Shown here: piece after piece, positions 1 through 64,000 of the stretch
Numbering within the stretch: position 1 is the stretch's first letter
How the letters are laid out: every line of letters starts with the position of its first letter
Source: a bacterium
GTDB lineage: Bacteria > Patescibacteriota > Minisyncoccia > Phycocordibacterales > CAIZLB01
Length of the DNA stretch: 64,000 nt
Reading direction: 5' to 3'
Assembly: GCA_031411135.1 (NCBI GenBank)
Contig: JANOAN010000009.1
Span: forward strand, 7,175 to 71,174
Position numbers and translations under genes: made by a program
The notes under the pieces: generated by a model
Told to the model about the DNA's origin: nothing
What the model saw: the letters and a program-made list of their open reading frames with translations, nothing else
Databases searched by the model: none

Positions 1-110
1 TTTTATCAGCGCTATCTTTGAAAGCACTAAAAATACTGCACTCAAAGATAGGGCCGAATTTCCAATATAAAAAACTTAAATTTCTATCCAAAACAATACT
101 ACACAAAAAA

Positions 111-133
111 GACCCCGTAAAGGGGTCATTTTT
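111..133 (+). terminator. Intrinsic terminator-like hairpin (gaccccgtaaaggggtc + T-run)
   Basis: Perfect 7-bp stem with 3-nt loop followed by tttttg. Probably terminates a plus-strand transcript entering from the left edge. Confidence 0.5.
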
Positions 134-149
134 GTCCATGGTTTTTATA

Positions 150-183
150 AAAAAACGCGGAACCTCCTTTCGAAGGTTCCGCG
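150..183 (-). terminator. Intrinsic terminator of the minus-strand gene 206..706
   Basis: Hairpin cgcggaacc-tccttt-cgaaggttccgcg. It is preceded on the plus strand by an A-run, which is a T-run for minus-strand transcription. Confidence 0.55.
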
Positions 184-205
184 TTGTGAATTGCTCGTCG
201 GCCGA

Positions 206-706
206 TCAGTCGTGGTCGTCGTCGTGATCGTGATGATTCGGGTTTTCACCAACCGCAGTGATCTGTCTCGCAACGATCGCGAAGCGGTTAGTCATCACGA
301 AGATGGATTCGACGAGACCGAAGGCTAGCATGGCCCACATGGTCGTATTACTGGGGTCGAAGTGACCCTGCATGATTTGAACCACGAAGACCACCACGAC
401 GGTTGTCCATTCCAAGAGCCCTGTGATCTGGTCGAGGAGGAATGCCCCCTTGCCCAGTTCGTGGGTTGTCATGGTTTTGGCGATCTCAAACATGAGAACG
501 ATGAACGTGATGCCGAAGAAGACCAGTTCGGCAGTGTGTCCCGGCTTCCATCCGTAGAGCGTAAGGGTCGCCCATGTGGCGACCAAGATCACAGCGCTCC
601 AGGTAAAGAGATGCCGGGAGTGTCGCGCAATGGCCATGATGCGGCCAAAGATCGACTTGCGTGGTTTTGCGGTTTTTGCGGGTGTTGGTGTTGCGGTAGT
701 TGTCAT
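206..706 (-). CDS. Hypothetical polytopic membrane protein with a His/Asp-rich C-terminal tail (HHDHDDDHD). GC-richer than its neighbours.
   Basis: 166-aa ORF with about 4 predicted hydrophobic helices. Acidic/His-rich tail suggests metal binding. Visibly higher GC than the surrounding genes. No family recognised. Confidence 0.5.
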   Translation of the reverse strand: MTTTATPTPAKTAKPRKSIFGRIMAIARHSRHLFTWSAVILVATWATLTLYGWKPGHTAELVFFGITFIVLMFEIAKTMTTHELGKGAFLLDQITGLLEWTTVVVVFVVQIMQGHFDPSNTTMWAMLAFGLVESIFVMTNRFAIVARQITAVGENPNHHDHDDDHD

Positions 707-738
707 GAGTCTGGTTGTTGGTTGTGAACCGTAAGCAA

Positions 739-786
739 TTTTTAGTTACGGGTTTTCAAAGTAAATACATATTTACCCTCAAAACC
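739..786. repeat. 12-bp perfect inverted repeat (gttacgggtttt ... aaaacccgtaac) with a 24-nt spacer, just upstream of the gene 206..706
   Basis: Read directly from the sequence. A second small hairpin (ccgtaa..ttacgg) lies immediately 5' of it. Confidence 0.5.
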
Positions 787-860
787 CGTAACTAATCTAT
801 TAAAGAACTTTGTAATATAGTACACTAGATATAGCAATTTGTCAATGTAACGTAATCAAC

Positions 861-893
861 AAAAAAAAGCGACCTTTCGATCGCTCTTTTTAT
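861..893 (-). terminator. Terminator downstream of rpmA
   Basis: Hairpin agcga-cctttcga-tcgct flanked by an A-run and a T-run, so it could act in both directions. Confidence 0.5.
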
Positions 894-898
894 TCTTT

Positions 899-1171
899 CT
901 ACTCTACCTCTACTGTTCGCTTCTTTGTAATTGTATTGTCGAAGTTTACCTTTCGCTTTGTACCGTATTTTACAGTACCTTCTTTCTTTGCATATAAAGT
1001 GTGGTCAGATCCGACACCTACGTTTTTACCAGCCATGATTTTAGTACCACGCTGTCGTACGATAATAGATCCTGCAGATGCCTTTTCTCCTGCATAGAGT
1101 TTAATACCCAAGTACTGTGGGTTAGAGTCGGTGAGGTTTTTAGCGCTACCTCCAGCTTTTTTGGTTGCCAT
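899..1171 (-). CDS. rpmA: 50S ribosomal protein L27
   Basis: 90-aa ORF with the L27 signature: MA.KKAGGS..N..DS....LG.K...GE...[23 protein letters not shown]. Confidence 0.93.
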
Positions 1172-1245
1172 TTTATAAGTATTTTAAGATTTCTTAATGT
1201 GTGGAGAATAGTATACCTAATTATACAACTTAATCAAGTCTTAAT

Positions 1246-1452
1246 ATGAGAAAAATCCTTTGGCCAGTAATTGCAACAGTTTCATTGGTTTTGAGTACCT
1301 ATGCCTTTATTTTAGGCTCTAAAGTCATTAAAAGTAGCCAAAACGCACCTCCAATTTACATAACTTATCCGGAAGGGTACAAGGATTTACCAGATTTACC
1401 ACCAAAACCCAAAACCATCAAGACCAAGAAGTCAAAGCTTGAAAAACCCTAA
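1246..1452 (+). CDS. Small membrane-anchored hypothetical protein
   Basis: 68-aa ORF with an N-terminal TM helix and a Pro/Lys-rich tail. Confidence 0.35.
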   Translation: MRKILWPVIATVSLVLSTYAFILGSKVIKSSQNAPPIYITYPEGYKDLPDLPPKPKTIKTKKSKLEKP

Positions 1453-1538
1453 AAATGTGGTTTCATACAATTCGAGATTATACCCTTATTTAAAGTCATT
1501 TAATAGCACATTCTACATGCAAAATCGCCTTAAAAGCA

Positions 1539-1567
1539 TTGACAGGAGACTTCAGACGTGCTAGTAT
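1539..1567 (+). promoter_or_regulatory. Sigma70-like promoter (TTGACA – 17 nt – TGcTAGTAT)
   Basis: Consensus -35 box, 17-nt spacer and an extended -10 box, about 120 nt upstream of the ORF at 1688. Confidence 0.5.
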
Positions 1568-1576
1568 GTTTGAGTA

Positions 1577-1598
1577 CCACATGACAGCATGTGGTTTT
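1577..1598 (+). terminator. Leader hairpin + T-run (attenuator-like) about 15 nt downstream of the predicted start site
   Basis: ccacatgacagcatgtgg followed by ttttatt. Lies within the 5' leader of gene 1688..2143. Confidence 0.35.
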
Positions 1599-1687
1599 AT
1601 TGTGCAAGCGTTTAAACCTGCCTCATCTGACAAACGCATTATTAATTAAGGAATTGGCTTATTTTACAACTATCTATCGGACTAGCT

Positions 1688-2143
1688 ATGCTTGCTTCAG
1701 GATTCTTGGGTAACAGCCAACCGGTTGAAACCGCAGAAGCCACAACAACCATCGCTATTACTGCAACCACAACAGCGAACCTTAACATCAATAAAAACTA
1801 CAACTTGGCACAGAAGGTAAGAAACTTTACCTCTGATAAGCCATTGATGGCAGAAATTGCCTCATGTGAATCTCACTTTAGACAGTACGAAAAGAATGGA
1901 TCAGTTCTTCGAGGACGAGTAAATAACAAGGATGTCGGACTATTCCAGATCAATGAGTACTACCACCTAGAACGATCAAAAAAACTTGGGTACGATATCT
2001 ATTCAGTAGAAGGGAACATGGCCTATGCTAGACGCCTTTATAGTGAAGAGGGTCCAACCCCTTGGTCATCATCGTCTCCTTGTTGGTCAAAGACTACTGC
2101 GTACAAAGACTACCAGTTAGCAAGTCAGCTTGCGGTTAAGTAA
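1688..2143 (+). CDS. Lytic-transglycosylase-like (SLT/lysozyme-like) small protein
   Basis: Motif IASCESHFRQY...DVGLFQINE matches the catalytic E-S ... GL(F/M)QI signature of transglycosylase SLT-type domains. Thr/Ala-rich N-terminus. Confidence 0.5.
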   Translation: MLASGFLGNSQPVETAEATTTIAITATTTANLNINKNYNLAQKVRNFTSDKPLMAEIASCESHFRQYEKNGSVLRGRVNNKDVGLFQINEYYHLERSKKLGYDIYSVEGNMAYARRLYSEEGPTPWSSSSPCWSKTTAYKDYQLASQLAVK

Positions 2144-2346
2144 AAGATACCTAAAAACAAAAATACCTTCATTAAATATGAGGGTATTTTTGTTTTTAGG
2201 TAATTATTGAAAATTTAGAGTTATCAACAGTATATACTAAAAACCTTGACTTAATATTTTATTAACTGCATAATTAAGCTCGGATACTGGATGTGCAATG
2301 CATGTTCAGAGAGGGTAGTGAAATTCAACCTCAACTACGGAAACAA

Positions 2347-2994
2347 ATGAACAAACTGCTTCTACTGTGGCTTTTAGCCACGTCAGCTATGGTGGCAAGT
2401 GCTACCCCTGTCTCGTACTCTGGACACACTTCATCCGGAAGTGCGAATGACCCGATCACTGGTGGTCAGTTCACCTACGACACTGGTTTGAACTTTGACT
2501 ATGAAATCCGCCTGTTTCCATACGGTGATGGACAGTTCATCACAATATTCGTCTACCCTCGGAATAATCCGGGAATGGTGGAAAGGTTCACCATTGGGGC
2601 GGGTATGCCACTAGCGCAAAGTCCCGGCAACCTGCCGATCGGTGTTGAAATCCCATCGTCGATGGACGGTGTCCTCGGTGATAACACTATCGCGTACGGA
2701 GCTATTAACAGTTCGATCTACTCACCTACGTCCACGGGACTGGGTTACATCAAGATCCTGGGCTACACTCCGGGTACACTTCTGAGCGGGATCGATACCA
2801 GTTTAGCGGTCGAAATGCGCCAGATTACTACTGGCACAGACGGTTTGCCGTCAGTGTCAGATGCGACACTGTGGTACAACTACACTACGATACCCGTGTC
2901 GGCACCTACACCAGAATTGGGGAGTGCGGTTCTGCTTATTATAGGGTTTGTGTGCCTCGTGATACTTCGTCACCGAAAAATCCGAACAGAGTGA
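2347..2994 (+). CDS. Secreted or surface protein with an N-terminal signal peptide and a C-terminal sorting-signal-like anchor (PTPELG + TM + RHRK)
   Basis: Start moved to MNKLLLLWLLATSAMVASA (signal peptide). C-terminus PTPELGSAVLLIIGFVCLVILRHRKIRTE resembles PEP-CTERM/LPXTG-type anchors. GC-richer than neighbours. Confidence 0.5.
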   Translation: MNKLLLLWLLATSAMVASATPVSYSGHTSSGSANDPITGGQFTYDTGLNFDYEIRLFPYGDGQFITIFVYPRNNPGMVERFTIGAGMPLAQSPGNLPIGVEIPSSMDGVLGDNTIAYGAINSSIYSPTSTGLGYIKILGYTPGTLLSGIDTSLAVEMRQITTGTDGLPSVSDATLWYNYTTIPVSAPTPELGSAVLLIIGFVCLVILRHRKIRTE

Positions 2995-3020
2995 CAGCAC
3001 AGTTCGGAAGAAGATCAAGA

Positions 3021-3062
3021 ACCCAGGCCTCGTTGCCACCGCAACGACGCCTGGGTTTTCTT
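3021..3062 (+). terminator. Nested GC-rich intrinsic terminator
   Basis: acccaggc..(cgttgc cacc gcaacg)..gcctgggt followed by tttc ttttt. Confidence 0.6.
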
Positions 3063-3101
3063 TTTATGCACATAATCATATCTGATATATAATGCCTTCA
3101 C

Positions 3102-4817
3102 ATGACCCAAGAACAAGCACTGGATATCTTAAAAATGGGTTACAACGCCTACATAACCGGCCCTGCAGGAAGCGGTAAGACCTACGTCTTAAATAAGTAT
3201 ATTTCATACCTTAAAAATAAAAATGTTGAAATTGGTGTCACTGCTTCAACTGGTATTGCAGCAACTCATATAGGTGGAGTAACGATTCATTCGTGGACTG
3301 GGATGGGAATCAAAAGTGTTTTGACTGAATATGATATTGAAGCGCTTCAAGAAAAACAATATTTATGGAAGCGCTTCGAAAAAGTAAAAGTGTTGGTCAT
3401 CGACGAAATCTCTATGCTTCATCATTTTCGATTGGACTTGGTGGATAAAGTTTGTAAAGGTTTCAAGAGAAACAATAAGCCATTTGGTGGCATACAGGTA
3501 ATATTGTGTGGAGATTTTTTTCAGTTGCCACCAGTTTCAACCTCGTTTGATGAGGCAGGATATTTTGTCTACCACTCCGAATCATGGAAAAATAGTAACT
3601 TTAAAATTTGCTACCTTGAAGAACAACACCGTCAATTAGACAATGCAACCATTTCTATTTTAAATGAAATTCGAAATAACAATGTAAGCCAGAAAAGCTT
3701 TGAAATACTACAGAGTAAAATTGCATTACCACACACTGATGTAGACGGAGCTTTTTCACCAACCAGACTTTATACACATAATGTCGACGTAGACATGATT
3801 AATTATAAGGAATTAGAAAAGATAAAAACAGATGAAAAAACTTTTGAAATGATTTCAAGGGGAGGGGACTTGCTTGTGGACTTATTAAAAAAATCTTGTC
3901 TTGCACTTCCAAAAATAAAATTAAAAGTCGGAGCGAAAGTCATGTTTGTGAAAAATAATTTTGAAGTTGGATATGTAAACGGAACACTTGGAACCGTAAC
4001 CGCGATTGGCAAAAACGGGCCGGTTGTTCGGACTTATAAAGGCCAGATTATCGACGTTGAGCCAGCAAGTTGGAAAATTGAAGAGGATGGAAAGGTAAAA
4101 GCAGAAATCACTCAATACCCACTTCGTCTTGCTTGGGCCATCACAGTTCATAAAAGCCAAGGAATGAGCCTTGATTACGTCGAGGTGGACCTCTCAAAAT
4201 CATTTGAGAGGGGAATGGGGTATGTGGCACTTTCCAGAGTTCGCTCGATTGATGGGCTTCGAATTATTGGACTCAACGACACTGCATTAAAAGTAAGTGA
4301 CGAAGTCGTGGAATTCGACGAAGAACTTCGAGAAAAATCAGCTAACACTGTGAGGGGATTTATGGATCTTGAAAAATTAGAAGTTAAAAAACGCCAAACC
4401 GACTTTCTAAAAAACATTGGTGCAGAAAACACTGACCCTGATGATGTGGCAAAAAACACATCAACAAAAAAGACAAAGAAACCTGGCACGTTTGAACTCA
4501 CAAAAAATTTAATCTTAGAAGAACGTTCACTCGACGACATTTCGCATATTAGAAATTTAAAAGTAGAGACCATTCTAGAGCATTGTGAAAAAATTCTTAA
4601 GGAGGATCCTCTGTTTGATTTTTCAACATTATACAAGGCTGTGAGTATTAGAAAGCAAACTAGAATTATCGAAGCTTTCAAAAAAGCTCATAAAATTTCA
4701 GGAAAATTTAACCTAGAAAAGGCAACTTTGGCACCAGTAAAACATCTTTTAGATGGAACCTTCAGTTATGTAGAAATTCGAACAGTGCGGATGATGTTAT
4801 TTCAGGATATGATATAA
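3102..4817 (+). CDS. PIF1/RecD-family ATP-dependent 5'-3' DNA helicase
   Basis: Walker A GPAGSGKT, Walker B VLVIDEISM, and motifs typical of PIF1/AAA_30 helicases (QLPPV, the C-terminal region containing ITVHKSQG). C-terminal extension of about 120 aa. Confidence 0.75.
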   Translation: MTQEQALDILKMGYNAYITGPAGSGKTYVLNKYISYLKNKNVEIGVTASTGIAATHIGGVTIHSWTGMGIKSVLTEYDIEALQEKQYLWKRFEKVKVLVIDEISMLHHFRLDLVDKVCKGFKRNNKPFGGIQVILCGDFFQLPPVSTSFDEAGYFVYHSESWKNSNFKICYLEEQHRQLDNATISILNEIRNNNVSQKSFEILQSKIALPHTDVDGAFSPTRLYTHNVDVDMINYKELEKIKTDEKTFEMISRGGDLLVDLLKKSCLALPKIKLKVGAKVMFVKNNFEVGYVNGTLGTVTAIGKNGPVVRTYKGQIIDVEPASWKIEEDGKVKAEITQYPLRLAWAITVHKSQGMSLDYVEVDLSKSFERGMGYVALSRVRSIDGLRIIGLNDTALKVSDEVVEFDEELREKSANTVRGFMDLEKLEVKKRQTDFLKNIGAENTDPDDVAKNTSTKKTKKPGTFELTKNLILEERSLDDISHIRNLKVETILEHCEKILKEDPLFDFSTLYKAVSIRKQTRIIEAFKKAHKISGKFNLEKATLAPVKHLLDGTFSYVEIRTVRMMLFQDMI

Positions 4818-4864
4818 TTTAGTCGCGCTTCAATCGTCATTGCGCGATCTGATTTTGCAAAATC

Positions 4865-5347
4865 ATGAATTTCATAACAACTTACATATACCCAATTTTT
4901 GTTTACTTACCAACAGTTCTTCTCATTACATATTGTTTAAGTGAAATGGTCTGGTCTCACAGACTTAACAATCATCCTTCTTGGGTTTTTACAAAATCTT
5001 TTTTTCTTTTAATGGGAACTTCGGTTTCGTATTTAGCCATCTCGATGGGGAACAATGATTCAAATTTTTACATGCCACATATTTTGAATTTCTTTTTCCT
5101 ATACGCAGTTATTCTTTTTAGTATACTTTCGGCTGCTTATATTTTAAAGCTTTTAAGGGTCACTTGGTCTCATGAATTTAATATAGTTCAACAAAAGCAT
5201 AATTTAGGAAGCCTGGTGATCCGTCTTTTAATTAGAACTCAAAAGTTTATTTTGGACACACATTTTGCTCAAGTAATCGCTTTCGTAGGACTTTTACTGG
5301 TACTTATGGGTCTTTTGTTTGGACAAATAGTCACCTCACTCAGGTAG
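4865..5347 (+). CDS. Hypothetical polytopic membrane protein
   Basis: 160-aa ORF with about 5 hydrophobic helices. No motif recognised. Confidence 0.4.
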   Translation: MNFITTYIYPIFVYLPTVLLITYCLSEMVWSHRLNNHPSWVFTKSFFLLMGTSVSYLAISMGNNDSNFYMPHILNFFFLYAVILFSILSAAYILKLLRVTWSHEFNIVQQKHNLGSLVIRLLIRTQKFILDTHFAQVIAFVGLLLVLMGLLFGQIVTSLR

Positions 5348-5495
5348 TTGACAAATATTTAAAATAGTAGGATAATAGTAACATAAGGTTCTTTTATAAA
5401 GCTCGTTGGATGCAATAAGGGCAGGGTATTAGCCTTTTCTTATTGCATCCTGCGGGAATCCTTCCTCAGGGGCAAAACCCACTACTAATAACCGT

Positions 5496-5696
5496 ATGAA
5501 AACTCTAGCGGATTTAATAGCCATTGGAACGGTGATAGTTTGCTTCATTGGCTTAGTCAAAGTCACTGATGAGGCCACGCGGTACTTCGCAACTACCAAC
5601 CCGGTCCCGAAAGAAAACAAGGAGAGAAAACTCTCCCCAAAGAAGGAACTAAAGGTCTACGACCCGCAATATCTTGCAGGTCTTAAGAACTTCTAG
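5496..5696 (+). CDS. Small membrane protein (hypothetical)
   Basis: 66-aa ORF with an N-terminal TM helix and a basic tail. Followed by the strong terminator at 5701–5772. Confidence 0.35.
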   Translation: MKTLADLIAIGTVIVCFIGLVKVTDEATRYFATTNPVPKENKERKLSPKKELKVYDPQYLAGLKNF

Positions 5697-5700
5697 ATAC

Positions 5701-5772
5701 AACAACACCCACGCGTGGCGCTGCCGAGTCCTAGTCAGGATTCCGCAGTGCTCGCGAGTTGGGTGTTTTTTA
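5701..5772 (+). terminator. Long multi-level hairpin + T-run
   Basis: aacacccacgcg...cgcgagttgggtgtt enclosing two inner hairpins, then tttttt. Confidence 0.5.
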
Positions 5773-5904
5773 ATAGAGGGGATATAGGGCCAAAGTATAT
5801 ATACATGTCGCACAATATATCTTTTGCGACATAAGTACCTATAGAATACAGAAACCACTTCCCCGATAATATATTTAAAAATAGATAGGTTTTAAACCTT
5901 AACT

Positions 5905-6162
5905 TTACATCCCGGTACTACTTGCAGTTCCACTACTATTGGCCACTTCTCTTACAAAAACTAAAATTTGCAACAAATCATTCCATACCAAAATCAAAAT
6001 ATCTTTTACATATAATGCAAATTCTCTAACTGCGGGCTTGGATAACACACTTACTACATTTATGCCCAACAAATGAAGCATTACGATAGAAATAACTATT
6101 GCAACAATGAATTCAACGAATCCTCCAGATTGATTGCGGTATCCTTTAAAGTTTTTCTTCAT
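5905..6162 (-). CDS. Small membrane protein, possibly a prepilin-like N-terminus (GGFVEFIVAIVI)
   Basis: 85-aa ORF 2 nt downstream of asnB. The G-F-x-E-F + hydrophobic stretch is only loosely pilin-like. Confidence 0.3.
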   Translation of the reverse strand: MKKNFKGYRNQSGGFVEFIVAIVISIVMLHLLGINVVSVLSKPAVREFALYVKDILILVWNDLLQILVFVREVANSSGTASSTGM

Positions 6163-6163
6163 T

Positions 6164-8032
6164 TTATTTTCCTGTTAAAAGTCGGGCTAATTGAGTCTGA
6201 TCTATAGCTTTTATGTATATATCATACCATAACGCCAACATGAGTAGAATAAAGATCCGGCGTGAGTTATCCACTTTAAAAGGATCGTGGGTTTTAAATA
6301 GTAGATCTACTGAATCCACATTAAAATCTGACTTTATAAGCTCGTTATTAAGTACATAAGCCTTTATCGCATCCGGATTATCCTTCAGCCAATGCTTTAT
6401 AGGTGTTGGAAAGCCCAATTTTTTGCGTCCTGAAGTGGTTTCTGGCAGAATTCCTTTGAAAGCTTGACGTAAGGCATATTTCGTGGTTTTTCCTTTATAT
6501 TTCAAAACATCCGGGATAGTTGAAGAGACTTTGTAAACTTCCATATCAAGAAACGGCACACGAGCTTCTAACGAATGCGCCATCGTCATTTTGTCGGCCT
6601 TTGCTAGAATATCTCCAGTCAACCAGTAGTTTATATCAACCATTTGCATCTTTTTTGAATCAGACAAATTAGTAATTTTTTTATAAAAAGGAGAGAGGAG
6701 ATCAGCACTTCCCTGCCCACTTCCCTCTTTTAATAGTGAACCAATCTCAGACGTTGAAAAAACGCGTGCGTTACCGATATATCGCTCTTCAATTGATAAA
6801 AGCGATCGTTTTAAATAATTTTTTCCAAAGAAGTTAAACGGAAGCTTTGTTAATGGTTTTATAATAAATCGAGGAATCCATGATATAGCATTTAGTGCAA
6901 AAGGTTCTCGGTAAATATTATATCCTCCAAATAGTTCATCCGAGCCCTCGCCAGACAAAACTACCTTAACTTTTTTAGAAGCTTCGCGAGCTAGAAAATA
7001 CAAAGCTACCGCCGAAGGATCTGCCACTGGTTGATCAAAGTGCCATGCAATATTTGGTAAGTTTTTTAAATATTCATTAAAATCAACTTTTATTTCCGTA
7101 TGATTTGTACCTAATACATCTGAAACCTCACGGGCCTCTCTTTGTTCACTTACTTCATCAAAACCGATAGTAAAAGTCTGTACCGGATCCAGTCCGTTCT
7201 CTTTTCGAATTTTTTGCATCAACGTCACGATAACCGCGCTATCAATTCCACCTGAGAGAAATGCTCCAACCGGCACATCAGAGATCATGTGATGCTCGAC
7301 TGAGTCTTTCATGACATTAAAAATATCTTTTGAAAAATCCTTATCGCTATCTGCGCCAAACTGATACTCCCAATATTTTTTCACTTCATACGAGTTATTA
7401 TTTAAATCAATCTTCAAAAAGTGTCCCGATGGAAGTGTGTAAATATCTTTAAAAAACGTTTCTTTAAGAGGGTTATATTGAAACTCCATATATAGTGATA
7501 AAGCTTTTCTATTTAGCTCTCTCTTATATCTTTCATCCTTCAAAAGTGCCTTAATCTCAGAAGCATAACCAACCACAACTCCCTTTTCTAATCGATAATA
7601 AATCGGTTTAATTCCGAATTGATCTCGTGCAATAAACAAAATATTTTTCTTTTGGTCATAAATAGAAAATCCAAACATTCCTCGCAATTTATTCAGCATT
7701 TCTTCGCCGTATTCTTCGTATGCATGCACTAAAGTCTCCGTATCGCTTTCGGTCTTAAAAATGTGACCCTTAGACTTCAAATCCACTGACAATTCTTTGT
7801 AGTTATAAATCTCCCCGTTAAAAACAATCGTCACTGTGCCGTCCTCATTTGAAATTGGTTGATGTCCTCGCGACAAATCAATAATAGACAATCGACGCAT
7901 CCCAAAAGCAAACTTATCCTCAATTAAAAAACCGTCATCGTCCGGTCCTCGATGTTTAATTTCATCCACCATCAATTTGATGGCTTTCTCACTAATACTT
8001 TTTTCCGCTATAATTCCTGCAATTCCGCACAT
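6164..8032 (-). CDS. asnB: Asparagine synthetase (glutamine-hydrolysing)
   Basis: N-terminal MCGIAG (class-II amidotransferase Cys2) and SGGIDS PP-loop. 622 aa. Confidence 0.9.
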   Translation of the reverse strand: MCGIAGIIAEKSISEKAIKLMVDEIKHRGPDDDGFLIEDKFAFGMRRLSIIDLSRGHQPISNEDGTVTIVFNGEIYNYKELSVDLKSKGHIFKTESDTETLVHAYEEYGEEMLNKLRGMFGFSIYDQKKNILFIARDQFGIKPIYYRLEKGVVVGYASEIKALLKDERYKRELNRKALSLYMEFQYNPLKETFFKDIYTLPSGHFLKIDLNNNSYEVKKYWEYQFGADSDKDFSKDIFNVMKDSVEHHMISDVPVGAFLSGGIDSAVIVTLMQKIRKENGLDPVQTFTIGFDEVSEQREAREVSDVLGTNHTEIKVDFNEYLKNLPNIAWHFDQPVADPSAVALYFLAREASKKVKVVLSGEGSDELFGGYNIYREPFALNAISWIPRFIIKPLTKLPFNFFGKNYLKRSLLSIEERYIGNARVFSTSEIGSLLKEGSGQGSADLLSPFYKKITNLSDSKKMQMVDINYWLTGDILAKADKMTMAHSLEARVPFLDMEVYKVSSTIPDVLKYKGKTTKYALRQAFKGILPETTSGRKKLGFPTPIKHWLKDNPDAIKAYVLNNELIKSDFNVDSVDLLFKTHDPFKVDNSRRIFILLMLALWYDIYIKAIDQTQLARLLTGK

Positions 8033-8037
8033 AAGTT

Positions 8038-9312
8038 TTATTTTTTAGGAGGTAAATATAACATAGGGTCTAAATACGCATCAACCGCTGAAACTGGCAT
8101 TGTTAGGCTTTTTCCAGGGCAGGACGCGCTTGGTCTAGTCTGCACGTTTACCGCTGTTGCCACATAAACACTAAGGTGTAGGTGAGGCCCTGTGCTATAG
8201 CCCGTATTTCCACTATAGCCGATAATTTGTCCTGCATCCACCTTATCACCCGCTTTAACACTTATGACCGACATATGGCCATATGTGGCCGCTAAACCGT
8301 TGTTAAACTTGATAAGTACCCATTTACCGAAAGACACCCTTCTACAATCTATATCTGTATCCCCTGTTCCTGCTACAATCCCAGAAGCGACTGCTTTTAA
8401 AGTTGTCCCAACAGGTACGCCAAAATCCATTCCATTGTGAGAGCCTGAAAGATACAATCTCTTACCTGCAGCAGTTTTTCCGAATAGTTGAGTAATTCGA
8501 ACATCATCTACTGGCCACATTAATGCCGATGAACCTGATTGCGGAATACTATTTGGATCAAGCTGAAACTTAATTTTAGATTCATAGTCGAAGATTTCCT
8601 TTTCGAATGCAATTTTTTTAGCAGTCGCATCAGCCAGAAGTTTTTGATACGCCGCTTCTTCTGACTTTGTATCAGTTAATGTCTTCTGCTGCTCAGTTTT
8701 TGTAACTTCAACTACCTTTTTCTTGCCCGTCAATTCCTTTTGCAAATCAGCTAATTCCTGCTTGGTTTTTTCTACTGCGGTTTTATTAGTCTCAAGTTTT
8801 TGCTTTTCATTTTTAATCTGAGAAACTTTATCTTGGATACCTGCATTAAATTGGTCTTGTTCATCAAGCTTTACAAAGAAATCAGAAAAGTTTTTATTGT
8901 TCAGTAAGTTGATAACTACGTGAAAATTATCATTCTGGGAAATCTCTCTAAGGCTCTTTTCCAAACCATCATGTAATGTATCTATCTTATTCTTTGAATC
9001 AGTAATTTTCGAAGAGAGTTGTTTAATGTTTAAGTTGGCAGAATCAATTTTGGTTTGAATTTTAGTAATCTCCAGGGTCAGTGCTTTTCGACTTTGTTCT
9101 AAAACAGTGAGCTGCTGTTTTAGACTCGCCCCTTTATCACTCGCCTGGGAGGCGAGGTTCTGATACTTGGCAATTTCAACATTCAAAGCCTGGATTTTCT
9201 GATTCTTATCGTCAATTTCTCTTTGAAGTGCAGCCACGTCCACACTCTGGGCACTTGCAAAAGGTGCTACAACAAGAAGTATTATTAAAATAAAAAGCTT
9301 ATTCATTTTCAT
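8038..9312 (-). CDS. Secreted coiled-coil M23 family peptidoglycan endopeptidase (EnvC-like)
   Basis: Signal peptide, long coiled-coil region, and a C-terminal M23 domain (H..D ... GNTGYSTGPHLHL). Confidence 0.8.
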   Translation of the reverse strand: MKMNKLFILIILLVVAPFASAQSVDVAALQREIDDKNQKIQALNVEIAKYQNLASQASDKGASLKQQLTVLEQSRKALTLEITKIQTKIDSANLNIKQLSSKITDSKNKIDTLHDGLEKSLREISQNDNFHVVINLLNNKNFSDFFVKLDEQDQFNAGIQDKVSQIKNEKQKLETNKTAVEKTKQELADLQKELTGKKKVVEVTKTEQQKTLTDTKSEEAAYQKLLADATAKKIAFEKEIFDYESKIKFQLDPNSIPQSGSSALMWPVDDVRITQLFGKTAAGKRLYLSGSHNGMDFGVPVGTTLKAVASGIVAGTGDTDIDCRRVSFGKWVLIKFNNGLAATYGHMSVISVKAGDKVDAGQIIGYSGNTGYSTGPHLHLSVYVATAVNVQTRPSASCPGKSLTMPVSAVDAYLDPMLYLPPKK

Positions 9313-10429
9313 GGGAAAGGCCTATTTTAAGAAGCTCTTTCGCAATGATGTGTGCTGCATCTTTTTTGGCGATTTTTTGAGTAGCAATTCGCATTCTATC
9401 GCTTATGTTTGGATTTTGAACAATTCGGTCAATTTCGTTAGCAATAATTTGCGGACTTAAGTTTGACTCTTCAATAACAACAGCGGCACCTTCACGGGCA
9501 TAATTGTAGGCATTTTTTCGCTGATGATCCCCATTTGAATTAGTGATTGGTACAATAATACTTGGAAGGCCCCAACATGCGATTTCAAAAATAGTTCCTC
9601 CACCTCTTGAAATTACTACCGAAGCACAGCCTGCGCTCATGCGAAGTGCGATAGTCGAAAGATAGTCAAACGGTCGATAACGTTCTTTGTGTGGGTGACC
9701 TTCAAGGGCAACGTCAGCAATGCCTTTAACACTCTCGATGTTGGCTTTTCCAACTTGATGAATCACTTGATATTTATTTAGTAAACCAGGTAGAGCATTC
9801 AAAATAGAATCATTGATAATTTGAGCTCCAGTTGAACCTCCCAAAATTAAAATAATGGGGACATTGGGTTCCAAATTTAAATATTCTAAAGCACCAGTGC
9901 TTAACACTTCACGAATTTCTTTTCGCACTGGTTGTCCTGTGTATGCCACTTTGTCTTTTGGAAAAAATTCTGCAGCTTCTTTAAATGAGACAGCTACTTT
10001 GTATGCAAATTTTCCTGCCCAAGCATTTACGCGACCAGGAACGCTGTCTGAATCATGAATGACCAACGGAATGCGCAAAATTCGGGCAGCCATATATGCT
10101 GGAAAACTTGAAAATGCCCCTTTCCCGAAAACCACATCTGGAAAAATAATAAACATTTTTATAAGTGCTACTACGCATCCCCATCCCATCTTGAAATAGT
10201 CAACAAAGTTTAGAATGGATTTATATAGGCGCTTCTTTCCCGCTGGAACTTTTTCAAATCGAATATCCAAGTCAAAAAGCTCTTTTTCATTGTATGGAGA
10301 GCCTGACATGAAATAAATATTCGGGTCCAGTATCTTCTCCTCTCGGGCGGTTTCCCTGATTGCTTCAGCCACGGCAATTAGAGGGTAAAAATGCCCGCCA
10401 CTTCCCCCTCCTGTCATCAAGATTTTCAT
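9299..10429 (-). CDS. murG: Undecaprenyl-PP-MurNAc-pentapeptide N-acetylglucosaminyltransferase
   Basis: MKILMTGGGSGGHFYPLIAVAEA N-terminus and glycosyltransferase family 28 architecture. Adjacent to ftsW. Confidence 0.9.
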   Translation of the reverse strand: MKILMTGGGSGGHFYPLIAVAEAIRETAREEKILDPNIYFMSGSPYNEKELFDLDIRFEKVPAGKKRLYKSILNFVDYFKMGWGCVVALIKMFIIFPDVVFGKGAFSSFPAYMAARILRIPLVIHDSDSVPGRVNAWAGKFAYKVAVSFKEAAEFFPKDKVAYTGQPVRKEIREVLSTGALEYLNLEPNVPIILILGGSTGAQIINDSILNALPGLLNKYQVIHQVGKANIESVKGIADVALEGHPHKERYRPFDYLSTIALRMSAGCASVVISRGGGTIFEIACWGLPSIIVPITNSNGDHQRKNAYNYAREGAAVVIEESNLSPQIIANEIDRIVQNPNISDRMRIATQKIAKKDAAHIIAKELLKIGLSHENE

Positions 10430-10438
10430 ATAAAGTTA

Positions 10439-11545
10439 TTATACTATTTTCTTCTGAAACCTCGAAATGTTAATAACTACCCCCACAGACGCCAGAGCAA
10501 AAAACAAAGCAGTACCTCCGTGGCTTATAAATAGTAGTGGTGTTCCAGACAATGGAATAATGGCAAGCATCGCTGCAATATTTAAAAAAGATTGAAGCGC
10601 AATCAACACAATAATTCCCACAGCAAGCAATGACCCGTACATTTCCGTCGAGCGTATGGCTACTTTGAATCCTTGGAAAGTAAAAAGAAGATAAAGAATT
10701 ATAATAGCGAAAGATCCAACGAATCCGAATTCTTCAGATGCTACAGCAAAAATCGAGTCCCCTATTGGCTCTGGTAAGAAATTAAACTTCTGAACACTTT
10801 GTCCAAAGCCTCGGCCGAACACCCCACCCGAACCGATTGCGATCAGTGATTGTTCAATTTGATAACTTGAACCCTGCGGATCTTTGGATGGATCAATAAA
10901 TGTTTTAACTCGCTCCATTAAATATGGCCGCATGAAAATCAAACAGATTAAACCAATGAGACCAACGACTCCGATACCAAAAACATGTAGCCATCTGCCA
11001 CCTGCTGCTATGAACATGGCAGTTCCAGCTGCAGCCACCACAATAAAAGTATCAGTATCTGGTTGCATTAAAATTAAACCAGCAGAAATTCCGAGCATAA
11101 TTAGAAACGGAACGGTACCGTGCTTGAAAGTATCCATTTTATTTTTAGCTGCCGTTAGTAAAGTTGCTAGATACATTACAAACCCTATCTTATAGAATTC
11201 TGCAGGCTGAAAGTTAAAGGATCCTATTGATATCCAACGACGTGCACCACCGTGAAAAAATCCTACACCCGGAATAAAAACTGCAAGCATGGCAAAAAAT
11301 GAAAATAAAAATACCCAGAAAGACATTTTACGCCACCAGCTGAAGTGAACTACAGATGCAACAAAGCACGCGATACTTCCCGCAAGAAGTCCTAATACCA
11401 ATTGATTAAACATTACAGAATAGTATTTGACTTCTCCATTATTATTAGCGAGAAGCCCGCTTGACGCCGAAAGGAAAATAAAAACTCCAAAAATAACAAG
11501 AACTAGAACAATAATGAAGAAAGGACGGTCGACTTTGCGGTGCAT
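10439..11545 (-). CDS. ftsW: SEDS-family peptidoglycan polymerase (FtsW/RodA); its position suggests FtsW
   Basis: 10 TM helices and the SEDS motif GARRWISIGSFNFQPAEFYK. Lies between mraY and murG. Confidence 0.8.
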   Translation of the reverse strand: MHRKVDRPFFIIVLVLVIFGVFIFLSASSGLLANNNGEVKYYSVMFNQLVLGLLAGSIACFVASVVHFSWWRKMSFWVFLFSFFAMLAVFIPGVGFFHGGARRWISIGSFNFQPAEFYKIGFVMYLATLLTAAKNKMDTFKHGTVPFLIMLGISAGLILMQPDTDTFIVVAAAGTAMFIAAGGRWLHVFGIGVVGLIGLICLIFMRPYLMERVKTFIDPSKDPQGSSYQIEQSLIAIGSGGVFGRGFGQSVQKFNFLPEPIGDSIFAVASEEFGFVGSFAIIILYLLFTFQGFKVAIRSTEMYGSLLAVGIIVLIALQSFLNIAAMLAIIPLSGTPLLFISHGGTALFFALASVGVVINISRFQKKIV

Positions 11546-11635
11546 AGACTGATTATAGCAAAGTTGTCTTTAAGTTGTAACTTTTATTTTATTTCCATAT
11601 GCAATCGAATTTAATATTAGAATTCTCACAACAGA

Positions 11636-11670
11636 AACACCCCGGCCGTCGCGTGGACAGCCGGGGTGGA
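11636..11670 (-). terminator. GC-rich hairpin terminator (ccccggc..gccgggg)
   Basis: Directly downstream of gene 11689..12270. Confidence 0.45.
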
Positions 11671-11688
11671 TTTCTTCTGCAAACATTG

Positions 11689-12270
11689 TCACTTTTTTGC
11701 AAGTAGAACGTGACGCTTTACATTTGTTGCTGAGCGGATCTTCTTTAGTCTTTGCTGAGCTACTTCAGATTCTCGGTTGATATGACGCCGTGAAAACTCA
11801 AAATCAAGACCTTTGAGCCAGGCTCTCTTCTCGAGCAAGGGTTTGATCCGGTGAATTACAATTTTCTGTACTTTTGAAATGGCATCTGCGAGTTTCAAAA
11901 GCACCTCGTGGGACTCTGTCTCCTCACACTTTTTCGCGAAGAAGTCGCAAAGGCGCCTGAAGACTTGTGTCTCATTGGAAATACAAGAGTCCTCATAGAC
12001 CTCTTGGCATGAATCCCACTCATTTACTAATTCTTCCAATCGAAGATCACGTTGACGTGCTTGCCAAGCTCTAAGAAAGCGGACTTGGGCCCTTACCTCT
12101 TGATATTCTTTGAAAAGTATTCCATCAGGGTTACCTCTTTCATTTGCTGTCCGCAAGCCAACCAACATAAGCGCTGTTGTGTAGCGGAGCCTTGTGACGA
12201 GGATTGGAACATCCGCAATATCTTGAGGTGGGGTAGTCCAGGAATACCGACGTTGAGATTTCTCTTCCAT
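11689..12270 (-). CDS. Hypothetical protein (GC-richer) occupying the slot where murD normally sits
   Basis: 193-aa basic protein with no motif recognised. Lies between mraY and ftsW. Visibly GC-richer than the flanking genes. Confidence 0.45.
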   Translation of the reverse strand: MEEKSQRRYSWTTPPQDIADVPILVTRLRYTTALMLVGLRTANERGNPDGILFKEYQEVRAQVRFLRAWQARQRDLRLEELVNEWDSCQEVYEDSCISNETQVFRRLCDFFAKKCEETESHEVLLKLADAISKVQKIVIHRIKPLLEKRAWLKGLDFEFSRRHINRESEVAQQRLKKIRSATNVKRHVLLAKK

Positions 12271-12378
12271 GTGTTTTATTGATGTACTTTGGATGCCGAT
12301 CGACCACGGATGTGATCAATTGTGTACAGCATCCTACTTAAATAGAATGCCACAAAATAGTAGATAAATCAATAGCAG

Positions 12379-13443
12379 CTAACTTATGAGTGCAATAATC
12401 GCCCCTAACAATCCACACACAATAGAGATAACCCAATATCTCATCGTTATTTTAGACTTTGGCCAACCCATCGCTTCAAAATGATGATGCAGCGGGGCAA
12501 TTTTAAAAACTTTATATCCAAAATATTTTTTTGAAATCATTTGAATAGAAGATGAAAGAGATGTTATAACCAGAGGGAAAGCCACTATAGGAAGTACGAG
12601 AACTTCATTTGTAAGAAATGCCACAACTGCAAGCGTTACTGTAATTCCAATCATTCCAGTCTCCCCCAAGTAAAACCTGGCCGGTGGAATGTTAAACCAC
12701 AAAAATGCGAGAATTCCTCCTGCAACAACTGCACAAAAGGCAGAGAGGTCAATCTGGTGATTTCCAAAAGCAATTACTGAATACGCAACAAACGCAGAAG
12801 ACATTACCCCAGCAGCTAGTCCATCAATTCCATCTATCACTGATCCTGAAAAAGTGGACATAACAACAAAAATAAAGAATGGAATAAACCACAAGCCCAG
12901 ATAAAGATCTCCGTCAAATGGAATATGTATTGAAAGATTTTCGAGCTTAAAATAAAACCACCACGCTCCGATTGCACCAATTAAAATAACCATAAGAGTA
13001 CGCATGGTGCGTGAAATTCCATCACTCATTTTTAATCCCTTTCCATAAATCTGGAGGAAGTCATCTACGAGTCCCATAATTGAGGCAAAGAGAAGAATTG
13101 CTAAAGGTAAAATAGTTTGGTTACGACTTAAAAAGTTCAACTTTTCAGCCATTGGACTATCAAATAAATAAGGTAGAACTGAAAACAGAAGGCTCACAAT
13201 GGCAACCGCAAGCCAGACAATCACCCCACCCACCCGAGGGGTCGAAGTTTCAGCGTCCTCATTGTGAATCTTCATGAAAGCCTTAGACATTTCTTCGGTG
13301 TTTTCGTTGCTACGTGAAGCCTTTTTCCACATCTTGTACTTGTACATGTAGCGTGTCAGAACTGGCGTAATCAAAATTCCCACGATGAAAGTTAAAAATG
13401 ACGGCAGGGTGATTTTGATTACGTTTATGATAAGGTCAGTCAT
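12379..13443 (-). CDS. mraY: Phospho-N-acetylmuramoyl-pentapeptide transferase
   Basis: MraY/WecA polytopic topology with conserved DD..D and the C-terminal ..HHHFE.. motif. Confidence 0.88.
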   Translation of the reverse strand: MTDLIINVIKITLPSFLTFIVGILITPVLTRYMYKYKMWKKASRSNENTEEMSKAFMKIHNEDAETSTPRVGGVIVWLAVAIVSLLFSVLPYLFDSPMAEKLNFLSRNQTILPLAILLFASIMGLVDDFLQIYGKGLKMSDGISRTMRTLMVILIGAIGAWWFYFKLENLSIHIPFDGDLYLGLWFIPFFIFVVMSTFSGSVIDGIDGLAAGVMSSAFVAYSVIAFGNHQIDLSAFCAVVAGGILAFLWFNIPPARFYLGETGMIGITVTLAVVAFLTNEVLVLPIVAFPLVITSLSSSIQMISKKYFGYKVFKIAPLHHHFEAMGWPKSKITMRYWVISIVCGLLGAIIALIS

Positions 13444-13549
13444 ATAATTTATTTATTTTTCTTTTTTGAAGTTGTTTCATCGTTGAATAACCAATAAACT
13501 GCTTCAAAAACAAAACTAAAGAAATCTAATGTTGCTGATAAAAAATGCA

Positions 13550-14104
13550 TCATGCAATTGTTTGATTATTTTGCTCCTTTTGATTTTTAAAAGTCTCGAT
13601 TTCAGCTTGCACTTTTTCAAAATCAGGAAGCTTGCCGACCTCTGTAATTCCAAGATGAGCAAGAAGTTCAAACGATGGCGAATACACAAAAGTCCTAGAA
13701 TCTTTTGGATCAGTTTTTTTATCCACTAACCCCCTAATTAAAAGATTTCGTAAAATAAAAGAAGAGTTTACACCTCGAATGTAATCAATATCACTTCGGC
13801 GAATTGGGGATTTATATAAAACAATTGAGAGAGTTTCGAGAGATGCCTTTCCTAATTCTGCAGATTCTTCTTCTTTTGTTATTTTTTTAATCAGTTCTGA
13901 AGATTCTGAATTAGTCGCGAGGTAAACCGTGTCTTCTTTTTTTATGAGGACGGTTCCCCTGTTTTCTAAACTTTTCTCCAGTTCAATTAACCCTTCGGAA
14001 ACTTTATCAACTTCAACAGAAAGCATTTTTGAAAGTTCTTTCAAAGAAACCGGTTCAGACTTCCAAAACAATAGGGCTTCAATTTGATTAGATAGATTTG
14101 TCAT
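13550..14104 (-). CDS. scpB: Segregation and condensation protein B
   Basis: ScpB winged-helix pattern (IEALLFWKSEPVSLKEL ...). Immediately downstream of scpA. Confidence 0.8.
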   Translation of the reverse strand: MTNLSNQIEALLFWKSEPVSLKELSKMLSVEVDKVSEGLIELEKSLENRGTVLIKKEDTVYLATNSESSELIKKITKEEESAELGKASLETLSIVLYKSPIRRSDIDYIRGVNSSFILRNLLIRGLVDKKTDPKDSRTFVYSPSFELLAHLGITEVGKLPDFEKVQAEIETFKNQKEQNNQTIA

Positions 14105-14107
14105 ATA

Positions 14108-14851
14108 TTAAGTGTAGCTTGGAGTTCCTATACTATAGCTCTCCATTTCGATTTCATCAAACAGTCCCTCCTGGCGTGCGTCCACAGTCCCCTGTTTAAC
14201 AAGTTCAAGGAGGGCAAGAAAACTGACAATCACATTCACTTTCTCAACCTTCCCTTTACCACTGAAATCTGAGAAAGACATTTTAATGGCTGATTTAATA
14301 CGCACAGTGAGACTATCCATCATTTCTTCGAGACTGACTACTTTTTGAACTTTTAACTTTGGAAGTGGCACTTCGGCTTTTGGAAGACTATTTAGGACAC
14401 GAGCGATTGCTTCAGAAATGTTATTAAGTTTTACATCCTCTCCTGGGTTGAAGAATACTTCCCTTTCTGGAGAATTTTCTTGGAAAAATAGAACGTTATT
14501 GCCAAATATTTTTTTGATTTCATTTGATTGGCGACGCATCACTTCTAATTCTCGCAGTCGAAGTTCTAAGTCTTCAATACTTCCATTTTCATCTTCAGTT
14601 AATGGCAAATTTGGAAGTAAAGACTTTGCTTTTATAAGTAGCAACGTAGACGCAATTAAAATAAATTGGGTGCGATCACCCATGGAATATTCTGGCAATT
14701 TGTTGATGTGGTTAATGTATTCGTCAGTTACAGATGCGAGAGAAATATCGCTGATGAAAAGCTTTCTCTTCTCCACCAATGATAACAACAAATCCAAAGG
14801 TCCTTCGAAGACTTCAGTTTTAATTTTGAATTCGGGAAGGGTGGCGTTCAT
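14108..14851 (-). CDS. scpA: Segregation and condensation protein A (kleisin)
   Basis: FEGPLDLLLSLVEKRKLFISDISLASVTDEY N-terminal ScpA motif. Confidence 0.8.
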   Translation of the reverse strand: MNATLPEFKIKTEVFEGPLDLLLSLVEKRKLFISDISLASVTDEYINHINKLPEYSMGDRTQFILIASTLLLIKAKSLLPNLPLTEDENGSIEDLELRLRELEVMRRQSNEIKKIFGNNVLFFQENSPEREVFFNPGEDVKLNNISEAIARVLNSLPKAEVPLPKLKVQKVVSLEEMMDSLTVRIKSAIKMSFSDFSGKGKVEKVNVIVSFLALLELVKQGTVDARQEGLFDEIEMESYSIGTPSYT

Positions 14852-14854
14852 TTA

Positions 14855-16186
14855 TTACTCAGATAATCTTTTATCGATTCGATTAATGTCACGTGGGAAA
14901 AGCGTTGCTTCCTTCACGTTCTGTAGCCCTAAAAATTTTGCAGTAAGTCTTTCAAGGCCCATTCCCCATCCTCCGTGTGGCGGCATGCCGTATTTGAACG
15001 CCTGAAGGTAAAATGAAAAAAGATCGGGATTTAACTTCTTATTATTAAGTCCTTCAATTAGACTGTCGTAATCGTGACGTCTTTGACCTCCTGTAGTAAT
15101 TTCCACTCCTCTAAACAGCAAGTCAAAGCTCTTGGTAAAACCCTTATCGTTTTCATCTTCGTAAATGTAGAAAGGCCTTTTTGAAACTGGATAATGTGTG
15201 ACAAAACAAAAATCAGAATTGTGTTCTTGCTTTGACCACTCACACAACCAGCGTTCATCTTCCGGTTCCAAATCAGGTTCGTGCTGTTTGTCTTTACCAG
15301 TTTTTTCAAAAATTAATTTCTGTGCCTCACGTAATTTTAGTCGAGGAATAGATTCAGGTACATTAGGAATTTCTGCTCCTAATAATTTAAATTCATTCTC
15401 ACAATTTTTCTTAAGGTGCTCACAAATATAAGCCATCACTTTATTTTCCAAGTCCATAATATCAGTATGGTCTTTAATAAAACCAAACTCGACATCCATA
15501 GAAGTGTACTCACTCAAATGGCGGCTAGTGCTGTGTTTTTCAGCACGGTACACGTTACCAATTGAAAAGACTCTCTCGAGTGCTCCAACCATGATCTGTT
15601 TATATAATTGAGGGCTTGTCGCAAGGCTGGCCTTTTGATCGTAAAGATATTTCACTTCAAAAACTTCTGCGCCTCCCTCCGCATCGTTTCCAACAAGCTT
15701 CGGCGCTTGAAATTCGGTAAAACCTTCGCTGTTTAAAAATTCTCGATAAGCTTTAGCAATTTCAGCTTGTACTTTGAAAATCGCTTGGCTTTTATCGCTT
15801 CTTAATGTGAATGGAAGATAGTCAAGATATGTATCCAAGTTAACATCCGAACCCAATTCAAAAGGAAGTTCTTGCGCACTGCTTAAAATTTCCATACTTA
15901 GAATCTCCAATTCAATATCTCCATTCTGCTTTTCAGCCTGAATATTTTTTGGAGGTCGAGCGTTAACTTTTCCTAAAACTTCAACAACCCATTCAGAACG
16001 AACTTTTTCTGCAACCTCTTTTGCAGTCGATCCAGGTAAAACTACCCCCTGTACCTTTCCTGTCATATCTCGAAAATCAAAAAAAATCATTTTTCCTTGA
16101 TCTCGTCGAACATCAATCCAACCTTTAATAGTAACTTCCTGTCCTGCTTGAGCCTTTAAATCCTTGATAAATACGCGGTTTTTCAT
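14855..16186 (-). CDS. Class IIb aspartyl/asparaginyl-tRNA ligase (archaeal/eukaryal-type AspRS-like, or AsnRS)
   Basis: N-terminal OB fold, motif 2 FRAEKHSTSRHLSEY, motif 3 GGWGMGLERL, and the FPRD tail. Asp versus Asn specificity cannot be decided from sequence alone. Confidence 0.75.
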   Translation of the reverse strand: MKNRVFIKDLKAQAGQEVTIKGWIDVRRDQGKMIFFDFRDMTGKVQGVVLPGSTAKEVAEKVRSEWVVEVLGKVNARPPKNIQAEKQNGDIELEILSMEILSSAQELPFELGSDVNLDTYLDYLPFTLRSDKSQAIFKVQAEIAKAYREFLNSEGFTEFQAPKLVGNDAEGGAEVFEVKYLYDQKASLATSPQLYKQIMVGALERVFSIGNVYRAEKHSTSRHLSEYTSMDVEFGFIKDHTDIMDLENKVMAYICEHLKKNCENEFKLLGAEIPNVPESIPRLKLREAQKLIFEKTGKDKQHEPDLEPEDERWLCEWSKQEHNSDFCFVTHYPVSKRPFYIYEDENDKGFTKSFDLLFRGVEITTGGQRRHDYDSLIEGLNNKKLNPDLFSFYLQAFKYGMPPHGGWGMGLERLTAKFLGLQNVKEATLFPRDINRIDKRLSE

Positions 16187-16314
16187 AGGGGTTAGTTTAG
16201 CAAAAATAAGCTTTTTTTGAAAGACATTGGATAATTATACATATTTATTGTACCATTTTCACACCCTGACATAGTGTCAGAAGAGTACACAACCCTCAAC
16301 AAGGAACCATACCA

Positions 16315-16758
16315 ATGAACCTTCCGATACATAAACGCCCCGATGGCTTGCCAATTCGAATCATCCTTTGCTCAGCTTTCGGAGCGACGGGGGGCCTCCA
16401 CCTTTGCGAAACAACACTTCGAGAAACCTTCAAGATCAGCACTCGAAAAGGTTTCTGCGTCGTTAAGCAACTTGCTGAGATGCCCAACATCTTGCGGACA
16501 GACATAACGCAGGCCGTGGTCGTCTTCTCCAACGACAAAAGACTTATCCATGAACAGATTGCCAACCTAAAAAAATGGGTTGCGGAATGGAAAGCAAAAA
16601 ACCCCAAACTCTTCGCCGTCCTTTATAGCCGACACACGCCGGAAGAACAGGATACTTTTGATGGGTACATTGTGTGGTCAGATCTTAAGGTGCCGGATAT
16701 CCACGCAAAGTTTCGTGAGTTCTTCACCCCTGTGCTCGGTGAACCTCCCAAGTCGTAA
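16315..16758 (+). CDS. Hypothetical protein (GC-richer)
   Basis: 147-aa ORF. It ends exactly at the start of the repeated terminator module. Confidence 0.4.
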   Translation: MNLPIHKRPDGLPIRIILCSAFGATGGLHLCETTLRETFKISTRKGFCVVKQLAEMPNILRTDITQAVVVFSNDKRLIHEQIANLKKWVAEWKAKNPKLFAVLYSRHTPEEQDTFDGYIVWSDLKVPDIHAKFREFFTPVLGEPPKS

Positions 16759-16763
16759 GTCCC

Positions 16764-16821
16764 AACCCCGCCCCATTCACCAGATCCCCGCTCTCGGTCG
16801 AAGGAGCGGGGTTTTGAGTTT
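16764..16821 (+). repeat. ~57-bp 3'UTR/terminator module, copy 1 (..cccgctctcggtcgaaggagcggggttttgagttt)
   Basis: About 95% identical to 17588..17643. Contains a hairpin cccgctc..gagcggg followed by a T-run. Confidence 0.7.
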
Positions 16822-16940
16822 GGTATTTAATGTGTTATAAAAACACAAACAAACCGCTCTTTTAATCCAGTGTGCAATTCCGCATACTTGCTTTTCCGAG
16901 CATCCACGAAACCATCCACCGCCCGAAACCCTTCTAACTT

Positions 16941-17585
16941 ATGAACTCACCGATTGAACCGCCTAACCAACCCTTCTTTATCGTCCCGGCTGATGTAAAC
17001 TTCATCGAAAGATGGATAGAGCCTGCTGCCCAAAAAATCCAGAGATTCGTAGGGCTAGACTGTTTCTTTTGGGGAACAATTGCTTTCTGGATTTCTTTGA
17101 TCTTCGCTGTCGTAAACATACTCCTGTTTTCTGTCACGATAGCAGTCTCCCTTCATACAGGTAAATTCTCCAACGTGCTACTCGGTGGGCTGTGCCTCTG
17201 GGTTTTGATCACTCTGAGAAAACACACGTGGCACAATCTAACCTGTCACGACTGCGGAATAAGAGCACAGCGAAAATTGGCTTACGAAATGCTGGTCGAT
17301 GGATATAAAAATCCGTTCCTGTTTCAACCTCGGAACTTGCTACTTACAGCATTATTAATGATCTTGATTACGATCACTGAGATAGGATTTCCATGGCAGA
17401 CAATCCTGGTGATAGCTCTGTTCAAAGCACCGTTCGTCGCCGGCTACATTGGTCAAGCATTGTGCTCCTGCACACCATTACCACCAGGAAAGAGCAAGCT
17501 GCGTCAAGCATGGGAAGCAGGAAAACTGTGGTTGGCTTCAGCTACCGCACCTGCTACCCCAATGCCCGAGCCTAATGGCGCCTAA
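16941..17585 (+). CDS. Hypothetical polytopic membrane protein (GC-richer)
   Basis: 214-aa ORF with several TM helices. Ends exactly at repeat copy 2. Confidence 0.45.
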   Translation: MNSPIEPPNQPFFIVPADVNFIERWIEPAAQKIQRFVGLDCFFWGTIAFWISLIFAVVNILLFSVTIAVSLHTGKFSNVLLGGLCLWVLITLRKHTWHNLTCHDCGIRAQRKLAYEMLVDGYKNPFLFQPRNLLLTALLMILITITEIGFPWQTILVIALFKAPFVAGYIGQALCSCTPLPPGKSKLRQAWEAGKLWLASATAPATPMPEPNGA

Positions 17586-17587
17586 CC

Positions 17588-17643
17588 ACCCCGCCCCATT
17601 CACCAGAGCCCCGCTCTCGGTCGAAGGAGCGGGGTTTTGAGTT
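17588..17643 (+). repeat. ~57-bp 3'UTR/terminator module, copy 2
   Basis: Direct repeat of 16764..16821 with 2–3 mismatches. Confidence 0.7.
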
Positions 17644-17644
17644 T

Positions 17645-17836
17645 TTATAACCCCAGCGACTGCATCTGACTAAAATTCGAAAGGAAGCTTGGTATAGCAA
17701 ATAGCAAACCAATCGCTGGTAAGACCACAGCTAGCACACTGATAATAAAAGCCCATTTTATATACTTTCTAGTTTTTTCTACCGATGCGTAAATTGCGTT
17801 AATTTTTTCTTCAAGTGATTTTAAAGTTGGTTCCAT
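17645..17836 (-). CDS. Small membrane protein (hypothetical). Last gene of the Ddl/ATP-grasp operon.
   Basis: 63-aa ORF with one TM helix. Confidence 0.3.
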   Translation of the reverse strand: MEPTLKSLEEKINAIYASVEKTRKYIKWAFIISVLAVVLPAIGLLFAIPSFLSNFSQMQSLGL

Positions 17837-17848
17837 GTATACATTATA

Positions 17849-18856
17849 TCAGCTTGAAAATGAATTTGAAATAAATTCTGCCATCGATATCCCGGCTGCT
17901 TTTAATTCTTTTGGAAATAGAGAGTTTTCCATAAGCCCTGGGAACGTATTTATTTCTAAGACATAAATTTTTTCATGCGAAACAATGAAGTCTACCCTGG
18001 CATGCGATTCAATTTTAAAGATTCTAACGATAGTTTTAATAATGTCATGTACTTTTTCTAAAACATCTGCACTTAAGGTCAGCGCAGGACAAATTTCCTG
18101 AGTATCTGCATCATCATATTTAGCTTTATAGTCAAAGAAATCTCTTTTTGTAATAATTTCTACTGGTGGAAGAATCCTCAGTTCATTTTTATTCTTTATA
18201 AAACCAATTGTGTATTCCCTACCTTGAATAAACTCTTCACACAATACCTGATCTGAAAAATAGGAAACATTATCTATTCCCCCGGGGAGATCTTCAATTT
18301 TTGTACAAACTGTACATCCTCGGCTAGCCCCACAGGTAACGGGTTTAATAATGATTTTTTTGTTGCATTCCTTGAAAAAAGATTCGAGAGTCTCTAATTT
18401 TTTTTGATTACTTAAATCTAAAACCATACCTTTTGGCACCCTTATTCCTGATGAAGCCATCATCTGTTTAGTCCAGTTTTTATCAAAACAAAGTGCTGAA
18501 CTTGAAAATGGGGTCGAGAGAATTTTGATTCCTCCCAAAGCACACAGGGCAGGCAAAATTCCATCTTCTCCGAGAAAATTGTATATAGAAATAATGGCAT
18601 TATTCCCAAGCTTTTTTAATGAATCAATTGACAAATCCTTTAGATCCTTCAGTGAAAGTGTTTTTGGATGATTTATAATTTCTCTAATCAATTCTGGATT
18701 TTGTAAATTAGACTTTTTATCATCTGTCACAAGGCTGTCTACTAGAACAATATTGGCCTTGTAATCTTCAGGAAGGTTATTAAGAAGATTTAAAGTAGTT
18801 GCAATCGAGCCGCTGCTCGTATTTAGGCAAGTTGAAGTAAAAATTATTATTTTCAT
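17849..18856 (-). CDS. ddl: D-alanine–D-alanine ligase family ATP-grasp enzyme
   Basis: N-domain GEDGILPALCALGGIKILSTPFSSSALCFDKNWTKQ matches Ddl GEDG..QG.LE..IPYVGS...SA..MDK..TK. C-domain has EFIQGREYTIG ... FFDYKAKYDD ... ARVDFIV ... LEINTFPGL. Confidence 0.7.
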   Translation of the reverse strand: MKIIIFTSTCLNTSSGSIATTLNLLNNLPEDYKANIVLVDSLVTDDKKSNLQNPELIREIINHPKTLSLKDLKDLSIDSLKKLGNNAIISIYNFLGEDGILPALCALGGIKILSTPFSSSALCFDKNWTKQMMASSGIRVPKGMVLDLSNQKKLETLESFFKECNKKIIIKPVTCGASRGCTVCTKIEDLPGGIDNVSYFSDQVLCEEFIQGREYTIGFIKNKNELRILPPVEIITKRDFFDYKAKYDDADTQEICPALTLSADVLEKVHDIIKTIVRIFKIESHARVDFIVSHEKIYVLEINTFPGLMENSLFPKELKAAGISMAEFISNSFSS

Positions 18857-19419
18857 GTAATTTTATTTATTTTAATAATATTTCCCGAAAATGAATCAAT
18901 GAACTTTTTAGCATGAACGAACCCATCAATTATGCACAATTCCTTTTTAGTTGACGGGTGATGAACATAAAAACCGTGCACGACCCCATTTTTTATTTCA
19001 CATCCCAAAACGACAATAAGATGACCACTTTTACCCCTATAAAATCCAAAACCAACGGAAGCAATAATCAAGCCACCACTTTCGATTATTTTTCTCATAG
19101 AATCTATCGAGACATTTCTTTCTGCAATTGATTCAAGATAAAATTTTTCCGCAGTGAATTCTGCGATTTTTGAATGTATCCAACCAACCCCATCTTTATA
19201 CGCTCCGACATTGAACGCCTCATATATTAGGTTTCCAATGGATACTTTGTCCCTTCCAAATGCCTCTGCTACCATTTTTATGCATGCTATTCCACAAGCC
19301 TTCCTATTCCAAAAAAATGCCTCCTCTTTATTTAACATTCCTTTTTCCTTCCAATTTTTTAAAGTATTTTGGTCATAAAAAGGAACATATTCTATAGGTA
19401 GTAGTATTTTCTTTCTCAT
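18853..19419 (-). CDS. Peptidase-C39-like (papain-fold) Cys/His protein; could be a peptidase or an acyl/aminoacyl-transferase
   Basis: Putative catalytic Cys in NRKACGIACIKMV and downstream His in GHLIVVLG. Spacing is typical of C39/C39_2 domains. 4-nt overlaps with both neighbours indicate translational coupling. Confidence 0.5.
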   Translation of the reverse strand: MRKKILLPIEYVPFYDQNTLKNWKEKGMLNKEEAFFWNRKACGIACIKMVAEAFGRDKVSIGNLIYEAFNVGAYKDGVGWIHSKIAEFTAEKFYLESIAERNVSIDSMRKIIESGGLIIASVGFGFYRGKSGHLIVVLGCEIKNGVVHGFYVHHPSTKKELCIIDGFVHAKKFIDSFSGNIIKINKIT

Positions 19420-20252
19420 AGTTTTTTGTCATTTATTAAGTACTCAAAAATATCATCGTACATTTTACTAATAATCGCCTTCTGCTTTTCACCTAAATTT
19501 GCAAAGTAGCTGCTGTCCGGTGCTGAGTTAACCTCGAGAACACTATAATTCCCTTTTTCTGGCTTAGAAATATCTCCTTGAATCTTTACGTCAATTCCAC
19601 AAAAATCTAAGTTTAGTTCCTTCCCGATTCTTAAAGCTAATTTAAGAAAGTCAGAGTAAGTCGACGAAGTAACATCCTTGGCGATTCCCCCCAGACTTAG
19701 ATTAGATGGTATGTATGGCCCAACTGGGTGCTTGCTAAAGACACAGATCACCTTCTTCCTTAAGACTACAAATCGATAATCGACCCCTTTTATATATTCC
19801 TCTAGTATTATAGTGCTATCAATTTTTTCGATATTTTTTATTGCTTGAAAAAAATCATCCTTACTTCTTACAATTGACACACCTTCGCCCTTAGAAAGCG
19901 AAGCTGGTTTTACAACAACAGGAAATTTGTGAGTTTTCAAAAAACTATTACAAATATTATTTATATTTTCTCTATTTTTAGATACAGAAATATTCAATCC
20001 ATCTGGAACCTTTATCGAGCAATCTTTTAAAGCTTGTTTAGTTAAATGCTTATATTTAGCAATAGTAAAAGCTCCTGCAGGATTAATATCATTCAGTGTA
20101 TATCTGAAATATCTCTTATTTCCATCTGGTCTTGCAATATAGCCTGACGAACCATCTTCAAATAAACGAATGCCTAACTTTCTCTTTAATGCACCTTTCC
20201 TCGAAAGCGATGACATCAGAGACCTGACACTATGAGGAATTTTTTTGTCCAT
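19416..20252 (-). CDS. RimK/GshB-like ATP-grasp ligase (amino-acid ligase)
   Basis: ATP-grasp motifs FPVVVKPASLSKGEGV, IILEEYIKGVDYRFVVL and SVLEVNSAPD. Confidence 0.65.
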   Translation of the reverse strand: MDKKIPHSVRSLMSSLSRKGALKRKLGIRLFEDGSSGYIARPDGNKRYFRYTLNDINPAGAFTIAKYKHLTKQALKDCSIKVPDGLNISVSKNRENINNICNSFLKTHKFPVVVKPASLSKGEGVSIVRSKDDFFQAIKNIEKIDSTIILEEYIKGVDYRFVVLRKKVICVFSKHPVGPYIPSNLSLGGIAKDVTSSTYSDFLKLALRIGKELNLDFCGIDVKIQGDISKPEKGNYSVLEVNSAPDSSYFANLGEKQKAIISKMYDDIFEYLINDKKL

Positions 20253-20304
20253 CCAAGAAGATTACCTCATCAACATTAAATTTAAATAAAAAAGTTATTA
20301 ATTT

Positions 20305-21138
20305 CTATTTATTATAAAGTTCGATTACTTTATTCCTCATTTCTTCCGTTACAACTTCTGGGCGTTCGAACAAGTTAACCTTATATACATCTCCGATATT
20401 TACGACTAATTTTCTTCTCCACAAGTCAGCTTTAATTCTTCTAAAAGAAACAGGTATAACCAGAGCATTTGTATTTCGCGCCAGGATTGCCGCACCCCAC
20501 TTGAAAGGTCCGATCGGATTAGCATCAGTTTTATCCATCCAGATTTTTCCTTCTGGGAAAATAGCTACGGTTCCACCTCTTTCTATAATATCGGCTGCAG
20601 GTATCGTTGCTATTTCGGCTCCCTTTCCATAAGTCACTTTTATTACTCCGAATAAAAGGTAGACTGCATGTAAAATTCCAGTGTATTTTAATACTTTTAA
20701 GTACAAATGGCTCACTTGTGTCGTACCCATGAATCTAAATGGTTGTATTCTTGAAAATGGAGAGACAAAGAGATCAAAAATGAAGCTGTCATACGAGCTA
20801 ATATGATTTGAAATAAATAATATTGGCTCTTTAATATCCTTTAACTTCTCTCTTCCGTTGATAGTTAGGTCAAAAAACGAATGGTAGAAAATATAAAAGA
20901 TTGGCCAGCATACAACTTGAAATACGTAAGAAATAAAGTGTCCAAATTGATAATTCATCTGTCTGATTATGTCTCCAAAGAACTTTCTACCTAGAAAAAA
21001 AGCGACTCTTTCAGAGTCGCCTTGTTTCCGGCTGATATTCTTAATAACGTTTGAGGAATTCTCTATCGTATGATCGTAATGTTGATTCATTTGGTGACGC
21101 AATGTTGAGTGCGTCGCTGTAGCTATATAATAGCACAT
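20305..21138 (-). CDS. PlsC-like (lysophospholipid/glycerolipid) acyltransferase
   Basis: H(X)4D motif FISNHISSYD and FPEGK motif. N-terminal TM helices. Confidence 0.65.
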   Translation of the reverse strand: MCYYIATATHSTLRHQMNQHYDHTIENSSNVIKNISRKQGDSERVAFFLGRKFFGDIIRQMNYQFGHFISYVFQVVCWPIFYIFYHSFFDLTINGREKLKDIKEPILFISNHISSYDSFIFDLFVSPFSRIQPFRFMGTTQVSHLYLKVLKYTGILHAVYLLFGVIKVTYGKGAEIATIPAADIIERGGTVAIFPEGKIWMDKTDANPIGPFKWGAAILARNTNALVIPVSFRRIKADLWRRKLVVNIGDVYKVNLFERPEVVTEEMRNKVIELYNK

Positions 21139-21163
21139 TTAAGCTTGATAAGCAACGTTGGTA

Positions 21164-21670
21164 CTATGCACGAGATGAATACAGCAAGGAAAAGAGAACT
21201 ATAATTAGCATAATCACAGTACCTGACGCCGAAGCCAAAAATAATTCTATTGGTGAGGACAAGTGATAAAAATCTGGCAATGCCAATGTCTGAAAAATTA
21301 TAATAAAACTTTCGGAAACTAAACCTAAAGATAAAAATATGGAATCTAAAATTTTATGTATTCCCTTCCTGCTAATTTCATAACCAATAATTCTCTGGAC
21401 AATATAGAAAATAAAAATATAAATAATAGTAAACAACCCAAGACGATAATTGAAATTATCACTAAAAAATCCGTCGGGCAAAATAGATGCAATCGGGTGC
21501 CAATGAGTAAAGGCCTGATAAAGCATCACTGCTGGAAAAAAAGAAATGAGAAGAACATAGAGAACTTTACGTCCTCTGTAAAAAGCGAGAAGTGTCATTA
21601 CTAAAATTACAATTCCGAGAGTTAAATTCTCTGGTATGACATTTAAAAAGTTCGGCATTTGATTTTGCAA
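21164..21670 (-). CDS. Polytopic membrane protein (hypothetical). First gene of the putative operon.
   Basis: 168-aa ORF with 5 hydrophobic helices. Confidence 0.4.
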   Translation of the reverse strand: MQNQMPNFLNVIPENLTLGIVILVMTLLAFYRGRKVLYVLLISFFPAVMLYQAFTHWHPIASILPDGFFSDNFNYRLGLFTIIYIFIFYIVQRIIGYEISRKGIHKILDSIFLSLGLVSESFIIIFQTLALPDFYHLSSPIELFLASASGTVIMLIIVLFSLLYSSRA

Positions 21671-21742
21671 AATTTATGACCTCGTCACGAATCCGGCTCG
21701 ATTCGTGTCGCACGGTGTCGATTGAAGTGCGACTTCATTATA

Positions 21743-22822
21743 CTACAATCCTTCCTTTCTCAAATCCTCTATCAAGTTTTTTGCGTTCTTGGAAAGTTTG
21801 TGTGGAATATCAATAAAAACCTTAAGCATCAAATCCCCTCTCTTTGATCCATTGCTAATCACAAATCCACGATTTTTAATTCGCAAAATTTCACCATGTT
21901 GAATTCCTGCTGGAACTGGAACAGTAATAGACCCATCGACTGTTTCGATTTGTTTATCAGAGCCAAGAAGTGCATCCGAGATTTTAATTTTTAATTCACC
22001 TGCAATATTATTTCCTTCTTTTTTAAAGTTTAGACTCTTTGTAACGTGAATACGGATAAAAAGATCTCCGGCCGGCCCACCAGTGATTGCTTCACCTCCT
22101 CCAGTTAAGCGAACAGCTTCGCCGTCTTCTACACCCGCAGGAATTCGTACATTTATTTCATCATTTTTGTTTTCAATTCCACTTCCCTTACATTGATGAC
22201 ATTTTTCTTTTGGAATTTTTCCAGATCCAAGGCACACTTCGCACTGACGATTAACTGCAATTGATCCAAAAATAGATTGACGAACGTCTTTAATTTGACC
22301 CTTTCCTTTACAATTATCACAGGTTTTCATGTCAGTGCCCGGCTCGTTCCCTTCACCTTTACATCGTCCACACGCAGAATTTTTGCGAAGTAAGATTTTT
22401 CTGTCTACTCCATAGACAGAATCCTTGAATGAAATTTCAACATCAACCGCTATATCTGCACCTTTTCGAGCACGACCTCTGGCCCTTCCACCCCCTCCAA
22501 AAATTCCACCGAACAAGTCGCCCAAATCAAAACCTTCTTCTCCTCCAAATCCACCTTGAAATCCGCTAAAGTCAAAACCACCGAAACCTTGTCCACCTTG
22601 GAAACCTCCTTGACCTCCTGCTGTGCCAAATTGATCGTACTGTGCTCTTTTACTTTCATCGGATAATACTGAATATGCCTCGCTTGCCTCTTTGAATTTT
22701 GCTGAGTCCCCCCCCTCCTTGTCTGGATGATGCTGGTGTGCAAGTTTTCTAAACGCTTTTTTAATCTCGTCTTGGGAAGCGGTTTTTGAAACTCCTAAAA
22801 TTTTGTAGTAATCTTTGGCCAT
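21743..22822 (-). CDS. dnaJ: Chaperone DnaJ
   Basis: J-domain with HPD, Gly/Phe-rich linker, and four CxxCxGxG zinc-finger repeats. Confidence 0.92.
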
Positions 22823-22827
22823 GGTTT

Positions 22828-24267
22828 TTATGCAGTTTTAGGAAAAAGTGGACTTGAGGGCTTTTTATTTGAAACGATGAATTCAGTAATTTTTTTACTT
22901 GTTTCCGGAAGAAGTGGTTCGAGCATGAGAGCGATATTGTAAAGTCTCGACACGTAATTTGTCAAAAAGTTCTTAGCTTTTTCTGCATCTATTTTTATAA
23001 GCTTGAATGGCTCTGTCTCAGAAATTTCTTGATCAAGTGAACCAATCTCCTTCCAAATCATGTCACATGCCAAATCCATCCGATAAGTATCCATATGTTG
23101 ATTCCATTTATTAGAAATCTTTACTTCTGAAATATTTACAGGTTTTTCTAAATACTTCTCAGACATTGTGAGAAGTCTTGAAGTTAAATTTCCTAATCCA
23201 TTCACAAGATGAGACTCGTAAGACTCTGCAAATAGTTTCTCGCTCATAGGAGAACCTTCGCCTGGATGTATGTGTCGCAAAACGAAATATCTAACAGCGT
23301 CGGTTCCATACTTTTCAATTAATAAAAGAGGGTCAACAACATTTCCTAAAGTCTTTGACATTTTTATTCCACCTTCTCCTAGAACAAACCCATTTACAAT
23401 TATTTGGTGAGAATTCTGAAGTCCCGCAGCCATAAGCATTGCCTGCCAAATTGCCGATTGTTGTTTCAAGTTATCCTGTCCGCAATATTGGGTTGGATTT
23501 CCTTCTGTCCAGTATTTTTTAAATTTTTCAGTGTCATTTGGCCAACCAAGAGCTGTAATATAGTTAGTCAAAGCATCAAACCACACATACATTACATGCT
23601 CATCATCCCCAGGAACCGGAACTCCCCATGCCATTTTACTTTTCAATCGAGAAATAGAAAAATCTTTTAAGCCACGAGAAACAAGACTTCTAATTTCCTT
23701 CATGCGACTTTCAGGAATTACAAACATTGGATTTTTTTCATATAAATCCAGAAGTTGTTTTTCAAAAGCAGAAAACTTAAAGAAATAATTTTCTTCGTCA
23801 ATAATTTGAATCTCCAAATTAGGATGATCTGGACACTTTCCATTCACAAGTTCTGAATCAGTCTTTTCAAGTTCACATCCCACACAATATTTTGTTTGAT
23901 ATCGTGCTTTATATATAAACCCATTTTTTTCTACAATCCTCCAAAATTCTTGCGCACCCATAACATGTTCTGGATTTGTGGTTCGACTGAAATGATAATC
24001 CTTATTTACTCCTAACTTATCCAAAAGATTTTTAAAGTTTTCTGAACCCTTGTCAACATATTTTTGTATTTCAATCCCTTCTTTTTTTGCAGCGTCATAA
24101 AGTTTCTGACCATGTTCGTCCGTACCAGTATTAAAAAATACGTCAAACCCCTGTGCACGTTTATAGCGCACCACAGCATCAGCACGAACGAATTCTAGTG
24201 CGTGCCCTGCGTGGGGGTTAGCGTTTACGTAAGGTAAAGTGGTGGTGAGATAGAAAGCTTTAGACAT
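22828..24267 (-). CDS. metG: Methionine–tRNA ligase
   Basis: Class-I HIGH region (PHAGHALE), zinc knuckle CVGCEL...CPDH and KMSKTLGN. Confidence 0.88.
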
Positions 24268-24378
24268 GGAATTAGGTGTTATTGTACCGCAAAGGGCAGG
24301 TCAATGCTATTGACATGTTGAATTAGTCGATGTAATGTATTTAGGTATTGTTCACCAAAACCAACCAAAAAACACCCG

Positions 24379-24681
24379 ATGATTCAAACAGCACCACAAG
24401 CCCCAACCGCACTAAATACCGAATTCGGTGTATTCCAAACCCTTGCCGATGGGACACTGTACTACTGCGTACCAGAGCGCATCAAAGCAAACATCGATCA
24501 GGCGTCTAGGGACGCCTTGAAGCACTTTAAATTCATGCCCCATCGTAAAATGGGACACTTCCAGTTCGAAGGAATCTCGTGTCTCATGAAGCAGGGAGAT
24601 AGTCCACTCGGTGTATCTCACCGCTGGAGCACAGCTTACAGGACAAGGAGGGAAGAACTTCGTTTACTTGGCTTGGCGTAG
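24379..24681 (+). CDS. Hypothetical protein (GC-richer)
   Basis: 100-aa ORF followed by a strong terminator. Confidence 0.35.
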   Translation: MIQTAPQAPTALNTEFGVFQTLADGTLYYCVPERIKANIDQASRDALKHFKFMPHRKMGHFQFEGISCLMKQGDSPLGVSHRWSTAYRTRREELRLLGLA

Positions 24682-24692
24682 CCACTGTCCCC

Positions 24693-24746
24693 GACCCGCG
24701 AATCACAAAAGGCCCGCGCCTCTCGTGATTCGCGGGCCTTTTTGTT
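24693..24746 (+). terminator. Strong GC-rich terminator (12-bp stem cccgcgaatcac/gtgattcgcggg + T-run)
   Basis: Read directly from the sequence. Sits between convergent genes. Confidence 0.65.
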
Positions 24747-24754
24747 TACTAACC

Positions 24755-26620
24755 CTACTTCGCCTCTGCATCATGCACCTTCCCCTCTCCACCATCCTCC
24801 TTTTTCGGTTCTTCTTTAGCATTCTTACTCATCGCCTCACCAATCTTTGAGAGCTCGGTTGATAGTGCTTCTGTTGCCGCCTTCAATGCTGCCATGTCTG
24901 TTCCCTCTTTAGCCTTCTTAGCATCAGCAATCTTTGCTTCAACTGCAGTGATTATATCTGTACCAACCTTGTCTTTATTATCCTTAACTGCCTTTTCCGC
25001 AGTGTAAATTAATTGTTCAGCTAAGTTTCTGACTTCAACTTCTTCTTTTTTCTTTTTATCATCAGCGTCATTCATTTCTGCATCTTTTTTCATGCGTTCA
25101 ATATCATCTTTTGAAAGACCTGATGAAGCCTCGATTCTGATTGATTGTTCTTTGTTAGAAGCCTTGTCTTTTGCTTTAACATTCAAGATTCCGTTCGCAT
25201 CTACATCGAATGAAACTTCTACCTGTGGCATTCCGCGAGGTGCTGGTGGGATTCCGTCTAAAATAAATCGTCCGAGGGATTTATTGTCCCGTGCCATAGC
25301 ACGTTCTCCTTGGAAAATATGAATTTCTACTGAGGTTTGATTGTCAGCAGCAGTTGAGAAAGTCTGCGAACGAGAAGTTGGAATAGTCGTATTCTTTTCA
25401 ATAAGTTTTGTTCCTACTCCTCCCATAGTTTCAATACCAAGTGATAGAGGAATAACATCAAGAAGCAAAATATCCTTTACGTCACCGCTGATAATTCCAC
25501 CTTGGATGGCCGCGCCTAGCGCCACCACTTCGTCTGGGTTGATAGACTTGTTTGGTTCCTTACCGAAATAATCCTTAACCATCTGCTGAATTTTTGGCAT
25601 TCGAGTTTGTCCTCCAACCAATACAACTTCGTTGATGTCTGTAATTTTAAAAGGAGATGCTTCTAGCGCTCGCTTTGTAATCTGCATGGCACGAGTTAAG
25701 AATTCATCTGCTATTTCTTCTAACTTTGCTCGAGTGATTTTCATAACCAAGTGCTTTGGACCATTGGCATCAGATGTAATGAATGGAATATTAATCTCTG
25801 ATTCAGTAGCAGTCGACAATTCAATCTTGGCCTTTTCAGCTGCTTCATCTAATCGTTGCATTGCAAGAGCGTCTCCACGAACATCTATCCCGCTGTCTTT
25901 TTTAAATTCATCGGCAATCCAATTCAAAACCTTGTAATCAATGTCTCGTCCTCCAAGTCGGTGGTCTCCGTCAGTTGACTTAACTTCTACTACATCATCA
26001 CCTACTTCTAGAATTGAAATATCGAAAGTTCCTCCTCCAAAGTCAAAGATTGCAATCTTTTCGTCTTTCTTTTTATTAAATCCATACGCAAGAGCGGCTG
26101 CGGTTGGTTCGTTAATGATTCGTAGAACATTCAAACCGGCAATTTTTCCAGCGTCTTTTGTTGCTTGTCTTTGAGAGTCATTGAAATAAGCAGGAACAGT
26201 AATAATAGCCTCAGTAATTTTTTCTCCAAGCTTTGCTTCTGCATCATTTTTTATCTTAGTTAGAATCATTGCTGAAACTTCTTCTGGAGAATAGAATTTG
26301 TCACCCATTTTTACTTGAACACCATTTGTAGAGGTCTTTCCGACTTCATAAGCAATAGTCTTCATGTCTGCCTGAACACCAGCTTCATCAAAACTGTGAC
26401 CGATAAATCGCTTGATACCCTGAACAGTATTCTTTGGATTTGTCACAGCCTGGCGTTTCGCAAGAAGACCAACCAATCTTTCATTCGTCTTTGAAATCGC
26501 GACAATCGAAGGAGTAGTACGAGCACCCTCTGCATTTTCAAGAATGCGAGGATCACCCGCTTCCATAATAGCGACTGCTGAGTTTGTTGTTCCTAAATCG
26601 ATTCCAATGATTTTTGCCAT
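24755..26620 (-). CDS. dnaK: Chaperone DnaK (Hsp70)
   Basis: [18 protein letters not shown], and a full-length Hsp70. Confidence 0.95.
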
Positions 26621-26651
26621 ATTTTATTTTTTAAATTAATTTGTTTTTATA

Positions 26652-27251
26652 TTATACCGTGTCTGTCAAGTTTTTCGCTTCGTATACGGAAACCATCGCT
26701 GGTCGAATTATTTTCTCTCCTGTTTTGTATCCCTTTTGAAGTACTACGGCGATCGTTCCATCCTGTGTTTTGTCTTCTGTAGGAACTACTTGAATTGAAT
26801 GATGTAAATTTGGGTCAAAAGTTTCACCAACTTCTCCAAATCCTGTAATATTGTTTTTACTAAACACGGCTAAAACTTTTTGATAAATGCCTTCTACTCC
26901 ACTTCTCCATTCTTTCGACACACTTTCCCATTTTTCCTTATCACCCATAGCTTGTTCAAATGAATCTAAGGTTGGAAGAAGTTCTTCTGCAAAATGAACA
27001 TTTGCATAACGGATCATTTCTATTTTTGATTCATCATCGCGCTTTTTTGCATTAACGTAATCCGCCTTCATTCTCTGCATTGACTCAAGATATTCCATCT
27101 TGGCTAGTTCAGCGTTTTTAAGCTTTTCCCGAAGCTTTTTTATAGTGTCTTTGGCTGTTTCACCTTCCTCTTCGAACACTACATCGTCTTCGGTTTCTGG
27201 GGAAATTTCAACTGCCTCCTCATCTTGGGGTTTTTTATTGTCGTCTTTCAT
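26652..27251 (-). CDS. grpE: Nucleotide exchange factor GrpE
   Basis: 199-aa acidic N-terminus, coiled coil and C-terminal β-domain. Immediately upstream of dnaK. Confidence 0.75.
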   Translation of the reverse strand: MKDDNKKPQDEEAVEISPETEDDVVFEEEGETAKDTIKKLREKLKNAELAKMEYLESMQRMKADYVNAKKRDDESKIEMIRYANVHFAEELLPTLDSFEQAMGDKEKWESVSKEWRSGVEGIYQKVLAVFSKNNITGFGEVGETFDPNLHHSIQVVPTEDKTQDGTIAVVLQKGYKTGEKIIRPAMVSVYEAKNLTDTV

Positions 27252-27292
27252 AAGTAGGGGTATTTTAAGGATTTATGGGGAGGAATGCAAGT

Positions 27293-27580
27293 TTAGATCG
27301 CAGACTCCTTATCTAGAACATTTACCTGGTAATCAGCAACAACCTGAACTTTAAGATTTTCAATATCCTCTCGTGTAATTTCATTAAAGCCTCTTGATCG
27401 AATAAAGTTCTCAATACTCTCTGGTGTAGGAACTTCGAAAGGAACACCCTCTCTTGTTGTGTCTACTCCAGACTGGAAATGGGTTATGACCATCTCTATT
27501 TGGTCTTCTCTGGTAACATTATTTGGCAATTGCTCTGGTGTGCTCATTTTATTATGAATGTATGTATGGATAATATACAC
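27293..27580 (-). CDS. Hypothetical protein
   Basis: 95-aa ORF. The true start is probably the internal Met (MSTPEQ...). Confidence 0.3.
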   Translation of the reverse strand: MYIIHTYIHNKMSTPEQLPNNVTREDQIEMVITHFQSGVDTTREGVPFEVPTPESIENFIRSRGFNEITREDIENLKVQVVADYQVNVLDKESAI

Positions 27581-27606
27581 ATTATATCACATGATACAAT
27601 AGCCCC

Positions 27607-27771
27607 ATGTCAAAATCTGCAATATGGATTGGAATGAGTGTAGGATCATTTATAGGTGGATTTATTCCTACACTTTGGGGAGATAATTTTATTTCTTTTA
27701 CTTCGGTGACATTAACGGCTGTAGGTGGAATAATTGGGATTTATGTTGCGTATAAATTGACAGAATATTAG
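27607..27771 (+). CDS. Possible 54-aa Gly-rich small membrane protein (below the ORF-track size cutoff)
   Basis: MSKSAIWIGMSVGSFIGGFIPTLWGDNFISFTSVTLTAVGGIIGIYVAYKLTEY has two glycine-zipper-like helices. Confidence 0.3.
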   Translation: MSKSAIWIGMSVGSFIGGFIPTLWGDNFISFTSVTLTAVGGIIGIYVAYKLTEY

Positions 27772-28029
27772 AGCACATAATTTCGGAAAGTGTTCTACAT
27801 ATCAATCGGCTCTATTAATGAGATTGTTCTGGTCACACCTTAATATTTTTCAAAGGAAGTTGCATATTATTGCAATTCGATGAGCACCTTCTAGATTCTA
27901 GAGGAGTTCTGACAAGCGCATGTTGCACAAACCGAAAAATTACGAATGGGAAGACTAGGCTATCTCTAAAAGGAACATCACCGTGAGGTGGTGTTTTTTT
28001 GCTTTTGTACAGCAAAAAAACAGATAAGG

Positions 28030-28066
28030 AAACGCCCGCCAGCTTGTGAAAGCCGGCGGGCGTTGA
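28030..28066 (-). terminator. GC-rich hairpin (cgcccgccagc..gccggcgggcg) downstream of gene 28083..29411
   Basis: A second plus-strand terminator (caccgtgaggtggtgttttttt) lies at about 27985–28010. Confidence 0.5.
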
Positions 28067-28082
28067 TTCAGTCCCGATCAAA

Positions 28083-29411
28083 TCAGTTGTTGTAGATCGG
28101 ACTTCGCAGTCTCAGATACTGCTTATCACCTGAGGTCGACAACTCGATCCTCCAGTTGCCGCCCACCAGCGTTGGCGTTACGTTCAAGGATGAAAAATTC
28201 ACAAGGTCTGTGGTGACCTCAATTTTCCCCCCATACAATGGCATGTAGCCCAGGTGGAAACTTGGCCACTCGTACCTTGTGGTAGTAACACCCGAGACAA
28301 CGCTCAGGACTGTTGACGTAACTTGTGGTAGCCCTTCGACCAACAGCAAGGTGGCGTTTTTCTTGCACGCCACGTCATAAACGATACCACCAAGCCATTG
28401 CGGGACGTTTTCTTGTCCGACACTGCTTGAAACGTTTTGAAACATGGCACCACTCGCAGTATAGTTTTGAAAAATCGCAATTTCGTGCGATTCCCCTCCT
28501 GCCATTCCAACCACATTCTGGTAGCTGCCTGACGGCAACATCCATGCATGATTGAACCCGTTTCCATAGGCGTTCCCGTTCACGATAATCCAGCTGTAGC
28601 CGTTTCCAGCGTACACATCTGAGATATTTGTGTTATGGGGATCGTTAGCAAGGAGGATACCTTGGCCGAAGGTTGACACACCAAATCCTGTCATCACACC
28701 GTTCGTGACAATGGCCAGGAAATTGCTTCCGCCAGACATTGCCGTGATCTGATCTGTGTTTGCCCATGGTTTCAAAGTCCCCCCAGACGGGATTGCAGGC
28801 AACATTCTCGGCGCCGTACTTCCGCCATTGATGTCTCCCCATGCAGTTAGGCGAAATCGCCCGGAGGAAATGGGTAGGTTTGCATCATAGTAGTATACGA
28901 CTGTCGCGTTGTAGGTTGTAGCAAACCCCAGAACGCTGTAGTTCGAGGTCGGATTTATTCCTGCAAATGGGAACTGTCCGACACGATTTGCAGCATTTAG
29001 TCCGCGAGTCACGACTTTTCCATTATCGAGGACAAATGCCGAATGCTGGAGACCGCAGTCGATTGCAACAACCCGTGTTGCTCCGTACGTTGCACAATCG
29101 GCCTTTGTGAAGTTAGCCGCCCGGTTATCCGGGAAAGCTGTGTTTGTAAACCCGGCAACTTCCCCGTTTTCACGAAGTGCGAGGCCGAATCCATCTCCTG
29201 CCTTTACCGATATAGCGTCAGTGATGTTTGGGATCGCACTTTTGGGAAAGCTCCCAATTGCGACGATCCCTGTGTTCACCTGTGCAGATGCTGTTGAAGT
29301 TAAAATGAGGGTGATGAGTGTCAAAATGGCACTCCCGATGCTGTTTTTCGTTTTAGTTTTCATGAGGACAAAGTCCGATTGAAAAATAACACTAATTATG
29401 CACTTAGTCAA
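28083..29411 (-). CDS. Secreted RCC1-repeat (beta-propeller) protein, GC-richer
   Basis: Signal peptide. Repeats fit G..HS.AL..DG.V...G.N..GQ, for example DCGLQHSAFVLDNGKVVTRGLNAANRVGQF. Adjacent to a tRNA. Confidence 0.55.
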   Translation of the reverse strand: MTKCIISVIFQSDFVLMKTKTKNSIGSAILTLITLILTSTASAQVNTGIVAIGSFPKSAIPNITDAISVKAGDGFGLALRENGEVAGFTNTAFPDNRAANFTKADCATYGATRVVAIDCGLQHSAFVLDNGKVVTRGLNAANRVGQFPFAGINPTSNYSVLGFATTYNATVVYYYDANLPISSGRFRLTAWGDINGGSTAPRMLPAIPSGGTLKPWANTDQITAMSGGSNFLAIVTNGVMTGFGVSTFGQGILLANDPHNTNISDVYAGNGYSWIIVNGNAYGNGFNHAWMLPSGSYQNVVGMAGGESHEIAIFQNYTASGAMFQNVSSSVGQENVPQWLGGIVYDVACKKNATLLLVEGLPQVTSTVLSVVSGVTTTRYEWPSFHLGYMPLYGGKIEVTTDLVNFSSLNVTPTLVGGNWRIELSTSGDKQYLRLRSPIYNN

Positions 29412-29417
29412 TAGCTG

Positions 29418-29489
29418 TGACCCTACAGGGAATCGAACCCTGATTTAAGCCTTGAGAAGGCTCCGTCCTAACCGTTAGACGATAGGGCC
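29418..29489 (-). tRNA. tRNA-Glu (anticodon CUC)
   Basis: Reverse complement folds into a 72-nt cloverleaf: acceptor GGCCCTA/TAGGGTC, D-stem GTCT/GGAC, anticodon loop TTCTCAA, T-arm CAGGG-TTCGATT-CCCTG. No encoded CCA. Confidence 0.8.
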
Positions 29490-29512
29490 ATGACAGACAG
29501 TTTTACATAAAC

Positions 29513-31279
29513 CTAACGTACTGTCGAGGAAGCAGTGCTTGTTGCTGTGTTATTAACAACATCCCCCACTCCTCTATCCGGCGGAATTTGATAATAATTA
29601 ATTAAGTATTTTGTAAGTTCAATAAATGGCTTTGCCAAAGTTTCAGAAGCATAGTTCACGCCACGTGGGTTTACAGTGTAAAGAAATACAATAAATTTTG
29701 GATCGTAAGCCGGTAAAAATCCGATGAACGAGTGTAAATACTGATCCTCTTGATATCCCGCCCCCTTAATTGGAATCTGGGCAGTTCCAGTTTTAGCAGC
29801 AATAGAATATCTTGGATTTTTACTTTTACCATCAAGAAGAGAAGTGTCTACGTTATTAATAAGCATTCGTGTTACAGCAAGCGCCGTTTCCTCTTTGATT
29901 ACTCTCCCCCCTTTTTCAGGTTCAACATTTTTATCAATACCGATTCGATAATTAATCTCTTTTACCACGTGCGGTGTCACCAAATACCCGCCGTTGGCAA
30001 TAGTTGCCTCTGCACGAATAGTTTCAATCGGACTGATGGCAATACCCTGCCCGAACGCAGCTGTCACGAATTCAACATCATTATTGCGCTTCAAAGTATC
30101 AATCAGTCCTGATGCCTCATTCGGCAAATCGATTCCGGTTTTATCTCCCAATCCAAAGGATTCAAGATACTTTCTAAAAAGTGCATTGCCAACTTGCTGT
30201 TCAATAAAAACGAACCCCGTGTTCAAAGACTTAGCTAATGCGTACAACAGCGTAATTGTTCCGCGTCCTTTTTTGTCGAAGTTTGAAATAGTTCTATCAT
30301 TTACCTTAACCGATCCTTTGTCGTTATATGTTGTTGAAGCTGTAACCTTTCCAACATCGACCCCAACTGCCATTGTTAAAGGTTTAATAATCGAACCCAT
30401 TTCATACACAGATTCTACAAGGTCATTTCTAAGATCACCCAGATCAGAAACCGACCCTAAATTATTCGGATCAAACGAAGGTGTTTTCCCCATTGCATAA
30501 ATCTGGCCATTCATCGGATTCATGATAATTCCGCCGGTTAATTTAGAACCATACTGCTTTTCAATTCCGACTAACAAATCCTCCAAATATTTCTGCGTAT
30601 CTGGTTCAATACTTGTAACAATGTCACCTTCCATTTTTTCCCCATCAATGGAATTTTTAATATTAGAAAATATTTCAGCAAAGAAGTTCACATATACATC
30701 CTCACCACCTCGCCTTAAAGTTTCATCATAATACCTTTCAAGCCCATAACGACCGGCGTATTCATCACCCTTAAAACCCATAAACCCGAGCACATTTGAC
30801 GCTAAAGAACCACCTGGGTAGTAGCGCCACTTCTCTTTGTATATAGAAATTCCTGGAATCTTTAAATCTGTGATTTTTTTGCCAGTTGCTTCATCAATAT
30901 GCTTTGCAATTTCTTCGTATGAATCGTTTTGCTTGTTTGCCCTCATTGTAAAGTCCTGTTCATCAATTTCAAGAACCGCAGAAAGCTTTTTAAAAACTTC
31001 TGCAACACCTTCCGCGTTAGACTTCTGCAAAATTTTTGGATTAATTGCCACATTGAATCCAGTTTTCAAAGTAGCCGCTGAAATCAACTTCCCATCCTTA
31101 GTACTAAAATAAATCGTACCGCGATTGAAAACCTCGCCTGAAGAACGCTGGTATTGTCGGTCTGCACGGTCTGCGAAATCATCATAGTGTATGATCTGAA
31201 CAGAATAAAGCTTTGCCACAAGCATAAGCACAATGGCCAATATAAAAAATGAAATGATGCGGATGCGTTTCTGGAGCAT
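29513..31279 (-). CDS. ftsI: Class B penicillin-binding protein (transpeptidase); its position suggests FtsI
   Basis: N-terminal TM helix, PBP dimerisation domain, and transpeptidase motifs SIIKP, SLN, KTGTA. Confidence 0.8.
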   Translation of the reverse strand: MLQKRIRIISFFILAIVLMLVAKLYSVQIIHYDDFADRADRQYQRSSGEVFNRGTIYFSTKDGKLISAATLKTGFNVAINPKILQKSNAEGVAEVFKKLSAVLEIDEQDFTMRANKQNDSYEEIAKHIDEATGKKITDLKIPGISIYKEKWRYYPGGSLASNVLGFMGFKGDEYAGRYGLERYYDETLRRGGEDVYVNFFAEIFSNIKNSIDGEKMEGDIVTSIEPDTQKYLEDLLVGIEKQYGSKLTGGIIMNPMNGQIYAMGKTPSFDPNNLGSVSDLGDLRNDLVESVYEMGSIIKPLTMAVGVDVGKVTASTTYNDKGSVKVNDRTISNFDKKGRGTITLLYALAKSLNTGFVFIEQQVGNALFRKYLESFGLGDKTGIDLPNEASGLIDTLKRNNDVEFVTAAFGQGIAISPIETIRAEATIANGGYLVTPHVVKEINYRIGIDKNVEPEKGGRVIKEETALAVTRMLINNVDTSLLDGKSKNPRYSIAAKTGTAQIPIKGAGYQEDQYLHSFIGFLPAYDPKFIVFLYTVNPRGVNYASETLAKPFIELTKYLINYYQIPPDRGVGDVVNNTATSTASSTVR

Positions 31280-31298
31280 GTATACTGGTTATTATAAC

Positions 31299-31595
31299 CT
31301 ATACAAAGCGAATCTCTAATTTTTTATTAAAGGTTTCAGCAATTTTAGTTAAAGTTGATAGGCTTATATTTTCACTCCCACTCTCAATACGTGCAATATT
31401 GCTTTGAGTCATGTTTAATTTCTTGGCTAAAGCAAGTTGGGAAAGTCCAGCTTTTTTTCGAAGTAATAAAATAGCATACGCAGTTTCAAGTTGCCTGCCG
31501 TACATGTCGAAGAGGCGCTTGTTTTCGGGGTCTTTGAGCCAAATATTGAGTTCTTCATTAAAATCTGTAGCTTTTGTAAAATTTTTTTTATTCAT
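31299..31595 (-). CDS. XRE-family HTH antitoxin (HigA-like)
   Basis: HTH LSQLALAKKLNMTQSNIARIESG. Overlaps the upstream toxin gene by 8 nt. Confidence 0.7.
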   Translation of the reverse strand: MNKKNFTKATDFNEELNIWLKDPENKRLFDMYGRQLETAYAILLLRKKAGLSQLALAKKLNMTQSNIARIESGSENISLSTLTKIAETFNKKLEIRFV

Positions 31596-31950
31596 AGTTT
31601 TGAGGGTTATTTAAAGTATCGCAATAATGAGATAAAGATTTTTGTATTTCTCTCAGTGGTGTTTTGTCTGTTTTTTTAAGGAAAGCTGAAAGTAGAATTA
31701 TTTTCTTGTGGATAAACCCAAAATAAAATATTCTGTGTTGATTATGTCCAAAACTTACTCTTAACTCCCTTATTTTACCAACAATGTGTTTTGAATATGG
31801 TTCTTCGATGTATCCATTGGACATTTGTAAGAAGCGAATATACTTTTTAATTTTTGCTTGATTTTTATCATCCAAATTTAATATATATTCCTTAACAGGC
31901 TCTCGACCTGTTTTGCTGTTTTTATAATATTTTACTTCGTATTCATCCAT
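31588..31950 (-). CDS. Gp49/HigB-like (RelE/ParE superfamily) type II toxin
   Basis: 120-aa ORF matching the Gp49-like pattern (EVKYY.....REP..EYI..L....QAKI...I..L...G......K.I.G.I.ELRV..G....RIFYF.......ILLSAFLKKT.KTP..EI..). Confidence 0.65.
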   Translation of the reverse strand: MDEYEVKYYKNSKTGREPVKEYILNLDDKNQAKIKKYIRFLQMSNGYIEEPYSKHIVGKIRELRVSFGHNQHRIFYFGFIHKKIILLSAFLKKTDKTPLREIQKSLSHYCDTLNNPQNYE

Positions 31951-32099
31951 AAGTAGTATATATCCTATAAGATATATGTCAAATTAAAAAATAATTTCTA
32001 TTATGGATAAGAGAGATTAAATATAGATGAAGAAAGTATAAATTTTAATTACAAGGAAGCACCCATAAGGGTGCGGATACTATGGACTCATATTTAGGT

Positions 32100-32522
32100 C
32101 TAGAGATTCACTAACAATACCTTTGGCACTATACCCATGGCACGAGAAACCATAAGACGTGTATTCCCGCTTACAAGGTGCAGTGTTTCTCCAATTTTAA
32201 GTATGATGGGAGCGTCTAGACTCTCACCAATTTCCATTTTTATCTTTAAAGACTGCCAATCTCTATTTTCAGCATCAGCATGATATTTAACCATCCCCCA
32301 GTCTCCAGTTGGAATATCGTACGAGTCTGTGTTTTCCAACTTAACCCACTCCTCCTCTGAAAGTGGAACTAGTTCTGAAACTTTAGCGGTCGCCATAAAA
32401 CTAGATACAAAACCACTTGCATTTTTTCTTGCAAAAACTCCCGCAACTCTTTCTATCTCACCTACTTCACTTTCGAGTTTAGGTAATATAAATATATCTT
32501 TAAAACTTTCTTTAGTTTCCAT
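32100..32522 (-). CDS. Hypothetical protein
   Basis: 140-aa acidic protein with no motif recognised. Confidence 0.35.
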   Translation of the reverse strand: METKESFKDIFILPKLESEVGEIERVAGVFARKNASGFVSSFMATAKVSELVPLSEEEWVKLENTDSYDIPTGDWGMVKYHADAENRDWQSLKIKMEIGESLDAPIILKIGETLHLVSGNTRLMVSRAMGIVPKVLLVNL

Positions 32523-32552
32523 ACCTAAAGTATATCAAATTTTTCTTACAAC

Positions 32553-32873
32553 CTACCGCATCGCCACAGTCTTCAAAATCTCCTTCGTCACAAACGACAC
32601 CCTCGCCGGCTGATCAAAACCCAAAGCCTTCGCACTCTCCATAGTAATAGAACCCTTTGACTTTATATATTCAAATTCTTTCTCACCTAATTGTGAGTTG
32701 ATAGTCACAATTTCATCCTGCATTTTTTCACGAGCAGCCACATTCCAAATAGTCTTGTTTATGAAATACATATAAGTGAGTCCGAGCAGAATTATAATCG
32801 CAACCATCGTCCAAAAAACGCTTTTTGAAATTTTTTCTATTTTTTTGATTGCTTGTACTGCTTGTTCGGTCAT
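32553..32873 (-). CDS. FtsL-like small bitopic division protein (assigned by position)
   Basis: 106-aa ORF with N-terminal TM helix and a coiled-coil-like ectodomain. Directly downstream of rsmH. Confidence 0.4.
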   Translation of the reverse strand: MTEQAVQAIKKIEKISKSVFWTMVAIIILLGLTYMYFINKTIWNVAAREKMQDEIVTINSQLGEKEFEYIKSKGSITMESAKALGFDQPARVSFVTKEILKTVAMR

Positions 32874-32885
32874 TTTATTTTGTTT

Positions 32886-33803
32886 TTAAATTTTTTCTAT
32901 TATTCTTAATTTGGCGCTTCTTGAACGTGGGTTCTCCTTCATCTCCTCCTCGCTCGGAACTATTGGCTTTTTAGTAATGATGTAAACTTTTCCTTCCTCT
33001 TCTTCCTTTTTAAAATATTGTTTGACGATCCTGTCTTCTAAACTGTGATATGAGATGACTGCGAGGCGTCCTTTGGGTTTAAGTATCTGAACCGCTCCCT
33101 CAAGTCCTTGTGACAATGTTGTAAGTTCATCGTTCACCGCCATCCTTAGTGCCTGAAAAGTCTTTGTTGCTGGATGAATGCGACCGAAACGAAGCATTGA
33201 CGGGTATGTACTTCGGATTAAATCTGCCAATTGTTTTGCTGTCTTGATCGGCGACTCATCTCTTGTCTCAACAATTCTTCTGGCTATTCTGCCTGCGAAC
33301 TTTTCCTCTCCATAACTTTTAATAATCGTTTCAATCTGATCTACTGACCAATTGTTTACAATGTCGGCTGCGGTAAAATTGTATTTATCACGAGCCCCAA
33401 AAGTCATTTCGAGCGGATCTTCGCTCTTGAATGAAAAACCTCGTCCGCCTTCTTCCAATTCATACGAGCTAAGTCCGAGATCAAAGAGGACTGCGTCCAC
33501 CGACGAGCCGGCTGTGACTTTTTCCAAGGCTTCTCGAACCAACTCGGCAATGTTAGCGAAGTTGTCTTGGCAATAATGGATTTTGGATTGTTTTTTTGAT
33601 GCATGTTTTTCTAAGTTATCTTTTGCGCGTTTTAATGCTTCTGGATCTAAATCAATTCCTATGATTGTTACATCCCCTTTTGTTCTTTTTAAAACCTCTT
33701 CACTGTGCCCCCCATCTCCGAGATTACAATCAACAAATATTGAACCCTTCTTGATGGCTAGTTCATCTACCACTTGTTTTAAAAGTACGGGAGTGTGCCT
33801 CAT
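32886..33803 (-). CDS. rsmH: 16S rRNA (cytosine1402-N4)-methyltransferase
   Basis: MRHTPVLLKQVV...VDCNLGDGGHSE N-terminus is diagnostic for MraW/RsmH. Confidence 0.9.
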   Translation of the reverse strand: MRHTPVLLKQVVDELAIKKGSIFVDCNLGDGGHSEEVLKRTKGDVTIIGIDLDPEALKRAKDNLEKHASKKQSKIHYCQDNFANIAELVREALEKVTAGSSVDAVLFDLGLSSYELEEGGRGFSFKSEDPLEMTFGARDKYNFTAADIVNNWSVDQIETIIKSYGEEKFAGRIARRIVETRDESPIKTAKQLADLIRSTYPSMLRFGRIHPATKTFQALRMAVNDELTTLSQGLEGAVQILKPKGRLAVISYHSLEDRIVKQYFKKEEEEGKVYIITKKPIVPSEEEMKENPRSRSAKLRIIEKI

Positions 33804-33807
33804 AGGT

Positions 33808-34242
33808 TTAGATCACGCCGATCTCTCCTAATTTCTGAGCCAAATGGTCGGCCTGTTTAAGGACTTTAGATTTGTATTCCTTCCATCGTCCTTCGTCCCA
33901 AATTTCCACTCGGCTATGAACTCCTGCGAAAACTACTTTGTTATCGATACCAGCAAATTGGCGAAGAAAATCGGGAATTAAGATTCGGCCAATTGCATCG
34001 ATTTCAATTTCAACGGCGCCTGCAAGCATGATGCGATTAAATCCGCGCGTGTCTGCCTGCCCCATCGATAAACTTCCTAGTTTTTCGGAGATTTTATTCC
34101 ACTCTTTTAACGGATACATGAATAGACAGTTATCGAGACCGTGAGTCACAACAACTTTTTTACCTATCTCTTTGCGGAACTTTGATGGCATTGAGATACG
34201 TTTCTTTTCATCTTGGGAGTGTGTATATTCGCCGATCAACAT
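33808..34242 (-). CDS. mraZ: Transcriptional regulator MraZ
   Basis: MLIGEYTHSQDEKKRISMP... duplicated SpoVT/AbrB-like halves. 144 aa. Confidence 0.88.
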   Translation of the reverse strand: MLIGEYTHSQDEKKRISMPSKFRKEIGKKVVVTHGLDNCLFMYPLKEWNKISEKLGSLSMGQADTRGFNRIMLAGAVEIEIDAIGRILIPDFLRQFAGIDNKVVFAGVHSRVEIWDEGRWKEYKSKVLKQADHLAQKLGEIGVI

Positions 34243-34987
34243 AGAAGCGTTTTATAAAGATTTTGAGAAGCTTACTTAAGGCTTTTCGTGGCTCTTTAAA
34301 TTTACCACTTCTTCCCACTTAGTTACCATTTTATCCCACATGAATACCCTTTGCAAACACAAAAGCCCACTGGAAGGTGGATAACTTGGAACTATTGCAA
34401 AAAGCAGGACTAAGTGTAGTATTTTCTTCGGGAAATCGAGGAAAGGAAATTCAACAAAAATCGACAATGCCTCGTCATAGAAAAAAACCAAAACCACGCA
34501 GAACCATACCAAAACCGAAGAAACGTAGGCCGTCTCGCAAATCTGAGCCGAGGGGCGAGCACTTCGATCCCAAATTGCCTTGGGAGCCGGACAAGTAAGC
34601 TCAAATTGGGACAAATGGCAGTAACGAGACCCTTCGAAAACAATACCGACGTGTCACTTCTTCCAGAAGGCAGGCATAAGCAGTGAACCAACCCGTCAAC
34701 TTGCAAATGAACCTAAAATAGTTACCATTTGCTAAGGGAAATCGAGAAGTAAAACTTCAACCAAGTACATCATGGGATCAATAAAAAAAACGGACTGTGA
34801 AACCAAAGCAGAAAAAAACACAGAAGCGTAAGCTTCCGCGTCGCGGACAACTCCGAGAAGATCAGTGTGCCTCTGAGGCATGCGTCGCCGGGATGCCCCA
34901 GCATCCGGACTGAACACCCCCCCAAATCAAAAACACCCCCGCGCGACCTGATGGTCTCGCGGGTGGTTTTGTTTTTAAAATTACTTA

Positions 34988-35329
34988 TTATGACTGTGCT
35001 TCTCCTCCATATTCTTTCCCCTCTTCCATTGCAGGTCTAACGGCAATAATAGTAATAAATTTTGTGGCTGGATTGAGACCACCATAACCTTCTGACACAA
35101 CACCCATTACTTTTTCATTTGTAGGCACTTCCATTTCTCCATCATCTATTCCTCTTGTACCTGGATCTGCCTCTAAAGTGTCGAATTTAAAATGTTCAAA
35201 ACCGTCCTTTAAAGCTTTTTCCATTTCTCGTCTTATAGGAGCAAGACTTGTTTCACTTACTGTAAAAGGGATTCGGGCTAAAACTTCATCAATCGCTGGG
35301 ACACTACTTACAAGTTCGTGGTGGTTCAT
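34988..35329 (-). CDS. Hypothetical acidic protein
   Basis: 113-aa ORF with a strong terminator downstream (34930–34975). Confidence 0.35.
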   Translation of the reverse strand: MNHHELVSSVPAIDEVLARIPFTVSETSLAPIRREMEKALKDGFEHFKFDTLEADPGTRGIDDGEMEVPTNEKVMGVVSEGYGGLNPATKFITIIAVRPAMEEGKEYGGEAQS

Positions 35330-35383
35330 ATTTGTATATGCATTAAATTAATAACTTTATTCTAAACCCTCAATAACAACAGG

Positions 35384-37006
35384 TCAAACCACCTCCCCAA
35401 ACCTCTTTACCAAAAACTCCCTATCAATGACACTTAAAAACCAACCTGCTTTTGGACCGCTTTTCTTTCCCAACACCGATAAATAAATCGCCTCAAAAAA
35501 TTCTTTTGGATTTATCTGCGTAGACTCTTTAATTTCATGTAGTTTTGAGTGCATCGCCTGACCTTCTATAACGTCAACCGATTTTAAATATTCCAATACC
35601 ATGGAGATGGCTTTTTTCTGAGTATCATTCAAAGTAATACCATCTGGCAACTTTTCCTGAATCGCAAATTGATAATCCTCTGGAGCGTACGTATCAATCC
35701 AAACTTGGGCATAATGTAATCGCTTCTTAAGCTCTTTTTTATCCTCATCTGATAGTGGATGCCCAACTAAATGTTCTGCTTCTTTTTCAATATCCAAGTG
35801 TCGCATCTGTGAAAGGAATGCAATTTGCGAAAATCTAGGCAAAGCTCTTGCAATAATCACCTCTCCTTTTGGATGTATCAACTTGAACATTCTGCTGTAG
35901 TCATCCTCAATCTTTGCAAAATATCCTGTTGCAAACTTATCATATGTATCAAAAAGAATTGCTACAGTATCGCCTTCAGGATCAAATTCAATTGTGCGCT
36001 GTGGTTCTTTTTGGAGCATTAACAGTCTAACAATTTCTGCAGGGAGCAAATCCACAATGTCCTTGGAAAATGAACCTCGTCCTTTTGATGAAGACATTTT
36101 CTTTCCAGCAATATTAAAAAATTCGTAAGGAATATTGTATGGAGGTTCATACCCAAAAACTTCTCTGGCTATAGTTTCTGCTACATCACGAGACCCACCC
36201 TTCGTAGAGTGATCTTTTCCACCACCTTCAATATGAACCCCTACAATTCCAAATTTGGCAGCCCATTCTAATTTCCACGGTAATTTTGCACGTCCGTTGT
36301 ATGGAGAAACAGAGCCTTTATGTCCACAGCCAGTAGTCCAATCTAAATCTCGACATACATACTGAACCATCTCTGAATATTCACCTTCTCCTGTTGTAAA
36401 ATCCTCTGCGAGAGTAGTGGAAACTTTTCCACAATTTTCACAGATAACATTTACAGGAAGCCACTTGCCCTCTTTTACAGATCCGGAAACACTTTTGTAA
36501 ATTTCTCTTATCTTCTCTCCATTTTTTAGAGTTAGTTGAATTGCTCGATTATAATCTCCTCTCTTGTATAAATCAGAAGAACGGTAAATTTCAGGAGTGA
36601 ATCCAATAGCTTTAACTACTTCGACAAACTCTCCTCCAAAATATTCCGCAAAGTTTTTTCCTACAGGAATATTTTTACTATTAGGATCATTGTTTGTTTC
36701 TGGTGTTGGAGACGGCACATCACATAGCGGCTTGCCTAAAAATGGCTTGAAAGTTTTTTCATCTAAGTAAACCGGTAACCCATCCATAGGATCAAAGTCA
36801 TTTATTTCAAAAAGATATTTATGTGGTATTCCGACTTCTTCAAGTACTTCTGCCACAATCCCGTGAATTGCCACACCTCGAAGAGATCCGACATGAACCC
36901 GACCAGAAGCGGTTTTTTCATCACGAATAATAAGCGGCTTACCACTTGCAATAACATCTTTATATTTTTCCCTTACCTCATTGATTATTTTGTCTGGCCA
37001 ATACAT
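35384..37006 (-). CDS. lysK: Class I lysine–tRNA ligase (archaeal-type LysRS)
   Basis: HIGN-like TASGRVHVGSLRG near the N-terminus and KMSSSKGRG. About 540 aa. Start moved to the internal Met (MYWPDKII). Confidence 0.65.
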   Translation of the reverse strand: MYWPDKIINEVREKYKDVIASGKPLIIRDEKTASGRVHVGSLRGVAIHGIVAEVLEEVGIPHKYLFEINDFDPMDGLPVYLDEKTFKPFLGKPLCDVPSPTPETNNDPNSKNIPVGKNFAEYFGGEFVEVVKAIGFTPEIYRSSDLYKRGDYNRAIQLTLKNGEKIREIYKSVSGSVKEGKWLPVNVICENCGKVSTTLAEDFTTGEGEYSEMVQYVCRDLDWTTGCGHKGSVSPYNGRAKLPWKLEWAAKFGIVGVHIEGGGKDHSTKGGSRDVAETIAREVFGYEPPYNIPYEFFNIAGKKMSSSKGRGSFSKDIVDLLPAEIVRLLMLQKEPQRTIEFDPEGDTVAILFDTYDKFATGYFAKIEDDYSRMFKLIHPKGEVIIARALPRFSQIAFLSQMRHLDIEKEAEHLVGHPLSDEDKKELKKRLHYAQVWIDTYAPEDYQFAIQEKLPDGITLNDTQKKAISMVLEYLKSVDVIEGQAMHSKLHEIKESTQINPKEFFEAIYLSVLGKKSGPKAGWFLSVIDREFLVKRFGEVV

Positions 37007-37010
37007 ATTA

Positions 37011-37994
37011 TTACATACCCGTGTTAGGTTGCTGTGGTGGGACACTTACTACAGGAACGGGATTCTGCGGAGGTGGCACGTCATTATTTGGGACAGAAGG
37101 AGCAGGAGTGCCGATGTATTGTGACTTTCCATAACCTAAAATCGGAATAAAAATGAATGGTAAGAAAATAGTACCAATCAAAAACCCAGTTCCCTTTCCA
37201 AAAGCTTTGAGGAAGTGACTAAGCGCAATGATTGCTATGACAAAGTTTACAAACGGTATAAACATTAATAACACCCACCAAGTTGGCAAACCTCCAATTT
37301 CAAGCATGATTACAATGTTGTATATAGGCACAATTGAAGCCCATCCAGGTTTTCCCGCCTTATTAAAGGTCTTCCACATTGGTACAACACCTAAAAATAT
37401 CCCTACTATTAATGCGAGGAGTAGAGGAATTATGAAAAATCCCGTGAATGCCAAAATCGAAAAAGCACCCGCATCCATTGTATATTTTGTCTTTGTTGCA
37501 GTTACCTGATTTTGTGGATCTTTAGCATCAGAAGAACTTGTTTCAGTTGTTCCACTAATTTGACTCTTTAAGTCTTTTACCAGAGTATACAAATCCGTAT
37601 CCAACAACTTCCACTCTTTTCCTTCCATTACAAAAGTAAAATATATGACCTGTGTATAGGGATTATTTTTGTCATCTTTTATATTTATATTTGCAGTGGT
37701 AGAAACTTCAACCTCAGAATTCGCACTATCTTCGAAACTTACATCTGAAAAGGTTAGCTTATAACCTTCCATTTTAAATGGTGTGACCATAAAAATGTCG
37801 CTCGGAAGCTCTGGGTCTGCATTTTTTGAAAGAATAGCCCTGACACTAGCGTGATCGCTTGTGGTAAAGCTTTCAGCAATGATATCTAGCCTTGATTTGA
37901 TTGTGACTTCATCAGTATTTGAAATTGCTAGCGCTGACCCTGTTACTCCAAAGGAAATTACCAATGTTAAAAAAGCTGTTAAAAATTTTTTCAT
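37011..37994 (-). CDS. Secreted N-terminal domain + C-terminal polytopic membrane domain protein (DUF-like), Pro-rich tail
   Basis: Signal peptide. C-terminal half PGWASIVPIYNIVIMLEIGGLPTWWVLLMFIPFVNF is typical of small conserved membrane-domain families. Confidence 0.4.
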   Translation of the reverse strand: MKKFLTAFLTLVISFGVTGSALAISNTDEVTIKSRLDIIAESFTTSDHASVRAILSKNADPELPSDIFMVTPFKMEGYKLTFSDVSFEDSANSEVEVSTTANINIKDDKNNPYTQVIYFTFVMEGKEWKLLDTDLYTLVKDLKSQISGTTETSSSDAKDPQNQVTATKTKYTMDAGAFSILAFTGFFIIPLLLALIVGIFLGVVPMWKTFNKAGKPGWASIVPIYNIVIMLEIGGLPTWWVLLMFIPFVNFVIAIIALSHFLKAFGKGTGFLIGTIFLPFIFIPILGYGKSQYIGTPAPSVPNNDVPPPQNPVPVVSVPPQQPNTGM

Positions 37995-38043
37995 AGATTT
38001 ATATACAATGTTTAATACAAATATTGTATATTATTGCTTGTTT

Positions 38044-38565
38044 TTACTCAATAGAAACAACAGTATACTTTGCAGCACCAGAAGGAGTGCTAAAAGTAAA
38101 CGACTCACCTTTCTTTTTCCCCATCAGTGCGTGCCCTAGTGGTGACTTGAAAGAAATTTTTCCAGTTTTCATATCAGATTCCTCAGATCCAACAAGTGTG
38201 TAAGTCTTTGTAGCTGATTCAGTTCCCTTTTTTACAACCACCGTTGAACCAACCTCAACAACACTACTGTGGTGTGCTGTGACAATTTCAGCATGAGCCA
38301 AGACATTCTCTAAAACAGAGATTCTGTCCTCGACTGTTGCTTGCGCTTCACGTGCTTCTTGATATTCTGCATTTTCAGATAAATCTCCTAGAGACTTGGC
38401 ATACTCTAGTTCTTTTGCAACCTCCTTTCTCTTAACGGTCTTTAACTGTTCTAGTTCCGCCGTTAATTCCTTGAAACGCTCTTTTGTAAGATATTCTTTT
38501 TGCGACATTTTGGTTATGGTAATTAACCTTCCACCATCCAATTTACTTTTATTAATTGCCGACAT
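38044..38565 (-). CDS. greA: Transcription elongation factor GreA
   Basis: Coiled-coil N-domain with LSENAEY and a C-terminal FKBP-like domain. Confidence 0.85.
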   Translation of the reverse strand: MSAINKSKLDGGRLITITKMSQKEYLTKERFKELTAELEQLKTVKRKEVAKELEYAKSLGDLSENAEYQEAREAQATVEDRISVLENVLAHAEIVTAHHSSVVEVGSTVVVKKGTESATKTYTLVGSEESDMKTGKISFKSPLGHALMGKKKGESFTFSTPSGAAKYTVVSIE

Positions 38566-38633
38566 TGTATTACTTTTTAAGCCTAGCGTAAAGACTATAC
38601 GCTTTGATTAAGTCATTGTTGAATATATAATCA

Positions 38634-40436
38634 TTATCTGCCTATATCATTAGAAGGAATTTCTACAATTGTACTTGTTGATGCAGTAGAAGTGGAAACC
38701 ACCTCACTCTTTCCGAACGGTTTTGATAGACCTACATATTCTGGCTTGTTCATTGCTATCCAATCCACAAATTCCCGCATGGCAACGGAAGCGCCAATAG
38801 TATTTGATGAAGGTGAGCGCTCTAACATGATAACAAAGCTGTATTTTGGACTCTCGTATGGGAAGAAGCCAATAACCGCAGAATTTATAAACTGATTTGA
38901 AACACCAACCTGAGCTGTCCCTGTCTTGGCTGCGATTTTGACATATGGAACGTTCAATATCTTTGCGGTCCCCATCGTGACAGTCATTCGCATACCATCG
39001 TGGATAATTCCAAAATTTTTTGAACTATCTAAAGGAAGCTGTTCAAATACTTTTCCGGAAGAATTGGGATCATCCTTGGCAATAATTGAAGGCATAATAA
39101 GCTGTCCTTTTGTGGCAATAGCAGAAACTGCACGCAAAGCTTGTATTGGTGTTAGCTGGAATCCATATTGACCAATAGATGTGTTGTACGTATCTCCCAC
39201 TCTCCAAATTTCTCCATTAAAGTTTTTAGCTTTCCATTCAATTGATGGGATAACCCCGTCACTTCCTGAAAAGAAATTATTCTCAGGTGATTCTCCAAGC
39301 CCAAACATGCGCGCATATTTTTCTAGGTTAGCGATACCAAGACCCTTCTGATCCTTGAAACCTCCACCGATTTCATAAAAATAAATATCGGATGAAACTG
39401 CAATCGCCTCTTGCATATTTGTCCAACCGTTAGCACGCCAGTCTTTAAACACTGTAAACTCTCCTGGTTTGAATGGGTTTGGCACTTTCAATTCTCCGGT
39501 ACTTAAGATTTTCTTATCTGGAGAGATAATATTTTCTACCAAGGCGGCTAGTGCAAAAATTGGTTTTACAATTGAACCTGGAGCATAGAGACCCGAACTT
39601 AAACGATCAAGGAAGGGTTTCGCTTTGCTTGTTTGGTATTCATTAATAGTTGCGACATCTGATGCGTCCGACATAACATTCGAGTTGTATTCTGGGTAAG
39701 AAACTGCAGCAATCATCTCTCCGGTATTTAAATCCATAAGCGCCCCTGATCCTCCAACATATCCTGCTCTCCTTGCTGTTTGAGCCAAAACTTTATACAA
39801 AGCCTCCTGCATCTCTACATCAATCGATATTTTTATATTATCCCCCTTCTTTTCAGGCTTGACGACTGAGTCTGTTACTGGATTACCCTGTACATCTGTC
39901 TCCGTTATTTTGAGTCCATTTTCTCCAGCTAAGATACTGTCAAAATATTTTTCTACACCATCCTCTCCAGAATAAGCTGTGTTGTAGTAAAATCCTGATC
40001 TGTCCTTCTTTGGGTACTTAACATAACCGCTGAGAATATGTGTTCCTAAAGCTTCTCTGTATGATCTTTTTACAAAGTCTGAAAAATCTGGGTCAATGGT
40101 ATTCCAAGCAAGAAGCTCCCCGTTTCGATCATAAATGACCCCGCGTTCTCCGAAAATAAGTGATCGCTGTAAGCGGTTATTCTCTGCAATATTTTTATAG
40201 TAAGCGCCCTTAACGATTTCTAGCTGTCCAAGTCTATACAAATAAGCACCACCAATGGCAAGAAAAAGAACTATCAAGAAATATATCGTGCGTCTATTGA
40301 TAGGCTTTTCAATTCTCCCTTCGAATTGGTCAGTATCAAAGTCTGGCAAGTTTGAAGAATCGAGGAAAATCTCGTCTGGATCGAGGGCTTCGTATTTTTT
40401 TTTCTTTCTAAAAAACTTAACAGAGAAAGTTGGCAT
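38634..40436 (-). CDS. mrdA: Penicillin-binding protein 2 (elongasome transpeptidase)
   Basis: Motifs SIVKP, SSD, KTGTAQ. Lies directly downstream of mreBCD. Confidence 0.8.
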   Translation of the reverse strand: MPTFSVKFFRKKKKYEALDPDEIFLDSSNLPDFDTDQFEGRIEKPINRRTIYFLIVLFLAIGGAYLYRLGQLEIVKGAYYKNIAENNRLQRSLIFGERGVIYDRNGELLAWNTIDPDFSDFVKRSYREALGTHILSGYVKYPKKDRSGFYYNTAYSGEDGVEKYFDSILAGENGLKITETDVQGNPVTDSVVKPEKKGDNIKISIDVEMQEALYKVLAQTARRAGYVGGSGALMDLNTGEMIAAVSYPEYNSNVMSDASDVATINEYQTSKAKPFLDRLSSGLYAPGSIVKPIFALAALVENIISPDKKILSTGELKVPNPFKPGEFTVFKDWRANGWTNMQEAIAVSSDIYFYEIGGGFKDQKGLGIANLEKYARMFGLGESPENNFFSGSDGVIPSIEWKAKNFNGEIWRVGDTYNTSIGQYGFQLTPIQALRAVSAIATKGQLIMPSIIAKDDPNSSGKVFEQLPLDSSKNFGIIHDGMRMTVTMGTAKILNVPYVKIAAKTGTAQVGVSNQFINSAVIGFFPYESPKYSFVIMLERSPSSNTIGASVAMREFVDWIAMNKPEYVGLSKPFGKSEVVSTSTASTSTIVEIPSNDIGR

Positions 40437-40438
40437 GC

Positions 40439-40711
40439 TTAGATTCTAATCCTTTTCTTAATCAAATCAAAGATGACAAAAATACAAGTCATGGTCAAAG
40501 TAAACGGCCACCTTAGTATAAAGACATGCTGATTTAGTACAAAAGGACTTGCATAAAGGAGGTCAGCTGCGAATCCGACAAAAATAGCAAAAAAATACTT
40601 GTCAAAAATCCACATAGAGATAATCAACACAATACCAAAGACCCACCATGGAAATACAAAGATTGAAGCGAGAAGAAAAATATTAAAAATTACTCGGGAC
40701 AATTTCGACAT
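40439..40711 (-). CDS. MreD-like small membrane protein (assigned by position)
   Basis: 90-aa ORF with 3 TM helices between mreC and mrdA. Confidence 0.35.
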   Translation of the reverse strand: MSKLSRVIFNIFLLASIFVFPWWVFGIVLIISMWIFDKYFFAIFVGFAADLLYASPFVLNQHVFILRWPFTLTMTCIFVIFDLIKKRIRI

Positions 40712-41444
40712 ATCGAATAGAATAAATTGGAACTAATGATTTGAAGAGAACGTAGGCGAAAGCGTCTCCCACAACAGAATCGACCTTGTTTACCGTACCT
40801 AGAAGAATATTCTGCATCGACGGCCAGATTACAGGATCACCAACGTTGATTTTTGATTCACTTGGGACCTTTATATAGAAGTTTCCTCCACCCCTACCTT
40901 CTGATGCAACGGCCTCTGAAGAGGTTCCCACATAAACTTCTTGGCGTTGACCTGAGGAAGAATACAGAGTAACAACTGATGTGCGAGGAAAGACCGCAGT
41001 AACATAGCCGATAAGGACGTCTGCGCTGGCAAAGACTAGGTCGTCTACTTGGATACCGTTATCTGTACCGCCGTTTACGACAATTGAATCATAGGGGGAA
41101 AACGGCGGCCTTTGTGCAACTGAAAAAAGACTTCCTTTTGGACGCTTTACATTCATTCCATCATTTGCATTTAAAAATTCTTTTAAACCTTCATTCTCTG
41201 ACTCGAGTGCAGTAATTTTAGCATTCAGATACTGAGGATCTTGATTTTCTTCGGTGTATTGTGGTTCTGACTTGTTAAAATTAAAAATATTTTTTACCCA
41301 CATAATTCCAGAAACTAAACTTTCTGAAAACAAGCTTCCTAGTACAATCAACAATATACCCATGATCACGCCGACAACTCGATCGCGACCTAAAAATTTC
41401 TTTTTTCGTCTATCGGTTTGGAGGTAGCTCATCTTCGTTGTCAA
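40683..41444 (-). CDS. mreC: Rod shape-determining protein MreC
   Basis: N-terminal TM helix, coiled coil and C-terminal β-domain. Confidence 0.7.
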   Translation of the reverse strand: MTTKMSYLQTDRRKKKFLGRDRVVGVIMGILLIVLGSLFSESLVSGIMWVKNIFNFNKSEPQYTEENQDPQYLNAKITALESENEGLKEFLNANDGMNVKRPKGSLFSVAQRPPFSPYDSIVVNGGTDNGIQVDDLVFASADVLIGYVTAVFPRTSVVTLYSSSGQRQEVYVGTSSEAVASEGRGGGNFYIKVPSESKINVGDPVIWPSMQNILLGTVNKVDSVVGDAFAYVLFKSLVPIYSIRYVEIVPSNF

Positions 41445-42486
41445 TTAATATATCACGATAAGTGTCTAAGTCCTCAAGTACAATACCCGCCCCTCGGGCC
41501 ACTGCCGTTAAAGGATCATTCGAAACATAAACAGGAATCCCTACATGCTCTGCTAAAACCTGAGCAATTCCCTTAATAAGGGCACCACCACCTGTTAGGT
41601 GAATTCCGTTATGCATGACGTCGGAGAGAATTTCAGGAGGAGTGGTTTCAATTACTTCTTTTACAGCATCAAGGAAAGTGTCAATTGATGCGCCGATTGC
41701 TTCGCGAATATCCGCGTCCGTTATAACCACTTCGCGGGGAAGTCCTGTCACCAAGTCGCGACCTCGAATAGCTGCTTCGAGGGGAGGGTTCATTGGAATA
41801 ACTGATGCAATAGCCATCTTGACGCTCTCGGCTGTTTTTTCACCGATTAAAATTTTAAATTCATTTCGGATGTATGAAATAATGTCAGTGTTGAATTTGT
41901 CGCCGGCAACTTTCAAATTTTTTGCTCGCACAATTCCACCAAGTGAAATTACAGCAATATCAGTTGTTCCACCACCAATATCAATAACCATACTTCCTGT
42001 CGCATCTTTTACTGGAAGTCTGATACCGATCGCTGCTGCCATTGGCTCTTCTATTATATGCACCTCTCGCGCGCCGGCATTTTTCGCAGCATCTCGGACG
42101 GCGCGCCTTTCAACATTCGTTACTCCGTACGGCACTCCAATAACAACTCGAGGACCTAACATTTTTTTAGACAAACCTTCGGCCTTTCTAATCAAATATG
42201 CGAGCATCTCCTCTGTGATTTCAAAGTCAGAGATGACGCCGTCAACCAATGGTCGAACCGCCACGATGTGTGCCGGCGTTCTACCCAACATCGCCTTAGC
42301 CTGCTCACCCACCGCTACCACACGCCCAGTCTTTTGGTTCACCGCCACCACAGATGGCTCGTTGATGACCACACCTCTTCCAGACACATAAACAAGGGTA
42401 TTTGCAGTACCCAAATCAATACCGATTTCATTAGATAGACTGCGATTTATGCGCTCGCGAAGCTTTTTAAACATTATGCTTACCAA
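41410..42486 (-). CDS. mreB: Rod shape-determining protein MreB
   Basis: IGIDLGTANTLVYV, DIGGGTTD and actin-fold motifs. Confidence 0.92.
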   Translation of the reverse strand: MVSIMFKKLRERINRSLSNEIGIDLGTANTLVYVSGRGVVINEPSVVAVNQKTGRVVAVGEQAKAMLGRTPAHIVAVRPLVDGVISDFEITEEMLAYLIRKAEGLSKKMLGPRVVIGVPYGVTNVERRAVRDAAKNAGAREVHIIEEPMAAAIGIRLPVKDATGSMVIDIGGGTTDIAVISLGGIVRAKNLKVAGDKFNTDIISYIRNEFKILIGEKTAESVKMAIASVIPMNPPLEAAIRGRDLVTGLPREVVITDADIREAIGASIDTFLDAVKEVIETTPPEILSDVMHNGIHLTGGGALIKGIAQVLAEHVGIPVYVSNDPLTAVARGAGIVLEDLDTYRDILIDNEDELPPNR

Positions 42487-43726
42487 TATAAGCCATTAAT
42501 TGATCTTTATCAAATAGCTCATCTTTTGAAGCAATTCTGTCCTTAAATTCGTATTTTCCTTCAGCAATTGACTTTTCACCAATAGTGATTCTAAGTGGAA
42601 TTCCAATTAAGTCAGCGTCACCGAATTTCTCTCCGGCTCGAGCATCTCTATCATCCAAAAGAACTTCAATTCCCCTTTCTATTAATTCCTTATACAGTTT
42701 TTCTGCAGCTTCGATAACAACACCTTCAGTTTTCATCGCGATGATGTGAACTGCGAATGGTGAAACTTCGGCTGGCCACACAATTCCCTTATCATCACCC
42801 AAAGCTTCAACAATAGATCCCATTAAACGTGGTACTCCGATTCCGTAACAACCCATAATTGGAAAATGACTTGTACCTTCTGCGTCTTTATATTTCAAAT
42901 CTATTGCTTCAGAAAATCTTGTACCCAGACCAAAAATATTAGCAATTTCAATTGATTTTGCTTCAGTTAATTGTTCATCTGTAAATCCTCCATCTTTCAA
43001 ACCTTCACTATTACAAATTTCTTTATTTATTGCGATTTTTTTATCAGCATTGTAGTAAATAATATCCTCACCTGCATCAGTTAACATTTGAAATTCATGA
43101 GAGTATTTTGAAAAACTTCCTCCTGAGGCAAAAGTTATATAAGTTCTATCTCCAATACCTGCTCTTCTGAATATATTTGTGTAAGCAATTTTTGCTTTCT
43201 CATAAAAATCATCATGCTCTTTTTCGTTTTTACTGAAAGAGTACATATCCTTCATCAAAAATTCTCGTCCACGTAGAATTCCGCTTTTTGCACGCATTTC
43301 ATTTCTGAATTTTGTTTGAAATTGGTATGGATAAATTGGAAGATCTCTGAAAGAGCGAAGATGATCCCTCAAAAGATCTGTAAGTGGTTCTTCATGACTA
43401 AAGCCTAACCCCATCACATTTCCATTTTTCAAAGTAGTCTTAAACCAATTATCCACCACCGCATCATCCCATCGATTAGTTTTTTCCCACAATGATTTTT
43501 CCTGCAAAGCTGCAAGTCGAAGTTCCTGTCCTCCGATTGCATTCATCTCTTCGCGAATAATATTTTCAATTTTATTTAAAACTCTAAGTCCAAGTGGTAA
43601 GAATGAATAAACCCCTGCAGTCATTTTCTGGATAAATCCTGCACGGATTAACAACTGACTATTTTTAGCTACTTCATCAGACGGTGCTTCCCTACGTGTT
43701 TTGGTAAAAAGTTGTGATTGTCGCAT
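42467..43726 (-). CDS. proS: Proline–tRNA ligase (short form without editing insertion)
   Basis: MRQSQLFTKTRRE...AGF..K...G.YSFLPLG and class II motifs. Start moved to the internal Met. The 45 codons upstream look non-coding. Confidence 0.8.
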   Translation of the reverse strand: MRQSQLFTKTRREAPSDEVAKNSQLLIRAGFIQKMTAGVYSFLPLGLRVLNKIENIIREEMNAIGGQELRLAALQEKSLWEKTNRWDDAVVDNWFKTTLKNGNVMGLGFSHEEPLTDLLRDHLRSFRDLPIYPYQFQTKFRNEMRAKSGILRGREFLMKDMYSFSKNEKEHDDFYEKAKIAYTNIFRRAGIGDRTYITFASGGSFSKYSHEFQMLTDAGEDIIYYNADKKIAINKEICNSEGLKDGGFTDEQLTEAKSIEIANIFGLGTRFSEAIDLKYKDAEGTSHFPIMGCYGIGVPRLMGSIVEALGDDKGIVWPAEVSPFAVHIIAMKTEGVVIEAAEKLYKELIERGIEVLLDDRDARAGEKFGDADLIGIPLRITIGEKSIAEGKYEFKDRIASKDELFDKDQLMAYIGKHNV

Positions 43727-43889
43727 GGTGGTTATTCTAGCATGATATTTTAAAGTTTTGGAAGTAGTTTGACTTAATGCGAATAGAGTTGTATTATTTA
43801 AGTAGATTACGGAAGTCACTATCGTCCCTAAAGCAGTCACGAGCTTTTGTAAGCACACCAACCACCCAAATCACAATGCCCATCACATT

Positions 43890-44324
43890 TTGGATTCAGT
43901 ATGTTCCAGCAGCAATTGGAACACTGCTAGTCTTGGCGATGATGCCATACGGCAAGCATTAAAAAGACTGGCGTCTTTTAAAAAATCACAAACCTCCCCC
44001 CCATCCGGGGGCACCATGGGCCAGCAATCAACCGCTGGCCTTTTACATTTCTACAAAGTAGTGGTATTCTTACATTCGGAGAAATCAAATCGATTTCAGT
44101 GGAAGGAAAAAAACCCCAACCCCTCGACCACAATGAACAACGACCCTGACTACCCAGACCTCGTAGATCGCGGACTTACCAAAGCTGAGCAAAAAGAACT
44201 CAAAGATGGTGAACCATTATGGTGCAAATTACTCGTTTCTCTAGCTCTGGGAGGAATCATCACCATTTTTGGAATTGGATTTGGCTTCTGGCAACTGGCC
44301 CGTTGGCTCAGTCTCAAGCACTAA
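43890..44324 (+). CDS. Hypothetical protein with C-terminal TM helix (GC-richer)
   Basis: 144-aa ORF followed by the terminator ccaccgc..gcggtgg + tttt at 44338–44364. Confidence 0.35.
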   Translation: MDSVCSSSNWNTASLGDDAIRQALKRLASFKKSQTSPPSGGTMGQQSTAGLLHFYKVVVFLHSEKSNRFQWKEKNPNPSTTMNNDPDYPDLVDRGLTKAEQKELKDGEPLWCKLLVSLALGGIITIFGIGFGFWQLARWLSLKH

Positions 44325-44367
44325 CCTGCTTACACCCCCCCACCGCAATCTGGCGGTGGGTTTTCAT

Positions 44368-45474
44368 TTACTTAAACAATCCAACAACATCCTGAAACGT
44401 AACAAAAACCATTAACAACAACAGAAGAATAAAACTTCCTGCATTCAGCGCCTGCAAAACTTTCTGATTAAATGGCTTCCTTCTGATCGCTTCCAAAATT
44501 ACAACAACCAGTCGCCCTCCATCAAGCGCAGGAATTGGTAGTAAGTTTAATACAGCAAGATTCAAAGAAATAAACGCTGCAAAGTTTGCAAGATAGACCC
44601 AACCCAATCGTGCCGCCTGACCAACGTGTGTAGCAATTCCAACCGGACCAGAAACTTCACTTGATTTTGCCTCGCCTTTAAAAATTCTAACTAAGAAATC
44701 AAAAGTACTAACGACTATTTCTTTTGTTATGTAAACAGTCTGCTGGTACCCTGCAACTATCGCCGCGCCAAGCGGCAACTTCACTGTCGCAACATCAGCC
44801 ATCATAATTCCAAGCCCCTTCTTACCTGCCTGCACCCCGTTAATTCCGTCTTTTGGAGTAGTTATAAAAGTCTGCACATCACCGTTTCTACTAACCACGA
44901 CACCTAAAGTGCTAGTACTTAAAATAATTTGTTCTCGGATCTCGGCTGTTTTTAAAGTTGAAGTGCTGATAACTGTAGAGGATGATGCAACCCCACTTTG
45001 AAGTCCAACTATTTCATCACCTGCTTTTAATCCTGCAAGTTCCGCTGGGCTTCCCTTTGATACACCTGTTATAAGAACACTCGGATTACTCGAATATTCA
45101 GCAGGAAAATCCTCAACTGGAGCTTTGGCGCCTGCCATTAATGTCGAAGTGAAGAGTACCCATGCTAAGAGCGCATTGAAAACTACACCTGCAATCAAGA
45201 CCAGGGCTTGCTGCCAACGGGGCTTGGCTAAAATATTATCCGGAGACAAAACATCCTCCGATCCTTCACCATAAATTTTTACATATCCTCCAAGTGGAAT
45301 TAAATTAATAGAATATCTCGTTCCACCTTTTTTAAATGAAAACAATCTTGGTGGAAAACCAATTGCAAATTCGTCCACGCGAACTTTGAAAAGTCTAGCA
45401 ATTAAAAAGTGCCCCAACTCGTGAATAAACACCAGGACCGAAAGAACTATTAAAAAAATTATAGCTGTCTGCAT
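44368..45474 (-). CDS. rseP: RIP metalloprotease RseP (site-2 protease, M50)
   Basis: HELGHF near the N-terminus, PDZ domain, and C-terminal LDGG motif. Confidence 0.85.
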   Translation of the reverse strand: MQTAIIFLIVLSVLVFIHELGHFLIARLFKVRVDEFAIGFPPRLFSFKKGGTRYSINLIPLGGYVKIYGEGSEDVLSPDNILAKPRWQQALVLIAGVVFNALLAWVLFTSTLMAGAKAPVEDFPAEYSSNPSVLITGVSKGSPAELAGLKAGDEIVGLQSGVASSSTVISTSTLKTAEIREQIILSTSTLGVVVSRNGDVQTFITTPKDGINGVQAGKKGLGIMMADVATVKLPLGAAIVAGYQQTVYITKEIVVSTFDFLVRIFKGEAKSSEVSGPVGIATHVGQAARLGWVYLANFAAFISLNLAVLNLLPIPALDGGRLVVVILEAIRRKPFNQKVLQALNAGSFILLLLLMVFVTFQDVVGLFK

Positions 45475-46025
45475 TAGTTAGAAATCTCTGTCTCTTTTTT
45501 AGCGAATAATTCATCCAGCTTCTTGTTTGCTTCTGTGACGAATTTTTCCATTTGATCCTTGTAGCGCATCATTTCGTCCTCACCTAATTCTCCTGATTTC
45601 TTCTTTGACTGTAAGTCATCGTGGACTTCGTTTCTTTCTCTGCGAATGGCAATCTTGGCTTCTTCTAATTTTTGCTTTGCAATCTTGATCAACTGTTCTC
45701 GTCTTTCACCTGTTAAGTCTGGAAAAATGACTCGAATACCCTTGTCGTCAACCACAGCAGAGACACCGAGGTTTGCTGCAACGATGGCTTTTTCAATTTC
45801 TTTGATTTGTGAAGAATCCCAAGGTGTAATTCGCAAAGTACGAGGATCTTCGTTTGTAACAGACCCTACAGCGTTTAATGGTGACATTGATCCATATGAA
45901 TCAACTCGGACAGAATCGAGTAGTGCGGCGCTCGCGCGTCCTGTTCGAATGGTCGAAAATTCACGAACTAACCAATCATTTGTTTCTTTAATTTTTGTTT
46001 GGAATGTGTTGAAGTTATATGGCAT
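45474..46025 (-). CDS. frr: Ribosome recycling factor
   Basis: 183-aa ORF with ...IRTGRASAALLD.V.V.YG... typical of RRF. Confidence 0.88.
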   Translation of the reverse strand: MPYNFNTFQTKIKETNDWLVREFSTIRTGRASAALLDSVRVDSYGSMSPLNAVGSVTNEDPRTLRITPWDSSQIKEIEKAIVAANLGVSAVVDDKGIRVIFPDLTGERREQLIKIAKQKLEEAKIAIRRERNEVHDDLQSKKKSGELGEDEMMRYKDQMEKFVTEANKKLDELFAKKETEISN

Positions 46026-46035
46026 ATTGGCATTA

Positions 46036-46707
46036 TTATACAGCTAAAGCCAAATATTCCAAACACAGCTTCATAGACGAAGCACTGTCTCTCATAAAAT
46101 GTTCAACGGCTATAATTGCTTTTAAACTCTCCTTTTTAGGTTTTTTATGAAGTTTGTGCCAACCAGCAATGACTTCTGTAATAAACTCACACACTTCTCC
46201 ACGTGTTACTTTTTCTTTTTCCAAGAAGACTACAACCTCTTTGATAATTTCCATTCTTGTCGCGACAGTTTGTTTTAAAAAGTTTTCGGGGTTAAGCGCC
46301 AGATTTGATGAATGTTCAATTTTTAAATCTAATTCGATCTCTCTGAATCGTGATAACAAAGTTGGTATAATTTGCGATTTCGACGGAATGAGAAAAAAGA
46401 AGATAGTATTTAGAGATGGTTCCTCGATAATTTTTAATAAGGCATTTTGTGCAGGAATAGTAATAGACTGAGTTGAAATGATCATGACTTTGTTTTTTCC
46501 TAATGCTCTTCTTGAATTAAAATCTGATATTAAATTAATATCATCTACTCCAATTGAAACACTTTCGAAAACAATTAAATCTGTGTGGCGAAATGAATGT
46601 TCTACGATATTATTTTTTAAAATGTCTTTTGTTAAGTGGGTAATAATTGAGGAAAAAGAAGAGACTGGGGTAAAGATAATTGAGGCGTGGTGGAGGTTTT
46701 CTAGCAT
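46036..46707 (-). CDS. holB: DNA polymerase III delta-prime-like clamp-loader subunit (short)
   Basis: QNALLKIIEEPSLNTIFFFL...PTLLSRF matches the delta-prime sensor region. No Walker A, as is usual for delta-prime. Confidence 0.5.
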   Translation of the reverse strand: MLENLHHASIIFTPVSSFSSIITHLTKDILKNNIVEHSFRHTDLIVFESVSIGVDDINLISDFNSRRALGKNKVMIISTQSITIPAQNALLKIIEEPSLNTIFFFLIPSKSQIIPTLLSRFREIELDLKIEHSSNLALNPENFLKQTVATRMEIIKEVVVFLEKEKVTRGEVCEFITEVIAGWHKLHKKPKKESLKAIIAVEHFMRDSASSMKLCLEYLALAV

Positions 46708-46782
46708 GGGTATATATTAGCATAACCATAAAAAGAGCCCCGCTGCGGCTTGAACGCATGTCGGGGTCTTGTGAGTGTGGAG

Positions 46783-47139
46783 TCATGCCGCTTTTTCGAG
46801 CGACCATTTGAATATGGTAAACAAGTACGGCGCCATGCTGAAAGCTCTAGTTTGAAAGCGAATTCCGCTTCTGTGGAGGTTTCTTATTGCCAGATTTAAC
46901 TCCACTTCTGCTCCCATACGGATTTGATTTCCTTCTTCTCCGTACGAATGCTCCGCCAAGCATACCCGCGGGAGTCTGTCATCTGCATCTGAAACTTCAC
47001 CAACGAGCTTATATGGAACTTCATCTAGCAGGAAGTACAATTCCATTTTATCTTTACACTCCTCTGGGTGCAAATGAAACCAATGCACAACCTCGAGTGT
47101 TTTTCGTAGATCGTGTGGAAACTGAATTTCTGGTGACAT
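46783..47139 (-). CDS. Hypothetical protein (GC-richer)
   Basis: 118-aa ORF. No motif recognised. Confidence 0.3.
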   Translation of the reverse strand: MSPEIQFPHDLRKTLEVVHWFHLHPEECKDKMELYFLLDEVPYKLVGEVSDADDRLPRVCLAEHSYGEEGNQIRMGAEVELNLAIRNLHRSGIRFQTRAFSMAPYLFTIFKWSLEKAA

Positions 47140-47247
47140 TGTAACTATTTTAGGTGCATTTAAACACCATGGTCTCTCCTTAAGACCGGTTTGATTTTTA
47201 TGGGTGAATGTACTCGGGAGTACTAAAGTTAATTTATATCAAAATAC

Positions 47248-48261
47248 CTACCTCTTCGCAATAATCGTCTTCTTATATGTATCCAAATGTTCCAGTGCAA
47301 TTCCAGTCCCTTTAGCAACACAGTATAAAGCATCTTCAGCAAGCATCGCCTTTACACCAGTTCTTCTAAAAACCAATTCAGGTAAATTTCTTAACATCGA
47401 CGAACCACCAGTCATCATGATTCCATTATCAATAATGTCCGACGCCAATTCAGGAGGAGTTTCTTGGAGCACATCTTTTACAGCCTTAATCATTTCACGT
47501 AATTCTTTTGCAATGGCTTTTACAATTTCATTTGTCTTTATTTCAACTGAACGTGGAAGTCCTGTTAAATAATCTCTGCCTTTCACTGACATCGAAAGTT
47601 CTTCTTCAACAGGAATTGCAGAACCAATATTTATTTTAATATCTTCGGACATTTTGTCACCAATTGCCAAGTTATAAGTTTTCTTTACATAATCAACAAT
47701 CGCGGCATCAATTCTGTTTCCTGCGCACTTTACCGAAGTACACGAAACGATTCCACCAAGCGAGATCACGGCTACGTCTGTAGTTCCTCCTCCAATATCA
47801 GCCACCATGTGTCCACGCGCTTCTTGAATAGAAATCCCTGCACCAATCGCAGCGAGAATAGGTTCTTTTACTACATACGCATTTTTAGCCCCCGCCTTGA
47901 TCGCCGCTTCAATCACGGCACGACGTTCAGTTGAAGTCACACCAGCTGGAACTGAAATTAAAATTTCAGGTTTTAAAATATTCCATTTACCCAAAGCTTT
48001 ATTAATATAGTATCGAAGCATGGCTTCAGTTACACGGTAGTCCGCGATCACACCATCCTTCATTGGGCGATAGGCAATAATAGTGTCAGGAGTTCTTCCA
48101 ATCATCTCTTTTGCATCAAGTCCAACCGCTAAAATTTTATTGTCCTGTTCAGAGATTGCGACAACAGAAGGTTCATTTAGTACAATTCCCTTTCCAGGAA
48201 GGAAAACAAGGGTGTTTGCTGTTCCTAAGTCTATTCCAAGCTTGCGAGAGAAAAATGCCAT
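47248..48261 (-). CDS. Second MreB/Mbl-like actin homologue
   Basis: LGIDLGTANTLVFL, DIGGGTTD. Paralogue of the mreB at 41410..42486. Confidence 0.88.
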   Translation of the reverse strand: MAFFSRKLGIDLGTANTLVFLPGKGIVLNEPSVVAISEQDNKILAVGLDAKEMIGRTPDTIIAYRPMKDGVIADYRVTEAMLRYYINKALGKWNILKPEILISVPAGVTSTERRAVIEAAIKAGAKNAYVVKEPILAAIGAGISIQEARGHMVADIGGGTTDVAVISLGGIVSCTSVKCAGNRIDAAIVDYVKKTYNLAIGDKMSEDIKINIGSAIPVEEELSMSVKGRDYLTGLPRSVEIKTNEIVKAIAKELREMIKAVKDVLQETPPELASDIIDNGIMMTGGSSMLRNLPELVFRRTGVKAMLAEDALYCVAKGTGIALEHLDTYKKTIIAKR

Positions 48262-48324
48262 GCCTGTATATTACGGGTAATTGGAGGATTTGCAAAGTAG
48301 AAATATTGAAACACATTTTTAGGG

Positions 48325-48426
48325 TTGAAATCAAGTTTGTCGTATTGTATACTTTTAACACTTTGGTCTTTTACCGGAAGGTATCTGGCTCCGAGATTGC
48401 CACCCTGCAGGGTGGCTTTCGTTTTT
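48325..48426 (+). ncRNA. Candidate small RNA: sigma70-like promoter (TTGAAA-17-TATACT, 48325–48353) followed about 45 nt later by an intrinsic terminator (gccaccctgcagggtggc + T-run, 48399–48426)
   Basis: Promoter and terminator read directly from the sequence. No plus-strand ORF lies between them. Convergent with the 3' end of the MazF-like gene and abuts it. Confidence 0.4.
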
Positions 48427-48811
48427 ACAGATAGTCCCTAAGGCGGTCAAGTACTAGGCTATGTTCAAAATCATCAATAATCCGAATTTTACGATTAAGC
48501 CTTGAGCTATCCAAAAGCTTTATTTGACTAATGATGGCCGAGGTGCCAGTAGAACTTAGAGGAACATACCAGCTTCCTTCTTTTCTTTTAGAAGTAAGTG
48601 GGATAGCTAAAAAAGTCGTAGGAGAAACTTTTTTTAGGATCAGAACCGGCCTTTCAAAAAATTCATTCTTTCCATCCTGTTCACTGCCAATATTTGCACC
48701 AATTGAACAAAACCATATTTCTTTTTCTCTCCAGAAAATACCTGTGGGTCTTTCTGTTTTTTCGTGTATTTTTTTCTTGAGTTCAGTCCACCTATTGAAA
48801 TCTTTGTTCAT
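48425..48811 (-). CDS. MazF/PemK-family toxin-like protein (solitary)
   Basis: IWFCSIGANIGSEQDG...ERPVLILKKV...FLAIPLTSK matches the PemK/MazF core (G.E..g..RP.lVls...v..iPlTs). No protein antitoxin ORF upstream. Confidence 0.55.
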   Translation of the reverse strand: MNKDFNRWTELKKKIHEKTERPTGIFWREKEIWFCSIGANIGSEQDGKNEFFERPVLILKKVSPTTFLAIPLTSKRKEGSWYVPLSSTGTSAIISQIKLLDSSRLNRKIRIIDDFEHSLVLDRLRDYL

Positions 48812-48896
48812 ATTCTCTAGGATAAATAAATGGAAGCTAATATTTATTAATTTATTATTAAATTGAATTTATCCATAGTGATATACTAAATAAAAA

Positions 48897-49358
48897 ATGT
48901 CAGTGCATAAAAACTTCACCCACACTTCAGACTTCATAATATATACCCTCTTACTATTAAGTGTGTTCTTAGAATGGCTTTTTCCTACTGATCTTGGAAT
49001 AAACAGATTTGTCTCCGTGACATTAGGGGTATTTATGCTTTTAAGTTCATGGCTACTAATTTTTATTGCAAAATATCAGTTTAAAATGCACGGACAAAAA
49101 AGTGGACCAGGAAATCAAACGACCTCACTTATTCAGAGCGGACTTTTCAAATACAGTCGAAATCCAATTTATCTTGGAGTGATTTTTATCATTCCAGCTA
49201 TTGGATTAATTATAAGCAGTATATGGCTAATCTTAACAATCATTCCCTGCTTTTGTATGCTTAAAAAAATCTTGATTGAACCTGAGGAAAAGTATCTTTT
49301 GGGTAAGTTTAGTGGTGAATATGTAGATTATTGTAAGAAAGTTGGACGGTGGTTTTAA
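48897..49358 (+). CDS. Isoprenylcysteine carboxyl / phospholipid methyltransferase-family membrane protein
   Basis: FKYSRNPIYLGVIF ... EPEEKYLLGKFSGEYVDYCKKVGRWF (ICMT/PEMT C-terminal signature). Confidence 0.65.
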   Translation: MSVHKNFTHTSDFIIYTLLLLSVFLEWLFPTDLGINRFVSVTLGVFMLLSSWLLIFIAKYQFKMHGQKSGPGNQTTSLIQSGLFKYSRNPIYLGVIFIIPAIGLIISSIWLILTIIPCFCMLKKILIEPEEKYLLGKFSGEYVDYCKKVGRWF

Positions 49359-49398
49359 TTGGTATGCACAAATGCAAAAAAGCTGGTAATATCAAAAT

Positions 49399-50031
49399 AT
49401 GAAGCCCGAATCCCAACCAAAAATGGAAGCTGAGAAAAGTGGAAAATTTTTAGAATTGTATAAGCTGGAAAGAGCAGAAATGGAAAAACTTCAAGAAAGA
49501 ATCCGCGAAAGCGACGGATTTATAAGAGTTTTTATGCACGTACTCAGTTATATAGACCCCGCCAATTTGCAACACCCGAATGAAATGAAAACTCTTTTGG
49601 TTGCTGGAGGAGTAATGCGATCAGAAAATCAACAACCAATATTCCTTTTTGAAAATGAATTTAGAGTACAAGAAGTTATAAATCTTTTAAATCAGCAAGG
49701 GGGACTACTTAAAGATACTTACATTATTCCAACTTTAAATGGTTGGGGTTATCCTGTCATACCAAACAATTTAGAAAATAGAGATGCTAACGAATATAAG
49801 CAAAAAGCTGGAATATTCTTTGCAAAACTTTTGACAGATTTAGGAGTCACAAAAATTATGGCTGGTGGAAAAGAACTTGAGGTAAAAGATGAACAGCTTG
49901 AGAATTGTCTTGGAAACTTTATACGATTTATACAAAACTATAGTGAAATTGAAGTTAAGCTGTCATTAGGGTCATCTCCGCTTAATCGGAACTCTGAAGA
50001 AATAAGAGATGGTCACCCTGAATTGTTATAA
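49399..50031 (+). CDS. Hypothetical protein
   Basis: 210-aa soluble protein. No motif recognised. Confidence 0.35.
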   Translation: MKPESQPKMEAEKSGKFLELYKLERAEMEKLQERIRESDGFIRVFMHVLSYIDPANLQHPNEMKTLLVAGGVMRSENQQPIFLFENEFRVQEVINLLNQQGGLLKDTYIIPTLNGWGYPVIPNNLENRDANEYKQKAGIFFAKLLTDLGVTKIMAGGKELEVKDEQLENCLGNFIRFIQNYSEIEVKLSLGSSPLNRNSEEIRDGHPELL

Positions 50032-50075
50032 TAAGTACACCTTGATTTTTCCCCCATATACTGCAATATATAGAT

Positions 50076-52043
50076 GTGTATATCGTCACAGTCTCTCCTA
50101 TCGCTCGCGGTGCCTTTACTGACCAACTAACTTATTGGTCAGCGCACTTTTTCAACCCCGGATCAATCATCTCAGTTCCCTTCCGAAGCAAAGAAATCAG
50201 CGCCTTGGTCCAGCGATGTGAATCAGCATCAGACGCAAAAATGGGAGTAAAGAATGCAAATTTTGAAGCGAGGAAAATCGAAGAGCACGCAAAAGAGATA
50301 AAATTAATAAGAAGCGAATCCGTCGAAGCAGCACGTTTCATCAGTGAATTTTATTGTCTACCCATTGGATCTGTCTTATCAGCATTTATTCCGAGTTGTG
50401 CTTTTAGTATAAAAGAAAGTTCAGTACAAGAAGAAAAAAAGCCAGATATAATAAAAATTGATACTAACGAGAGTGGTGTAAAAAGTAACCCTCCTGCTGC
50501 AATTATTGTATCTCGTGCTCCATCATCTGAAACCCTGACTGTCCAATCTGCCACCGAAGATCGGGCAAAAACTTACAAAAGTATTATCAGAGAAGAATTT
50601 GCTCGCAGGAAATCAGTCTTGGTAATTGCCCCTCGCATCATTGATGCTGAAAATATTTTTGAACAATTAACAAAAGGTATTGAAGGATCGGGGGTCATAA
50701 TTCACAGCGGAATGTCTAAAAAGAAAATTGAAGAAGAGTGGCAAAGGGCAAAAAGTGCCAATCATTCAATCATTTATGTTTCGACCCCGGGTTTCTCTAT
50801 GATTCCCCGAGACGACATTAGTGTCATCATAATAGAGCAAGAAGCTTCAAGAATGTATTTTGCTGGATGGTCTCCGATAATTGATTGGAGAATGGCTATT
50901 GAAAAGTACGGATCTCTCATCGGCGCTCGGGTGGTTTTAGGAGACACATTACTTCGAATTGAAACTCTAGAAAGGCGAGATAATGGCTTAATAAGCGATA
51001 TTTCCCAAGCGGTTTTTCGCGTTGAAAAAGCTCCGCAAACAATTATTGTAGACATGAACGATAAGGAGCACAAAATCAAAGACGGCTTTAAATTAATTAG
51101 TGAGGAACTATGGTCAATGATCGGTTACGCTAAAAAGAAGAACGAACGCATGGTAATTTTTTGTTCAAGACGTGGCCTCTCACCACAAACCCTATGTGGT
51201 GACTGTGGAAAAACAGTCATGTGTACACGGTGCAGTTCCCCCGTCGTTTTGCACCAGCCAAAATCTGGTGACAGATTTTTCCTTTGTCACCATTGCGGAG
51301 AAAAACGCTCTGCTCTAGAGGCTTGCAAGAATTGTGGAGGGTGGAAGTTAACTACCCTCGGAATTGGTATAGATACGATTGGCACACTAGTTGAAAAAAA
51401 ATATCCTGATTCAAAAATCTTCAAAATCGATAAAGATGCAATTAAAAAAGAATCCGATGGCAAGAAGATAATAAAGGATTTTCTAAAAAACGATCATGCC
51501 ATACTTTTGATTACTGAAACCGGATTGCCATTCATACCCACTGTTCCATATATCGCAATCGCCTCATTTGATTCCCTATTCTCAATTCCTGATTTTAGAA
51601 TTAGCGAGAGGATTGTTCACAACCTAATAGATCTAGCAGAAAAAACTGAGAAGTACTTCTTGATTCAATCTCGAAATGCAGAGTCACCACTTTTAAAAAC
51701 TGTTGCGGGTGGCGGACTGATGGAATTTTTCCGAATGGAATTAGAAGCTCGCGAAAAAATGGAATATCCACCATTTATGACTTTTATAAAATTGACTATT
51801 TCTGCACCAAAAGCCACAGCGATGGAAATTCTGGAAGACTTACAGGAAAAACTCCAAGAATGGTCACCGATTATCTTCCCTGCCTTCACTGCCACTGTAA
51901 AAAATGAAGTGGTTATGAATATTTTATTGAAAATCGAGAACGATTACTGGAAAGATGTTGAAAAGAGCAAGTCACTCCGTCAAATTATCCTATCCCTATC
52001 GAGAGAGATCACCGTTCAGATAAATCCAGAAAGTATGTTATAA
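50076..52043 (+). CDS. priA: Primosomal protein N' (PriA) homologue with degenerate Walker A/B motifs
   Basis: PriA Cys-cluster CGDCG..C.RC......H.......CHHCG..R.....CKNCG aligns with E. coli PriA. Helicase motif I reads SRAPSSETLTV instead of GVTGSGKTEVY. Motif II reads IIIEQEAS instead of VVDEEHD. Synteny priA-def-fmt is retained. Confidence 0.75.
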   Translation: MYIVTVSPIARGAFTDQLTYWSAHFFNPGSIISVPFRSKEISALVQRCESASDAKMGVKNANFEARKIEEHAKEIKLIRSESVEAARFISEFYCLPIGSVLSAFIPSCAFSIKESSVQEEKKPDIIKIDTNESGVKSNPPAAIIVSRAPSSETLTVQSATEDRAKTYKSIIREEFARRKSVLVIAPRIIDAENIFEQLTKGIEGSGVIIHSGMSKKKIEEEWQRAKSANHSIIYVSTPGFSMIPRDDISVIIIEQEASRMYFAGWSPIIDWRMAIEKYGSLIGARVVLGDTLLRIETLERRDNGLISDISQAVFRVEKAPQTIIVDMNDKEHKIKDGFKLISEELWSMIGYAKKKNERMVIFCSRRGLSPQTLCGDCGKTVMCTRCSSPVVLHQPKSGDRFFLCHHCGEKRSALEACKNCGGWKLTTLGIGIDTIGTLVEKKYPDSKIFKIDKDAIKKESDGKKIIKDFLKNDHAILLITETGLPFIPTVPYIAIASFDSLFSIPDFRISERIVHNLIDLAEKTEKYFLIQSRNAESPLLKTVAGGGLMEFFRMELEAREKMEYPPFMTFIKLTISAPKATAMEILEDLQEKLQEWSPIIFPAFTATVKNEVVMNILLKIENDYWKDVEKSKSLRQIILSLSREITVQINPESML

Positions 52044-52622
52044 ATGTCGTATATGGCAACTAAAAAAATACCCCCATCCCCAATTGAAATTGTTCAACAG
52101 GATAACCCCGTATTGCGTAAAAAAGCCCAAGCAGTGCCTTTAGATGAAATACCAACACCTAAAATCCAGAAAATCATAGCAGATATGATCAAGGCATTAG
52201 ACTCGCAAGATGACGGAGTGGGTATTGCTGCGCCTCAAATTGGCCATTCATTGGCTATTTTTGCAATCTCTGGCAAGGCACTCGAAAGAATTAATCAAGC
52301 CAAAGATGGTGACGAAGCTCCCAAAAAAACTTACAAAAATCTAGTATTTATAAATCCAAGAATTATTAAACTTTCAAAAGAAAAAAAGTGGATGGACGAA
52401 GGTTGTCTATCTGTTAGATGGCTTTATGGAAAAGTAGAGCGATCAATTCGCGCTACAGTATCTGCATATGATGAGAATGGAAAAAGTTTTGAGAGAGGTG
52501 GAGGTGGAGTTTTAGCTCATATTTATCAGCACGAAGTCGACCATTTAAACGGAACACTATTTATCGACAAAGCAGTGGATTTAGAAGAAATGGAACCTGA
52601 GGAAAACGAAAATGCAAAATAA
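52044..52622 (+). CDS. def: Peptide deformylase
   Basis: GVGIAAPQIG, EGCLS, QHEVDHLNG. Confidence 0.9.
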   Translation: MSYMATKKIPPSPIEIVQQDNPVLRKKAQAVPLDEIPTPKIQKIIADMIKALDSQDDGVGIAAPQIGHSLAIFAISGKALERINQAKDGDEAPKKTYKNLVFINPRIIKLSKEKKWMDEGCLSVRWLYGKVERSIRATVSAYDENGKSFERGGGGVLAHIYQHEVDHLNGTLFIDKAVDLEEMEPEENENAK

Positions 52623-53466
52623 GATTATTTTTTTCGGAACTTCAATATTTTCAGTAGAGGTTTTAGAGCAATTAAAAGTACAAGGATTAGTTCCTGATGT
52701 AATTGTTACAACAACGGACAAACCCCAAGGAAGAAAACTCGTCATGACTCCTCCACCGGCTAAAATTTGGGCAACGGAAAATAATGTTCAGGTATTTCAA
52801 TTTGAAAAGTTAAAAGATGAGGCAGTTGAAACATTAAAGTCTTTAAACGCAGACTTATTTATTGTAGCTTCATATGGAAAAATTATTCCTCAGGCGGTTT
52901 TGGATATACCACCGAAGGGAGCCTTGAATATTCACCCTTCTCTCCTGCCGGAATATCGTGGGCCTTCCCCGCTTCAAACTTGCATTTTAGATGACTGTAA
53001 AAATATTGGAGTGACGATTATAAAAATGGACGCGGAAATGGATCATGGGCCAATTGTTTACATGAAGCCATTTGAAATTCCAAATTGGCCAGTGAATGTT
53101 CTGGAACTTAAGAAAATTTTAGCAATTAAAGCAGCAGATATGCTTATTAGAATTTTACCTGCGTGGCTTGTTGGGACCGCTTTAATTATCGAGCAAGCTC
53201 ATGACCAGGCAACCTTCACAAAAAAGATTGTAAAAGCAGATGGTGAAATTGATTTGAGCGGAGATCAGTGGAAAAACTACTTAAAAACACAGGCATTTTT
53301 TGGCTGGCCAGGAACTTTCTTTTTTACTGAAAGGCATGGAAGGAAAATCAGAGTGAAGATAAATAGCGCTTCTTTTGATAAAGAAAATAATAAATTAGTT
53401 ATCGAGAGAGTCACCCCAGAAGGAGGAAAGGAAATGAGGTACGATGATTTCTTAAGGGGAATTTAG
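52612..53466 (+). CDS. fmt: Methionyl-tRNA formyltransferase
   Basis: IIFFGTS N-terminus and NIHPSLLPEYRGPSPLQ formyltransferase motif. Confidence 0.88.
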   Translation: MQNKIIFFGTSIFSVEVLEQLKVQGLVPDVIVTTTDKPQGRKLVMTPPPAKIWATENNVQVFQFEKLKDEAVETLKSLNADLFIVASYGKIIPQAVLDIPPKGALNIHPSLLPEYRGPSPLQTCILDDCKNIGVTIIKMDAEMDHGPIVYMKPFEIPNWPVNVLELKKILAIKAADMLIRILPAWLVGTALIIEQAHDQATFTKKIVKADGEIDLSGDQWKNYLKTQAFFGWPGTFFFTERHGRKIRVKINSASFDKENNKLVIERVTPEGGKEMRYDDFLRGI

Positions 53467-53541
53467 GAATACCCACTTTCCCGTCACCCGTTGACAATTA
53501 ATTAGCAATGGGTGGTCTGGCTCTACCCATTTACAATTCTA

Positions 53542-53901
53542 TTACCCCTTAATCATCCTCTTCACCTTCTGCGCTCCCTTCTTTTTCAAAACTTGATTCT
53601 TGTCTTTGGCAGACGCAAGCATGTCATGGATTTCATCCTTTACAATATCGATCGCAGAATAAATATCAGTTGATTCTGCCACAGCATAAGGATTTTTTCC
53701 CTTAGTCATTTTTTCCTTGTTGATTCTGATTTCTGCTTTGAAGACATCTCCTTTCTTGTGGTGTTTAGTTGTACGAGCCAATTCGACGACAACTATTGCT
53801 TCGTCGTGTAGAAATTTCTTTATGGTTGAAAGCTTCTTTGTTAAATACTGATTGATTTTGTCGTTAATCTCAACATTCGTAGCTTTGATGGTGATGTTCA
53901 T
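53542..53901 (-). CDS. hpf: Ribosome hibernation promoting factor (HPF/RaiA)
   Basis: MNITIKATNVEINDKINQYLTKKL... typical of HPF. Start moved to the internal Met. Confidence 0.7.
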   Translation of the reverse strand: MNITIKATNVEINDKINQYLTKKLSTIKKFLHDEAIVVVELARTTKHHKKGDVFKAEIRINKEKMTKGKNPYAVAESTDIYSAIDIVKDEIHDMLASAKDKNQVLKKKGAQKVKRMIKG

Positions 53902-53955
53902 ATATTTAATATTAAGCTGGTATGGAGTCATTATACGACATTATCTTCTTACGAG

Positions 53956-54210
53956 CTATTGCGAGTTAGAAGATAAGAAGTGCCCTTGTGGTACACCTAT
54001 TTCAAGAATCTTACCTCCCATGTGGTGTCCGGTGATTATTTTGATTTTTGAAGTTGAAATACTGAAGTGATTTGCGATTATTTCAATAACCCTCTTGTTA
54101 GCGCGATTCTCTTTGGCAGGCTCTTTTACTGATATTTTGAAGGAAGTGTCTCGGACTTTCTCGAGGTTCTCATGATTTGAGTCTGCGGTGACTTTGACGT
54201 GAATTAGCAT
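53956..54210 (-). CDS. DUF167 (YggU-like) small protein
   Basis: IHVKV.ADSNHE ... ISVKEPAKENRANKRVIEI.A..F.IS.SKIKII.G pattern. Confidence 0.5.
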   Translation of the reverse strand: MLIHVKVTADSNHENLEKVRDTSFKISVKEPAKENRANKRVIEIIANHFSISTSKIKIITGHHMGGKILEIGVPQGHFLSSNSQ

Positions 54211-54279
54211 AGAATTAACTTGATTATTGCATAATCTTTAGCTATGATGAAGCCCAGCAACAACGGTGTTGCGATACAT

Positions 54280-54351
54280 TCCCCTGTAGCTCAGCGGTAG
54301 AGCAATCGACTGTTAATCGATTGGTCGTAGGTTCGATCCCTACCGGGGGAG
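54280..54351 (+). tRNA. tRNA-Asn (anticodon GUU)
   Basis: 72-nt cloverleaf: acceptor TCCCCTG/CGGGGGA, D-arm GCTC-AGCGGTA-GAGC, anticodon arm ATCGA-CTGTTAA-TCGAT, T-arm GTAGG-TTCGATC-CCTAC, discriminator G. Confidence 0.85.
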
Positions 54352-55899
54352 CATAGAAGTGATTTTAGCCTCAGAATAAGCTTTTGCGTTGTCAGCAAAG
54401 GCTTTTTTGAGTTCGAAATTGTTTTCGAAGCTAAGCACTCGGTCACGGTACTTTCGAACTGGCGTTTTTAGCTCGTACTTCACTGAACCGTCTTTAATGA
54501 TGATTTCACTGAATAGATTTTGCAGAAGCAGTCTTTTGTCACCTGATGATTTTCGTTTGTTGTAGATGCTCTTAGCCCTCTGAGCAAGGTCAAGAATGTC
54601 GATATATGTCTCAAAGTATTCAGCTTCCTGATTTTTGAGTTTCTCTAGCTCAGCTTGGATTTTCTTTTGGTCAGCGATAGCTGTATCGTTCTTGGTTCGC
54701 CACATCTCAGTAGAAATATCACCTGAGAGCTTATCATCGTACATACGGTCTATTTTGACCTGTAGAGAGGTGTATTGAGCGTTCAGTGTCGATATGACAC
54801 TTAGCTTGTACTCAGCTTCTTTCTTGTGATTTTCTTTTATACGCCTCTGTATCTCTTTTGCTTCTTCAGCCGTAATGCTTTCGAATACGCTCATCACATC
54901 AATTAACCTTTTTTCAACACGGTCTTCTCGAACACCACCTTTTTGAGTACAGACTTTGTTGTGTTTACACGCACAATACACTCTGCCTTTTTGCACTTCA
55001 GACGAAATTGTACCCTTACACTCACCACATTTAATCATCTTAGAAAAGATATATTCGTGCCTTTGATAGAAAGGTGCTTTTCCACGAGTTCGCACTTCCT
55101 GAATGATGTCGTAAGTCTCCTTGATAATCAGGGGTTTATGAGTACCCTCACGCAATTCACCTTTCCAAAGGAAGCAACCATAATTGAAAGGGTCTTTAAG
55201 AAACTTCTCAATCTGACTTTTGTATAACCTCTTATCGAACCGAGAGCGAAGACCCACCTCCCACGCTTTTTCTTTAATCGCTTTCATCGAGTAATTACCA
55301 CTCGCATACATCTCAAGCATTTTTCTCGCTTGGTTAAATGTCTTGTCATTTGGTACGAACTCTTTTTTACCTTTCTCACCAACTGATAGATAACCAAGCT
55401 TAAATGAGCCTGGGTATTTACCCTGTGAAGCTTTTTCAGTCTGACCCTTTCGTACTTCTTCAGAAAGGTTATTTGTGTAGAAGCGAGAAATGGCAACTTT
55501 CATATCCCACACAAGGTTTTCGTGTGCTCGTGTATTTCTGCTTACAATAAAGTTTTCTTTGACAAAATGCACCTCGTTTTCACCACTCATTATCCATTCG
55601 CTTATTACCGAGGCGTCTTTGAGATTTCGTGTAAGACGGTCAATTTTCTCAGAGAGAATAAGTTTGATTTTATTCTTTTTTACATAATCAAGCATCTCAT
55701 AAAATACCTTACGGATTTGCTTGCCACTTGCTGACTCAGATATTCTGAATATCTTTACAACATCAATCTGATTTTTATCTGCGTACTGCTCAAGTAAGTG
55801 TTGCTGAGCATCTAGAGAATAGCCAGTATCTTCTTGTTCTTTCGAAGATACACGGCAATATAGAACACATTTTTGACTAAAGTTAGTTGAACTTTTCAT
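54340..55899 (-). mobile_element. Large serine recombinase (integrase). Its last 4 codons overlap the 3' end of tRNA-Asn.
   Basis: N-terminal resolvase domain with catalytic Ser (YCRVSSKEQ), recombinase domain, zinc ribbon C..C...C..C, and coiled-coil C-terminus. 519 aa. Confidence 0.85.
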
Positions 55900-56215
55900 A
55901 GCTTTATTTTATCACTTAATTGCTTATAAATTAACTGCCGAGCTACAACCGAGGTTTACCTTTTTGAATAGGTAACCTTGATATAGCTTCTATGTAGTCA
56001 GAAATGAGATACACGACTACGAGACCCTTTCTGAGAAGACTAGTCATTGGTACTGACTGGAAGTTCATCTTACTCATCTTTTTATCTCTAATCCATATCT
56101 GGAGACCCTACGACACAAATCAGACAGCTCGGTGGCAACCTCGGATAGCCATTTTCCAAGCTTTCGCATTTGTGCCTTAGAAGTCCCTTAATTATTTTCA
56201 CGAAAACTGTCGTCC

Positions 56216-56476
56216 TTAATTTTCGTGTTTCGTAAGAGCATCTTTTTCTTCTCTGCTCTTAAAAGAAGTTTCTTCTGACATTGTAGGCTGTGGCTCACAA
56301 GAGCCTGAAATAGGTTCTCCACTGGTCATTGGAGAACCTATTTCAACCACCTGTGATGTCGCTCGATGCTTTTTAGCATCTTCAAAATCAAAACGAGCTA
56401 ACAAGTCAAAAAACGTGACGATTTCGTCACTTACTTGTACGGCTTCTTTTGTTTTCTGATAACCAGTTAACGACAT
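56216..56476 (-). CDS. Hypothetical small protein (island cargo)
   Basis: 86-aa ORF. Confidence 0.3.
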   Translation of the reverse strand: MSLTGYQKTKEAVQVSDEIVTFFDLLARFDFEDAKKHRATSQVVEIGSPMTSGEPISGSCEPQPTMSEETSFKSREEKDALTKHEN

Positions 56477-56548
56477 AAAGTGTCGTCCGTGGGTGAACCC
56501 TTGGACTACTTTATTGTTGCGTTATTTGGTCTTTAAGTATTCACTGAA

Positions 56549-57367
56549 CTAGCTCAGGTATACCGAAAAAGGTAGTTTCTTTTTCCACTTTGTATAATCT
56601 GCTTTTTTCAGAATGTAACCCTCTAAGGTTTTAAGAGATTTCATATTTTTATTGTGGCTGTGGATAAGCAAAAACCGCACGAGCCATAATTTTGTTAGCT
56701 TCTTATCTTCACCAGTTCTCTTATAAAACTTCTGATATTCTTGCGGATTGATTGTCTGACAAATATTTTTTAGCTGTTCAATACTATACTCAAAGTAGAT
56801 TTCATTTGTGAGCCATTTGTCATCTTTTAAGCCCTCGCTCTGCAACCCCAATTGAGGTATGAAATGCGGTAGATTTCTTTTTTCAGCAATAATCTTTTTT
56901 ATTGAGTACTGAGGTAGAGACAAAAAATCTTTAACCGCCTCGGTCTCAATGCCAGGTGATATTTTGAGATAAATGCAATTATCATTTTCTCCTTGATTAT
57001 GGTCTATCCACTCGATACCACTAAGATTTGAAAGTTTAATCATTTCATCAGTGACACAATCACAAAAGAAAAGTTCAGCCATAAAGTATTTTAACTGAGG
57101 TGTGTTAAGACGATATGCCACCTGAAAATTATCAAGCGTCACTTGTTTCCAAAAACGATAAAAAGCCTTTTTAATACCACCATTCAAGAGTATCTTGAAA
57201 TGCTTTATCCTCTCTGGGAGAGAGCACTCAAGCAAGTAGAAAGTGTCGCCTATATGAAGCTCTTTCCTTATTTTTTGAGCCAGTTTCTTGGTCTTATCAT
57301 TATGGATTTTCTGATAAACGACAAGATTTTTTCTATATAGCTTTTGCTGTAATGGTGACCAGTCCAT
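56549..57367 (-). CDS. Hypothetical protein (island cargo)
   Basis: 272-aa ORF. No motif recognised. Confidence 0.4.
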   Translation of the reverse strand: MDWSPLQQKLYRKNLVVYQKIHNDKTKKLAQKIRKELHIGDTFYLLECSLPERIKHFKILLNGGIKKAFYRFWKQVTLDNFQVAYRLNTPQLKYFMAELFFCDCVTDEMIKLSNLSGIEWIDHNQGENDNCIYLKISPGIETEAVKDFLSLPQYSIKKIIAEKRNLPHFIPQLGLQSEGLKDDKWLTNEIYFEYSIEQLKNICQTINPQEYQKFYKRTGEDKKLTKLWLVRFLLIHSHNKNMKSLKTLEGYILKKADYTKWKKKLPFSVYLS

Positions 57368-57573
57368 AGCACCATTTTAGCAGTTTTAGAGCTTCTAAGC
57401 ACTCAATTATCACTCTGGAAAAAGCCAAGAAAAAGAGAGGCTATTTGTGCAACAAAAGCCAATACCAAAATACTAACTACCAATGCTACTAAGCACGATG
57501 ATACAAAACCAATTATCTCAACAAGATTGAAAAATGCAGATACTATTTTATGTGCTATTGCTTCCATATATCT

Positions 57574-58482
57574 TTACCAAAACTTTAGCTTCCTGAAAAA
57601 CCCAAATACTTTTTGTACGAAGCTTTGCTCGGGTTGTTTTATTTCCTGTTGAAGCGATGAAGTTGTTGTGCTTGTGGCTAGTGTTTTCTCAATCTTTTCA
57701 GTCTCAAATAACTTTGTTTTCTCCTCAGTTTTCTTGGGTATAGTTTTCTGCAATGGAGCTATCTTTGTTGTGATAGTTGGTGTAATTTCTGGAGTTTTTA
57801 CTTCCTCATTTTGTGTAAAAAACTCAGGGTGATACAAGCGATACAGCTCAACGATTTTCAAATAGTTGGCTGGATTGGAGACTTTGAGCAAGTTTATTTT
57901 TGCTGACCATTCATCAGCAGGTAGGGTCTCTAGCCACTCGTACAAATCGCCAATAGTAGCTTGTTTTTGTGGTGCAGTATCTGTTTGATATTTCTGTATG
58001 ACAGTATCTCTTTGCTTGTCATAATACTCATCAATTTCTTTCATCTGCTTCTGTATTTCTTCTATCTGTCTATCTACATCAGCTTGATTATTGACTTGCT
58101 GTTGGTATTGAGATTTTTGAGCCTCAAGAGCACTGATTTGGCTTGAGTATTTGTTATCAATTTTAGTGAACACCTCAGAAGCACCACCCCAAGTTGAGAG
58201 CGTGCCATTCTGAGCTAGCGTACCTGTCGTGTATGTCTTTTCAGTTTCCCATTCCTGACGAAGCTCGGCTATCCTTTGGTCAATGACACTTATGGAAATT
58301 GTAGGACTATTTTGAAGCTGTGACTCTAAGCTCTTAAGGCGATACTCAAGAGCTGATTTTTCCTCTTGCTGTTTGATGTACACATCATTAGGCAAGTAGT
58401 TGTAACTTGTTGCGTATGCAGTAGAAAACACGCTGAAAAAGGCGAATAGAGCCACTGCAAAGGCATATTTATATGTAGGCAT
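57574..58482 (-). CDS. Secreted coiled-coil protein (island cargo)
   Basis: Signal peptide MPTYKYAFAVALFAFFSVFSTAYA, then Gln/Glu-rich coiled coil. Confidence 0.45.
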   Translation of the reverse strand: MPTYKYAFAVALFAFFSVFSTAYATSYNYLPNDVYIKQQEEKSALEYRLKSLESQLQNSPTISISVIDQRIAELRQEWETEKTYTTGTLAQNGTLSTWGGASEVFTKIDNKYSSQISALEAQKSQYQQQVNNQADVDRQIEEIQKQMKEIDEYYDKQRDTVIQKYQTDTAPQKQATIGDLYEWLETLPADEWSAKINLLKVSNPANYLKIVELYRLYHPEFFTQNEEVKTPEITPTITTKIAPLQKTIPKKTEEKTKLFETEKIEKTLATSTTTSSLQQEIKQPEQSFVQKVFGFFRKLKFW

Positions 58483-58741
58483 AGTTGAACACTTCTATAC
58501 CCCAAAACTGGTTTAGCCAAACTGCACTATTAAAAATGGAGAGATTGCAGAAAGGGACAGCCGAGGTGTTCAACTACAACGGGAACCCCAAAGGAGTCCA
58601 ATCATAGAACTCGGACTGCCCCTTTCTGCCTACGATTGGACAGAAAAGGCAAAAAGCCCTCACTCTATGGGTAAAAATCCCTATGTAGTTGAACAAGTAA
58701 AATATAGCACAAAAATAAGCTGAAATTAAGCCCTATTTGCT

Positions 58742-59122
58742 TTAGCTTTTGGAAAGTTCATTTACTCTCTCGATTGACTCTCTCAGCTCATCAGACATTT
58801 CAGGCGAGCGTGACCGATTACGCACTGAGGGACAGCCAAACTCGTGTGGTAGTTTCTTTGATAAATATCGCAAAGCAAAGTGTGCATCTTTCTCTAAGTA
58901 CTCACAAATAGTCTTCCGTGCCTCAAAAATTGGCTTGCTTTTCCACCCTTGTTTTAGCTGTAAAAACTCAGGGTTCTTTTTTTGATAGTTGTAGAGGGTC
59001 TTTTCTGAAATATCTGCGAAAAGACAAGCTTCTGAGTCAGTACAGTCCATATGAAAAGCGGTTTTAAGTTCAGTTAAAACCTTGTCAGTTATTACAGTTG
59101 GTCTTCCTCCTCTTTTTGACAT
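58742..59122 (-). CDS. HTH DNA-binding protein (terminase-small-subunit-like or transposase-like N-terminus)
   Basis: MSKRGGRPTVITDKVL N-terminus is characteristic of phage small terminase / transposase HTH proteins. Confidence 0.4.
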   Translation of the reverse strand: MSKRGGRPTVITDKVLTELKTAFHMDCTDSEACLFADISEKTLYNYQKKNPEFLQLKQGWKSKPIFEARKTICEYLEKDAHFALRYLSKKLPHEFGCPSVRNRSRSPEMSDELRESIERVNELSKS

Positions 59123-59210
59123 ATTGGGAGCTTTTATGTGTTGCCTACACAGGGAGGTGCTTGATAAGGTAATTATATCAAAAAATGGCTGGAAATGTTA
59201 GAATGTTTTT

Positions 59211-59618
59211 ATGAAAGACGACGCTACATTCTTTGTTGGACAAAAAGCTTTTATAAGAAAGGGTGATGAGGTTTTAGTACTTAATGACCCCAAGGAGGGC
59301 TTAGATTTTGCTGGTGGAAAGATACAGGAGGGTGAAGATGATTTGGTTACGTCACTCCAAAGAGAGGTGCGTGAAGAAACTGGACTTGAGATAAAAGTTG
59401 GTAACCCTTTTACTACTTGGGTCAATGAGTTTCCTGTACATCATAGATTTGCTGGTAAAAAAGTATTTCTAGTGGGTTATAAGTGTGAATATGTTTCAGG
59501 TGATATTACTTTGAGCGATGAACACAATAATTTTCACTGGGTCAATAAAGACAATTTTAATGAAGTCAGTGACGGCTCTGTTTTCTTTGACGCCCTTAAA
59601 AAATACTTTACTGAATAA
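59211..59618 (+). CDS. Nudix hydrolase
   Basis: Nudix box GGKIQEGEDDLVTSLQREVREETGL. Confidence 0.8.
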   Translation: MKDDATFFVGQKAFIRKGDEVLVLNDPKEGLDFAGGKIQEGEDDLVTSLQREVREETGLEIKVGNPFTTWVNEFPVHHRFAGKKVFLVGYKCEYVSGDITLSDEHNNFHWVNKDNFNEVSDGSVFFDALKKYFTE

Positions 59619-59621
59619 TCT

Positions 59622-60119
59622 ATGATTTCCTTACGTTTTATCCCTATTTTTGAAGACAAGGAGTTTACTGATGCTGTAGCTGAGTACAAGCAGATTTGGG
59701 AAGCTGAGGGTGTCAGAATTATTGATGCTTTCAAACAGATAACAGGACTCTCTTTTGTTGAAAATCGGATAGCTATTGTTATATACGAGGGCGTGAGTTT
59801 TTCAGGACGTACCCCAAACGATATGATGAAATTGCGTGCAAGCTATACGGCTGATGTTAAAAAGGCAACACTCGTACACGAATTATCTCATCGCTTGCTT
59901 TTTAATCTCAAAAATAGACCTGAGGGTGATGAACACCAAGTCATTAACTTATTTCTTTATGATGTGTGGGTAGAGTTGTATGGCGAGGACTTTGCAAATG
60001 AAATGGTAGAAATTGAAAAAAAGCGAGCTGAAAATTATCAAATTGCTTGGGATTTTGCACTTTCACTTACGAAAGAGCAAAGAAAAGAAAAGTTTTCAGC
60101 CCTGCAAAAAAGCTTATAA
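59622..60119 (+). CDS. Hypothetical protein with an HExxH motif (VHELSHRL)
   Basis: 165-aa ORF, 3 nt downstream of the Nudix gene. Confidence 0.35.
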   Translation: MISLRFIPIFEDKEFTDAVAEYKQIWEAEGVRIIDAFKQITGLSFVENRIAIVIYEGVSFSGRTPNDMMKLRASYTADVKKATLVHELSHRLLFNLKNRPEGDEHQVINLFLYDVWVELYGEDFANEMVEIEKKRAENYQIAWDFALSLTKEQRKEKFSALQKSL

Positions 60120-60121
60120 AT

Positions 60122-61240
60122 ATGACAAATAATCAAGATGAAAACTCAATAAAAATTGTAGAGGCAATTCCTGAAGATGCAAAAGGGATTACTACTGTTT
60201 TGTATAAAACTTGGCTTGATACCTATCCCAATGAGGAAATAGGTATCACGAAAGAAGATGTTGAGGATAGCTACAAAGACGCTTTTACAGAGGAAAAAAT
60301 AAAAAGTCAGCAAGAAAGAATAGCGACCACTCCTGAAAATCAAAGACGATTGGTCGCTAAAAATGGCACTGATGTTATTGGTATTGCCACAATGATACGT
60401 AATAATGATAACAATCAGCTAAGGACGATATATGTGCTTCCTGAGTATCAGGGTAAGGGTGTAGGCTCAATGCTATGGAATGAAATAAAAAAGTTTTGTG
60501 ACCACTCTAAAGACACGATTGTTCAAGTAGCCACCTACAATAAAAGTGCTATCTCTTTCTATGAAAAGCTGGGTTTTGTTGATACTGGAAAGAGGTGGTC
60601 TGATGAAAAATGGAAAATGAGAAGTGGTGCAACTATCCCCGAAATGGAGATGATGATAATAGCAAAAAACCAAAAAGATTGGTCTGAATACTACGAAATA
60701 ACAAAGGCTAAGCCACCCACAAAACTTCTTGTAAAAGCTCTTGAATATGTCACTGATAAAGGCAAAGCTATTGATATTGGAGCTGGTGCGTTGAAAGACA
60801 CACGATACCTGCTTGAACAGGGTTTTGAGGTCACTGCGATTGATAAAAGCCCTTTAATGGAGCAGGGAGTCAAAACACTAGAAAATGATAAGGTTCAGGC
60901 TTTTACGACCTCATTTGAAGATTTTGATTTTTCTGAAAATAAGTATGATATTGCCTCTGCAATGTTTTCTCTGCCATTCACTGAGCCAGCACATTTTGAG
61001 ACAGTCTTTATCAAGATAAAAAACTCACTCAAGAAAGGTGGTGTGTTCTGCGGTCAATTCTTTGGAATGAATGATGAATGGTCAAAAAATCCTAAGATGA
61101 CTTTTCATACTGAAGCTCAAGTAAAAGAATTGCTCAATGGTCTTGAGGTGCTTTCTTTTAAGGAGGTTGAGGAAGATAGTACTACGGCAAACGGCACACC
61201 AAAGCATTGGCATATTTTCCATATAATCGCAAAGAAATAA
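60122..61240 (+). CDS. GNAT N-acetyltransferase fused to a class-I SAM-dependent methyltransferase
   Basis: N-terminal half has RTIYVLPEYQGKGVGSMLW...ISFYEKLGF (GNAT motifs A/B). C-terminal half has AIDIGAGALKD (MTase motif I) and a D/E acidic loop. Start set at MTNNQDEN. Confidence 0.6.
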   Translation: MTNNQDENSIKIVEAIPEDAKGITTVLYKTWLDTYPNEEIGITKEDVEDSYKDAFTEEKIKSQQERIATTPENQRRLVAKNGTDVIGIATMIRNNDNNQLRTIYVLPEYQGKGVGSMLWNEIKKFCDHSKDTIVQVATYNKSAISFYEKLGFVDTGKRWSDEKWKMRSGATIPEMEMMIIAKNQKDWSEYYEITKAKPPTKLLVKALEYVTDKGKAIDIGAGALKDTRYLLEQGFEVTAIDKSPLMEQGVKTLENDKVQAFTTSFEDFDFSENKYDIASAMFSLPFTEPAHFETVFIKIKNSLKKGGVFCGQFFGMNDEWSKNPKMTFHTEAQVKELLNGLEVLSFKEVEEDSTTANGTPKHWHIFHIIAKK

Positions 61241-61243
61241 TTT

Positions 61244-61774
61244 ATGAACTATATCTATCACTGGGTTCCAAAAGATATGCAAGGAGATGTACTTTTCCCT
61301 CTGAACACTCTTAAAGACACGCACCCTGATTTGTATGATAAGGAAGCAAGCAAATATGTAGGACGAGAACAAATAATGCAACACAAGCTTCCTGTTTTGA
61401 ATTGCTTATGGAACGACGTATTGCATTTTTCCGCCGTTCACCCCTCAGAAGTAAAACAGGCTTTAATTGACGCTGGTAGAACAAAACCTTTTGATATTGA
61501 GTTTTTTGAAGTAGACCCACATCTTTTGACCACTGAAAATACAATTGTTTATTTATACAAGCACAGCAGTATGGCTGACAAATTGAAAGAAGATAATTTT
61601 GCGAAGTATAATCCTGATGATATGGCTCAGTATTCTGTATTGCCACAAGAAACAAAAGATTATTATAAAGAAATAATTTCTCAGGGTAAAAATCCGCTAC
61701 TATTTCATCGAGTACCGCACATACTTTTCAGAGGCTCACTCGACACGTCAAAGATTAAAAGAATTAAAGCTTAA
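61244..61774 (+). CDS. Hypothetical protein
   Basis: 176-aa ORF tightly packed in the cargo operon. Confidence 0.35.
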   Translation: MNYIYHWVPKDMQGDVLFPLNTLKDTHPDLYDKEASKYVGREQIMQHKLPVLNCLWNDVLHFSAVHPSEVKQALIDAGRTKPFDIEFFEVDPHLLTTENTIVYLYKHSSMADKLKEDNFAKYNPDDMAQYSVLPQETKDYYKEIISQGKNPLLFHRVPHILFRGSLDTSKIKRIKA

Positions 61775-62374
61775 ATGACTGAACCTCAAAACTTTACCCC
61801 TGCATATTTAGTAGCTTGTGCCGAACTGTATCACTTAGATTTTATCGCAAGCAATTTCACAAGGTCTGCAAAACTCCTACACGAGCAAGGAAATGGCTCT
61901 GAACATTCACAGTCATTTCACCTATTGGTATCAATGGCTTTTGAGCTTTTTCCTAAAATCCTCATCGGCTGTGAGACCTGTCTACTTCACCAAAACGACG
62001 TAACTCTGACGGTAGACGAAATAAGAGCAAAGATTGTTGATGAACACAGAAAAGTTGGTCATAATCTGAAAAAGCTTTTTGAGAAGTATCCTGACCTTAT
62101 GCAAGAGCTTGAAATTGAAGCCGTCACGAGAGTCCCTGATGACCCAAGCAAAGAATGGTTTGTAAGCGAGTACCGATTTAAGGTTAAAGACTATCAGTAC
62201 CTACTAAGTATCAAAGACGTGGAAGCTGTGAGGTACGGCTCATTCTCACAAAATCGTGATGTGGCTATGGACTGCACTGGTGATGAAAAGATTTTGAACC
62301 TGCTTTTGAAACTCCAAGAGTTTGTGCATAAAAAGAAATTAGAGACTATTCAGCAGATGAGGGCTACAATATAA
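61775..62374 (+). CDS. Hypothetical protein (possible HEPN-like R-x-x-x-H motif, weak)
   Basis: 199-aa ORF starting 1 nt after the previous stop. Confidence 0.3.
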   Translation: MTEPQNFTPAYLVACAELYHLDFIASNFTRSAKLLHEQGNGSEHSQSFHLLVSMAFELFPKILIGCETCLLHQNDVTLTVDEIRAKIVDEHRKVGHNLKKLFEKYPDLMQELEIEAVTRVPDDPSKEWFVSEYRFKVKDYQYLLSIKDVEAVRYGSFSQNRDVAMDCTGDEKILNLLLKLQEFVHKKKLETIQQMRATI

Positions 62375-62477
62375 AAATTAGACGGTAAGCAAAGACCTAA
62401 CATCTCGTAAAGTGCTTGTAATATAAGGGTATTCTTTGAGCCAATCTATAGTTAGAAAGTCGTCCTGTAAAGCGAGC

Positions 62478-62580
62478 ATTGTAGACAAACCTCTTTTACT
62501 GTTGTAATATCCCAGCAGTTCTTTAAACCTCTGGCTGTATCTTTTAGGGCATTTAGGTGTCTTGAAAGATGCAGCCACAA
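62478..62580 (+). repeat. ~100-bp promoter/leader module, copy 1 (tagaca-17-taatat then a 10-bp stem hairpin)
   Basis: About 93% identical to 63069..63168. Lies about 40 nt upstream of an ATG at 62622. Confidence 0.65.
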
Positions 62581-62621
62581 CTCTAAACTTAGGCTGTTGC
62601 CACATACAAAACCACTGTCTT

Positions 62622-62945
62622 ATGAAAAAAATTGACACTAAAACTGTTTCCACAATTCTAAGAAAGGCACAGAAAGGCCCTCGAATGACTGGTGGAAAAA
62701 GATGGTCAGAAGGACGCCTGAAAGTTATCTCGAAAGAAAACCCAGCAATAGCGACATTTCTGAATGAATTTCATTTTTCAGGTTCGAGATTCCACAGGAT
62801 GTCGGGAATCGAATCTGCGGTAATACTCTACGAAATCTTCAGGGTGTCCAGCAGGAAAACTTCGTCGACGAAGAAGAAACCTGAGCCTGAAATCGTCTAC
62901 GGCCCCGCTGGTCGCGACCGCATCAGAAGACGGCCTCAATTATAA
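62622..62945 (+). CDS. Hypothetical basic protein
   Basis: Internal Met of ORF 62562..62945 chosen because it sits downstream of the conserved leader. The overlapping minus-strand ORF 62378..62653 is a less likely alternative. Confidence 0.3.
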   Translation: MKKIDTKTVSTILRKAQKGPRMTGGKRWSEGRLKVISKENPAIATFLNEFHFSGSRFHRMSGIESAVILYEIFRVSSRKTSSTKKKPEPEIVYGPAGRDRIRRRPQL

Positions 62946-63068
62946 CGCCCGCCGACAACTCATACTGAGCCTGTCGCAGCGGGCTTTTGTATTTTTATAC
63001 CCAGGAAGAAAACTTCCTACCCCTCCATCAAGCAGGTTCGAGCATCCTCCCACCTTTGGTGCCTTGTA

Positions 63069-63168
63069 GACAAAATTCTTTTCCCGTTGTAATATCCCAA
63101 CAGTTCTTTAAACCTCTGGCTGTATCTTTTAGGGCATTTATGTGTCTTGAAAGATGCAGCCACAACGG
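63069..63168 (+). repeat. ~100-bp promoter/leader module, copy 2
   Basis: Direct repeat of 62478..62580. Lies about 40 nt upstream of gene 63206..63502. Confidence 0.65.
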
Positions 63169-63205
63169 ACTAGTATCACTCACTTAAAATAAACCAGGAG
63201 ATACA

Positions 63206-63502
63206 ATGAACGACGCAGTCACGCAAGCAGAAAGAATCTTTAAGGTCGGTGAAGGTGTCTACTTCCGGTCAGACACGATGGGAACACCCGAGCTCGACGA
63301 ACTCGTACGCAAAGCTGTTAGGAAACATGGTGCGGGCCCGCATGTCATCATTCGAACCGATATCGGCCGTGGCGATGGTAACCAAAAATTGAAATTCAAA
63401 GGATCCATCAGTGCCGGCCTCGGTGAAGATGCCCCGGCAGCTTCAATGGTCGATGAAATGACGTGGGACTCGCGTTATTTCAGTTCCATTCCCCGCACAT
63501 AG
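63206..63502 (+). CDS. Hypothetical protein (GC-richer)
   Basis: 98-aa ORF with RBS aggaga 8 nt upstream. Confidence 0.4.
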   Translation: MNDAVTQAERIFKVGEGVYFRSDTMGTPELDELVRKAVRKHGAGPHVIIRTDIGRGDGNQKLKFKGSISAGLGEDAPAASMVDEMTWDSRYFSSIPRT

Positions 63503-63649
63503 CAGACACCAGCCCCAAGGCCCCATTCAGCGTTAGTCCCCTCGACTCACGTTGTTGGGGCCTTTCGTTTTTATGTGAGTAAATAAGTTCGAACCCCCTC
63601 CCGCCTTTGGAGCCGTGGTACGTCTAGGAAGATTTGGTATAATACATTT

Positions 63650-63859
63650 ATGAATAAAGATGCCAAAAATTCAAAGTTAGAATATTGTAAGGAAGAACTA
63701 AAAAACCTATTAAATAAATTAGTTGAGGGAAACTATCACATTACGGCAGAATTTATCTATGACCATATTGCAAACTCTGGAGTGGACATGAAAATCCATC
63801 CTGAACTCCAAAACCAAAAAACTATGTACGAGTTCTTGAAAGAGGAAGAGGCTGTATAA
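63650..63859 (+). CDS. Hypothetical small protein
   Basis: 69-aa ORF with a tataat box about 20 nt upstream. Confidence 0.3.
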   Translation: MNKDAKNSKLEYCKEELKNLLNKLVEGNYHITAEFIYDHIANSGVDMKIHPELQNQKTMYEFLKEEEAV

Positions 63860-64000
63860 TTTTTGCTTACTTCCCCACCAAGTAGGTTCGAACCCTCCAG
63901 AGGGCTGCTGTTTGTATTCAATCGCTTTGCTCTTGAACAAACAGGGAGCATCCTCCCACCTTTGGAGCCAGCTATTGACTTATCTTATATTTATGTTATC

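Follow-up and report, generated by a model that had tools for sequence, protein, structure and literature searches.

Genes of a C39-like family recur beside those for Ddl and MurF, which synthesize D-Ala-D-Ala and attach it to the peptidoglycan precursor, or are fused with them, and they also recur beside genes for VanX-like dipeptidases. The fact that this occurs in unrelated bacteria suggests that the C39-like protein encoded in the 64 kb stretch of DNA analyzed here (the window) probably assists cell-wall precursor synthesis in a way not yet described and is not part of a lipid-modifying system. In the literature searched, we found no earlier description of the link between Ddl or MurF and C39. 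Of the new module proposed in an earlier note on this DNA, a peptidoglycan-related core of ligases and a Cys-His protein is retained, while the lipid-modifying system is not.

Gene layout and regional setting

All six co-directional ORFs that had been noted 3' of dnaJ are present on the minus strand of the window (Table 1); dnaJ ends at position 21743, 72 nt upstream of memA. The ATP-grasp stop codon and the C39-like start codon overlap by the 4 nt ATGA (19419–19416, TGA within ATG), and the C39-like stop and the Ddl start overlap in the same way (18856–18853). Both overlaps, which had been taken to indicate translational coupling, are real and fit such coupling but do not prove it; ATGA overlaps are frequent in bacteria. 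The hairpin, with its T-run on the plus strand and A-tract on the minus-strand side, is likely a bidirectional terminator closing the block. The TATAAT hexamer is possibly the block's own promoter; no −35 match was found for it, and the two-hexamer scan did not report the site.

The block is flanked by mraZ-rsmH-ftsI on one side and mraY-ftsW-murG on the other, all on one strand, and its trio of ATP-grasp ligase, C39-like protein and Ddl sits within a loosened division/cell-wall (dcw) gene array. The 64 kb window contains no MurF gene. Genes for chaperones and tRNA synthetases lie scattered through the region. The whole metG-to-aspS region is syntenic in the window's clade, and the entire six-gene block is kept only in these close relatives sharing synteny across the region.

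Table 1. Features of the six-gene block and its boundaries (positions in the window).
Feature	Position	Strand	Basis or remark
memA, polytopic membrane protein	21164..21670	-	no family match; 5 predicted TM helices (hydropathy scan)
PlsC/LPLAT-family acyltransferase, 277 aa	20305..21138	-	NHISSYD, FPEGK; PF01553
Compact ATP-grasp amino-acid ligase, RimK/LysX/CphA-G type, 278 aa	19416..20252	-	
C39-like (PF13529) papain-fold Cys-His protein, 188 aa	18853..19419	-	key part
D-Ala-D-Ala ligase (Ddl), 335 aa	17849..18856	-	PF07478 122 bits
63-aa single-TM membrane protein	17645..17836	-	ORF and hydropathy
G+C-rich hairpin, 14 bp, between convergent gene ends	17604..17639	no strand	terminator scan
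Perfect TATAAT hexamer, directly after the dnaJ stop codon	21737..21742	-	read from sequence

The C39-like protein and its association with Ddl and MurF

Pfam profile searches agree with the family assignments made earlier (PlsC-like, RimK-like, C39-like and Ddl), and the motifs quoted in their support, ACGIAC, GHLIVV, NHISSYD and FPEGK, are all present in the sequence. The C39-like protein scores 38.6 bits against PF13529 (Peptidase_C39_2, cut-off 24), and its AF2 model has a papain fold (pLDDT 96). The Cys of ACGIAC (Cys42) is kept in 169 of 170 homologues and the His of GHLIVV (His133) in all 168, while Gln17 is kept in 120/125 and position 154 is D, H or N in 159/167. We propose Gln17, Cys42, His133 and His154 as catalytic residues, corresponding to the catalytic Cys and His, the oxyanion Gln and the third polar residue of PF13529. 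Together, these features mark it as a well-folded enzyme of the papain type whose Gln/Cys/His site, completed by His, Asp or Asn, is conserved. Signal peptides and TM helices are absent from the short forms of the family and almost absent from the long forms, which suggests that it is probably a cytoplasmic thiol enzyme.

Since the best structural matches are peptide- and protein-processing proteases, with C39 leader peptidases as the top class, a protein substrate is also possible. The fold and the Gln/Cys/His/Asp-type site are common to the C39 leader peptidases (PCAT, ComA; PDB 3erv; PF13529), but the C39-like protein is free-standing, predicted to be cytoplasmic and coupled to cell-wall ligases, without an ABC transporter fusion or a double-glycine substrate. 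As a true bacteriocin-processing peptidase C39 it falls short (PF03412, 17.1 bits against a cut-off of 22). The family comprises 854 representative clusters at E <= 1e-3, occurs in Proteobacteria and high-GC lineages as well as in uncultured bacteria with small genomes, and includes fusions to GNAT and carrier domains. Lists of phage endolysin catalytic domains include PF13529 (PMC8223927), and a published survey describes it only as transporter-associated (PMC10318531).

Three fusions and seven independent neighbourhoods, from loci with a GC content of 0.40–0.74, connect the family with Ddl or MurF. One fusion protein (P0089) consists of a full Ddl (N and C domains) and a C39-like domain; in two others (P0047 and P0050), a MurF-like part without the N-terminal domain (TIGR01143, 169 and 203 bits, respectively) is joined to such a domain, which in P0047 is 56% identical to the window protein. 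The gene order is Ddl-C39-MurF in L044, Ddl-C39 with overlapping genes in L064 and C39-MurF in L076 and L078, and C39 adjoins MurF in L092. In L012 (a Rhodospirillaceae MAG), MurF, Ddl, a Ddl-like ATP-grasp, C39, an M15 VanX-like dipeptidase and a racemase are found together, and in L090, Ddl, a PLP enzyme, C39 and M15; at both loci, the C39-like gene is directly upstream of the VanX-like dipeptidase gene. A C39-MurE pair lies next to mraY in L018.

Ddl or MurF is located within 3 kb of the C39-like gene at 7 of the 52 non-redundant loci outside the window's clade (binomial P = 9e-9 to 1e-5 for chance rates of 0.5–1.5%), and neither is nearby at the remaining 45. Other cell-wall genes show no enrichment. 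No link to Ddl or MurF is seen for P0004 (51% identical, flagellar/MFS context) and P0005 (36% identical, NUDIX context), the two nearest homologues outside the clade. As for the co-occurrence in other genomes expected from the earlier note, the C39-like protein does occur with Ddl, but the RimK-like ligase and the acyltransferase fail to accompany it outside the clade.

The ligases and the neighbouring genes

The best NCBIfam matches of the window's Ddl are all Ddl models, and in alignments its C-terminal motifs are canonical (omega-loop K-Y, R-x-D as RVD, E-x-N and S-L), in agreement with the PF07478 match. Its scores do not reach the NCBIfam Ddl cut-offs (185.5 vs. 310, 179.4 vs. 245.65 and 176.5 vs. 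243), the Pfam search gave no PF01820 match, and the GGxSxE motif of the N-terminal domain, which carries Glu15 of the D-Ala1 site, is replaced by TSTCLNTSSGS, as in the orthologue of L004. Judged by these motifs, the N-terminal domain is atypical, and the description of the protein as a bona fide D-Ala-D-Ala ligase needs this caveat.

The second ATP-grasp protein matches RimK and Dala_Dala_lig_C in Pfam and is, by its profile matches, a compact RimK/LysX/CphA-G-type ligase of the RimK/GshB class, as had been suggested. It is neither the housekeeping RimK proper (30 bits vs. a cut-off of 331, no rpsF) nor a cyanophycin synthetase, with which it has G-domain similarity alone, in two stretches (112.6 bits vs. 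850). RimK, LysX, ArgX and the G domain of cyanophycin synthetase are ATP-grasp ligases extending a peptide or protein carboxylate, and the window protein shares their fold, NLSxGG loop and ExN; however, its scores for these families all lie far below the cut-offs, about 60 residues of the CphA G domain, the G-omega-like 54-aa insertion and the CphA N and M domains are absent, and the locus has no LysW-like carrier. Linkage of this ligase to the C39-like gene is confined to the window's single syntenic clade, and its nearest outgroup accompanies FolC and folate genes rather than cell-wall genes.

The acyltransferase exceeds the PF01553 threshold (47.4 bits vs. 23), contains the HX4D and FPEG motifs of the superfamily and is similar to the Aas acyltransferase domain (NCBIfam). 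It does not qualify as PlsC proper or OlsA (TIGR00530, 40.4 bits vs. 102.95), and no olsB-like gene was seen. The memA gene, which starts at TTG 21670 or ATG 21658 and whose product has no Pfam or NCBIfam match, is kept only in the window's clade, and only there is a PlsC-like acyltransferase found near C39-like genes. The 63-aa protein, which begins 12 nt after Ddl and has its TM helix at residues 30–48, is kept in L001, L004 and L021-23. Nothing in the comparison of genomes connects the acyltransferase or the two membrane proteins with the core, and they are most likely housekeeping genes of a compact genome, unrelated to their neighbours here. The six-gene unit proposed earlier is not supported, since outside the syntenic clade neither these three genes nor the ATP-grasp are found with the C39-like gene.

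Possible roles of the C39-like protein

We favor, with somewhat less than an even chance of being right, an explanation in which the trio of ATP-grasp ligase, C39-like protein and Ddl is the functional core and the C39-like protein acts on the D-Ala-containing precursor pool. Weighing against it are the 45 loci without Ddl or MurF, the unlinked P0004 and P0005, the restriction of the ATP-grasp link to one clade, the atypical N-terminal domain of the window's Ddl and the lack of a MurF gene in the window. The links to Ddl and MurF make a peptidoglycan precursor the most plausible of the targets named earlier. VanX, VanY and LdcA hydrolyse D-Ala-D-Ala or trim the D-Ala end of precursors and are zinc (M15) or serine (S66) peptidases. 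The C39-like protein resembles them in being a putative cytoplasmic hydrolase whose gene occurs together with those for Ddl-type ligases, MurF, racemases and M15 dipeptidases (L012, L090, L044) but differs in being a papain-fold, putative thiol enzyme. Van-type cluster features are present in L012 and L090; in contrast, the window has no VanH-, VanX- or racemase-like gene nearby and a Ddl of the D-Ala-D-Ala-type K-Y loop, and it is not a Van-type precursor reprogramming cluster.

It is unlikely that the C39-like protein hydrolyses free D-Ala-D-Ala or the ATP-grasp product and so brakes the ligase. The fusion with a canonical Ddl in P0089 and the direct junction with Ddl in the window agree with such a synthetase/amidase pair, for which glutathionylspermidine (trypanothione) synthetase/amidase (GspSA), in which an ATP-dependent amide ligase and a papain-fold Cys-His amidase are fused and work on one small molecule, offers a precedent, albeit with CHAP instead of C39-like, GspS-type instead of Ddl or MurF and other substrates. 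However, this activity would be redundant beside the dedicated VanX-like D-Ala-D-Ala dipeptidase adjoining the C39-like gene in L012 and L090, and the MurF fusion better fits a stem-peptide substrate. We consider improbable a transpeptidase resembling phytochelatin synthase, which would use a D-Ala-X amide as the acyl donor and move D-Ala or a peptide to another acceptor; the GNAT and carrier-domain fusions speak for it, but no acceptor-specific partner is identifiable, and transfer and hydrolysis are not told apart. Phytochelatin synthase and the pseudomurein endoisopeptidase PeiR are 12–14% identical to the C39-like protein and have other substrates, and PeiR, unlike it, is a lytic enzyme. 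A GatD-like partner that supplies the ligase with ammonia or an amine to amidate the stem peptide is very unlikely. In MurT/GatD, a Mur-type ligase without an N-terminal domain works with an amidotransferase, and the MurF-like part of P0047 and P0050 is like MurT in this respect, but the fold is that of papain/C39 and not of a class-I glutamine amidotransferase, and we know of no papain-fold glutaminase partnering a Mur or ATP-grasp ligase.

The earlier model, in which an amino acid or dipeptide unit from the ATP-grasp and Ddl is passed on by the C39-like protein, as by BtrH, and set on a lipid (OlsA-like) or a precursor by the PlsC-like and membrane proteins, now appears quite improbable. Six adjacent co-directional genes, an ATP-grasp adjoining a clan-CA protein as in BtrH/BtrJ (butirosin) and a PlsC-family acyltransferase nearby as in OlsA/PlsC (ornithine lipid) recall this model, and the phosphopantetheine carrier domain fused to the distant family member P0169 means that acyl groups bound as thioesters may be handled by some relatives. 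On the other hand, only adjacency speaks for the OlsA-like part, the acyltransferase and membrane proteins occur with C39-like in one syntenic clade, the BtrH_N domain (PF14399) and a carrier-protein gene are missing from the block, and in other lineages the recurring neighbours are Ddl, MurF and VanX-like proteins, not lipid enzymes. A graspetide or other RiPP system, with macrocyclization by the ATP-grasp and leader removal by the C39-like protein, is extremely improbable: ATP-grasp and C39-type protease are a classic pairing in some RiPP clusters, and the structural class fits, but no precursor gene (as had already been noted) or ABC transporter is present in or near the block, the PF03412 score is under the cut-off, the ATP-grasp model is nearer to ArgX, LysX, RimK and Ddl than to PsnB, CdnC and the macrocyclase MdnC, and the family's conserved partners are Ddl and MurF. 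There is, finally, a low probability that six housekeeping neighbours without a joint function are packed in a small genome with incidental overlaps. The whole-region synteny in all close relatives, the general frequency of ATGA overlaps, the interspersed chaperone and tRNA-synthetase genes and the unlinked P0004 and P0005 would fit this, and it likely holds for the acyltransferase and membrane proteins, but for the C39-like protein the three fusions and seven neighbourhoods argue against it.

If the C39-like protein does act on the precursor pool, it would form a thioacyl-enzyme on a D-Ala-containing amide bond of cytoplasmic peptidoglycan precursors, presumably at their D-Ala-D-Ala end; candidate substrates are UDP-MurNAc-penta- or tetrapeptide, the free stem peptide and the D-Ala-D-Ala dipeptide. 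The thioacyl-enzyme would then be hydrolysed, acyl transfer being less likely, and the enzyme would trim, edit or recycle stem-peptide ends and supply or correct substrates for Ddl and MurF, much as VanY or LdcA do. Most likely, the RimK/LysX-type ligase of this lineage would attach an amino acid to a carboxylate in that pool of peptides or dipeptides, so that either an alternative dipeptide or a stem-peptide branch results.

More broadly, it is possible, if rather doubtful, that the D-Ala-D-Ala branch of peptidoglycan precursor synthesis includes a widespread cytoplasmic enzyme so far overlooked, namely the C39-like subfamily. It would cooperate with Ddl and MurF as a thiol-dependent carboxypeptidase, editing enzyme or transpeptidase of the stem peptide, and in this lineage would have taken on a RimK/LysX-type ligase as well, by which a non-canonical stem-peptide residue is installed or re-ligated.

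The six-gene block and its surroundings

Immediately after dnaJ lie six co-directional minus-strand genes, as the earlier note had described, joined at both of the junctions it named by real ATGA start/stop overlaps; all the motifs it quoted were found in the sequence. A TATAAT hexamer directly follows the dnaJ stop codon. The D-Ala-D-Ala ligase (Ddl) held up in part: the omega-loop Lys-Tyr and the catalytic R-x-D, E-x-N and S-L are canonical, but the protein reaches none of the NCBIfam Ddl cut-offs, and its N-terminal part is without GGxSxE. Judged by domain and motifs, and not by curated cut-offs, it is a member of the Ddl family.

In this low-GC uncultured bacterium, the block sits between the two groups of a loosened dcw array on the same strand, with chaperone and tRNA-synthetase genes interspersed; murC, murD, murE and murF were found nowhere in the 64 kb window. 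Directly downstream of the M23 peptidase and murG genes is an AsnB-type glutamine amidotransferase, a candidate peptidoglycan amidation enzyme. The genome is small and carries two MreB paralogues, MreC and a second PBP2-like gene, and there is also an RCC1-repeat protein. The gene for a large serine recombinase runs into the 3' end of a tRNA gene, and the stretch that follows, at 56–62 kb, consists mostly of orphan ORFs, with one NUDIX and one GNAT-methyltransferase gene; the region is possibly an integrated element. The second orphan plus-strand ORF in the table has a homologue at that position in L004, a locus of the window's clade; none was detected there in the clade loci L021–L023.

Coordinates of features in the window and, where an L number is given, in loci carrying homologues
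Feature	Position	Strand	Basis or remark
Membrane protein, 5 predicted TM helices	21670-21164	-	ORF; TM prediction
PlsC-family acyltransferase	21138-20305	-	PF01553, 47 bits
ATP-grasp protein, 278 aa	20252-19416	-	ORF; family models
C39-like protein, 188 aa	19419-18853	-	PF13529, 38.6 bits (cut-off 24)
Ddl	18856-17849	-	PF07478, 122 bits
Single-TM protein, 63 aa	17836-17645	-	ORF; TM prediction
Strong hairpin closing the block against the convergent gene	17604-17639		Terminator scan; sequence
mraZ	33808-34242	-	dcw group, 34-29.5 kb
rsmH	32886-33803	-	dcw group, 34-29.5 kb
PBP/FtsI-like	29513-31279	-	dcw group, 34-29.5 kb
mraY	12379-13443	-	dcw group, 13.4-6.2 kb
ftsW	10439-11545	-	dcw group, 13.4-6.2 kb
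murG	9299-10429	-	dcw group, 13.4-6.2 kb
M23 peptidase	8038-9312	-	dcw group, 13.4-6.2 kb
AsnB-type glutamine amidotransferase	6164-8032	-	
MreB paralogues	41410-42486; 47248-48261		
MreC	40683-41444		
Second PBP2-like gene	38634-40436		
RCC1-repeat protein	28083-29411		
Serine recombinase	54340-55899	-	
tRNA gene	54280-54351		
Segment of higher G+C	16200-17640		G+C 0.44
Orphan ORFs in this segment	16315-16758; 16941-17585	+	
Ddl paralogues with altered omega-loop	L012 8091-9976; L044 6931-7956; L064 6952-8004; L090 5776-6858		C39-linked
335-aa outgroup ATP-grasp loci	L007 8001-10402; L009 8001-10354; L008 7512-10261		
Phenylalanyl-tRNA synthetase beta subunit	L019 7617-9917		NlpC/P60 domain inserted, residues 356-477

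An identical block occurs in six loci of the window's clade (L001, L004, L011 and L021–L023), with C39-like proteins 67–100% identical. Since the whole metG-to-aspS region is syntenic in the same loci, this conservation says little about function. Outside the clade, the scanned loci have no acyltransferase, membrane proteins or ATP-grasp of the window's type near the C39-like gene, and the two C39-like homologues next in identity have none of these partners and lie in unrelated surroundings, flagellar/MFS genes for P0004 (51%) and a NUDIX context for P0005 (36%). The expected conservation of the neighbourhood is borne out for the C39-like gene with Ddl or MurF, which recur together beyond the clade, but not for its other members. 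The acyltransferase and membrane proteins are best treated as neighbours, and the proposed lipid (OlsA-like) system loses its footing, as the acyltransferase accompanies the C39-like gene only in the clade.

A conserved, probably cytoplasmic Cys-His protein and a divergent ligase

By its sequence, the C39-like protein is a member of PF13529 and clan CA. In comparison with known structures, the highest values were obtained for the C39-like protein 3erv of B. anthracis (16.9) and the C39 peptidase domains of PCAT and ComA (15–17), followed by the pseudomurein endoisopeptidase PeiR (15.2) and the phytochelatin-synthase homologue Alr0975 (14.8). The BtrH-like transferases CtaG, CcbD and AziU3 gave only 8.4–8.8, and the BtrH and graspetide parallels drawn earlier were both rejected after membership tests; membership also excluded the bacteriocin C39 peptidases as the class of this protein. 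Across 172 family members the active site is kept (Cys42 in 169/170, His133 in 168/168, Gln17 in 120/125), as the earlier note had anticipated for Cys and His, and position 154 is Asp, His or Asn in 159/167. The window's protein has no signal peptide or TM helix; a hydrophobic N-terminus is absent from the short forms of the family and, with two exceptions only, from the long forms. Alongside the fusions to ligases of the cytoplasm, this points to a cytoplasmic location for the family. Searching PDB sequences with the C39-like profile returned only chance matches to triosephosphate isomerase (E about 0.5), and a scan of viral contigs returned no relatives. Catalytic domains of phage endolysins include PF13529 (PMC8223927).

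For the ATP-grasp protein, the best-ranking sequence model was the cyanophycin synthetase G-domain, then GshAB, NAGGN synthetase and the RimK family, all far below their cut-offs. RimK proper is thereby rejected, and so is cyanophycin synthetase despite its top rank; the protein fits no curated family at the level of these models. The motifs for ATP and Mg are intact, as is the NLSxGG loop; from this and the ranking, the protein is judged a competent amino-acid ligase, one of those extending a peptide or protein carboxylate. Its nearest outgroup consists of 335-aa proteins of groundwater bacteria, which look like the cyanophycin synthetase G-domain and adjoin FolC or lie between 5-formyl-THF cyclo-ligase, CofE-like ligase and DHFR genes; this suggests that the 335-aa family is a folate or pterin glutamate ligase. 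We rejected a folate role for the window's protein, as these distant homologues form a different subfamily (27–35% identity) with a 54-residue insertion that it lacks.

Association with the D-Ala-D-Ala branch

An exhaustive profile search gave 854 representative clusters of C39-like proteins at E ≤ 1e-3, and three fusions with Ddl or MurF are among the best 150 of them. In P0089 the C39-like domain follows a complete Ddl comprising both the N and the C domain. In P0047 and P0050 it forms the C-terminal part of MurF-like proteins (murF being the best NCBIfam model, at 169 and 203 bits) that lack the N-terminal domain of MurF; the copy in P0047 shares 56% identity with the window's protein. Other clusters carry the domain fused to a GNAT acetyltransferase or a phosphopantetheine carrier domain (P0056, P0196 with 68 member sequences, and P0169).

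Genome and metagenome scans, the latter with a 10-sequence alignment, added independent neighbourhoods. In L012, a Rhodospirillaceae MAG, the C39-like gene accompanies MurF (314.6 bits, above cut-off), Ddl, a Ddl-like ATP-grasp, an M15 VanX-like dipeptidase and an Asp/Glu-type racemase. The others are Ddl-C39-MurF (L044), overlapping Ddl-C39 (L064), C39-MurF (L076 and L078), Ddl, PLP enzyme, C39 and M15 dipeptidase (L090), C39 adjoining MurF (L092) and C39-MurE beside mraY (L018). The GC content of the Ddl/MurF-linked loci ranges from 0.40 to 0.74, and they therefore come from several lineages. The second ATP-grasp of L012, between Ddl and the C39-like gene, is not orthologous to the window's, so the arrangement of two ligases plus a thiol enzyme recurs once, by analogy. 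In L019, a Parcubacteria MAG, the C39-like gene and gyrB lie immediately downstream of a phenylalanyl-tRNA synthetase beta gene, a layout that L020 resembles by ORF sizes alone (802 aa, C39-like, 704 aa).

Outside the window's clade, 52 loci remained once sequences had been merged at 90% identity and loci with less than 3 kb of flank dropped; in 7 of these 52, Ddl or MurF lies within 3 kb of the C39-like gene (binomial P = 9e-9 to 1e-5 at assumed chance rates of 0.5–1.5%). There was no such enrichment of mraY, ftsW, murG or PBPs, indicating that the association, strong but not universal (45/52 loci are without it), is specific to enzymes making, adding or destroying D-Ala-D-Ala.

The omega-loop Tyr is a specificity determinant of Ddl. 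It is replaced by His, Leu or Arg in several accessory paralogues that neighbour C39-like genes, a hint that non-canonical dipeptides are made there; Lys-Tyr is retained in the Ddl of the window. The altered paralogues of L012 and L090 occur together with racemase or PLP-enzyme genes as well as VanX-like ones, and such loci resemble van-like reprogramming clusters of environmental bacteria.

Possible role in precursor metabolism

Taken together, the fusions and neighbourhoods support the core of the original proposal, namely an undescribed module of ligase and Cys-His protein that targets peptidoglycan precursors, and we consider it probable that the C39-like protein is functionally tied to the D-Ala-D-Ala branch. 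Acting on an amide in the precursor pool that contains D-Ala, the enzyme would form a thioacyl intermediate, which would then be hydrolysed or, less likely, transferred; stem-peptide ends would thus be trimmed, edited or recycled, feeding or correcting the substrates of Ddl and MurF, and the ATP-grasp would work on this pool too, by adding an amino acid. We advance this general mechanism tentatively, at slightly below even chances, and any specific bond named as the target is unlikely to be the right one. The MurF fusions, and the recurrent place next to a distinct VanX-like dipeptidase, suit a role like that of VanY or LdcA. The Ddl fusion suits a pure D-Ala-D-Ala dipeptidase paired with its synthetase as in GspSA, but in L012 and L090 such an activity would be superfluous.

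The nearest functional analogues are precursor hydrolases of the VanX/VanY/LdcA type and ligase-amidase pairs such as glutathionylspermidine synthetase/amidase, which the C39-Ddl pairing resembles. Enzymes that edit or trim precursors and are encoded beside Ddl and MurF are of a known kind; the differences here are the catalytic class and the lineage-specific extra ligase. PF13529 is described only as single-domain peptidases near transporters in a classification of papain-like peptidases (PMC10318531), a survey of Mur chimeras includes no peptidase fusions (PMC10214165), and no description of C39-Ddl or C39-MurF coupling was found in the literature reachable here.

Peptidoglycan synthesis in the cytoplasm is, to our knowledge, regarded as fully known, and its steps are major targets of antibiotics: Ddl is hit by D-cycloserine and D-Ala-D-Ala by vancomycin. 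If our reading is true, a conserved Cys-His enzyme that is tied to Ddl and MurF by fusion or coupling across several phyla would represent a new accessory step, which could be precursor trimming, editing, recycling or reprogramming, and would bear on wall building or salvage in small-genome uncultured bacteria and on van-like resistance clusters of environmental bacteria.

Follow-up and report, generated by a model that had tools for sequence, protein, structure and literature searches.

The priA gene in the 64-kb stretch of DNA analysed here, which we refer to as the window, probably encodes a PriA pseudohelicase: a protein that has kept the PriA fold and has lost nucleotide binding and hydrolysis as well as DNA unwinding. 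An earlier note on this DNA had suggested that a PriA inactive towards ATP would act as a structural or loader factor, and this remains the best reading of the data.

Identity and domain organization of the PriA homologue

By HMM, profile-profile and fold matches the 655-residue protein is a homologue of PriA, in agreement with the alignment on which the earlier note relied. The Pfam model PriA_3primeBD (PF17764) matched residues 27–106 with 35.5 bits against a cutoff of 22.7 (E = 9.2e-9). Profile comparison with E. coli PriA using hhalign gave a probability of 99.94 and an E-value of 1.1e-36, with an alignment extending to residue 623 of the query and residue 698 of E. coli PriA (profile column 626), and the K. 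pneumoniae protein of known structure, 4nl4, was matched with E = 1.5e-32. The score of 206.6 bits with the NCBIfam model TIGR00595 (priA) lies below the cutoff of 230.35, and thus the equivalog threshold is missed; every score with the PRK05580 and PRK14873 sub-models was far under cutoff. The GTG start of the gene is backed by the aligned N-termini of homologues and by an identical GTG start in L002, a relative with 94% identity. PADLOC returned no defence-system match for PriA.

Structure prediction with AF2 yielded a model of good quality (pLDDT 84.1, pTM 0.85). Surveying the PDB with this model using Foldseek returned PriA structures as the top nine matches, with E-values of 4e-37 to 3e-26 and TM-scores of 0.67–0.75, and the first match to another protein was Mfd at E = 7e-10. 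The best E-value was obtained with the fork- and PriB-bound structure 8fak_H and the best TM-score with the apo structure 6dcr_A (0.75/0.77). At the level of the predicted fold, the bilobed RecA-like SF2 core is present in the arrangement that is specific to PriA. The features of the protein and of the genes discussed below are collected in Table 1.

Table 1. Positions of the priA gene, its domains and motifs, and other genes of interest in the window
Feature	Residues	Position	Strand	Remarks
priA, probable PriA pseudohelicase	1-655	50076..52043	+	655 aa, GTG start, stop codon 52041-52043
3' DNA-binding domain	1-110	50076..50405	+	Pfam PF17764
Variable linker	111-150	50406..50525	+	Replaces E. 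coli winged-helix domain (~aa 110-198)
RecA-like lobe 1, without ATP-binding motifs	151-330	50526..51065	+	
Former Walker A, QSATEDRAKTY	157-167	50544..50576	+	Aligned to GVTGSGKTEVY
Former motif II, EQEA	254-257	50835..50846	+	DEEH equivalent in three independent alignments
Former motif III, GDTL	289-292	50940..50951	+	GSAT equivalent
RecA-like lobe 2 with inserted Cys-rich region	331-545	51066..51710	+	
Motif IV, RRGLSP	365-370	51168..51185	+	
Cys-rich region (CGDC, CTRC, CHHC, CKNC)	374-420	51195..51335	+	Two predicted Zn sites
C-terminal domain	546-655	51711..52040	+	Conserved YPPF (564-567), aligns with LPPW
def, peptide deformylase		52044..52622	+	Pfam Pep_deformylase, E=2.7e-43
fmt, methionyl-tRNA formyltransferase		52612..53466	+	Pfam Formyl_trans_N, E=2.9e-31
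Pif1-family SF1B helicase, C-terminal HTH_40 domain		3102..4817	+	Intact GPAGSGKT Walker A

The ATPase motifs of lobe 1 have been replaced. R163 stands at the position of K230, the catalytic Walker A lysine of E. coli PriA, where the substitution K230R abolishes both ATPase and helicase activity (PMC4504706; PMC5778457), and the glycines of the P-loop have become Gln, Asp or Glu. In the AF2 model the former P-loop is predicted to be a two-residue turn, with the helix beginning at T160. The earlier note was right that the Walker lysine is replaced, but it had placed motif I about eight residues too far towards the N-terminus: the segment that it named, SRAPSSETLTV (aa 146–156), is the β-strand ahead of the P-loop, and the true equivalent is Q157-S-A-T-E-D-R163-A. 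Its reading of motif II as EQEA in place of DEEH agrees with all three of our alignments; the consensus for this motif in the PriA family under study is E-[KR]-E-S-S-R.

The degeneration also extends beyond the two motifs to which the earlier note had drawn attention, taking in motif III, part of motif V, the fingers of motif VI and the winged-helix domain. Motif V is shortened, with ITE in place of GTQ and KGHH gone. The arginine fingers of motif VI (GRAGR) are missing, as E. coli residues G586–K590 are deleted in 118 of 118 homologues, and the equivalent of E. coli R584 is K, L or I in the family. A canonical GxxxxGK[ST] or DExH/D motif elsewhere in the protein, the finding that would have spoken against inactivation, is absent from all 655 residues. 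The tripeptide GKT at 378–380 was considered as a cryptic Walker A motif and rejected; it has no upstream Gly, lies within the first zinc knuckle and has a Lys that is not conserved. Judged by the loss of these motifs, the protein would be expected to lack ATPase activity and to be unable to unwind duplex DNA.

Outside the motor, the residues through which PriA contacts DNA and its partners are conserved. Tyr20, the equivalent of E. coli Y18, occurs in 118/118 homologues, and the position of R66 (E. coli K61) is R or K in the same number. Motif IV contains R365 and R366, equivalent to E. coli R427 and R428; R365 and G367 are found in all 118 homologues and R366 in 115. The zinc-binding Cys cluster is intact, as the earlier note had stated, with four CxxC pairs at residues 374, 383, 404 and 417 and all eight Cys invariant (118/118), and the Pfam model Zn_ribbon_PriA scores 16.2 on this Cys-rich region (CRR), under its cutoff of 26. 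H393 and D454, the counterparts of E. coli H455 and D513, are also retained. In E. coli PriA, Y18 stacks on the 3' end, R427 and R428 bind lagging-strand ssDNA in the pore, and H455 and D513 stabilise a partner-docking ‘CRR-up’ state (PMC13594977). The DNA-contact and CRR residues Tyr20, R365, R366, H393, D454 and the eight Cys have thus been selectively retained in the motor-less protein. By contrast, H437, H599 and H600, which stabilise the autoinhibited CRR-down state in E. coli, have given way to G, R and N; retained and lost interface residues alike were mapped from E. coli structures only. The E. coli winged-helix region faces gaps in both the MAFFT and the hhalign alignments, and the core of the linker found there instead (aa 115–147) is predicted to be disordered (pLDDT <50).

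Conservation of the motor-less state across Paceibacteria

The earlier note had asked whether the degeneration is lineage-wide and had called the arrangement unusual. It is lineage-wide, and is in fact the norm in a very large Paceibacteria/Parcubacteria family. All 118 homologues, and 421 of 422 distinct full-length relatives, have Arg in place of the Walker Lys, and the P-loop is absent from all 422. E256 is present in 413 and D290 in 408 of these relatives. None of the 80 GTDB loci examined encodes a canonical P-loop, at least 487 GTDB species (representatives) encode relatives of the protein, and the best 150 representatives of clusters at 50% identity are all of the type lacking ATPase motifs.

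A canonical PriA was also sought from sister lineages within the CPR, with the window's PriA and P0252, the family member nearest to E. coli PriA, as queries and by an exhaustive search of representatives. None was found among the matches listed, all of which belong to the family, the lowest listed scoring 357 bits. The exact sequence of the window's PriA, looked up with V and with M as its first residue, had no match on record. Many TPA MAG loci are labelled ‘uncultured Candidatus Saccharibacteria’. We do not take these labels as a sign of spread to Saccharimonadia; they look generic, because their loci and the loci named Paceibacterota or Taylorbacteria are equally near to the query.

The motor-less PriA is maintained by purifying selection. 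Comparison with L002 gave an overall dN/dS of 0.035 at a dS of ~0.94, with values of 0.052 for lobe 1 and 0.005 for lobe 2 and the CRR. The residues that have replaced the canonical ones are family-specific and strongly conserved themselves (Q157, R163, E256, D290, P267-x-x-D270-x-R272 and R533). Two of the ten invariant residues of lobe 1 fall on former ATPase-motif positions, which make up 18 of the 181 positions compared; this is not a significant enrichment (p = 0.26), and we therefore make no claim that the former ATP site has been shown to serve a new purpose.

Gene neighbourhood and alternative explanations

The priA–def–fmt synteny described in the earlier note holds, with Pfam matches confirming both downstream genes. 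The def gene starts 1 nt past the priA stop codon. It lies directly 3' of priA in 66 of 80 related loci, fmt is present in 64–66 of them, the order priA–def–fmt is kept in 66, and the synteny priA–def–fmt–hpf is conserved among related loci. The same order with def and fmt is described for the canonical priA of B. subtilis. No conserved partner gene of unknown function accompanies priA in the 80 loci, where the sole frequent extra neighbour encodes a MurA that in many cases carries a fused HTH domain. No genes for DnaB, DciA/DnaC, PriB, DnaT, DnaD or SSB were found in the 64-kb window, and neither PriB nor DnaT is expected in this phylum. A search for an att repeat belonging to the serine-recombinase island at tRNA-Asn found none.

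Several other explanations of the protein were weighed. A sequencing or assembly error, which the earlier note had raised, or a decaying pseudogene is refuted by the uninterrupted frame of 655 codons, by the recurrence of the same motif state in hundreds of independently assembled genomes and by the low dN/dS; the confident structure model also speaks against it, nothing was found in its favour, and we regard its probability as negligible. It is very unlikely that the protein has kept ATPase activity by means of a non-canonical site, with Arg163, for instance, standing in for Lys. Such a site would fit the nearly invariant positive charge at the Walker Lys position and the acidic residue kept at the second Glu of motif II, but K230R alone is sufficient to kill the ATPase of E. 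coli PriA, and the PriA of D. radiodurans, with the same Lys to Arg replacement, has no measurable ATPase. Acidic residues in the glycine-rich loop would moreover repel phosphate, the loop is reduced to two residues in the model, and the catalytic Asp/Glu pair, motif III and the motif VI fingers are all absent.

The loss of the winged-helix domain together with all motor motifs, the strongly conserved family-specific replacements and the score under the NCBIfam equivalog cutoff could also be read as signs of a repurposed protein, one that has the fold and the zinc module of PriA but no longer any role in restart, and that might bind DNA structures in chromosome maintenance, recombination or origin-independent initiation. 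We consider this improbable, as the residues that have been kept are those that define restart in E. coli (the Tyr of the 3'-end pocket, the pore arginines and the CRR), the gene order with def and fmt is the one described for canonical priA in B. subtilis, and no second PriA-like gene able to hold the original role was seen in the 64-kb window. A further proposal, which extends the pseudohelicase explanation and is not an alternative to it, is that the motor role has passed to another helicase (Pif1-like, RecG or UvrD/PcrA) and that PriA only marks the fork. The PIF1/RecD-like helicase to which the earlier note had pointed is real: its Walker A and Walker B motifs are intact, its homologues occur at 52–57% identity throughout Paceibacteria, a conservation greater than that of PriA, and it is encoded together with a PriA of the family on contig JBAQFI010000012.1. 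Its 5'-3' polarity could in principle allow it to start at the 5' end of a nascent lagging strand and peel it off. The suggested tie to PriA has no positional support, however, since the two genes are 47 kb apart in the window and ~145 kb apart on that contig, with no operon or neighbours shared between them, and Pif1-like helicases are also common among bacteria whose PriA is canonical. We therefore think it unlikely that the motor has been handed over in this way.

Proposed role and relation to known PriA proteins

For the pseudohelicase that we favour, we propose the following mode of action. At an abandoned fork or D-loop, the 3' DNA-binding domain would capture the nascent leading strand by its 3' end, and the arginines of motif IV would keep hold of the lagging-strand template in its single-stranded form. 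The C-terminal domain, together with both of the inert RecA-like lobes, would form a DNA-binding scaffold, and the two-zinc CRR may be a docking platform to which DnaB, the replicative helicase, is recruited directly or via a loader. As the protein would not unwind DNA, restart would be limited to forks at which the lagging-strand template is already single-stranded, or other helicases or nucleases would have to clear the template. We infer that fork binding, DnaB recruitment and replication restart are the functions of the window's PriA, and that the motor was probably lost in the ancestor of the large Paceibacteria (Parcubacteria/Minisyncoccia) family.

A broader reading can be put forward only tentatively, and we hold it to be rather doubtful. 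According to this reading the motor loss would be ancestral to a very large share of Patescibacteria/CPR, with thousands of species possibly concerned and as much as about one fifth of detectable PriA sequence clusters, the former ATP site would be a conserved charge network (R163, E256, D290), and the protein would be a minimal adaptor, constitutively open and lacking the winged helix, that would load DnaB directly and need neither PriB/DnaT nor DnaD-type partners. The constitutively open state is suggested by the loss of the CRR-down residues in a protein whose ‘up’ interface and pore arginines are invariant. If this were true, restart would as a rule be helicase-independent in one of the major bacterial radiations.

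The concept of a PriA pseudohelicase is already known, and a large motor-less PriA lineage in CPR is apparently unreported. According to Lopper, Boone & Morrow (2015, PMC4504706), PriA from D. radiodurans has no ATPase or helicase activity, but it binds ssDNA, forks and DnaB. E. coli priA300 (K230R) is likewise ATPase- and helicase-dead but still assembles primosomes and supports PriA/PriB restart (PMC5778457). Given these precedents, the CPR family is a large new lineage of a known type of PriA, and the second example of a loss until now described only in Deinococcus-Thermus, in a much larger lineage. A second lineage with the Lys to Arg replacement, in which the winged helix and the fingers are lost as well, suggests that the motor is repeatedly dispensable in nature, unlike the 3'-end pocket, the pore arginines and the zinc module. 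As a natural minimal PriA, the family offers a probe for the surfaces that load the helicase without PriB/DnaT or DnaD/DnaB/DnaI, and it bears on how small-genome, probably symbiotic CPR bacteria manage without fork remodelling. There is also a consequence for annotation, as proteins of the family fall under the NCBIfam priA cutoff and some of them, at least eight in public records, carry the name ‘hypothetical protein’.

The likeness to the PriA of Deinococcus-Thermus includes the Walker A Lys to Arg replacement, a degenerate Walker B, the lineage-wide occurrence of the trait, and its interpretation as a fork-binding, DnaB-recruiting factor without a motor. The family described here belongs to a distant lineage (Patescibacteria/Paceibacteria) and differs in that the winged-helix domain is missing, the motif VI fingers are deleted and the proteins are compact (~620–660 aa) and known from sequence. 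From the taxonomic distance we assume that the two losses were independent. With the PriA of E. coli and K. pneumoniae, an SF2 DExH 3'-5' helicase (4NL4, 6DGD, 8FAK), the window's PriA shares the overall fold (TM 0.71–0.75), the 3' DNA-binding domain, the lobes, the CRR and the C-terminal domain, along with the RRG of motif IV, a DFRxxER element and (L/Y)PP(W/F). The residues for 3'-end stacking, for holding ssDNA in the pore and for the CRR-up interface are common to these proteins, whereas Walker A, DEEH, motif III, the arginine fingers and the winged-helix domain are found only in the E. coli and K. pneumoniae enzymes. Two E. coli constructs also resemble the window's PriA: priA300 carries the same Lys to Arg replacement but is a laboratory construct with its other motifs intact, and 6DCR, which has the top TM-score to our model, is an engineered PriA without the winged helix, its other motifs also intact. 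In the window's PriA the two losses occur together naturally, and further motifs are gone as well.

PriA identity and the state of its ATPase motifs

The GTG start of the priA frame agrees with the aligned N-termini of 59 homologues and with an identical GTG start in the closest relative. The 655-residue product matches Pfam PriA_3primeBD above its gathering cutoff and the NCBIfam priA and PRK05580 models with E values down to 9e-65, every score being below the equivalog cutoff. Structures of K. pneumoniae and E. coli PriA were matched with E values of about 1e-32, and profile-sequence comparison with E. coli PriA returned a probability of 99.94%. An AlphaFold2 model (pLDDT 84.1, pTM 0.85) has PriA chains as its top nine PDB matches (TM 0.67-0.75); the next family, Mfd, is weaker by 27 orders of magnitude. 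Every test agrees that the protein is a PriA homologue, as an earlier note on this DNA had claimed.

Three independent alignments (HMMER, MAFFT and hhalign) agree on the motif correspondences. Motif I of E. coli, 224-GVTGSGKTEVY-234, corresponds to 157-QSATEDRAKTY-167, placing R163 at the position of the catalytic K230 and Gln, Thr and Asp at the P-loop glycines. The earlier note was right that the Walker lysine is replaced, but its motif I, SRAPSSETLTV, is the β-strand before the P-loop and lies about 8 residues too early. Its reading of motif II holds, with EQEA (254-257) in place of DEEH (320-323), and motif III is GDTL instead of GSAT. Alignment to E. coli also revealed a shortened motif V (GTQ to ITE, KGHH missing) and deletion of the motif VI arginine-finger segment GRAGK. 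In the model a helix starts at T160, leaving only a two-residue turn where the phosphate-binding loop would be. Canonical motifs might have lain elsewhere, as the note had allowed, but a scan of the full protein found no other GxxxxGK[ST] or DExH/D. The only GKT, at 378-380, was rejected as a Walker A candidate, being within the first zinc knuckle and not conserved in the family.

The E. coli winged-helix domain (about residues 110-198) has no counterpart. Residues 111-150 instead form a variable linker whose core (115-147) is predicted to be disordered, and the highest TM-score of the model is to 6DCR, an engineered E. coli winged-helix deletion protein.

Loss of the motor motifs across the lineage

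The earlier note had raised the possibility of a sequencing or assembly error, and had proposed asking whether the degeneration is lineage-wide. An alignment of 118 full-length homologues, with identities as low as 35%, shows Arg at the Walker lysine position throughout, Gln at the G224 equivalent in 112 and an acidic residue (Asp or Glu) at the G229 equivalent in 117; all 118 retain the second Glu of motif II, and His323 is replaced by Ser, Asn or Ala. When the comparison was widened to 422 distinct full-length relatives, 421 carried R163, 413 carried E256 and 408 carried D290. A GTDB scan with one genome per species found a relative in at least 487 species, and none of the best 80 loci (0/80) encodes a canonical P-loop. 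When 1.84 billion representatives of 50%-identity clusters were searched exhaustively, 11,676 PriA-like proteins emerged, 2,244 of them at E≤1e-30; no canonical Walker A occurs in the best 150 of the 11,676, each scoring at least 357 bits. Named sources of the family are Paceibacterota, Pacebacteria, Taylorbacteria, Campbellbacteria, Parcubacteria, Minisyncoccia and "Patescibacteria group". Against a 94%-identical orthologue, L002, priA has a dN/dS of 0.035 (dS 0.94), with values of 0.052 for the inactive lobe 1 and 0.005 for lobe 2 plus the Cys-rich region (CRR). With the same motif state in hundreds of relatives and so low a dN/dS, the loss of the motor motifs is neither error nor decay, nor is it peculiar to the source genome.

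Several public records of family PriAs (P0041, P0057, P0308, P0318, P0345, P0348, P0351, P0362, P0364) are named "hypothetical protein", as would fit a family whose score (206.6 bits) does not reach the 230.35-bit equivalog cutoff of NCBIfam priA. One family PriA lies on a short contig (L079, CAYOBW010000540.1, 2,954 bp) of a MAG labelled "uncultured Victivallales", probably a binning contaminant. Many TPA MAGs (loci within L006-L081) are labelled "uncultured Candidatus Saccharibacteria"; their PriAs resemble the query as closely as do PriAs from loci with a Paceibacterota or Taylorbacteria label, and these labels therefore look generic rather than informative.

Genomic context and candidate partners

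The priA-def-fmt synteny described previously is present in the window, and the order mreB ... priA-def-fmt-hpf is kept in 58-66 of 80 related loci, several others being on contigs too short for flanking genes. The second MreB paralogue, 5 kb from the first, is the copy found upstream of priA in 58-59/80 loci. The three genes between mreB and priA (48425-50031) are missing from 78-80 of the 80 loci. The latter two are missing even from L002. The three genes are a recent strain-specific insertion. Across the 80 loci, priA has no uncharacterised gene as a conserved neighbour; upstream of it there is frequently a MurA gene, in many cases fused to an HTH domain. This unusual fusion of an N-terminal XRE-type HTH_3 to a full MurA (EPSP_synthase fold, roughly 500 aa), seen in L072, L084 and about 34-44 of L002-L081, is the commonest gene directly upstream of priA in the family.

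The earlier note suggested a check for priB, dnaT and dnaB; a search of the ORFs in the 64-kb window found none of these, and no loader, dnaD or ssb either. The Pif1-family helicase that it invoked is real. Homologues at 52-57% identity occur throughout the same clade, making it more conserved than PriA, and over 120 matches the identity declines gradually from 92% to about 52%; the gene seems to belong to the vertically inherited core of Paceibacteria. The ORFs on either side of it (206-5347) match nothing in Pfam or PADLOC. It lies 47 kb from priA here and about 145 kb from a family priA on one 256-kb contig (L083, JBAQFI010000012.1), so that only co-occurrence links the two, and the proposed connection to PriA is unsupported.

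Elsewhere, a HigB-like toxin gene and an antitoxin-like gene (31299-31950) lie within the cell-division/cell-wall (dcw) cluster, with a PBP transpeptidase gene on one side and the region upstream of mraW on the other. The tRNA-Asn region (54280-59200), directly downstream of the priA-def-fmt-hpf block, looks as if a mobile element had inserted at the tRNA gene; a repeat search found no att direct repeat for it.

Features of the window discussed in the text
Feature	Coordinates	Strand	Remarks
Pif1-family helicase	3102-4817	+	GPAGSGKT intact; C-terminal HTH_40 domain
RCC1-repeat protein	28083-29411		442 aa; adjoins tRNA-Glu
HTH_3 antitoxin-like gene	31299-31595	-	
Gp49/HigB-like toxin	31588-31950	-	
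MreB paralogue	41410-42486		adjoins mreC
MreB paralogue	47248-48261		
MazF/PemK-like toxin	48425-48811	-	
PEMT/ICMT-like membrane methyltransferase	48897-49358	+	
210-aa ORF	49399-50031	+	function unassigned
priA	50076-52043	+	655 codons; GTG start; frame uninterrupted
def	52044-52622	+	directly after priA
fmt	52612-53466	+	directly after def
tRNA-Asn	54280-54352	+	overlaps 3' end of serine recombinase ORF by about 12 nt
Large serine recombinase	54340-55899	-	Resolvase, Recombinase, Zn_ribbon_recom
ORFs after serine recombinase	56.2-59.1 kb		no Pfam match
GNAT acetyltransferase fused to class I methyltransferase	60047-61240		397 aa
Repeat region	62476-63969		direct repeats near the window's end: two 106-nt copies, 585 nt apart and 93% identical to each other; GAGCATCCTCCCACCTTTGG(T/A)GCC (24 nt) in three copies; short ORFs without Pfam match

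Retained residues and known PriA pseudohelicases

Family conservation was mapped onto E. coli PriA residues with assigned roles (PMC5778457, PMC13594977), with enterobacterial PriA as the only reference. No sequence departs from the 3'-end pocket Tyr (Y18 in E. coli, Y20 in this protein), and every one has Arg or Lys at the K61 position. The motif IV arginines R427 and R428 (R365 and R366), which in E. coli bind the ssDNA of the lagging strand inside the PriA pore (PMC13594977), are essentially invariant together with G429. The H455-D513 contact, which stabilises the partner-docking "CRR-up" conformation (PMC13594977), is kept, with H393 in 117/118 and Asp or Glu at the D454 position in 118/118; the E492 equivalent is Glu or Asp in 113/118. 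Four CxxC pairs (at 374, 383, 404 and 417) supply eight zinc-binding cysteines, all invariant, bearing out the intact Cys cluster noted earlier. Three residues stabilise the autoinhibited "CRR-down" state in E. coli, and all three are altered relative to enterobacterial PriA: H437 to Gly, Asn or Ala, H599 to an invariant Arg and H600 to Asn, Ser or Asp. Beyond motif II, the aromatic-rich loop has been reshaped into a family signature, P267-x-x-D270-x-R272, keeping the Tyr (Y261) and the Arg (R272).

As read from these alignments, the nucleotide site is wholly lost, while fork-recognition, ssDNA-pore and zinc-module residues are selectively kept under strong purifying selection. This pattern fits a PriA that would recognise forks yet be unable to unwind the lagging arm. 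We propose a pseudohelicase that may mark abandoned forks or D-loops and nucleate helicase reloading there without unwinding. The structural or loader role suggested in the earlier note is the best reading, but the configuration it called unusual is typical of the lineage and has precedent. In E. coli, K230D may, unlike K230R and K230A, have an extra defect in ColE1 plasmid replication (PMC5778457). Lys-to-Arg at this position is fixed both in this family and in Deinococcus-Thermus PriA; together with the K230D behaviour, this suggests that the positive charge may play a structural part. Invariant residues are not significantly enriched at the former motif positions (p=0.26).

Full-text search of a limited collection for PriA in Patescibacteria, CPR or Parcubacteria, or for "pseudohelicase", returned no description of the family. 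The kind itself is already published for Deinococcus-Thermus: D. radiodurans PriA lacks ATPase and helicase activity, binds ssDNA and forks near-normally, and binds DnaB directly (PMC4504706). The role put forward here is what biochemistry showed there (PMC4504706). Compared with Deinococcus-Thermus PriA, the present family is further reduced, having no winged-helix domain, no arginine fingers and a length of about 620-660 aa, and we rate it as a putative new, very large lineage of the published PriA-pseudohelicase kind.

Follow-up and report, generated by a model that had tools for sequence, protein, structure and literature searches.

Serine integrases recombine at a 2-bp crossover and need a directionality factor for excision. 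In SCCmec, the large serine recombinases (LSRs) of the Ccr type insert the element at the extreme 3' end of rlmH (orfX), which is not destroyed, and SCC elements form composite tandem arrays that also comprise recombinase-less units, with repeated attachment (att) sequences between them. The integrases of SSV1-type archaeal viruses carry attP inside int, which is therefore split when the virus inserts into a tRNA gene. Mycobacteriophages BPs and Brujita make a regulator whose C-terminus differs between their integrated and free forms. In these phages, attP lies in the repressor gene (PMC4557955). For the LI integrase, the zinc-ribbon motif is shifted by 5 bp between attB and attP (PMC3783163). 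Finally, the tycheposons and tRNA-linked islands of Prochlorococcus build up as one site-specific insertion after another takes place at a tRNA gene; cargo-only units are mixed with recombinase-bearing ones, a minority of which use LSRs (10.1101/2020.12.28.424599).

Here, a stretch of 64,000 nucleotides (hereafter the window), from a host genome that we assign to the Patescibacteria type, was analysed. Taken as a whole, including its inferred parts, the explanation that we hold to be very probable is that positions 54353–62477 constitute an integrative element of ~8.1 kb (~8,125 bp), which belongs to a large, mostly Patescibacteria-borne family and was inserted into the last nucleotides of a tRNA-Asn gene by its own LSR.

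Insertion site and boundaries of the element

The tRNA-Asn(GTT) gene is found on the plus strand at 54280–54352 according to ARAGORN and at 54280–54351 according to Rfam (70.8 bits). The LSR gene, in its integrated, truncated form of 519 aa and with an intact reading frame, occupies 54340–55899 on the minus strand, and its TAG stop codon (54340–54342) falls within the 3' strand of the tRNA T-stem. ARAGORN, Rfam and the reading-frame coordinates confirmed the overlap of the two genes reported in the preliminary description, which amounts to 13 nt with the ARAGORN end of the tRNA and 12 nt with the Rfam end. The last codons of the LSR, ATG CTC | CCC CGG TAG, run across attL into tRNA DNA. The overlap is not due to chance because the homologous LSR reading frame enters a tRNA 3' end in every relative for which DNA was at hand (L008, L009, L012–14, L015, L016–17, L018 and, at a contig end, L007). 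ARAGORN calls the overlapped gene tRNA-Asn in L008, L009, L012–14 and L018; those of L015 and L016–17 were read by us as intron-split tRNA-Asn genes. The previous suggestion that the element restores the tRNA end had to be abandoned: the overlap arises from an attP located inside the LSR reading frame, so that the integrated gene reads over the junction into host tRNA DNA, and tRNA-Asn is left intact by the insertion.

The attL core, GAGC at 54349–54352, comprises G71-A72-G73 and the first trailer nucleotide and was derived from a junction table of five elements. The attR core, GAGC at 62474–62477, marks the right boundary of the ~8,125-bp element. The Logan contig L001 covers window positions 54307–62545. 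Since GAGC(A) is the only sequence common to attL and attR, the crossover dinucleotide must fall within GAGC. Of the extent originally proposed, 54280–63200, the left end and the tRNA stand; the right end does not, as 62478–63200 belongs to a separate cassette array. A search for a direct repeat of the tRNA 3' end, envisaged at the outset as a check, returned no second match to the terminal 21-mer or 15-mer at up to three mismatches, and hence no partial tRNA copy; nor is such a repeat to be expected, with only GAGC(A) common to the two junctions. The attP join of the excised window element is predicted to read ..AAAATCACTTCTATGCTCGCTTTACAGGACGAC.. and the empty site ..CCTACCGGGGGAGCATTGTAGACAAACC...

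Evidence for mobility comes from relatives. LSRs with 49–56% identity reside at tRNA-Asn in other Patescibacteria together with wholly different cargo; no LSR follows the tRNA in metagenome contigs L030, whose host flank is 83–88% nucleotide-identical to the window, and L035; and contig L051 is a 6,949-bp circle of a family member (30-nt terminal overlap, k-1). The two junctions, the LSR-less sites and the circular relative satisfy the definition of an integrative element and, along with the variable cargo, support the initial view of such an element at tRNA-Asn with its cargo extending rightwards. For the element in the window itself, the data contained neither an excised circle nor an empty site; the same-sample Logan contigs break at the tRNA, which is explained by k-mers common to another tRNA-Asn. 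Two observations that would have refuted the initial view, namely the same genes in relatives without a recombinase and a frameshifted LSR, were looked for with negative outcome. The notion of a decayed prophage found no support, as neither the LSR nor its displaced tail is disrupted.

The 3' part of tRNA-Asn corresponds to a B-type half-site, in which the T-loop TTCGA provides the distal motif and T(C/T)(G/T)AA starts 14 bp from the centre. At its far end, the element carries a P-type half-site, in which this motif is displaced outwards by 5 bp. The arrangement is the attB/attP geometry of serine integrases and agrees with that of the LI integrase (PMC3783163). The motif starts at position 14 in all five B arms and at 18–19 in all six P arms and all seven sites of the R_a repeat discussed below; the window P arm carries TCTAA instead of TCGAA. 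The rule for serine-integrase att sites, according to which attB is ~10 bp shorter and has its motif 5 bp nearer the centre, is met for one half-site only. No common motif was found in the opposite arms (P' and B'), which were unconserved between elements or hosts. This is unusual, as serine integrases normally read two half-sites. Separately, a 15-nt stretch of the tRNA end recurs without mismatch in L012, 110 nt beyond the conserved P arm, which the simple model does not explain.

Replacement of the recombinase C-terminal tail

The LSR matches the Pfam families Resolvase (PF00239; E 3e-25, residues 12–162), Recombinase (PF07508; 8e-09) and Zn_ribbon_recom (5e-05), with the zinc ribbon PF13408 reaching 24.1 bits, slightly below the cut-off of 25.3, as well as the PHROG integrase phrog_95 (1.6e-68). 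Its catalytic domain aligns with that of TP901-1 integrase (3bvp; E 3.5e-07). Across an alignment of 65 sequences, R8-V9-S10 (P0037 numbering) is invariant and the zinc-ribbon cysteines 286, 289, 307 and 313 are conserved. In the AF2 model of the homologue P0037, helices 340–436 are predicted to be inserted between beta elements, as a coiled coil in the zinc ribbon. In its domain order, the protein meets the definition of a serine integrase, with an N-terminal resolvase-type domain bearing the nucleophilic serine, followed by a recombinase domain and a zinc ribbon into which a coiled coil is inserted. Within the family, 1,447 representatives score E<1e-30.

The displaced 3' end of the LSR gene was located at the opposite end of the element (62378–62479, minus strand), where it codes for (ML)ALQDDFLTIDWLKEYPYITSTLRDVRSLLTV*; the P-type half-site falls within it, at ~62450–62473. 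As attP lies within the reading frame, the LSR of the excised form is longer, at ~546 aa, with a disordered linker followed by a conserved C-terminal tail of 31 aa (ALQDDFLTIDW..EYP..). Upon integration, the gene is severed at the codons (M/L)-L and the tail stays behind at attR; the resident LSR acquires a new end from tRNA-antisense codons, PR* in the window and at most 13 aa in relatives. The tail module, TGCTCGCTnnACAGGACGAyTTT(CT/AG)AAC..ATTGATTGG, encodes (M/L)L-ALQDDF(L/R)TIDW..EYP and, in the window, L008, L009, L012 and L018, lies on the same strand as the LSR and 5.9–8.1 kb upstream of it. The left side of attL and the right side of attR join in frame in all five cases (the window and four relatives), yielding tails of 29–36 aa. 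LSR and tail form one uninterrupted sequence in proteins P0037, P0068, P0005, P0075 and P0119 and in the circular contig L051. Among the nearest 120 homologues, 71 have C-termini of the form xLxx*, 32 end in ..(Q/L)DSN(L/Q)RP.., the antisense of acceptor plus T-arm, and six are tailed; at least 103 of the 120 have tRNA-antisense ends, and the same fashion of ending was found for at least 66 of 148 more distant representatives.

This replacement could be devoid of regulatory meaning: the position of attP at the gene's 3' end would be incidental, and the tail would be conserved only as integrase-binding DNA. Indeed, it is the P-arm motif itself (GACGAyTTTAGAAC) that codes for residues DDF(R/L)T of the tail, and truncation touches no catalytic or DNA-binding domain. 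In the AF2 model of P0037, the core domains are predicted to end near residue 490, followed by a disordered linker (494–525) and short helices, and the tail behind this linker is of low confidence (pLDDT 50–65). The conservation of residues, however, reaches 20 codons past the 25-bp half-site (IDW..EYPxP...L.E...LL), with varying third positions and dN well below dS, and the arrangement is kept across more than 1,000 diverged representatives. Because dN is ~0.46 and dS is saturated in tail codons 10–30, outside the ~25-bp arm, the tail is inferred, on sequence grounds, to be a feature of the protein. An explanation without regulatory meaning is accordingly judged unlikely, though it remains a serious contender.

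The truncated and full-length LSR may differ in activity or regulation, and the enzyme would thereby "know" its own integration state; this is pure inference. A small acidic protein of 86 aa with the motif IVxFFDLLARFDFED (56216–56476, minus strand) is conserved upstream of the LSR in all eight elements compared. It is inferred that it possibly acts with the LSR, and it is only a candidate for an accessory or directionality factor.

An inferred cassette array beyond attR

The preliminary description had counted a set of repeat-rich small genes as part of the element. The repeats are real, but the genes sit outside attR. A 103-nt repeat (R_b) is present at 62479–62581 and 63064–63166 (94% identity) and a 24–30-nt repeat (R_a) at 63034, 63585, 63946 and 64570. 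On the plus strand, cassette A starts with the first R_b copy (62479–62581), which includes a sigma70-like promoter, TAGACA-17-TAATAT, and a leader; its body (62622–63062) comprises a 107-aa ORF (62622–62945), a terminator (62967–62986) and the R_a P-type site U2 (63034–63062). Cassette B (63064–63613, plus strand; GC 0.49) consists of the second R_b copy (63064–63166), a 98-aa ORF (63206–63502), a terminator (63540–63560) and R_a U3 (63585–63613). Cassette C (63614–63968, plus strand) starts with the junction/promoter GTGGTACGTCTAGGAAGATTTGGTATAAT, which is found directly 3' of the tRNA in L030 and L035, and contains a 69-aa ORF (63650–63859) and R_a U4 (63884–63968), broken by an insertion of ~52 nt. 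Cassette D starts at 63969–64000 (plus strand) and continues beyond the window to ~64599 on Logan contig L019, where it displays a 135-aa ORF, a terminator and R_a U5, followed by a third R_b.

The cassettes follow a common plan: the promoter lies no more than ~10 nt from the core, a single ORF and a terminator come next, and R_a closes the unit, so that each ends in a 28-nt attP-type half-site. R_a aligns with the P arm of the LSR element, with half-site spacing, and its copies occur only downstream of tRNA-Asn and always co-oriented (window, L030, L035, L049, L024/29, L028 and L031; nhmmer E 1e-10 to 1e-4). We infer that the small genes right of attR are separate promoter-ORF-terminator cassettes with a P-type half-site homologous to that of the element. 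Compared with L022, L024 has an additional recombinase-less cassette of 575 bp, placed precisely where the tRNA GGAGC meets the old flank, with the 60 nt after the core identical, and L030 and L035 are 97% identical over the tRNA and 30 nt, followed by unrelated first cassettes. Our inference is that the cassettes were probably inserted successively at one tRNA core by an LSR of this kind acting in trans, and that the LSR element, being tRNA-proximal, would be the newest insert. Since arrays also exist without any LSR within 2.5–7 kb, the enzyme that moves the cassettes is unidentified.

The array might instead be a graveyard of decayed elements that formerly had recombinases of their own, formed by accretion and erosion like tRNA-linked genomic islands. 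Such a history has a precedent in tycheposons, where a single tRNA receives insert after insert and the older ones are displaced outward and degenerate (10.1101/2020.12.28.424599), and it would suit both the broken R_a U4 and the frequent lack of a nearby LSR. It is doubtful, although not discounted, as LSR fragments are absent from every array (tblastn at E<=10 returned only noise) and the units are tidy, from the promoter close to the core to the terminal R_a. Moreover, R_a is near-identical between genomes whose flanks do not align, and genomes with and without the 575-bp recombinase-less unit differ by breakpoints that coincide with the core to the nucleotide.

We tentatively raise the possibility, without considering it established or even probable, that the tRNA-Asn end, the LSR family and the R_a sites jointly amount to an equivalent of the integron that relies on a serine recombinase. 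The tRNA 3' end would act as a fixed B-type dock, at which single-gene, promoter-bearing cassettes and the LSR element, each with a P-type end, would be inserted and removed singly through B x P recombination in which the opposite arms play no part, and tail replacement would let the integrase sense its own state. If this holds, tail replacement would switch the activity of the LSR, its stability or its response to the small acidic partner.

Gene content, origin and relation to known systems

All neighbours listed in the preliminary description (the small ORF, unknown proteins, coiled-coil protein, RGGRPT HTH protein and plus-strand cargo) were recovered. On the minus strand, they include a 272-aa unknown protein (56549–57367) with a 39% identical homologue in the L008 element, a 54-aa hydrophobic membrane peptide (57403–57567) and a 302-aa secreted coiled-coil protein (57574–58482), both cargo or unknown, and the 126-aa "RGGRPT" HTH protein (58742–59122), which resembles terminase small subunits (TerS; phrog_4102, E 1.6e-12). 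The five-gene cargo block on the plus strand (59211–62374) encodes a NUDIX protein (59211–59618), a 165-aa HExxH protein (59622–60119), a GNAT-SAM methyltransferase fusion (60122–61240) and two unknowns of 176 and 199 aa (61244–61774 and 61775–62374). The reported absence of capsid and tail genes holds in that no phage structural or replication gene was detected, with the single exception of the TerS-like match.

An origin from phage, as a remnant or relative of an inovirus-like filamentous prophage or as a satellite packaged by a helper through the TerS-like protein, appears improbable. It is suggested by 44% identical LSRs on the IMG/VR contigs L006 and L007, which adjoin a Zot/pI-like morphogenesis ATPase (phrog_197, phrog_1675) and a rolling-circle Rep (phrog_3419), by element sizes of 6–8 kb, which suit inoviruses, and by the 54-aa hydrophobic peptide, the secreted 302-aa protein and the TerS-like protein of the window element; inoviruses that carry serine recombinases are on record from many phyla, CPR included (PMC6813254). 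The LSR aside, however, no window protein matches any of L006 or L007, the TerS match spans little beyond the HTH, and pI/Zot, Rep, capsid and portal matches were absent for all window proteins in Pfam, PHROGs, NCBIfam and PADLOC. The hallmarks of inoviruses are thus unmet, with no pI/Zot-like ATPase, rolling-circle Rep or small coat protein matched among the window proteins, and of the features of PICI-like satellites the TerS-like HTH protein is present, without any primase, Rep or capsid-related match. The weakest alternative, that the chromosome has contained the LSR and its neighbours ancestrally, as an immobile segment with a domesticated recombinase by the tRNA and an overlap due to gene crowding in a compact genome, would accommodate the equal GC of element (0.380) and host (0.38–0.39) and the host-side synteny tRNA-Asn/DUF167/HPF/fmt/def/priA that recurs in the distant LSR-bearing relatives L009, L012 and L016, but is largely refuted and scarcely credible given the unrelated cargo between loci, the LSR-less sites of L030 and L035, the 6.9-kb circular family member and the in-frame joining of the LSR tail from the opposite end.

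As an integrative element, the locus shares with the serine integrases LI/A118, Bxb1, phiC31 and TP901-1 the resolvase domain, the recombinase domain and the zinc ribbon with a long coiled-coil insert, as well as short att sites, minimal crossover identity and a distal motif whose distance from the centre is 5 bp greater in attP than in attB. It differs from phage serine integrases in having attP inside the integrase reading frame, a tRNA 3' end as target and one conserved half-site per partner. The window LSR is at most 28.5% identical to sequenced phage LSRs, none of which aligns to the tail.

Insertion by an LSR at the 3' end of a housekeeping gene and recombinase-less tandem units are reminiscent of SCCmec, whereas the units here are single small genes with their own promoter and the integrase gene spans attP. 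Identity with Ccr was ruled out: the CcrB, CcrC and CcrA models of NCBIfam scored 78, 54 and 46 bits against cut-offs of 700–900, and the target is tRNA-Asn, not rlmH. An attP in the integrase gene and a tRNA target are shared with SSV1-type integrases, but those are tyrosine recombinases split into large N- and C-terminal parts, whereas the serine recombinase sheds only a tail of ~31 aa after a linker. As in BPs and Brujita, attP lies at the 3' end of a gene whose product changes its C-terminus; there, the repressor gene is altered and the integrase is a tyrosine recombinase, whereas here the serine integrase itself is altered.

Repeated insertion at a tRNA site and the coexistence of cargo-only and recombinase-bearing units are likewise found in tycheposons, the units of which are flanked by full and partial tRNA copies, mostly use tyrosine recombinases and usually bring replication genes, whereas the repeats here are P-type sites with shifted spacing rather than copies of the tRNA. 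The element was not classed as a tycheposon, as no partial tRNA copy and no replication gene were detected in it. Nor is the array an integron proper: no IntI tyrosine recombinase was seen, and the only recombinase beside the array is a serine recombinase. By alignment and spacing, its sites resemble double-stranded serine-integrase half-sites rather than attC hairpins, its cassettes carry their own promoters and terminators, and its primary site is the end of a tRNA gene. With integrons it has in common the fixed primary site, the one-directional single-gene cassettes, each with a conserved end site and, by inference, the newest insert beside the primary site, and a cassette content that varies between close relatives.

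Integrase gene, tRNA-Asn target and element boundaries

The tRNA-Asn(GTT) gene was called at 54280–54352 (+) with ARAGORN and Rfam, and the ORF at 54340–55899 (−) encodes a 519-residue large serine recombinase (LSR) with Resolvase, Recombinase and zinc-ribbon domains, which matches the PHROG integrase phrog_95 at 1.6e-68. Its final codons, ATG CTC CCC CGG TAG, place the stop at 54340–54342, within the 3′ strand of the T-stem. The overlap of 12–13 nt bears out the one claimed in the preliminary description, and every neighbouring gene listed there is present. The host flank reads priA, def, fmt, HPF, DUF167, tRNA-Asn; these genes and the names of relatives point to a Patescibacteria/CPR host. 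An Rfam scan of 53900–64000 at relaxed thresholds returned the tRNA and no other match.

Two checks proposed with the earlier reading gave no boundary. No second copy of a 21-mer or 15-mer from the tRNA 3′ end occurs in the window with up to three mismatches, and in GC content or skew the element does not stand out from the host, only cassettes A, B and D (see below) being richer in GC; GC content and skew were accordingly discarded as island markers. The segment at 63882–63904, which matches the T-arm at 19 of 23 positions, was rejected as the element end, as it belongs to a broken cassette site (U4, described below). The far end is instead marked by a module found in all five integrated elements (the window and loci L008, L009, L012 and L018), on the LSR strand and 5.9–8.1 kb upstream of the LSR gene: TGCTCGCTnnACAGGACGAyTTT(CT/AG)AAC..ATTGATTGG, encoding (M/L)L-ALQDDF(L/R)TIDW..EYP... 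In the window, this displaced LSR tail runs from 62479 down to 62378 (−). Junction comparison showed that attL and attR have only GCTC in common (GAGC in tRNA orientation). In 5/5 elements, the LSR side of attL and the inner side of attR join in frame, giving tails of 29–36 residues. For the window element, the predicted tail is ALQDDFLTIDWLKEYPYITSTLRDVRSLLTV* (asterisk, stop), the predicted attP join GAGGCTAAAATCACTTCTATGCTCGCTTTACAGGACGACTTTCTAAC and the predicted empty site GGTTCGATCCCTACCGGGGGAGCATTGTAGACAAACCTCTTTTAC.

The tail is contiguous with the LSR in five database homologues (P0037, P0068, P0005, P0075 and P0119). Contig L051, which encodes P0037, has a 30-nt terminal overlap equal to k−1 of Logan assemblies and is therefore a 6,949-bp circle, with attP intact (..CCTGCCTTGCTCGCGTTGGCAGACGATTTTAGAAC..). 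Hence, the joined, excised-type form predicted from the junctions exists in nature. The window element is thus the stretch from the attL core at 54349–54352 to the attR core at 62474–62477, about 8,125 bp, which is consistent with an independent Logan contig covering 54307–62545; sister elements span 5.9–7.5 kb.

Several other candidates were set aside. Breaks in Logan contigs (L001, 54307–62545; L020, ending at 54247) are uninformative as a sign of excision, since they fit k-mers shared with another tRNA-Asn and with R_b, a 103-nt promoter/leader repeat. As comparators for the right flank, the contig of the closest genome found (L002, Fmt 78% identical) stops exactly at the tRNA end, and in L004 and L005 no tRNA lies close to fmt. 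In L012, the last 15 nt of the tRNA-Asn 3′ end, TGCTCCGCGGGTAGG, are repeated exactly (4863–4877 and 11610–11624); the copy was rejected as attR because 110 nt and a terminator-like hairpin separate it, on the outer side, from the conserved P arm, and it may be a trace left by an earlier insertion that used another mechanism. L028 carries, at approximately 155–205 (oriented, right after the tRNA), the tRNA-Asn 3′ end once more in inverted and interrupted form (TGCTCCCCCGAG..GTAGGGATCGAAG), some 35 nt downstream of the tRNA and past a terminator hairpin, and L022 is similar.

Conservation of integrase and target, and exchange of the cargo

In a word-indexed search, more than 1,200 of the candidates scored were LSR relatives at E<1e-30, and an exhaustive search returned 1,447 representatives; the family size of >1,400 refers to representatives at 50% clustering. 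Nearly all named relatives come from Paceibacterota, Parcubacteria or Moranbacteria MAGs. The DNA surroundings were inspected for eight relatives (44–56% identity), and in all eight a convergent LSR ORF enters the 3′ end of a tRNA. This is tRNA-Asn with a 13-nt overlap, like the window, in L012–14 and L018, and with a 40-nt overlap in L008 and L009, where the stop is the TAA of the anticodon-loop antisense. In L015 and L016–17 the tRNA-Asn is intron-split, and contig L007 terminates inside the T-loop of a tRNA whose identity cannot be read.

The far-side genes differ at each locus compared. L018 (4641–8547) carries genes that look defence-related, for an OLD-family nuclease/ATPase and an Mrr-nSTAND protein; L008 carries an AAA ATPase and an S8 peptidase; and L016 (6279–8913) carries a second serine recombinase, a ParB-like protein, a sigma-70 region-4 protein and tRNA-Arg(TCT). 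Recombinase and target are conserved and the cargo is unrelated, as expected for a site-specific mobile element and not for a core region. The reading of the region as an integrative element at tRNA-Asn was right in substance.

The window cargo comprises a NUDIX hydrolase, an HExxH protein, a GNAT-methyltransferase fusion and unknowns, among which the 272-, 176- and 199-residue proteins received no function from Pfam, PHROGs, NCBIfam or PADLOC. PADLOC matches were at domain level only (NUDIX to PDC-S07, methyltransferase to mad2). A 126-residue HTH protein resembles small terminase subunits (phrog_4102), and no window protein matched capsid, portal, pI/Zot, Rep, primase or conjugation families. 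Relatives of the LSR also occur on viral contigs L006 and L007, which are inovirus-like genomes encoding a rolling-circle Rep and an ATPase similar to pI. The module made up of small protein, LSR and internal attP is thus found in small replicons of different kinds, and the window copy may be plasmid-like, satellite-like or a mere cargo carrier.

The small protein, an acidic product of 55–86 residues with the motif IVxFFDLLARFDFED, is encoded 300–600 nt upstream of the LSR in 8/8 elements compared (56216–56476 in the window) and is the sole other gene that these share; we infer that it is a candidate accessory or directionality factor. In the non-conserved C-terminal half of the 86-residue window ORF, upstream of the LSR gene, lies a 30-nt inverted repeat (56295–56356, 83% complementary, 2-nt loop), which could be a regulatory hairpin, a terminator or an origin-like structure.

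In many relatives, tRNA-Asn is split in the anticodon loop, between U35 and U36, by an insert of ~270–300 nt. Besides L015 and L016–17, such genes, which ARAGORN missed, are present in L022, L023, L026, L028, L031, L032, L034, L036, L037, L039, L040, L042 and L043. The L016 insert (11591–11856, −) matches the group I intron model RF00028 with 45.9 bits (E 1.8e-10), narrowly missing the gathering score of 50, and the LSR continues to read into the 3′ exon of the split genes. A second, distant LSR clade, 27–29% identical to the window LSR, lies convergently ~150 nt downstream of tRNA-Asn (L023 4457–5920, L026 1467–2447 and L036 3180–4163, with the tRNA oriented +), and its loci have an AGGTTC(G/T)AAC-like motif ~90 nt past the tRNA end. 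tRNA-Asn thus seems to serve several serine-recombinase lineages. The closest LSRs in deposited phage records are in MT837677.1, MT836653.1 and MT839758.1, unannotated "Bacteriophage sp." entries of 4–9 kb from human faeces, which could be like small LSR replicons of gut Patescibacteria or Firmicutes.

Site geometry and the exchange of the integrase tail

Crossover falls within the LSR codons (A/T)TG CTC, which correspond in the tRNA to G71-A72-G73 and the first trailer base. The tRNA is intact after integration, and the integrated LSR loses its tail and instead reads tRNA antisense up to the first stop. The new ends are PR* in the window, RG* or RR* in many relatives, and ..QGSNLRPND* (13 residues) where the T-stem has no stop. 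This replacement explains how the LSRs of the family end. Of the 120 closest homologues, 71 have xLxx* at the C-terminus, 32 have ..DSN.. (GAT TCG AAC, the antisense of the T-loop) and six are tailed; among 148 more distant representatives, at least 66 finish in tRNA antisense, and roughly 15, as judged by eye, have W..(D/E)xFRT-type tails.

With arm positions counted from the TC of TGCTC towards the outside, the motif T(C/T)(G/T)AA begins at position 14 in 5/5 tRNA arms and at position 18–19 in 6/6 element arms. For LI integrase, Rutherford et al. reported the zinc-ribbon motif at 16–24 in attP versus 11–19 in attB, a 5-bp shift (PMC3783163). Taken together, the tRNA T-loop acts as a B-type arm, and the DNA that encodes the tail acts as a P-type arm. 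Both junctions with their 4-bp core, this B/P arm geometry and the in-frame split of the LSR are established at sequence level. Junction comparison found no common motif in the opposite arms, namely P′ (LSR linker-coding DNA) and B′ (host DNA past the tRNA), in which the family departs from textbook serine integrases. We infer that a single conserved half-site per partner is enough; if so, the tRNA junction would remain a usable target after every insertion, which would explain stacking.

In the AlphaFold model of P0037 (mean pLDDT 82), the usual LSR domains stop near residue 490, so truncation leaves all catalytic and DNA-binding domains untouched; a disordered linker (494–525) and the tail, as short helices of modest confidence, follow. 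Tail conservation runs 20 codons past the 25-bp half-site with variable third positions, median dN is 0.46 with dS saturated, and the tail appears to be under selection as a peptide. None of the sequenced phage LSRs (≤28.5% identity) aligns to it. That the window copy is active and that the tail changes LSR activity are inferences. One possibility is that the tailed form alone would integrate efficiently; another is that the truncated form would answer to the small acidic protein for excision. In the searchable literature, we found no account of serine integrases whose gene extends across attP, nor of LSR elements at tRNA-Asn in CPR bacteria, an absence which is not proof of novelty.

The cassette array and comparison with known systems

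To the right of attR lies a row of small-gene units, extended to 64613 by an independent contig. Each comprises a sigma70-like promoter ~10 nt or less from a GGAGC core, one small ORF, a hairpin-T terminator and the 28-nt repeat R_a, GTTCGAACATC(C/G)TCCCACYTTTGGAGC; in three units the promoter region is R_b, with TAGACA-17-TAATAT. R_a has P-type spacing and can be aligned to the P arm of the element itself, TCGTCC being 8 nt away from GAGCA in each. Translated in the LSR frame, R_a gives ..W(D/E)DVRT, like the tail's DDFRT, and one database LSR, P0051, ends in LLQTWDDVRI.., a tail that looks encoded by R_a. R_a does not occur elsewhere in the window. Copy U4 (63884–63968), the only tRNA-like "repeat" from a generic repeat search, is broken after GGTTCGA by an insertion of ~52 nt with its own hairpin (CTGTTTGT..ACAAACAG), which spoils the half-site spacing and makes it probably a dead site. 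The minus-strand ORFs 62378–62653 (91 aa) and 63017–63163 (48 aa) are artefacts that arise where the frame of the displaced LSR tail, or of R_a antisense, stays open across R_b.

A metagenome scan with the last 30 nt of the tRNA yielded 30 loci. R_a rows follow tRNA-Asn in L030, L035 (five), L049, L024/L029 (four, the weakest site at E 0.04), L028 (four) and L031, co-oriented with the tRNA without exception. The ORFs between sites are mutually unrelated, some lying on the opposite strand, and no LSR fragments were found in the arrays. Scans of viral_contigs with the R_a consensus and with the element P arm gave 0 matches each, and a search of other LSR loci for a simple R_a spacing pattern gave nothing convincing.

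L030, from the same species as the MAG contig L002 (98.7% identical), is 97% identical to L035 through the tRNA and 30 nt, after which the first cassettes differ. Compared with L022, L024/L029 contain an extra 575-bp unit (promoter, 117-residue ORF, terminator, R_a) exactly between the tRNA GGAGC and the old flank; past the core, 60 nt are identical and the next 920 nt 93.5% identical. The junction GTACGTCTAGGAAGATTTGGTATA, directly after the tRNA in L030/L035, follows R_a copy U3 at 63614 in the window. These comparisons reveal turnover at the core, and the nucleotide-exact cassette insertion there, like the existence of tailed LSRs and of a circle within the family, is likewise established at sequence level. 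In the simplest history, cassette B, then cassette A and then the LSR element would have inserted at the tRNA, pushing older units outward. Movement of the cassettes in trans by the LSR is inferred. Cassettes A, B and D (62479–63613; 63969–64000 on into L019) have a GC content of 0.45–0.49 versus 0.38 for host and LSR element, which suggests that their genes derive from a different gene pool; no function was recognisable for the cassette ORFs with Pfam, PHROGs, NCBIfam or PADLOC.

These results give a concrete, testable picture of gene acquisition and shuffling in small-genome Patescibacteria, with a defined hot spot (tRNA-Asn), enzyme family and sites. A serine integrase gene that spans attP, with different C-termini in the free and integrated forms, would be a built-in state sensor, which bears on the long-standing question of direction control by serine integrases. 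Should a single conserved half-site from each partner be enough, the enzymes with their ~25-bp sites would be candidate orthogonal integration tools, and the rows of cassettes would be a second way to capture genes much as integrons do, without a tyrosine recombinase. In annotation, the hundreds of database LSRs that have ..LLRG, ..MLPR or ..QDSNLRPIA at the C-terminus represent integrated copies whose frame runs on into a tRNA, and short ORFs at far ends of islands are displaced integrase tails, not genes; the two artefact ORFs of the window would automatically be labelled hypothetical proteins.

By its domains and site geometry, the window enzyme is a serine integrase; NCBIfam models and the phage LSR comparison did not identify it as a Ccr, XisF or phage-type equivalog. 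The row of cassettes resembles an integron, but the array lacks the features that define one. Two sequence features of the element are unusual and well supported, namely the tail swap and the P-type sites of the cassettes; their function is unproven. The stacking of recombinase-less units is shared with tycheposon islands and, at the 3′ end of a housekeeping gene, with SCC arrays. The splitting of the integrase gene by integration recalls SSV1-type integrases, and the alteration of a protein C-terminus by integration recalls the integration-dependent immunity of mycobacteriophage BPs.
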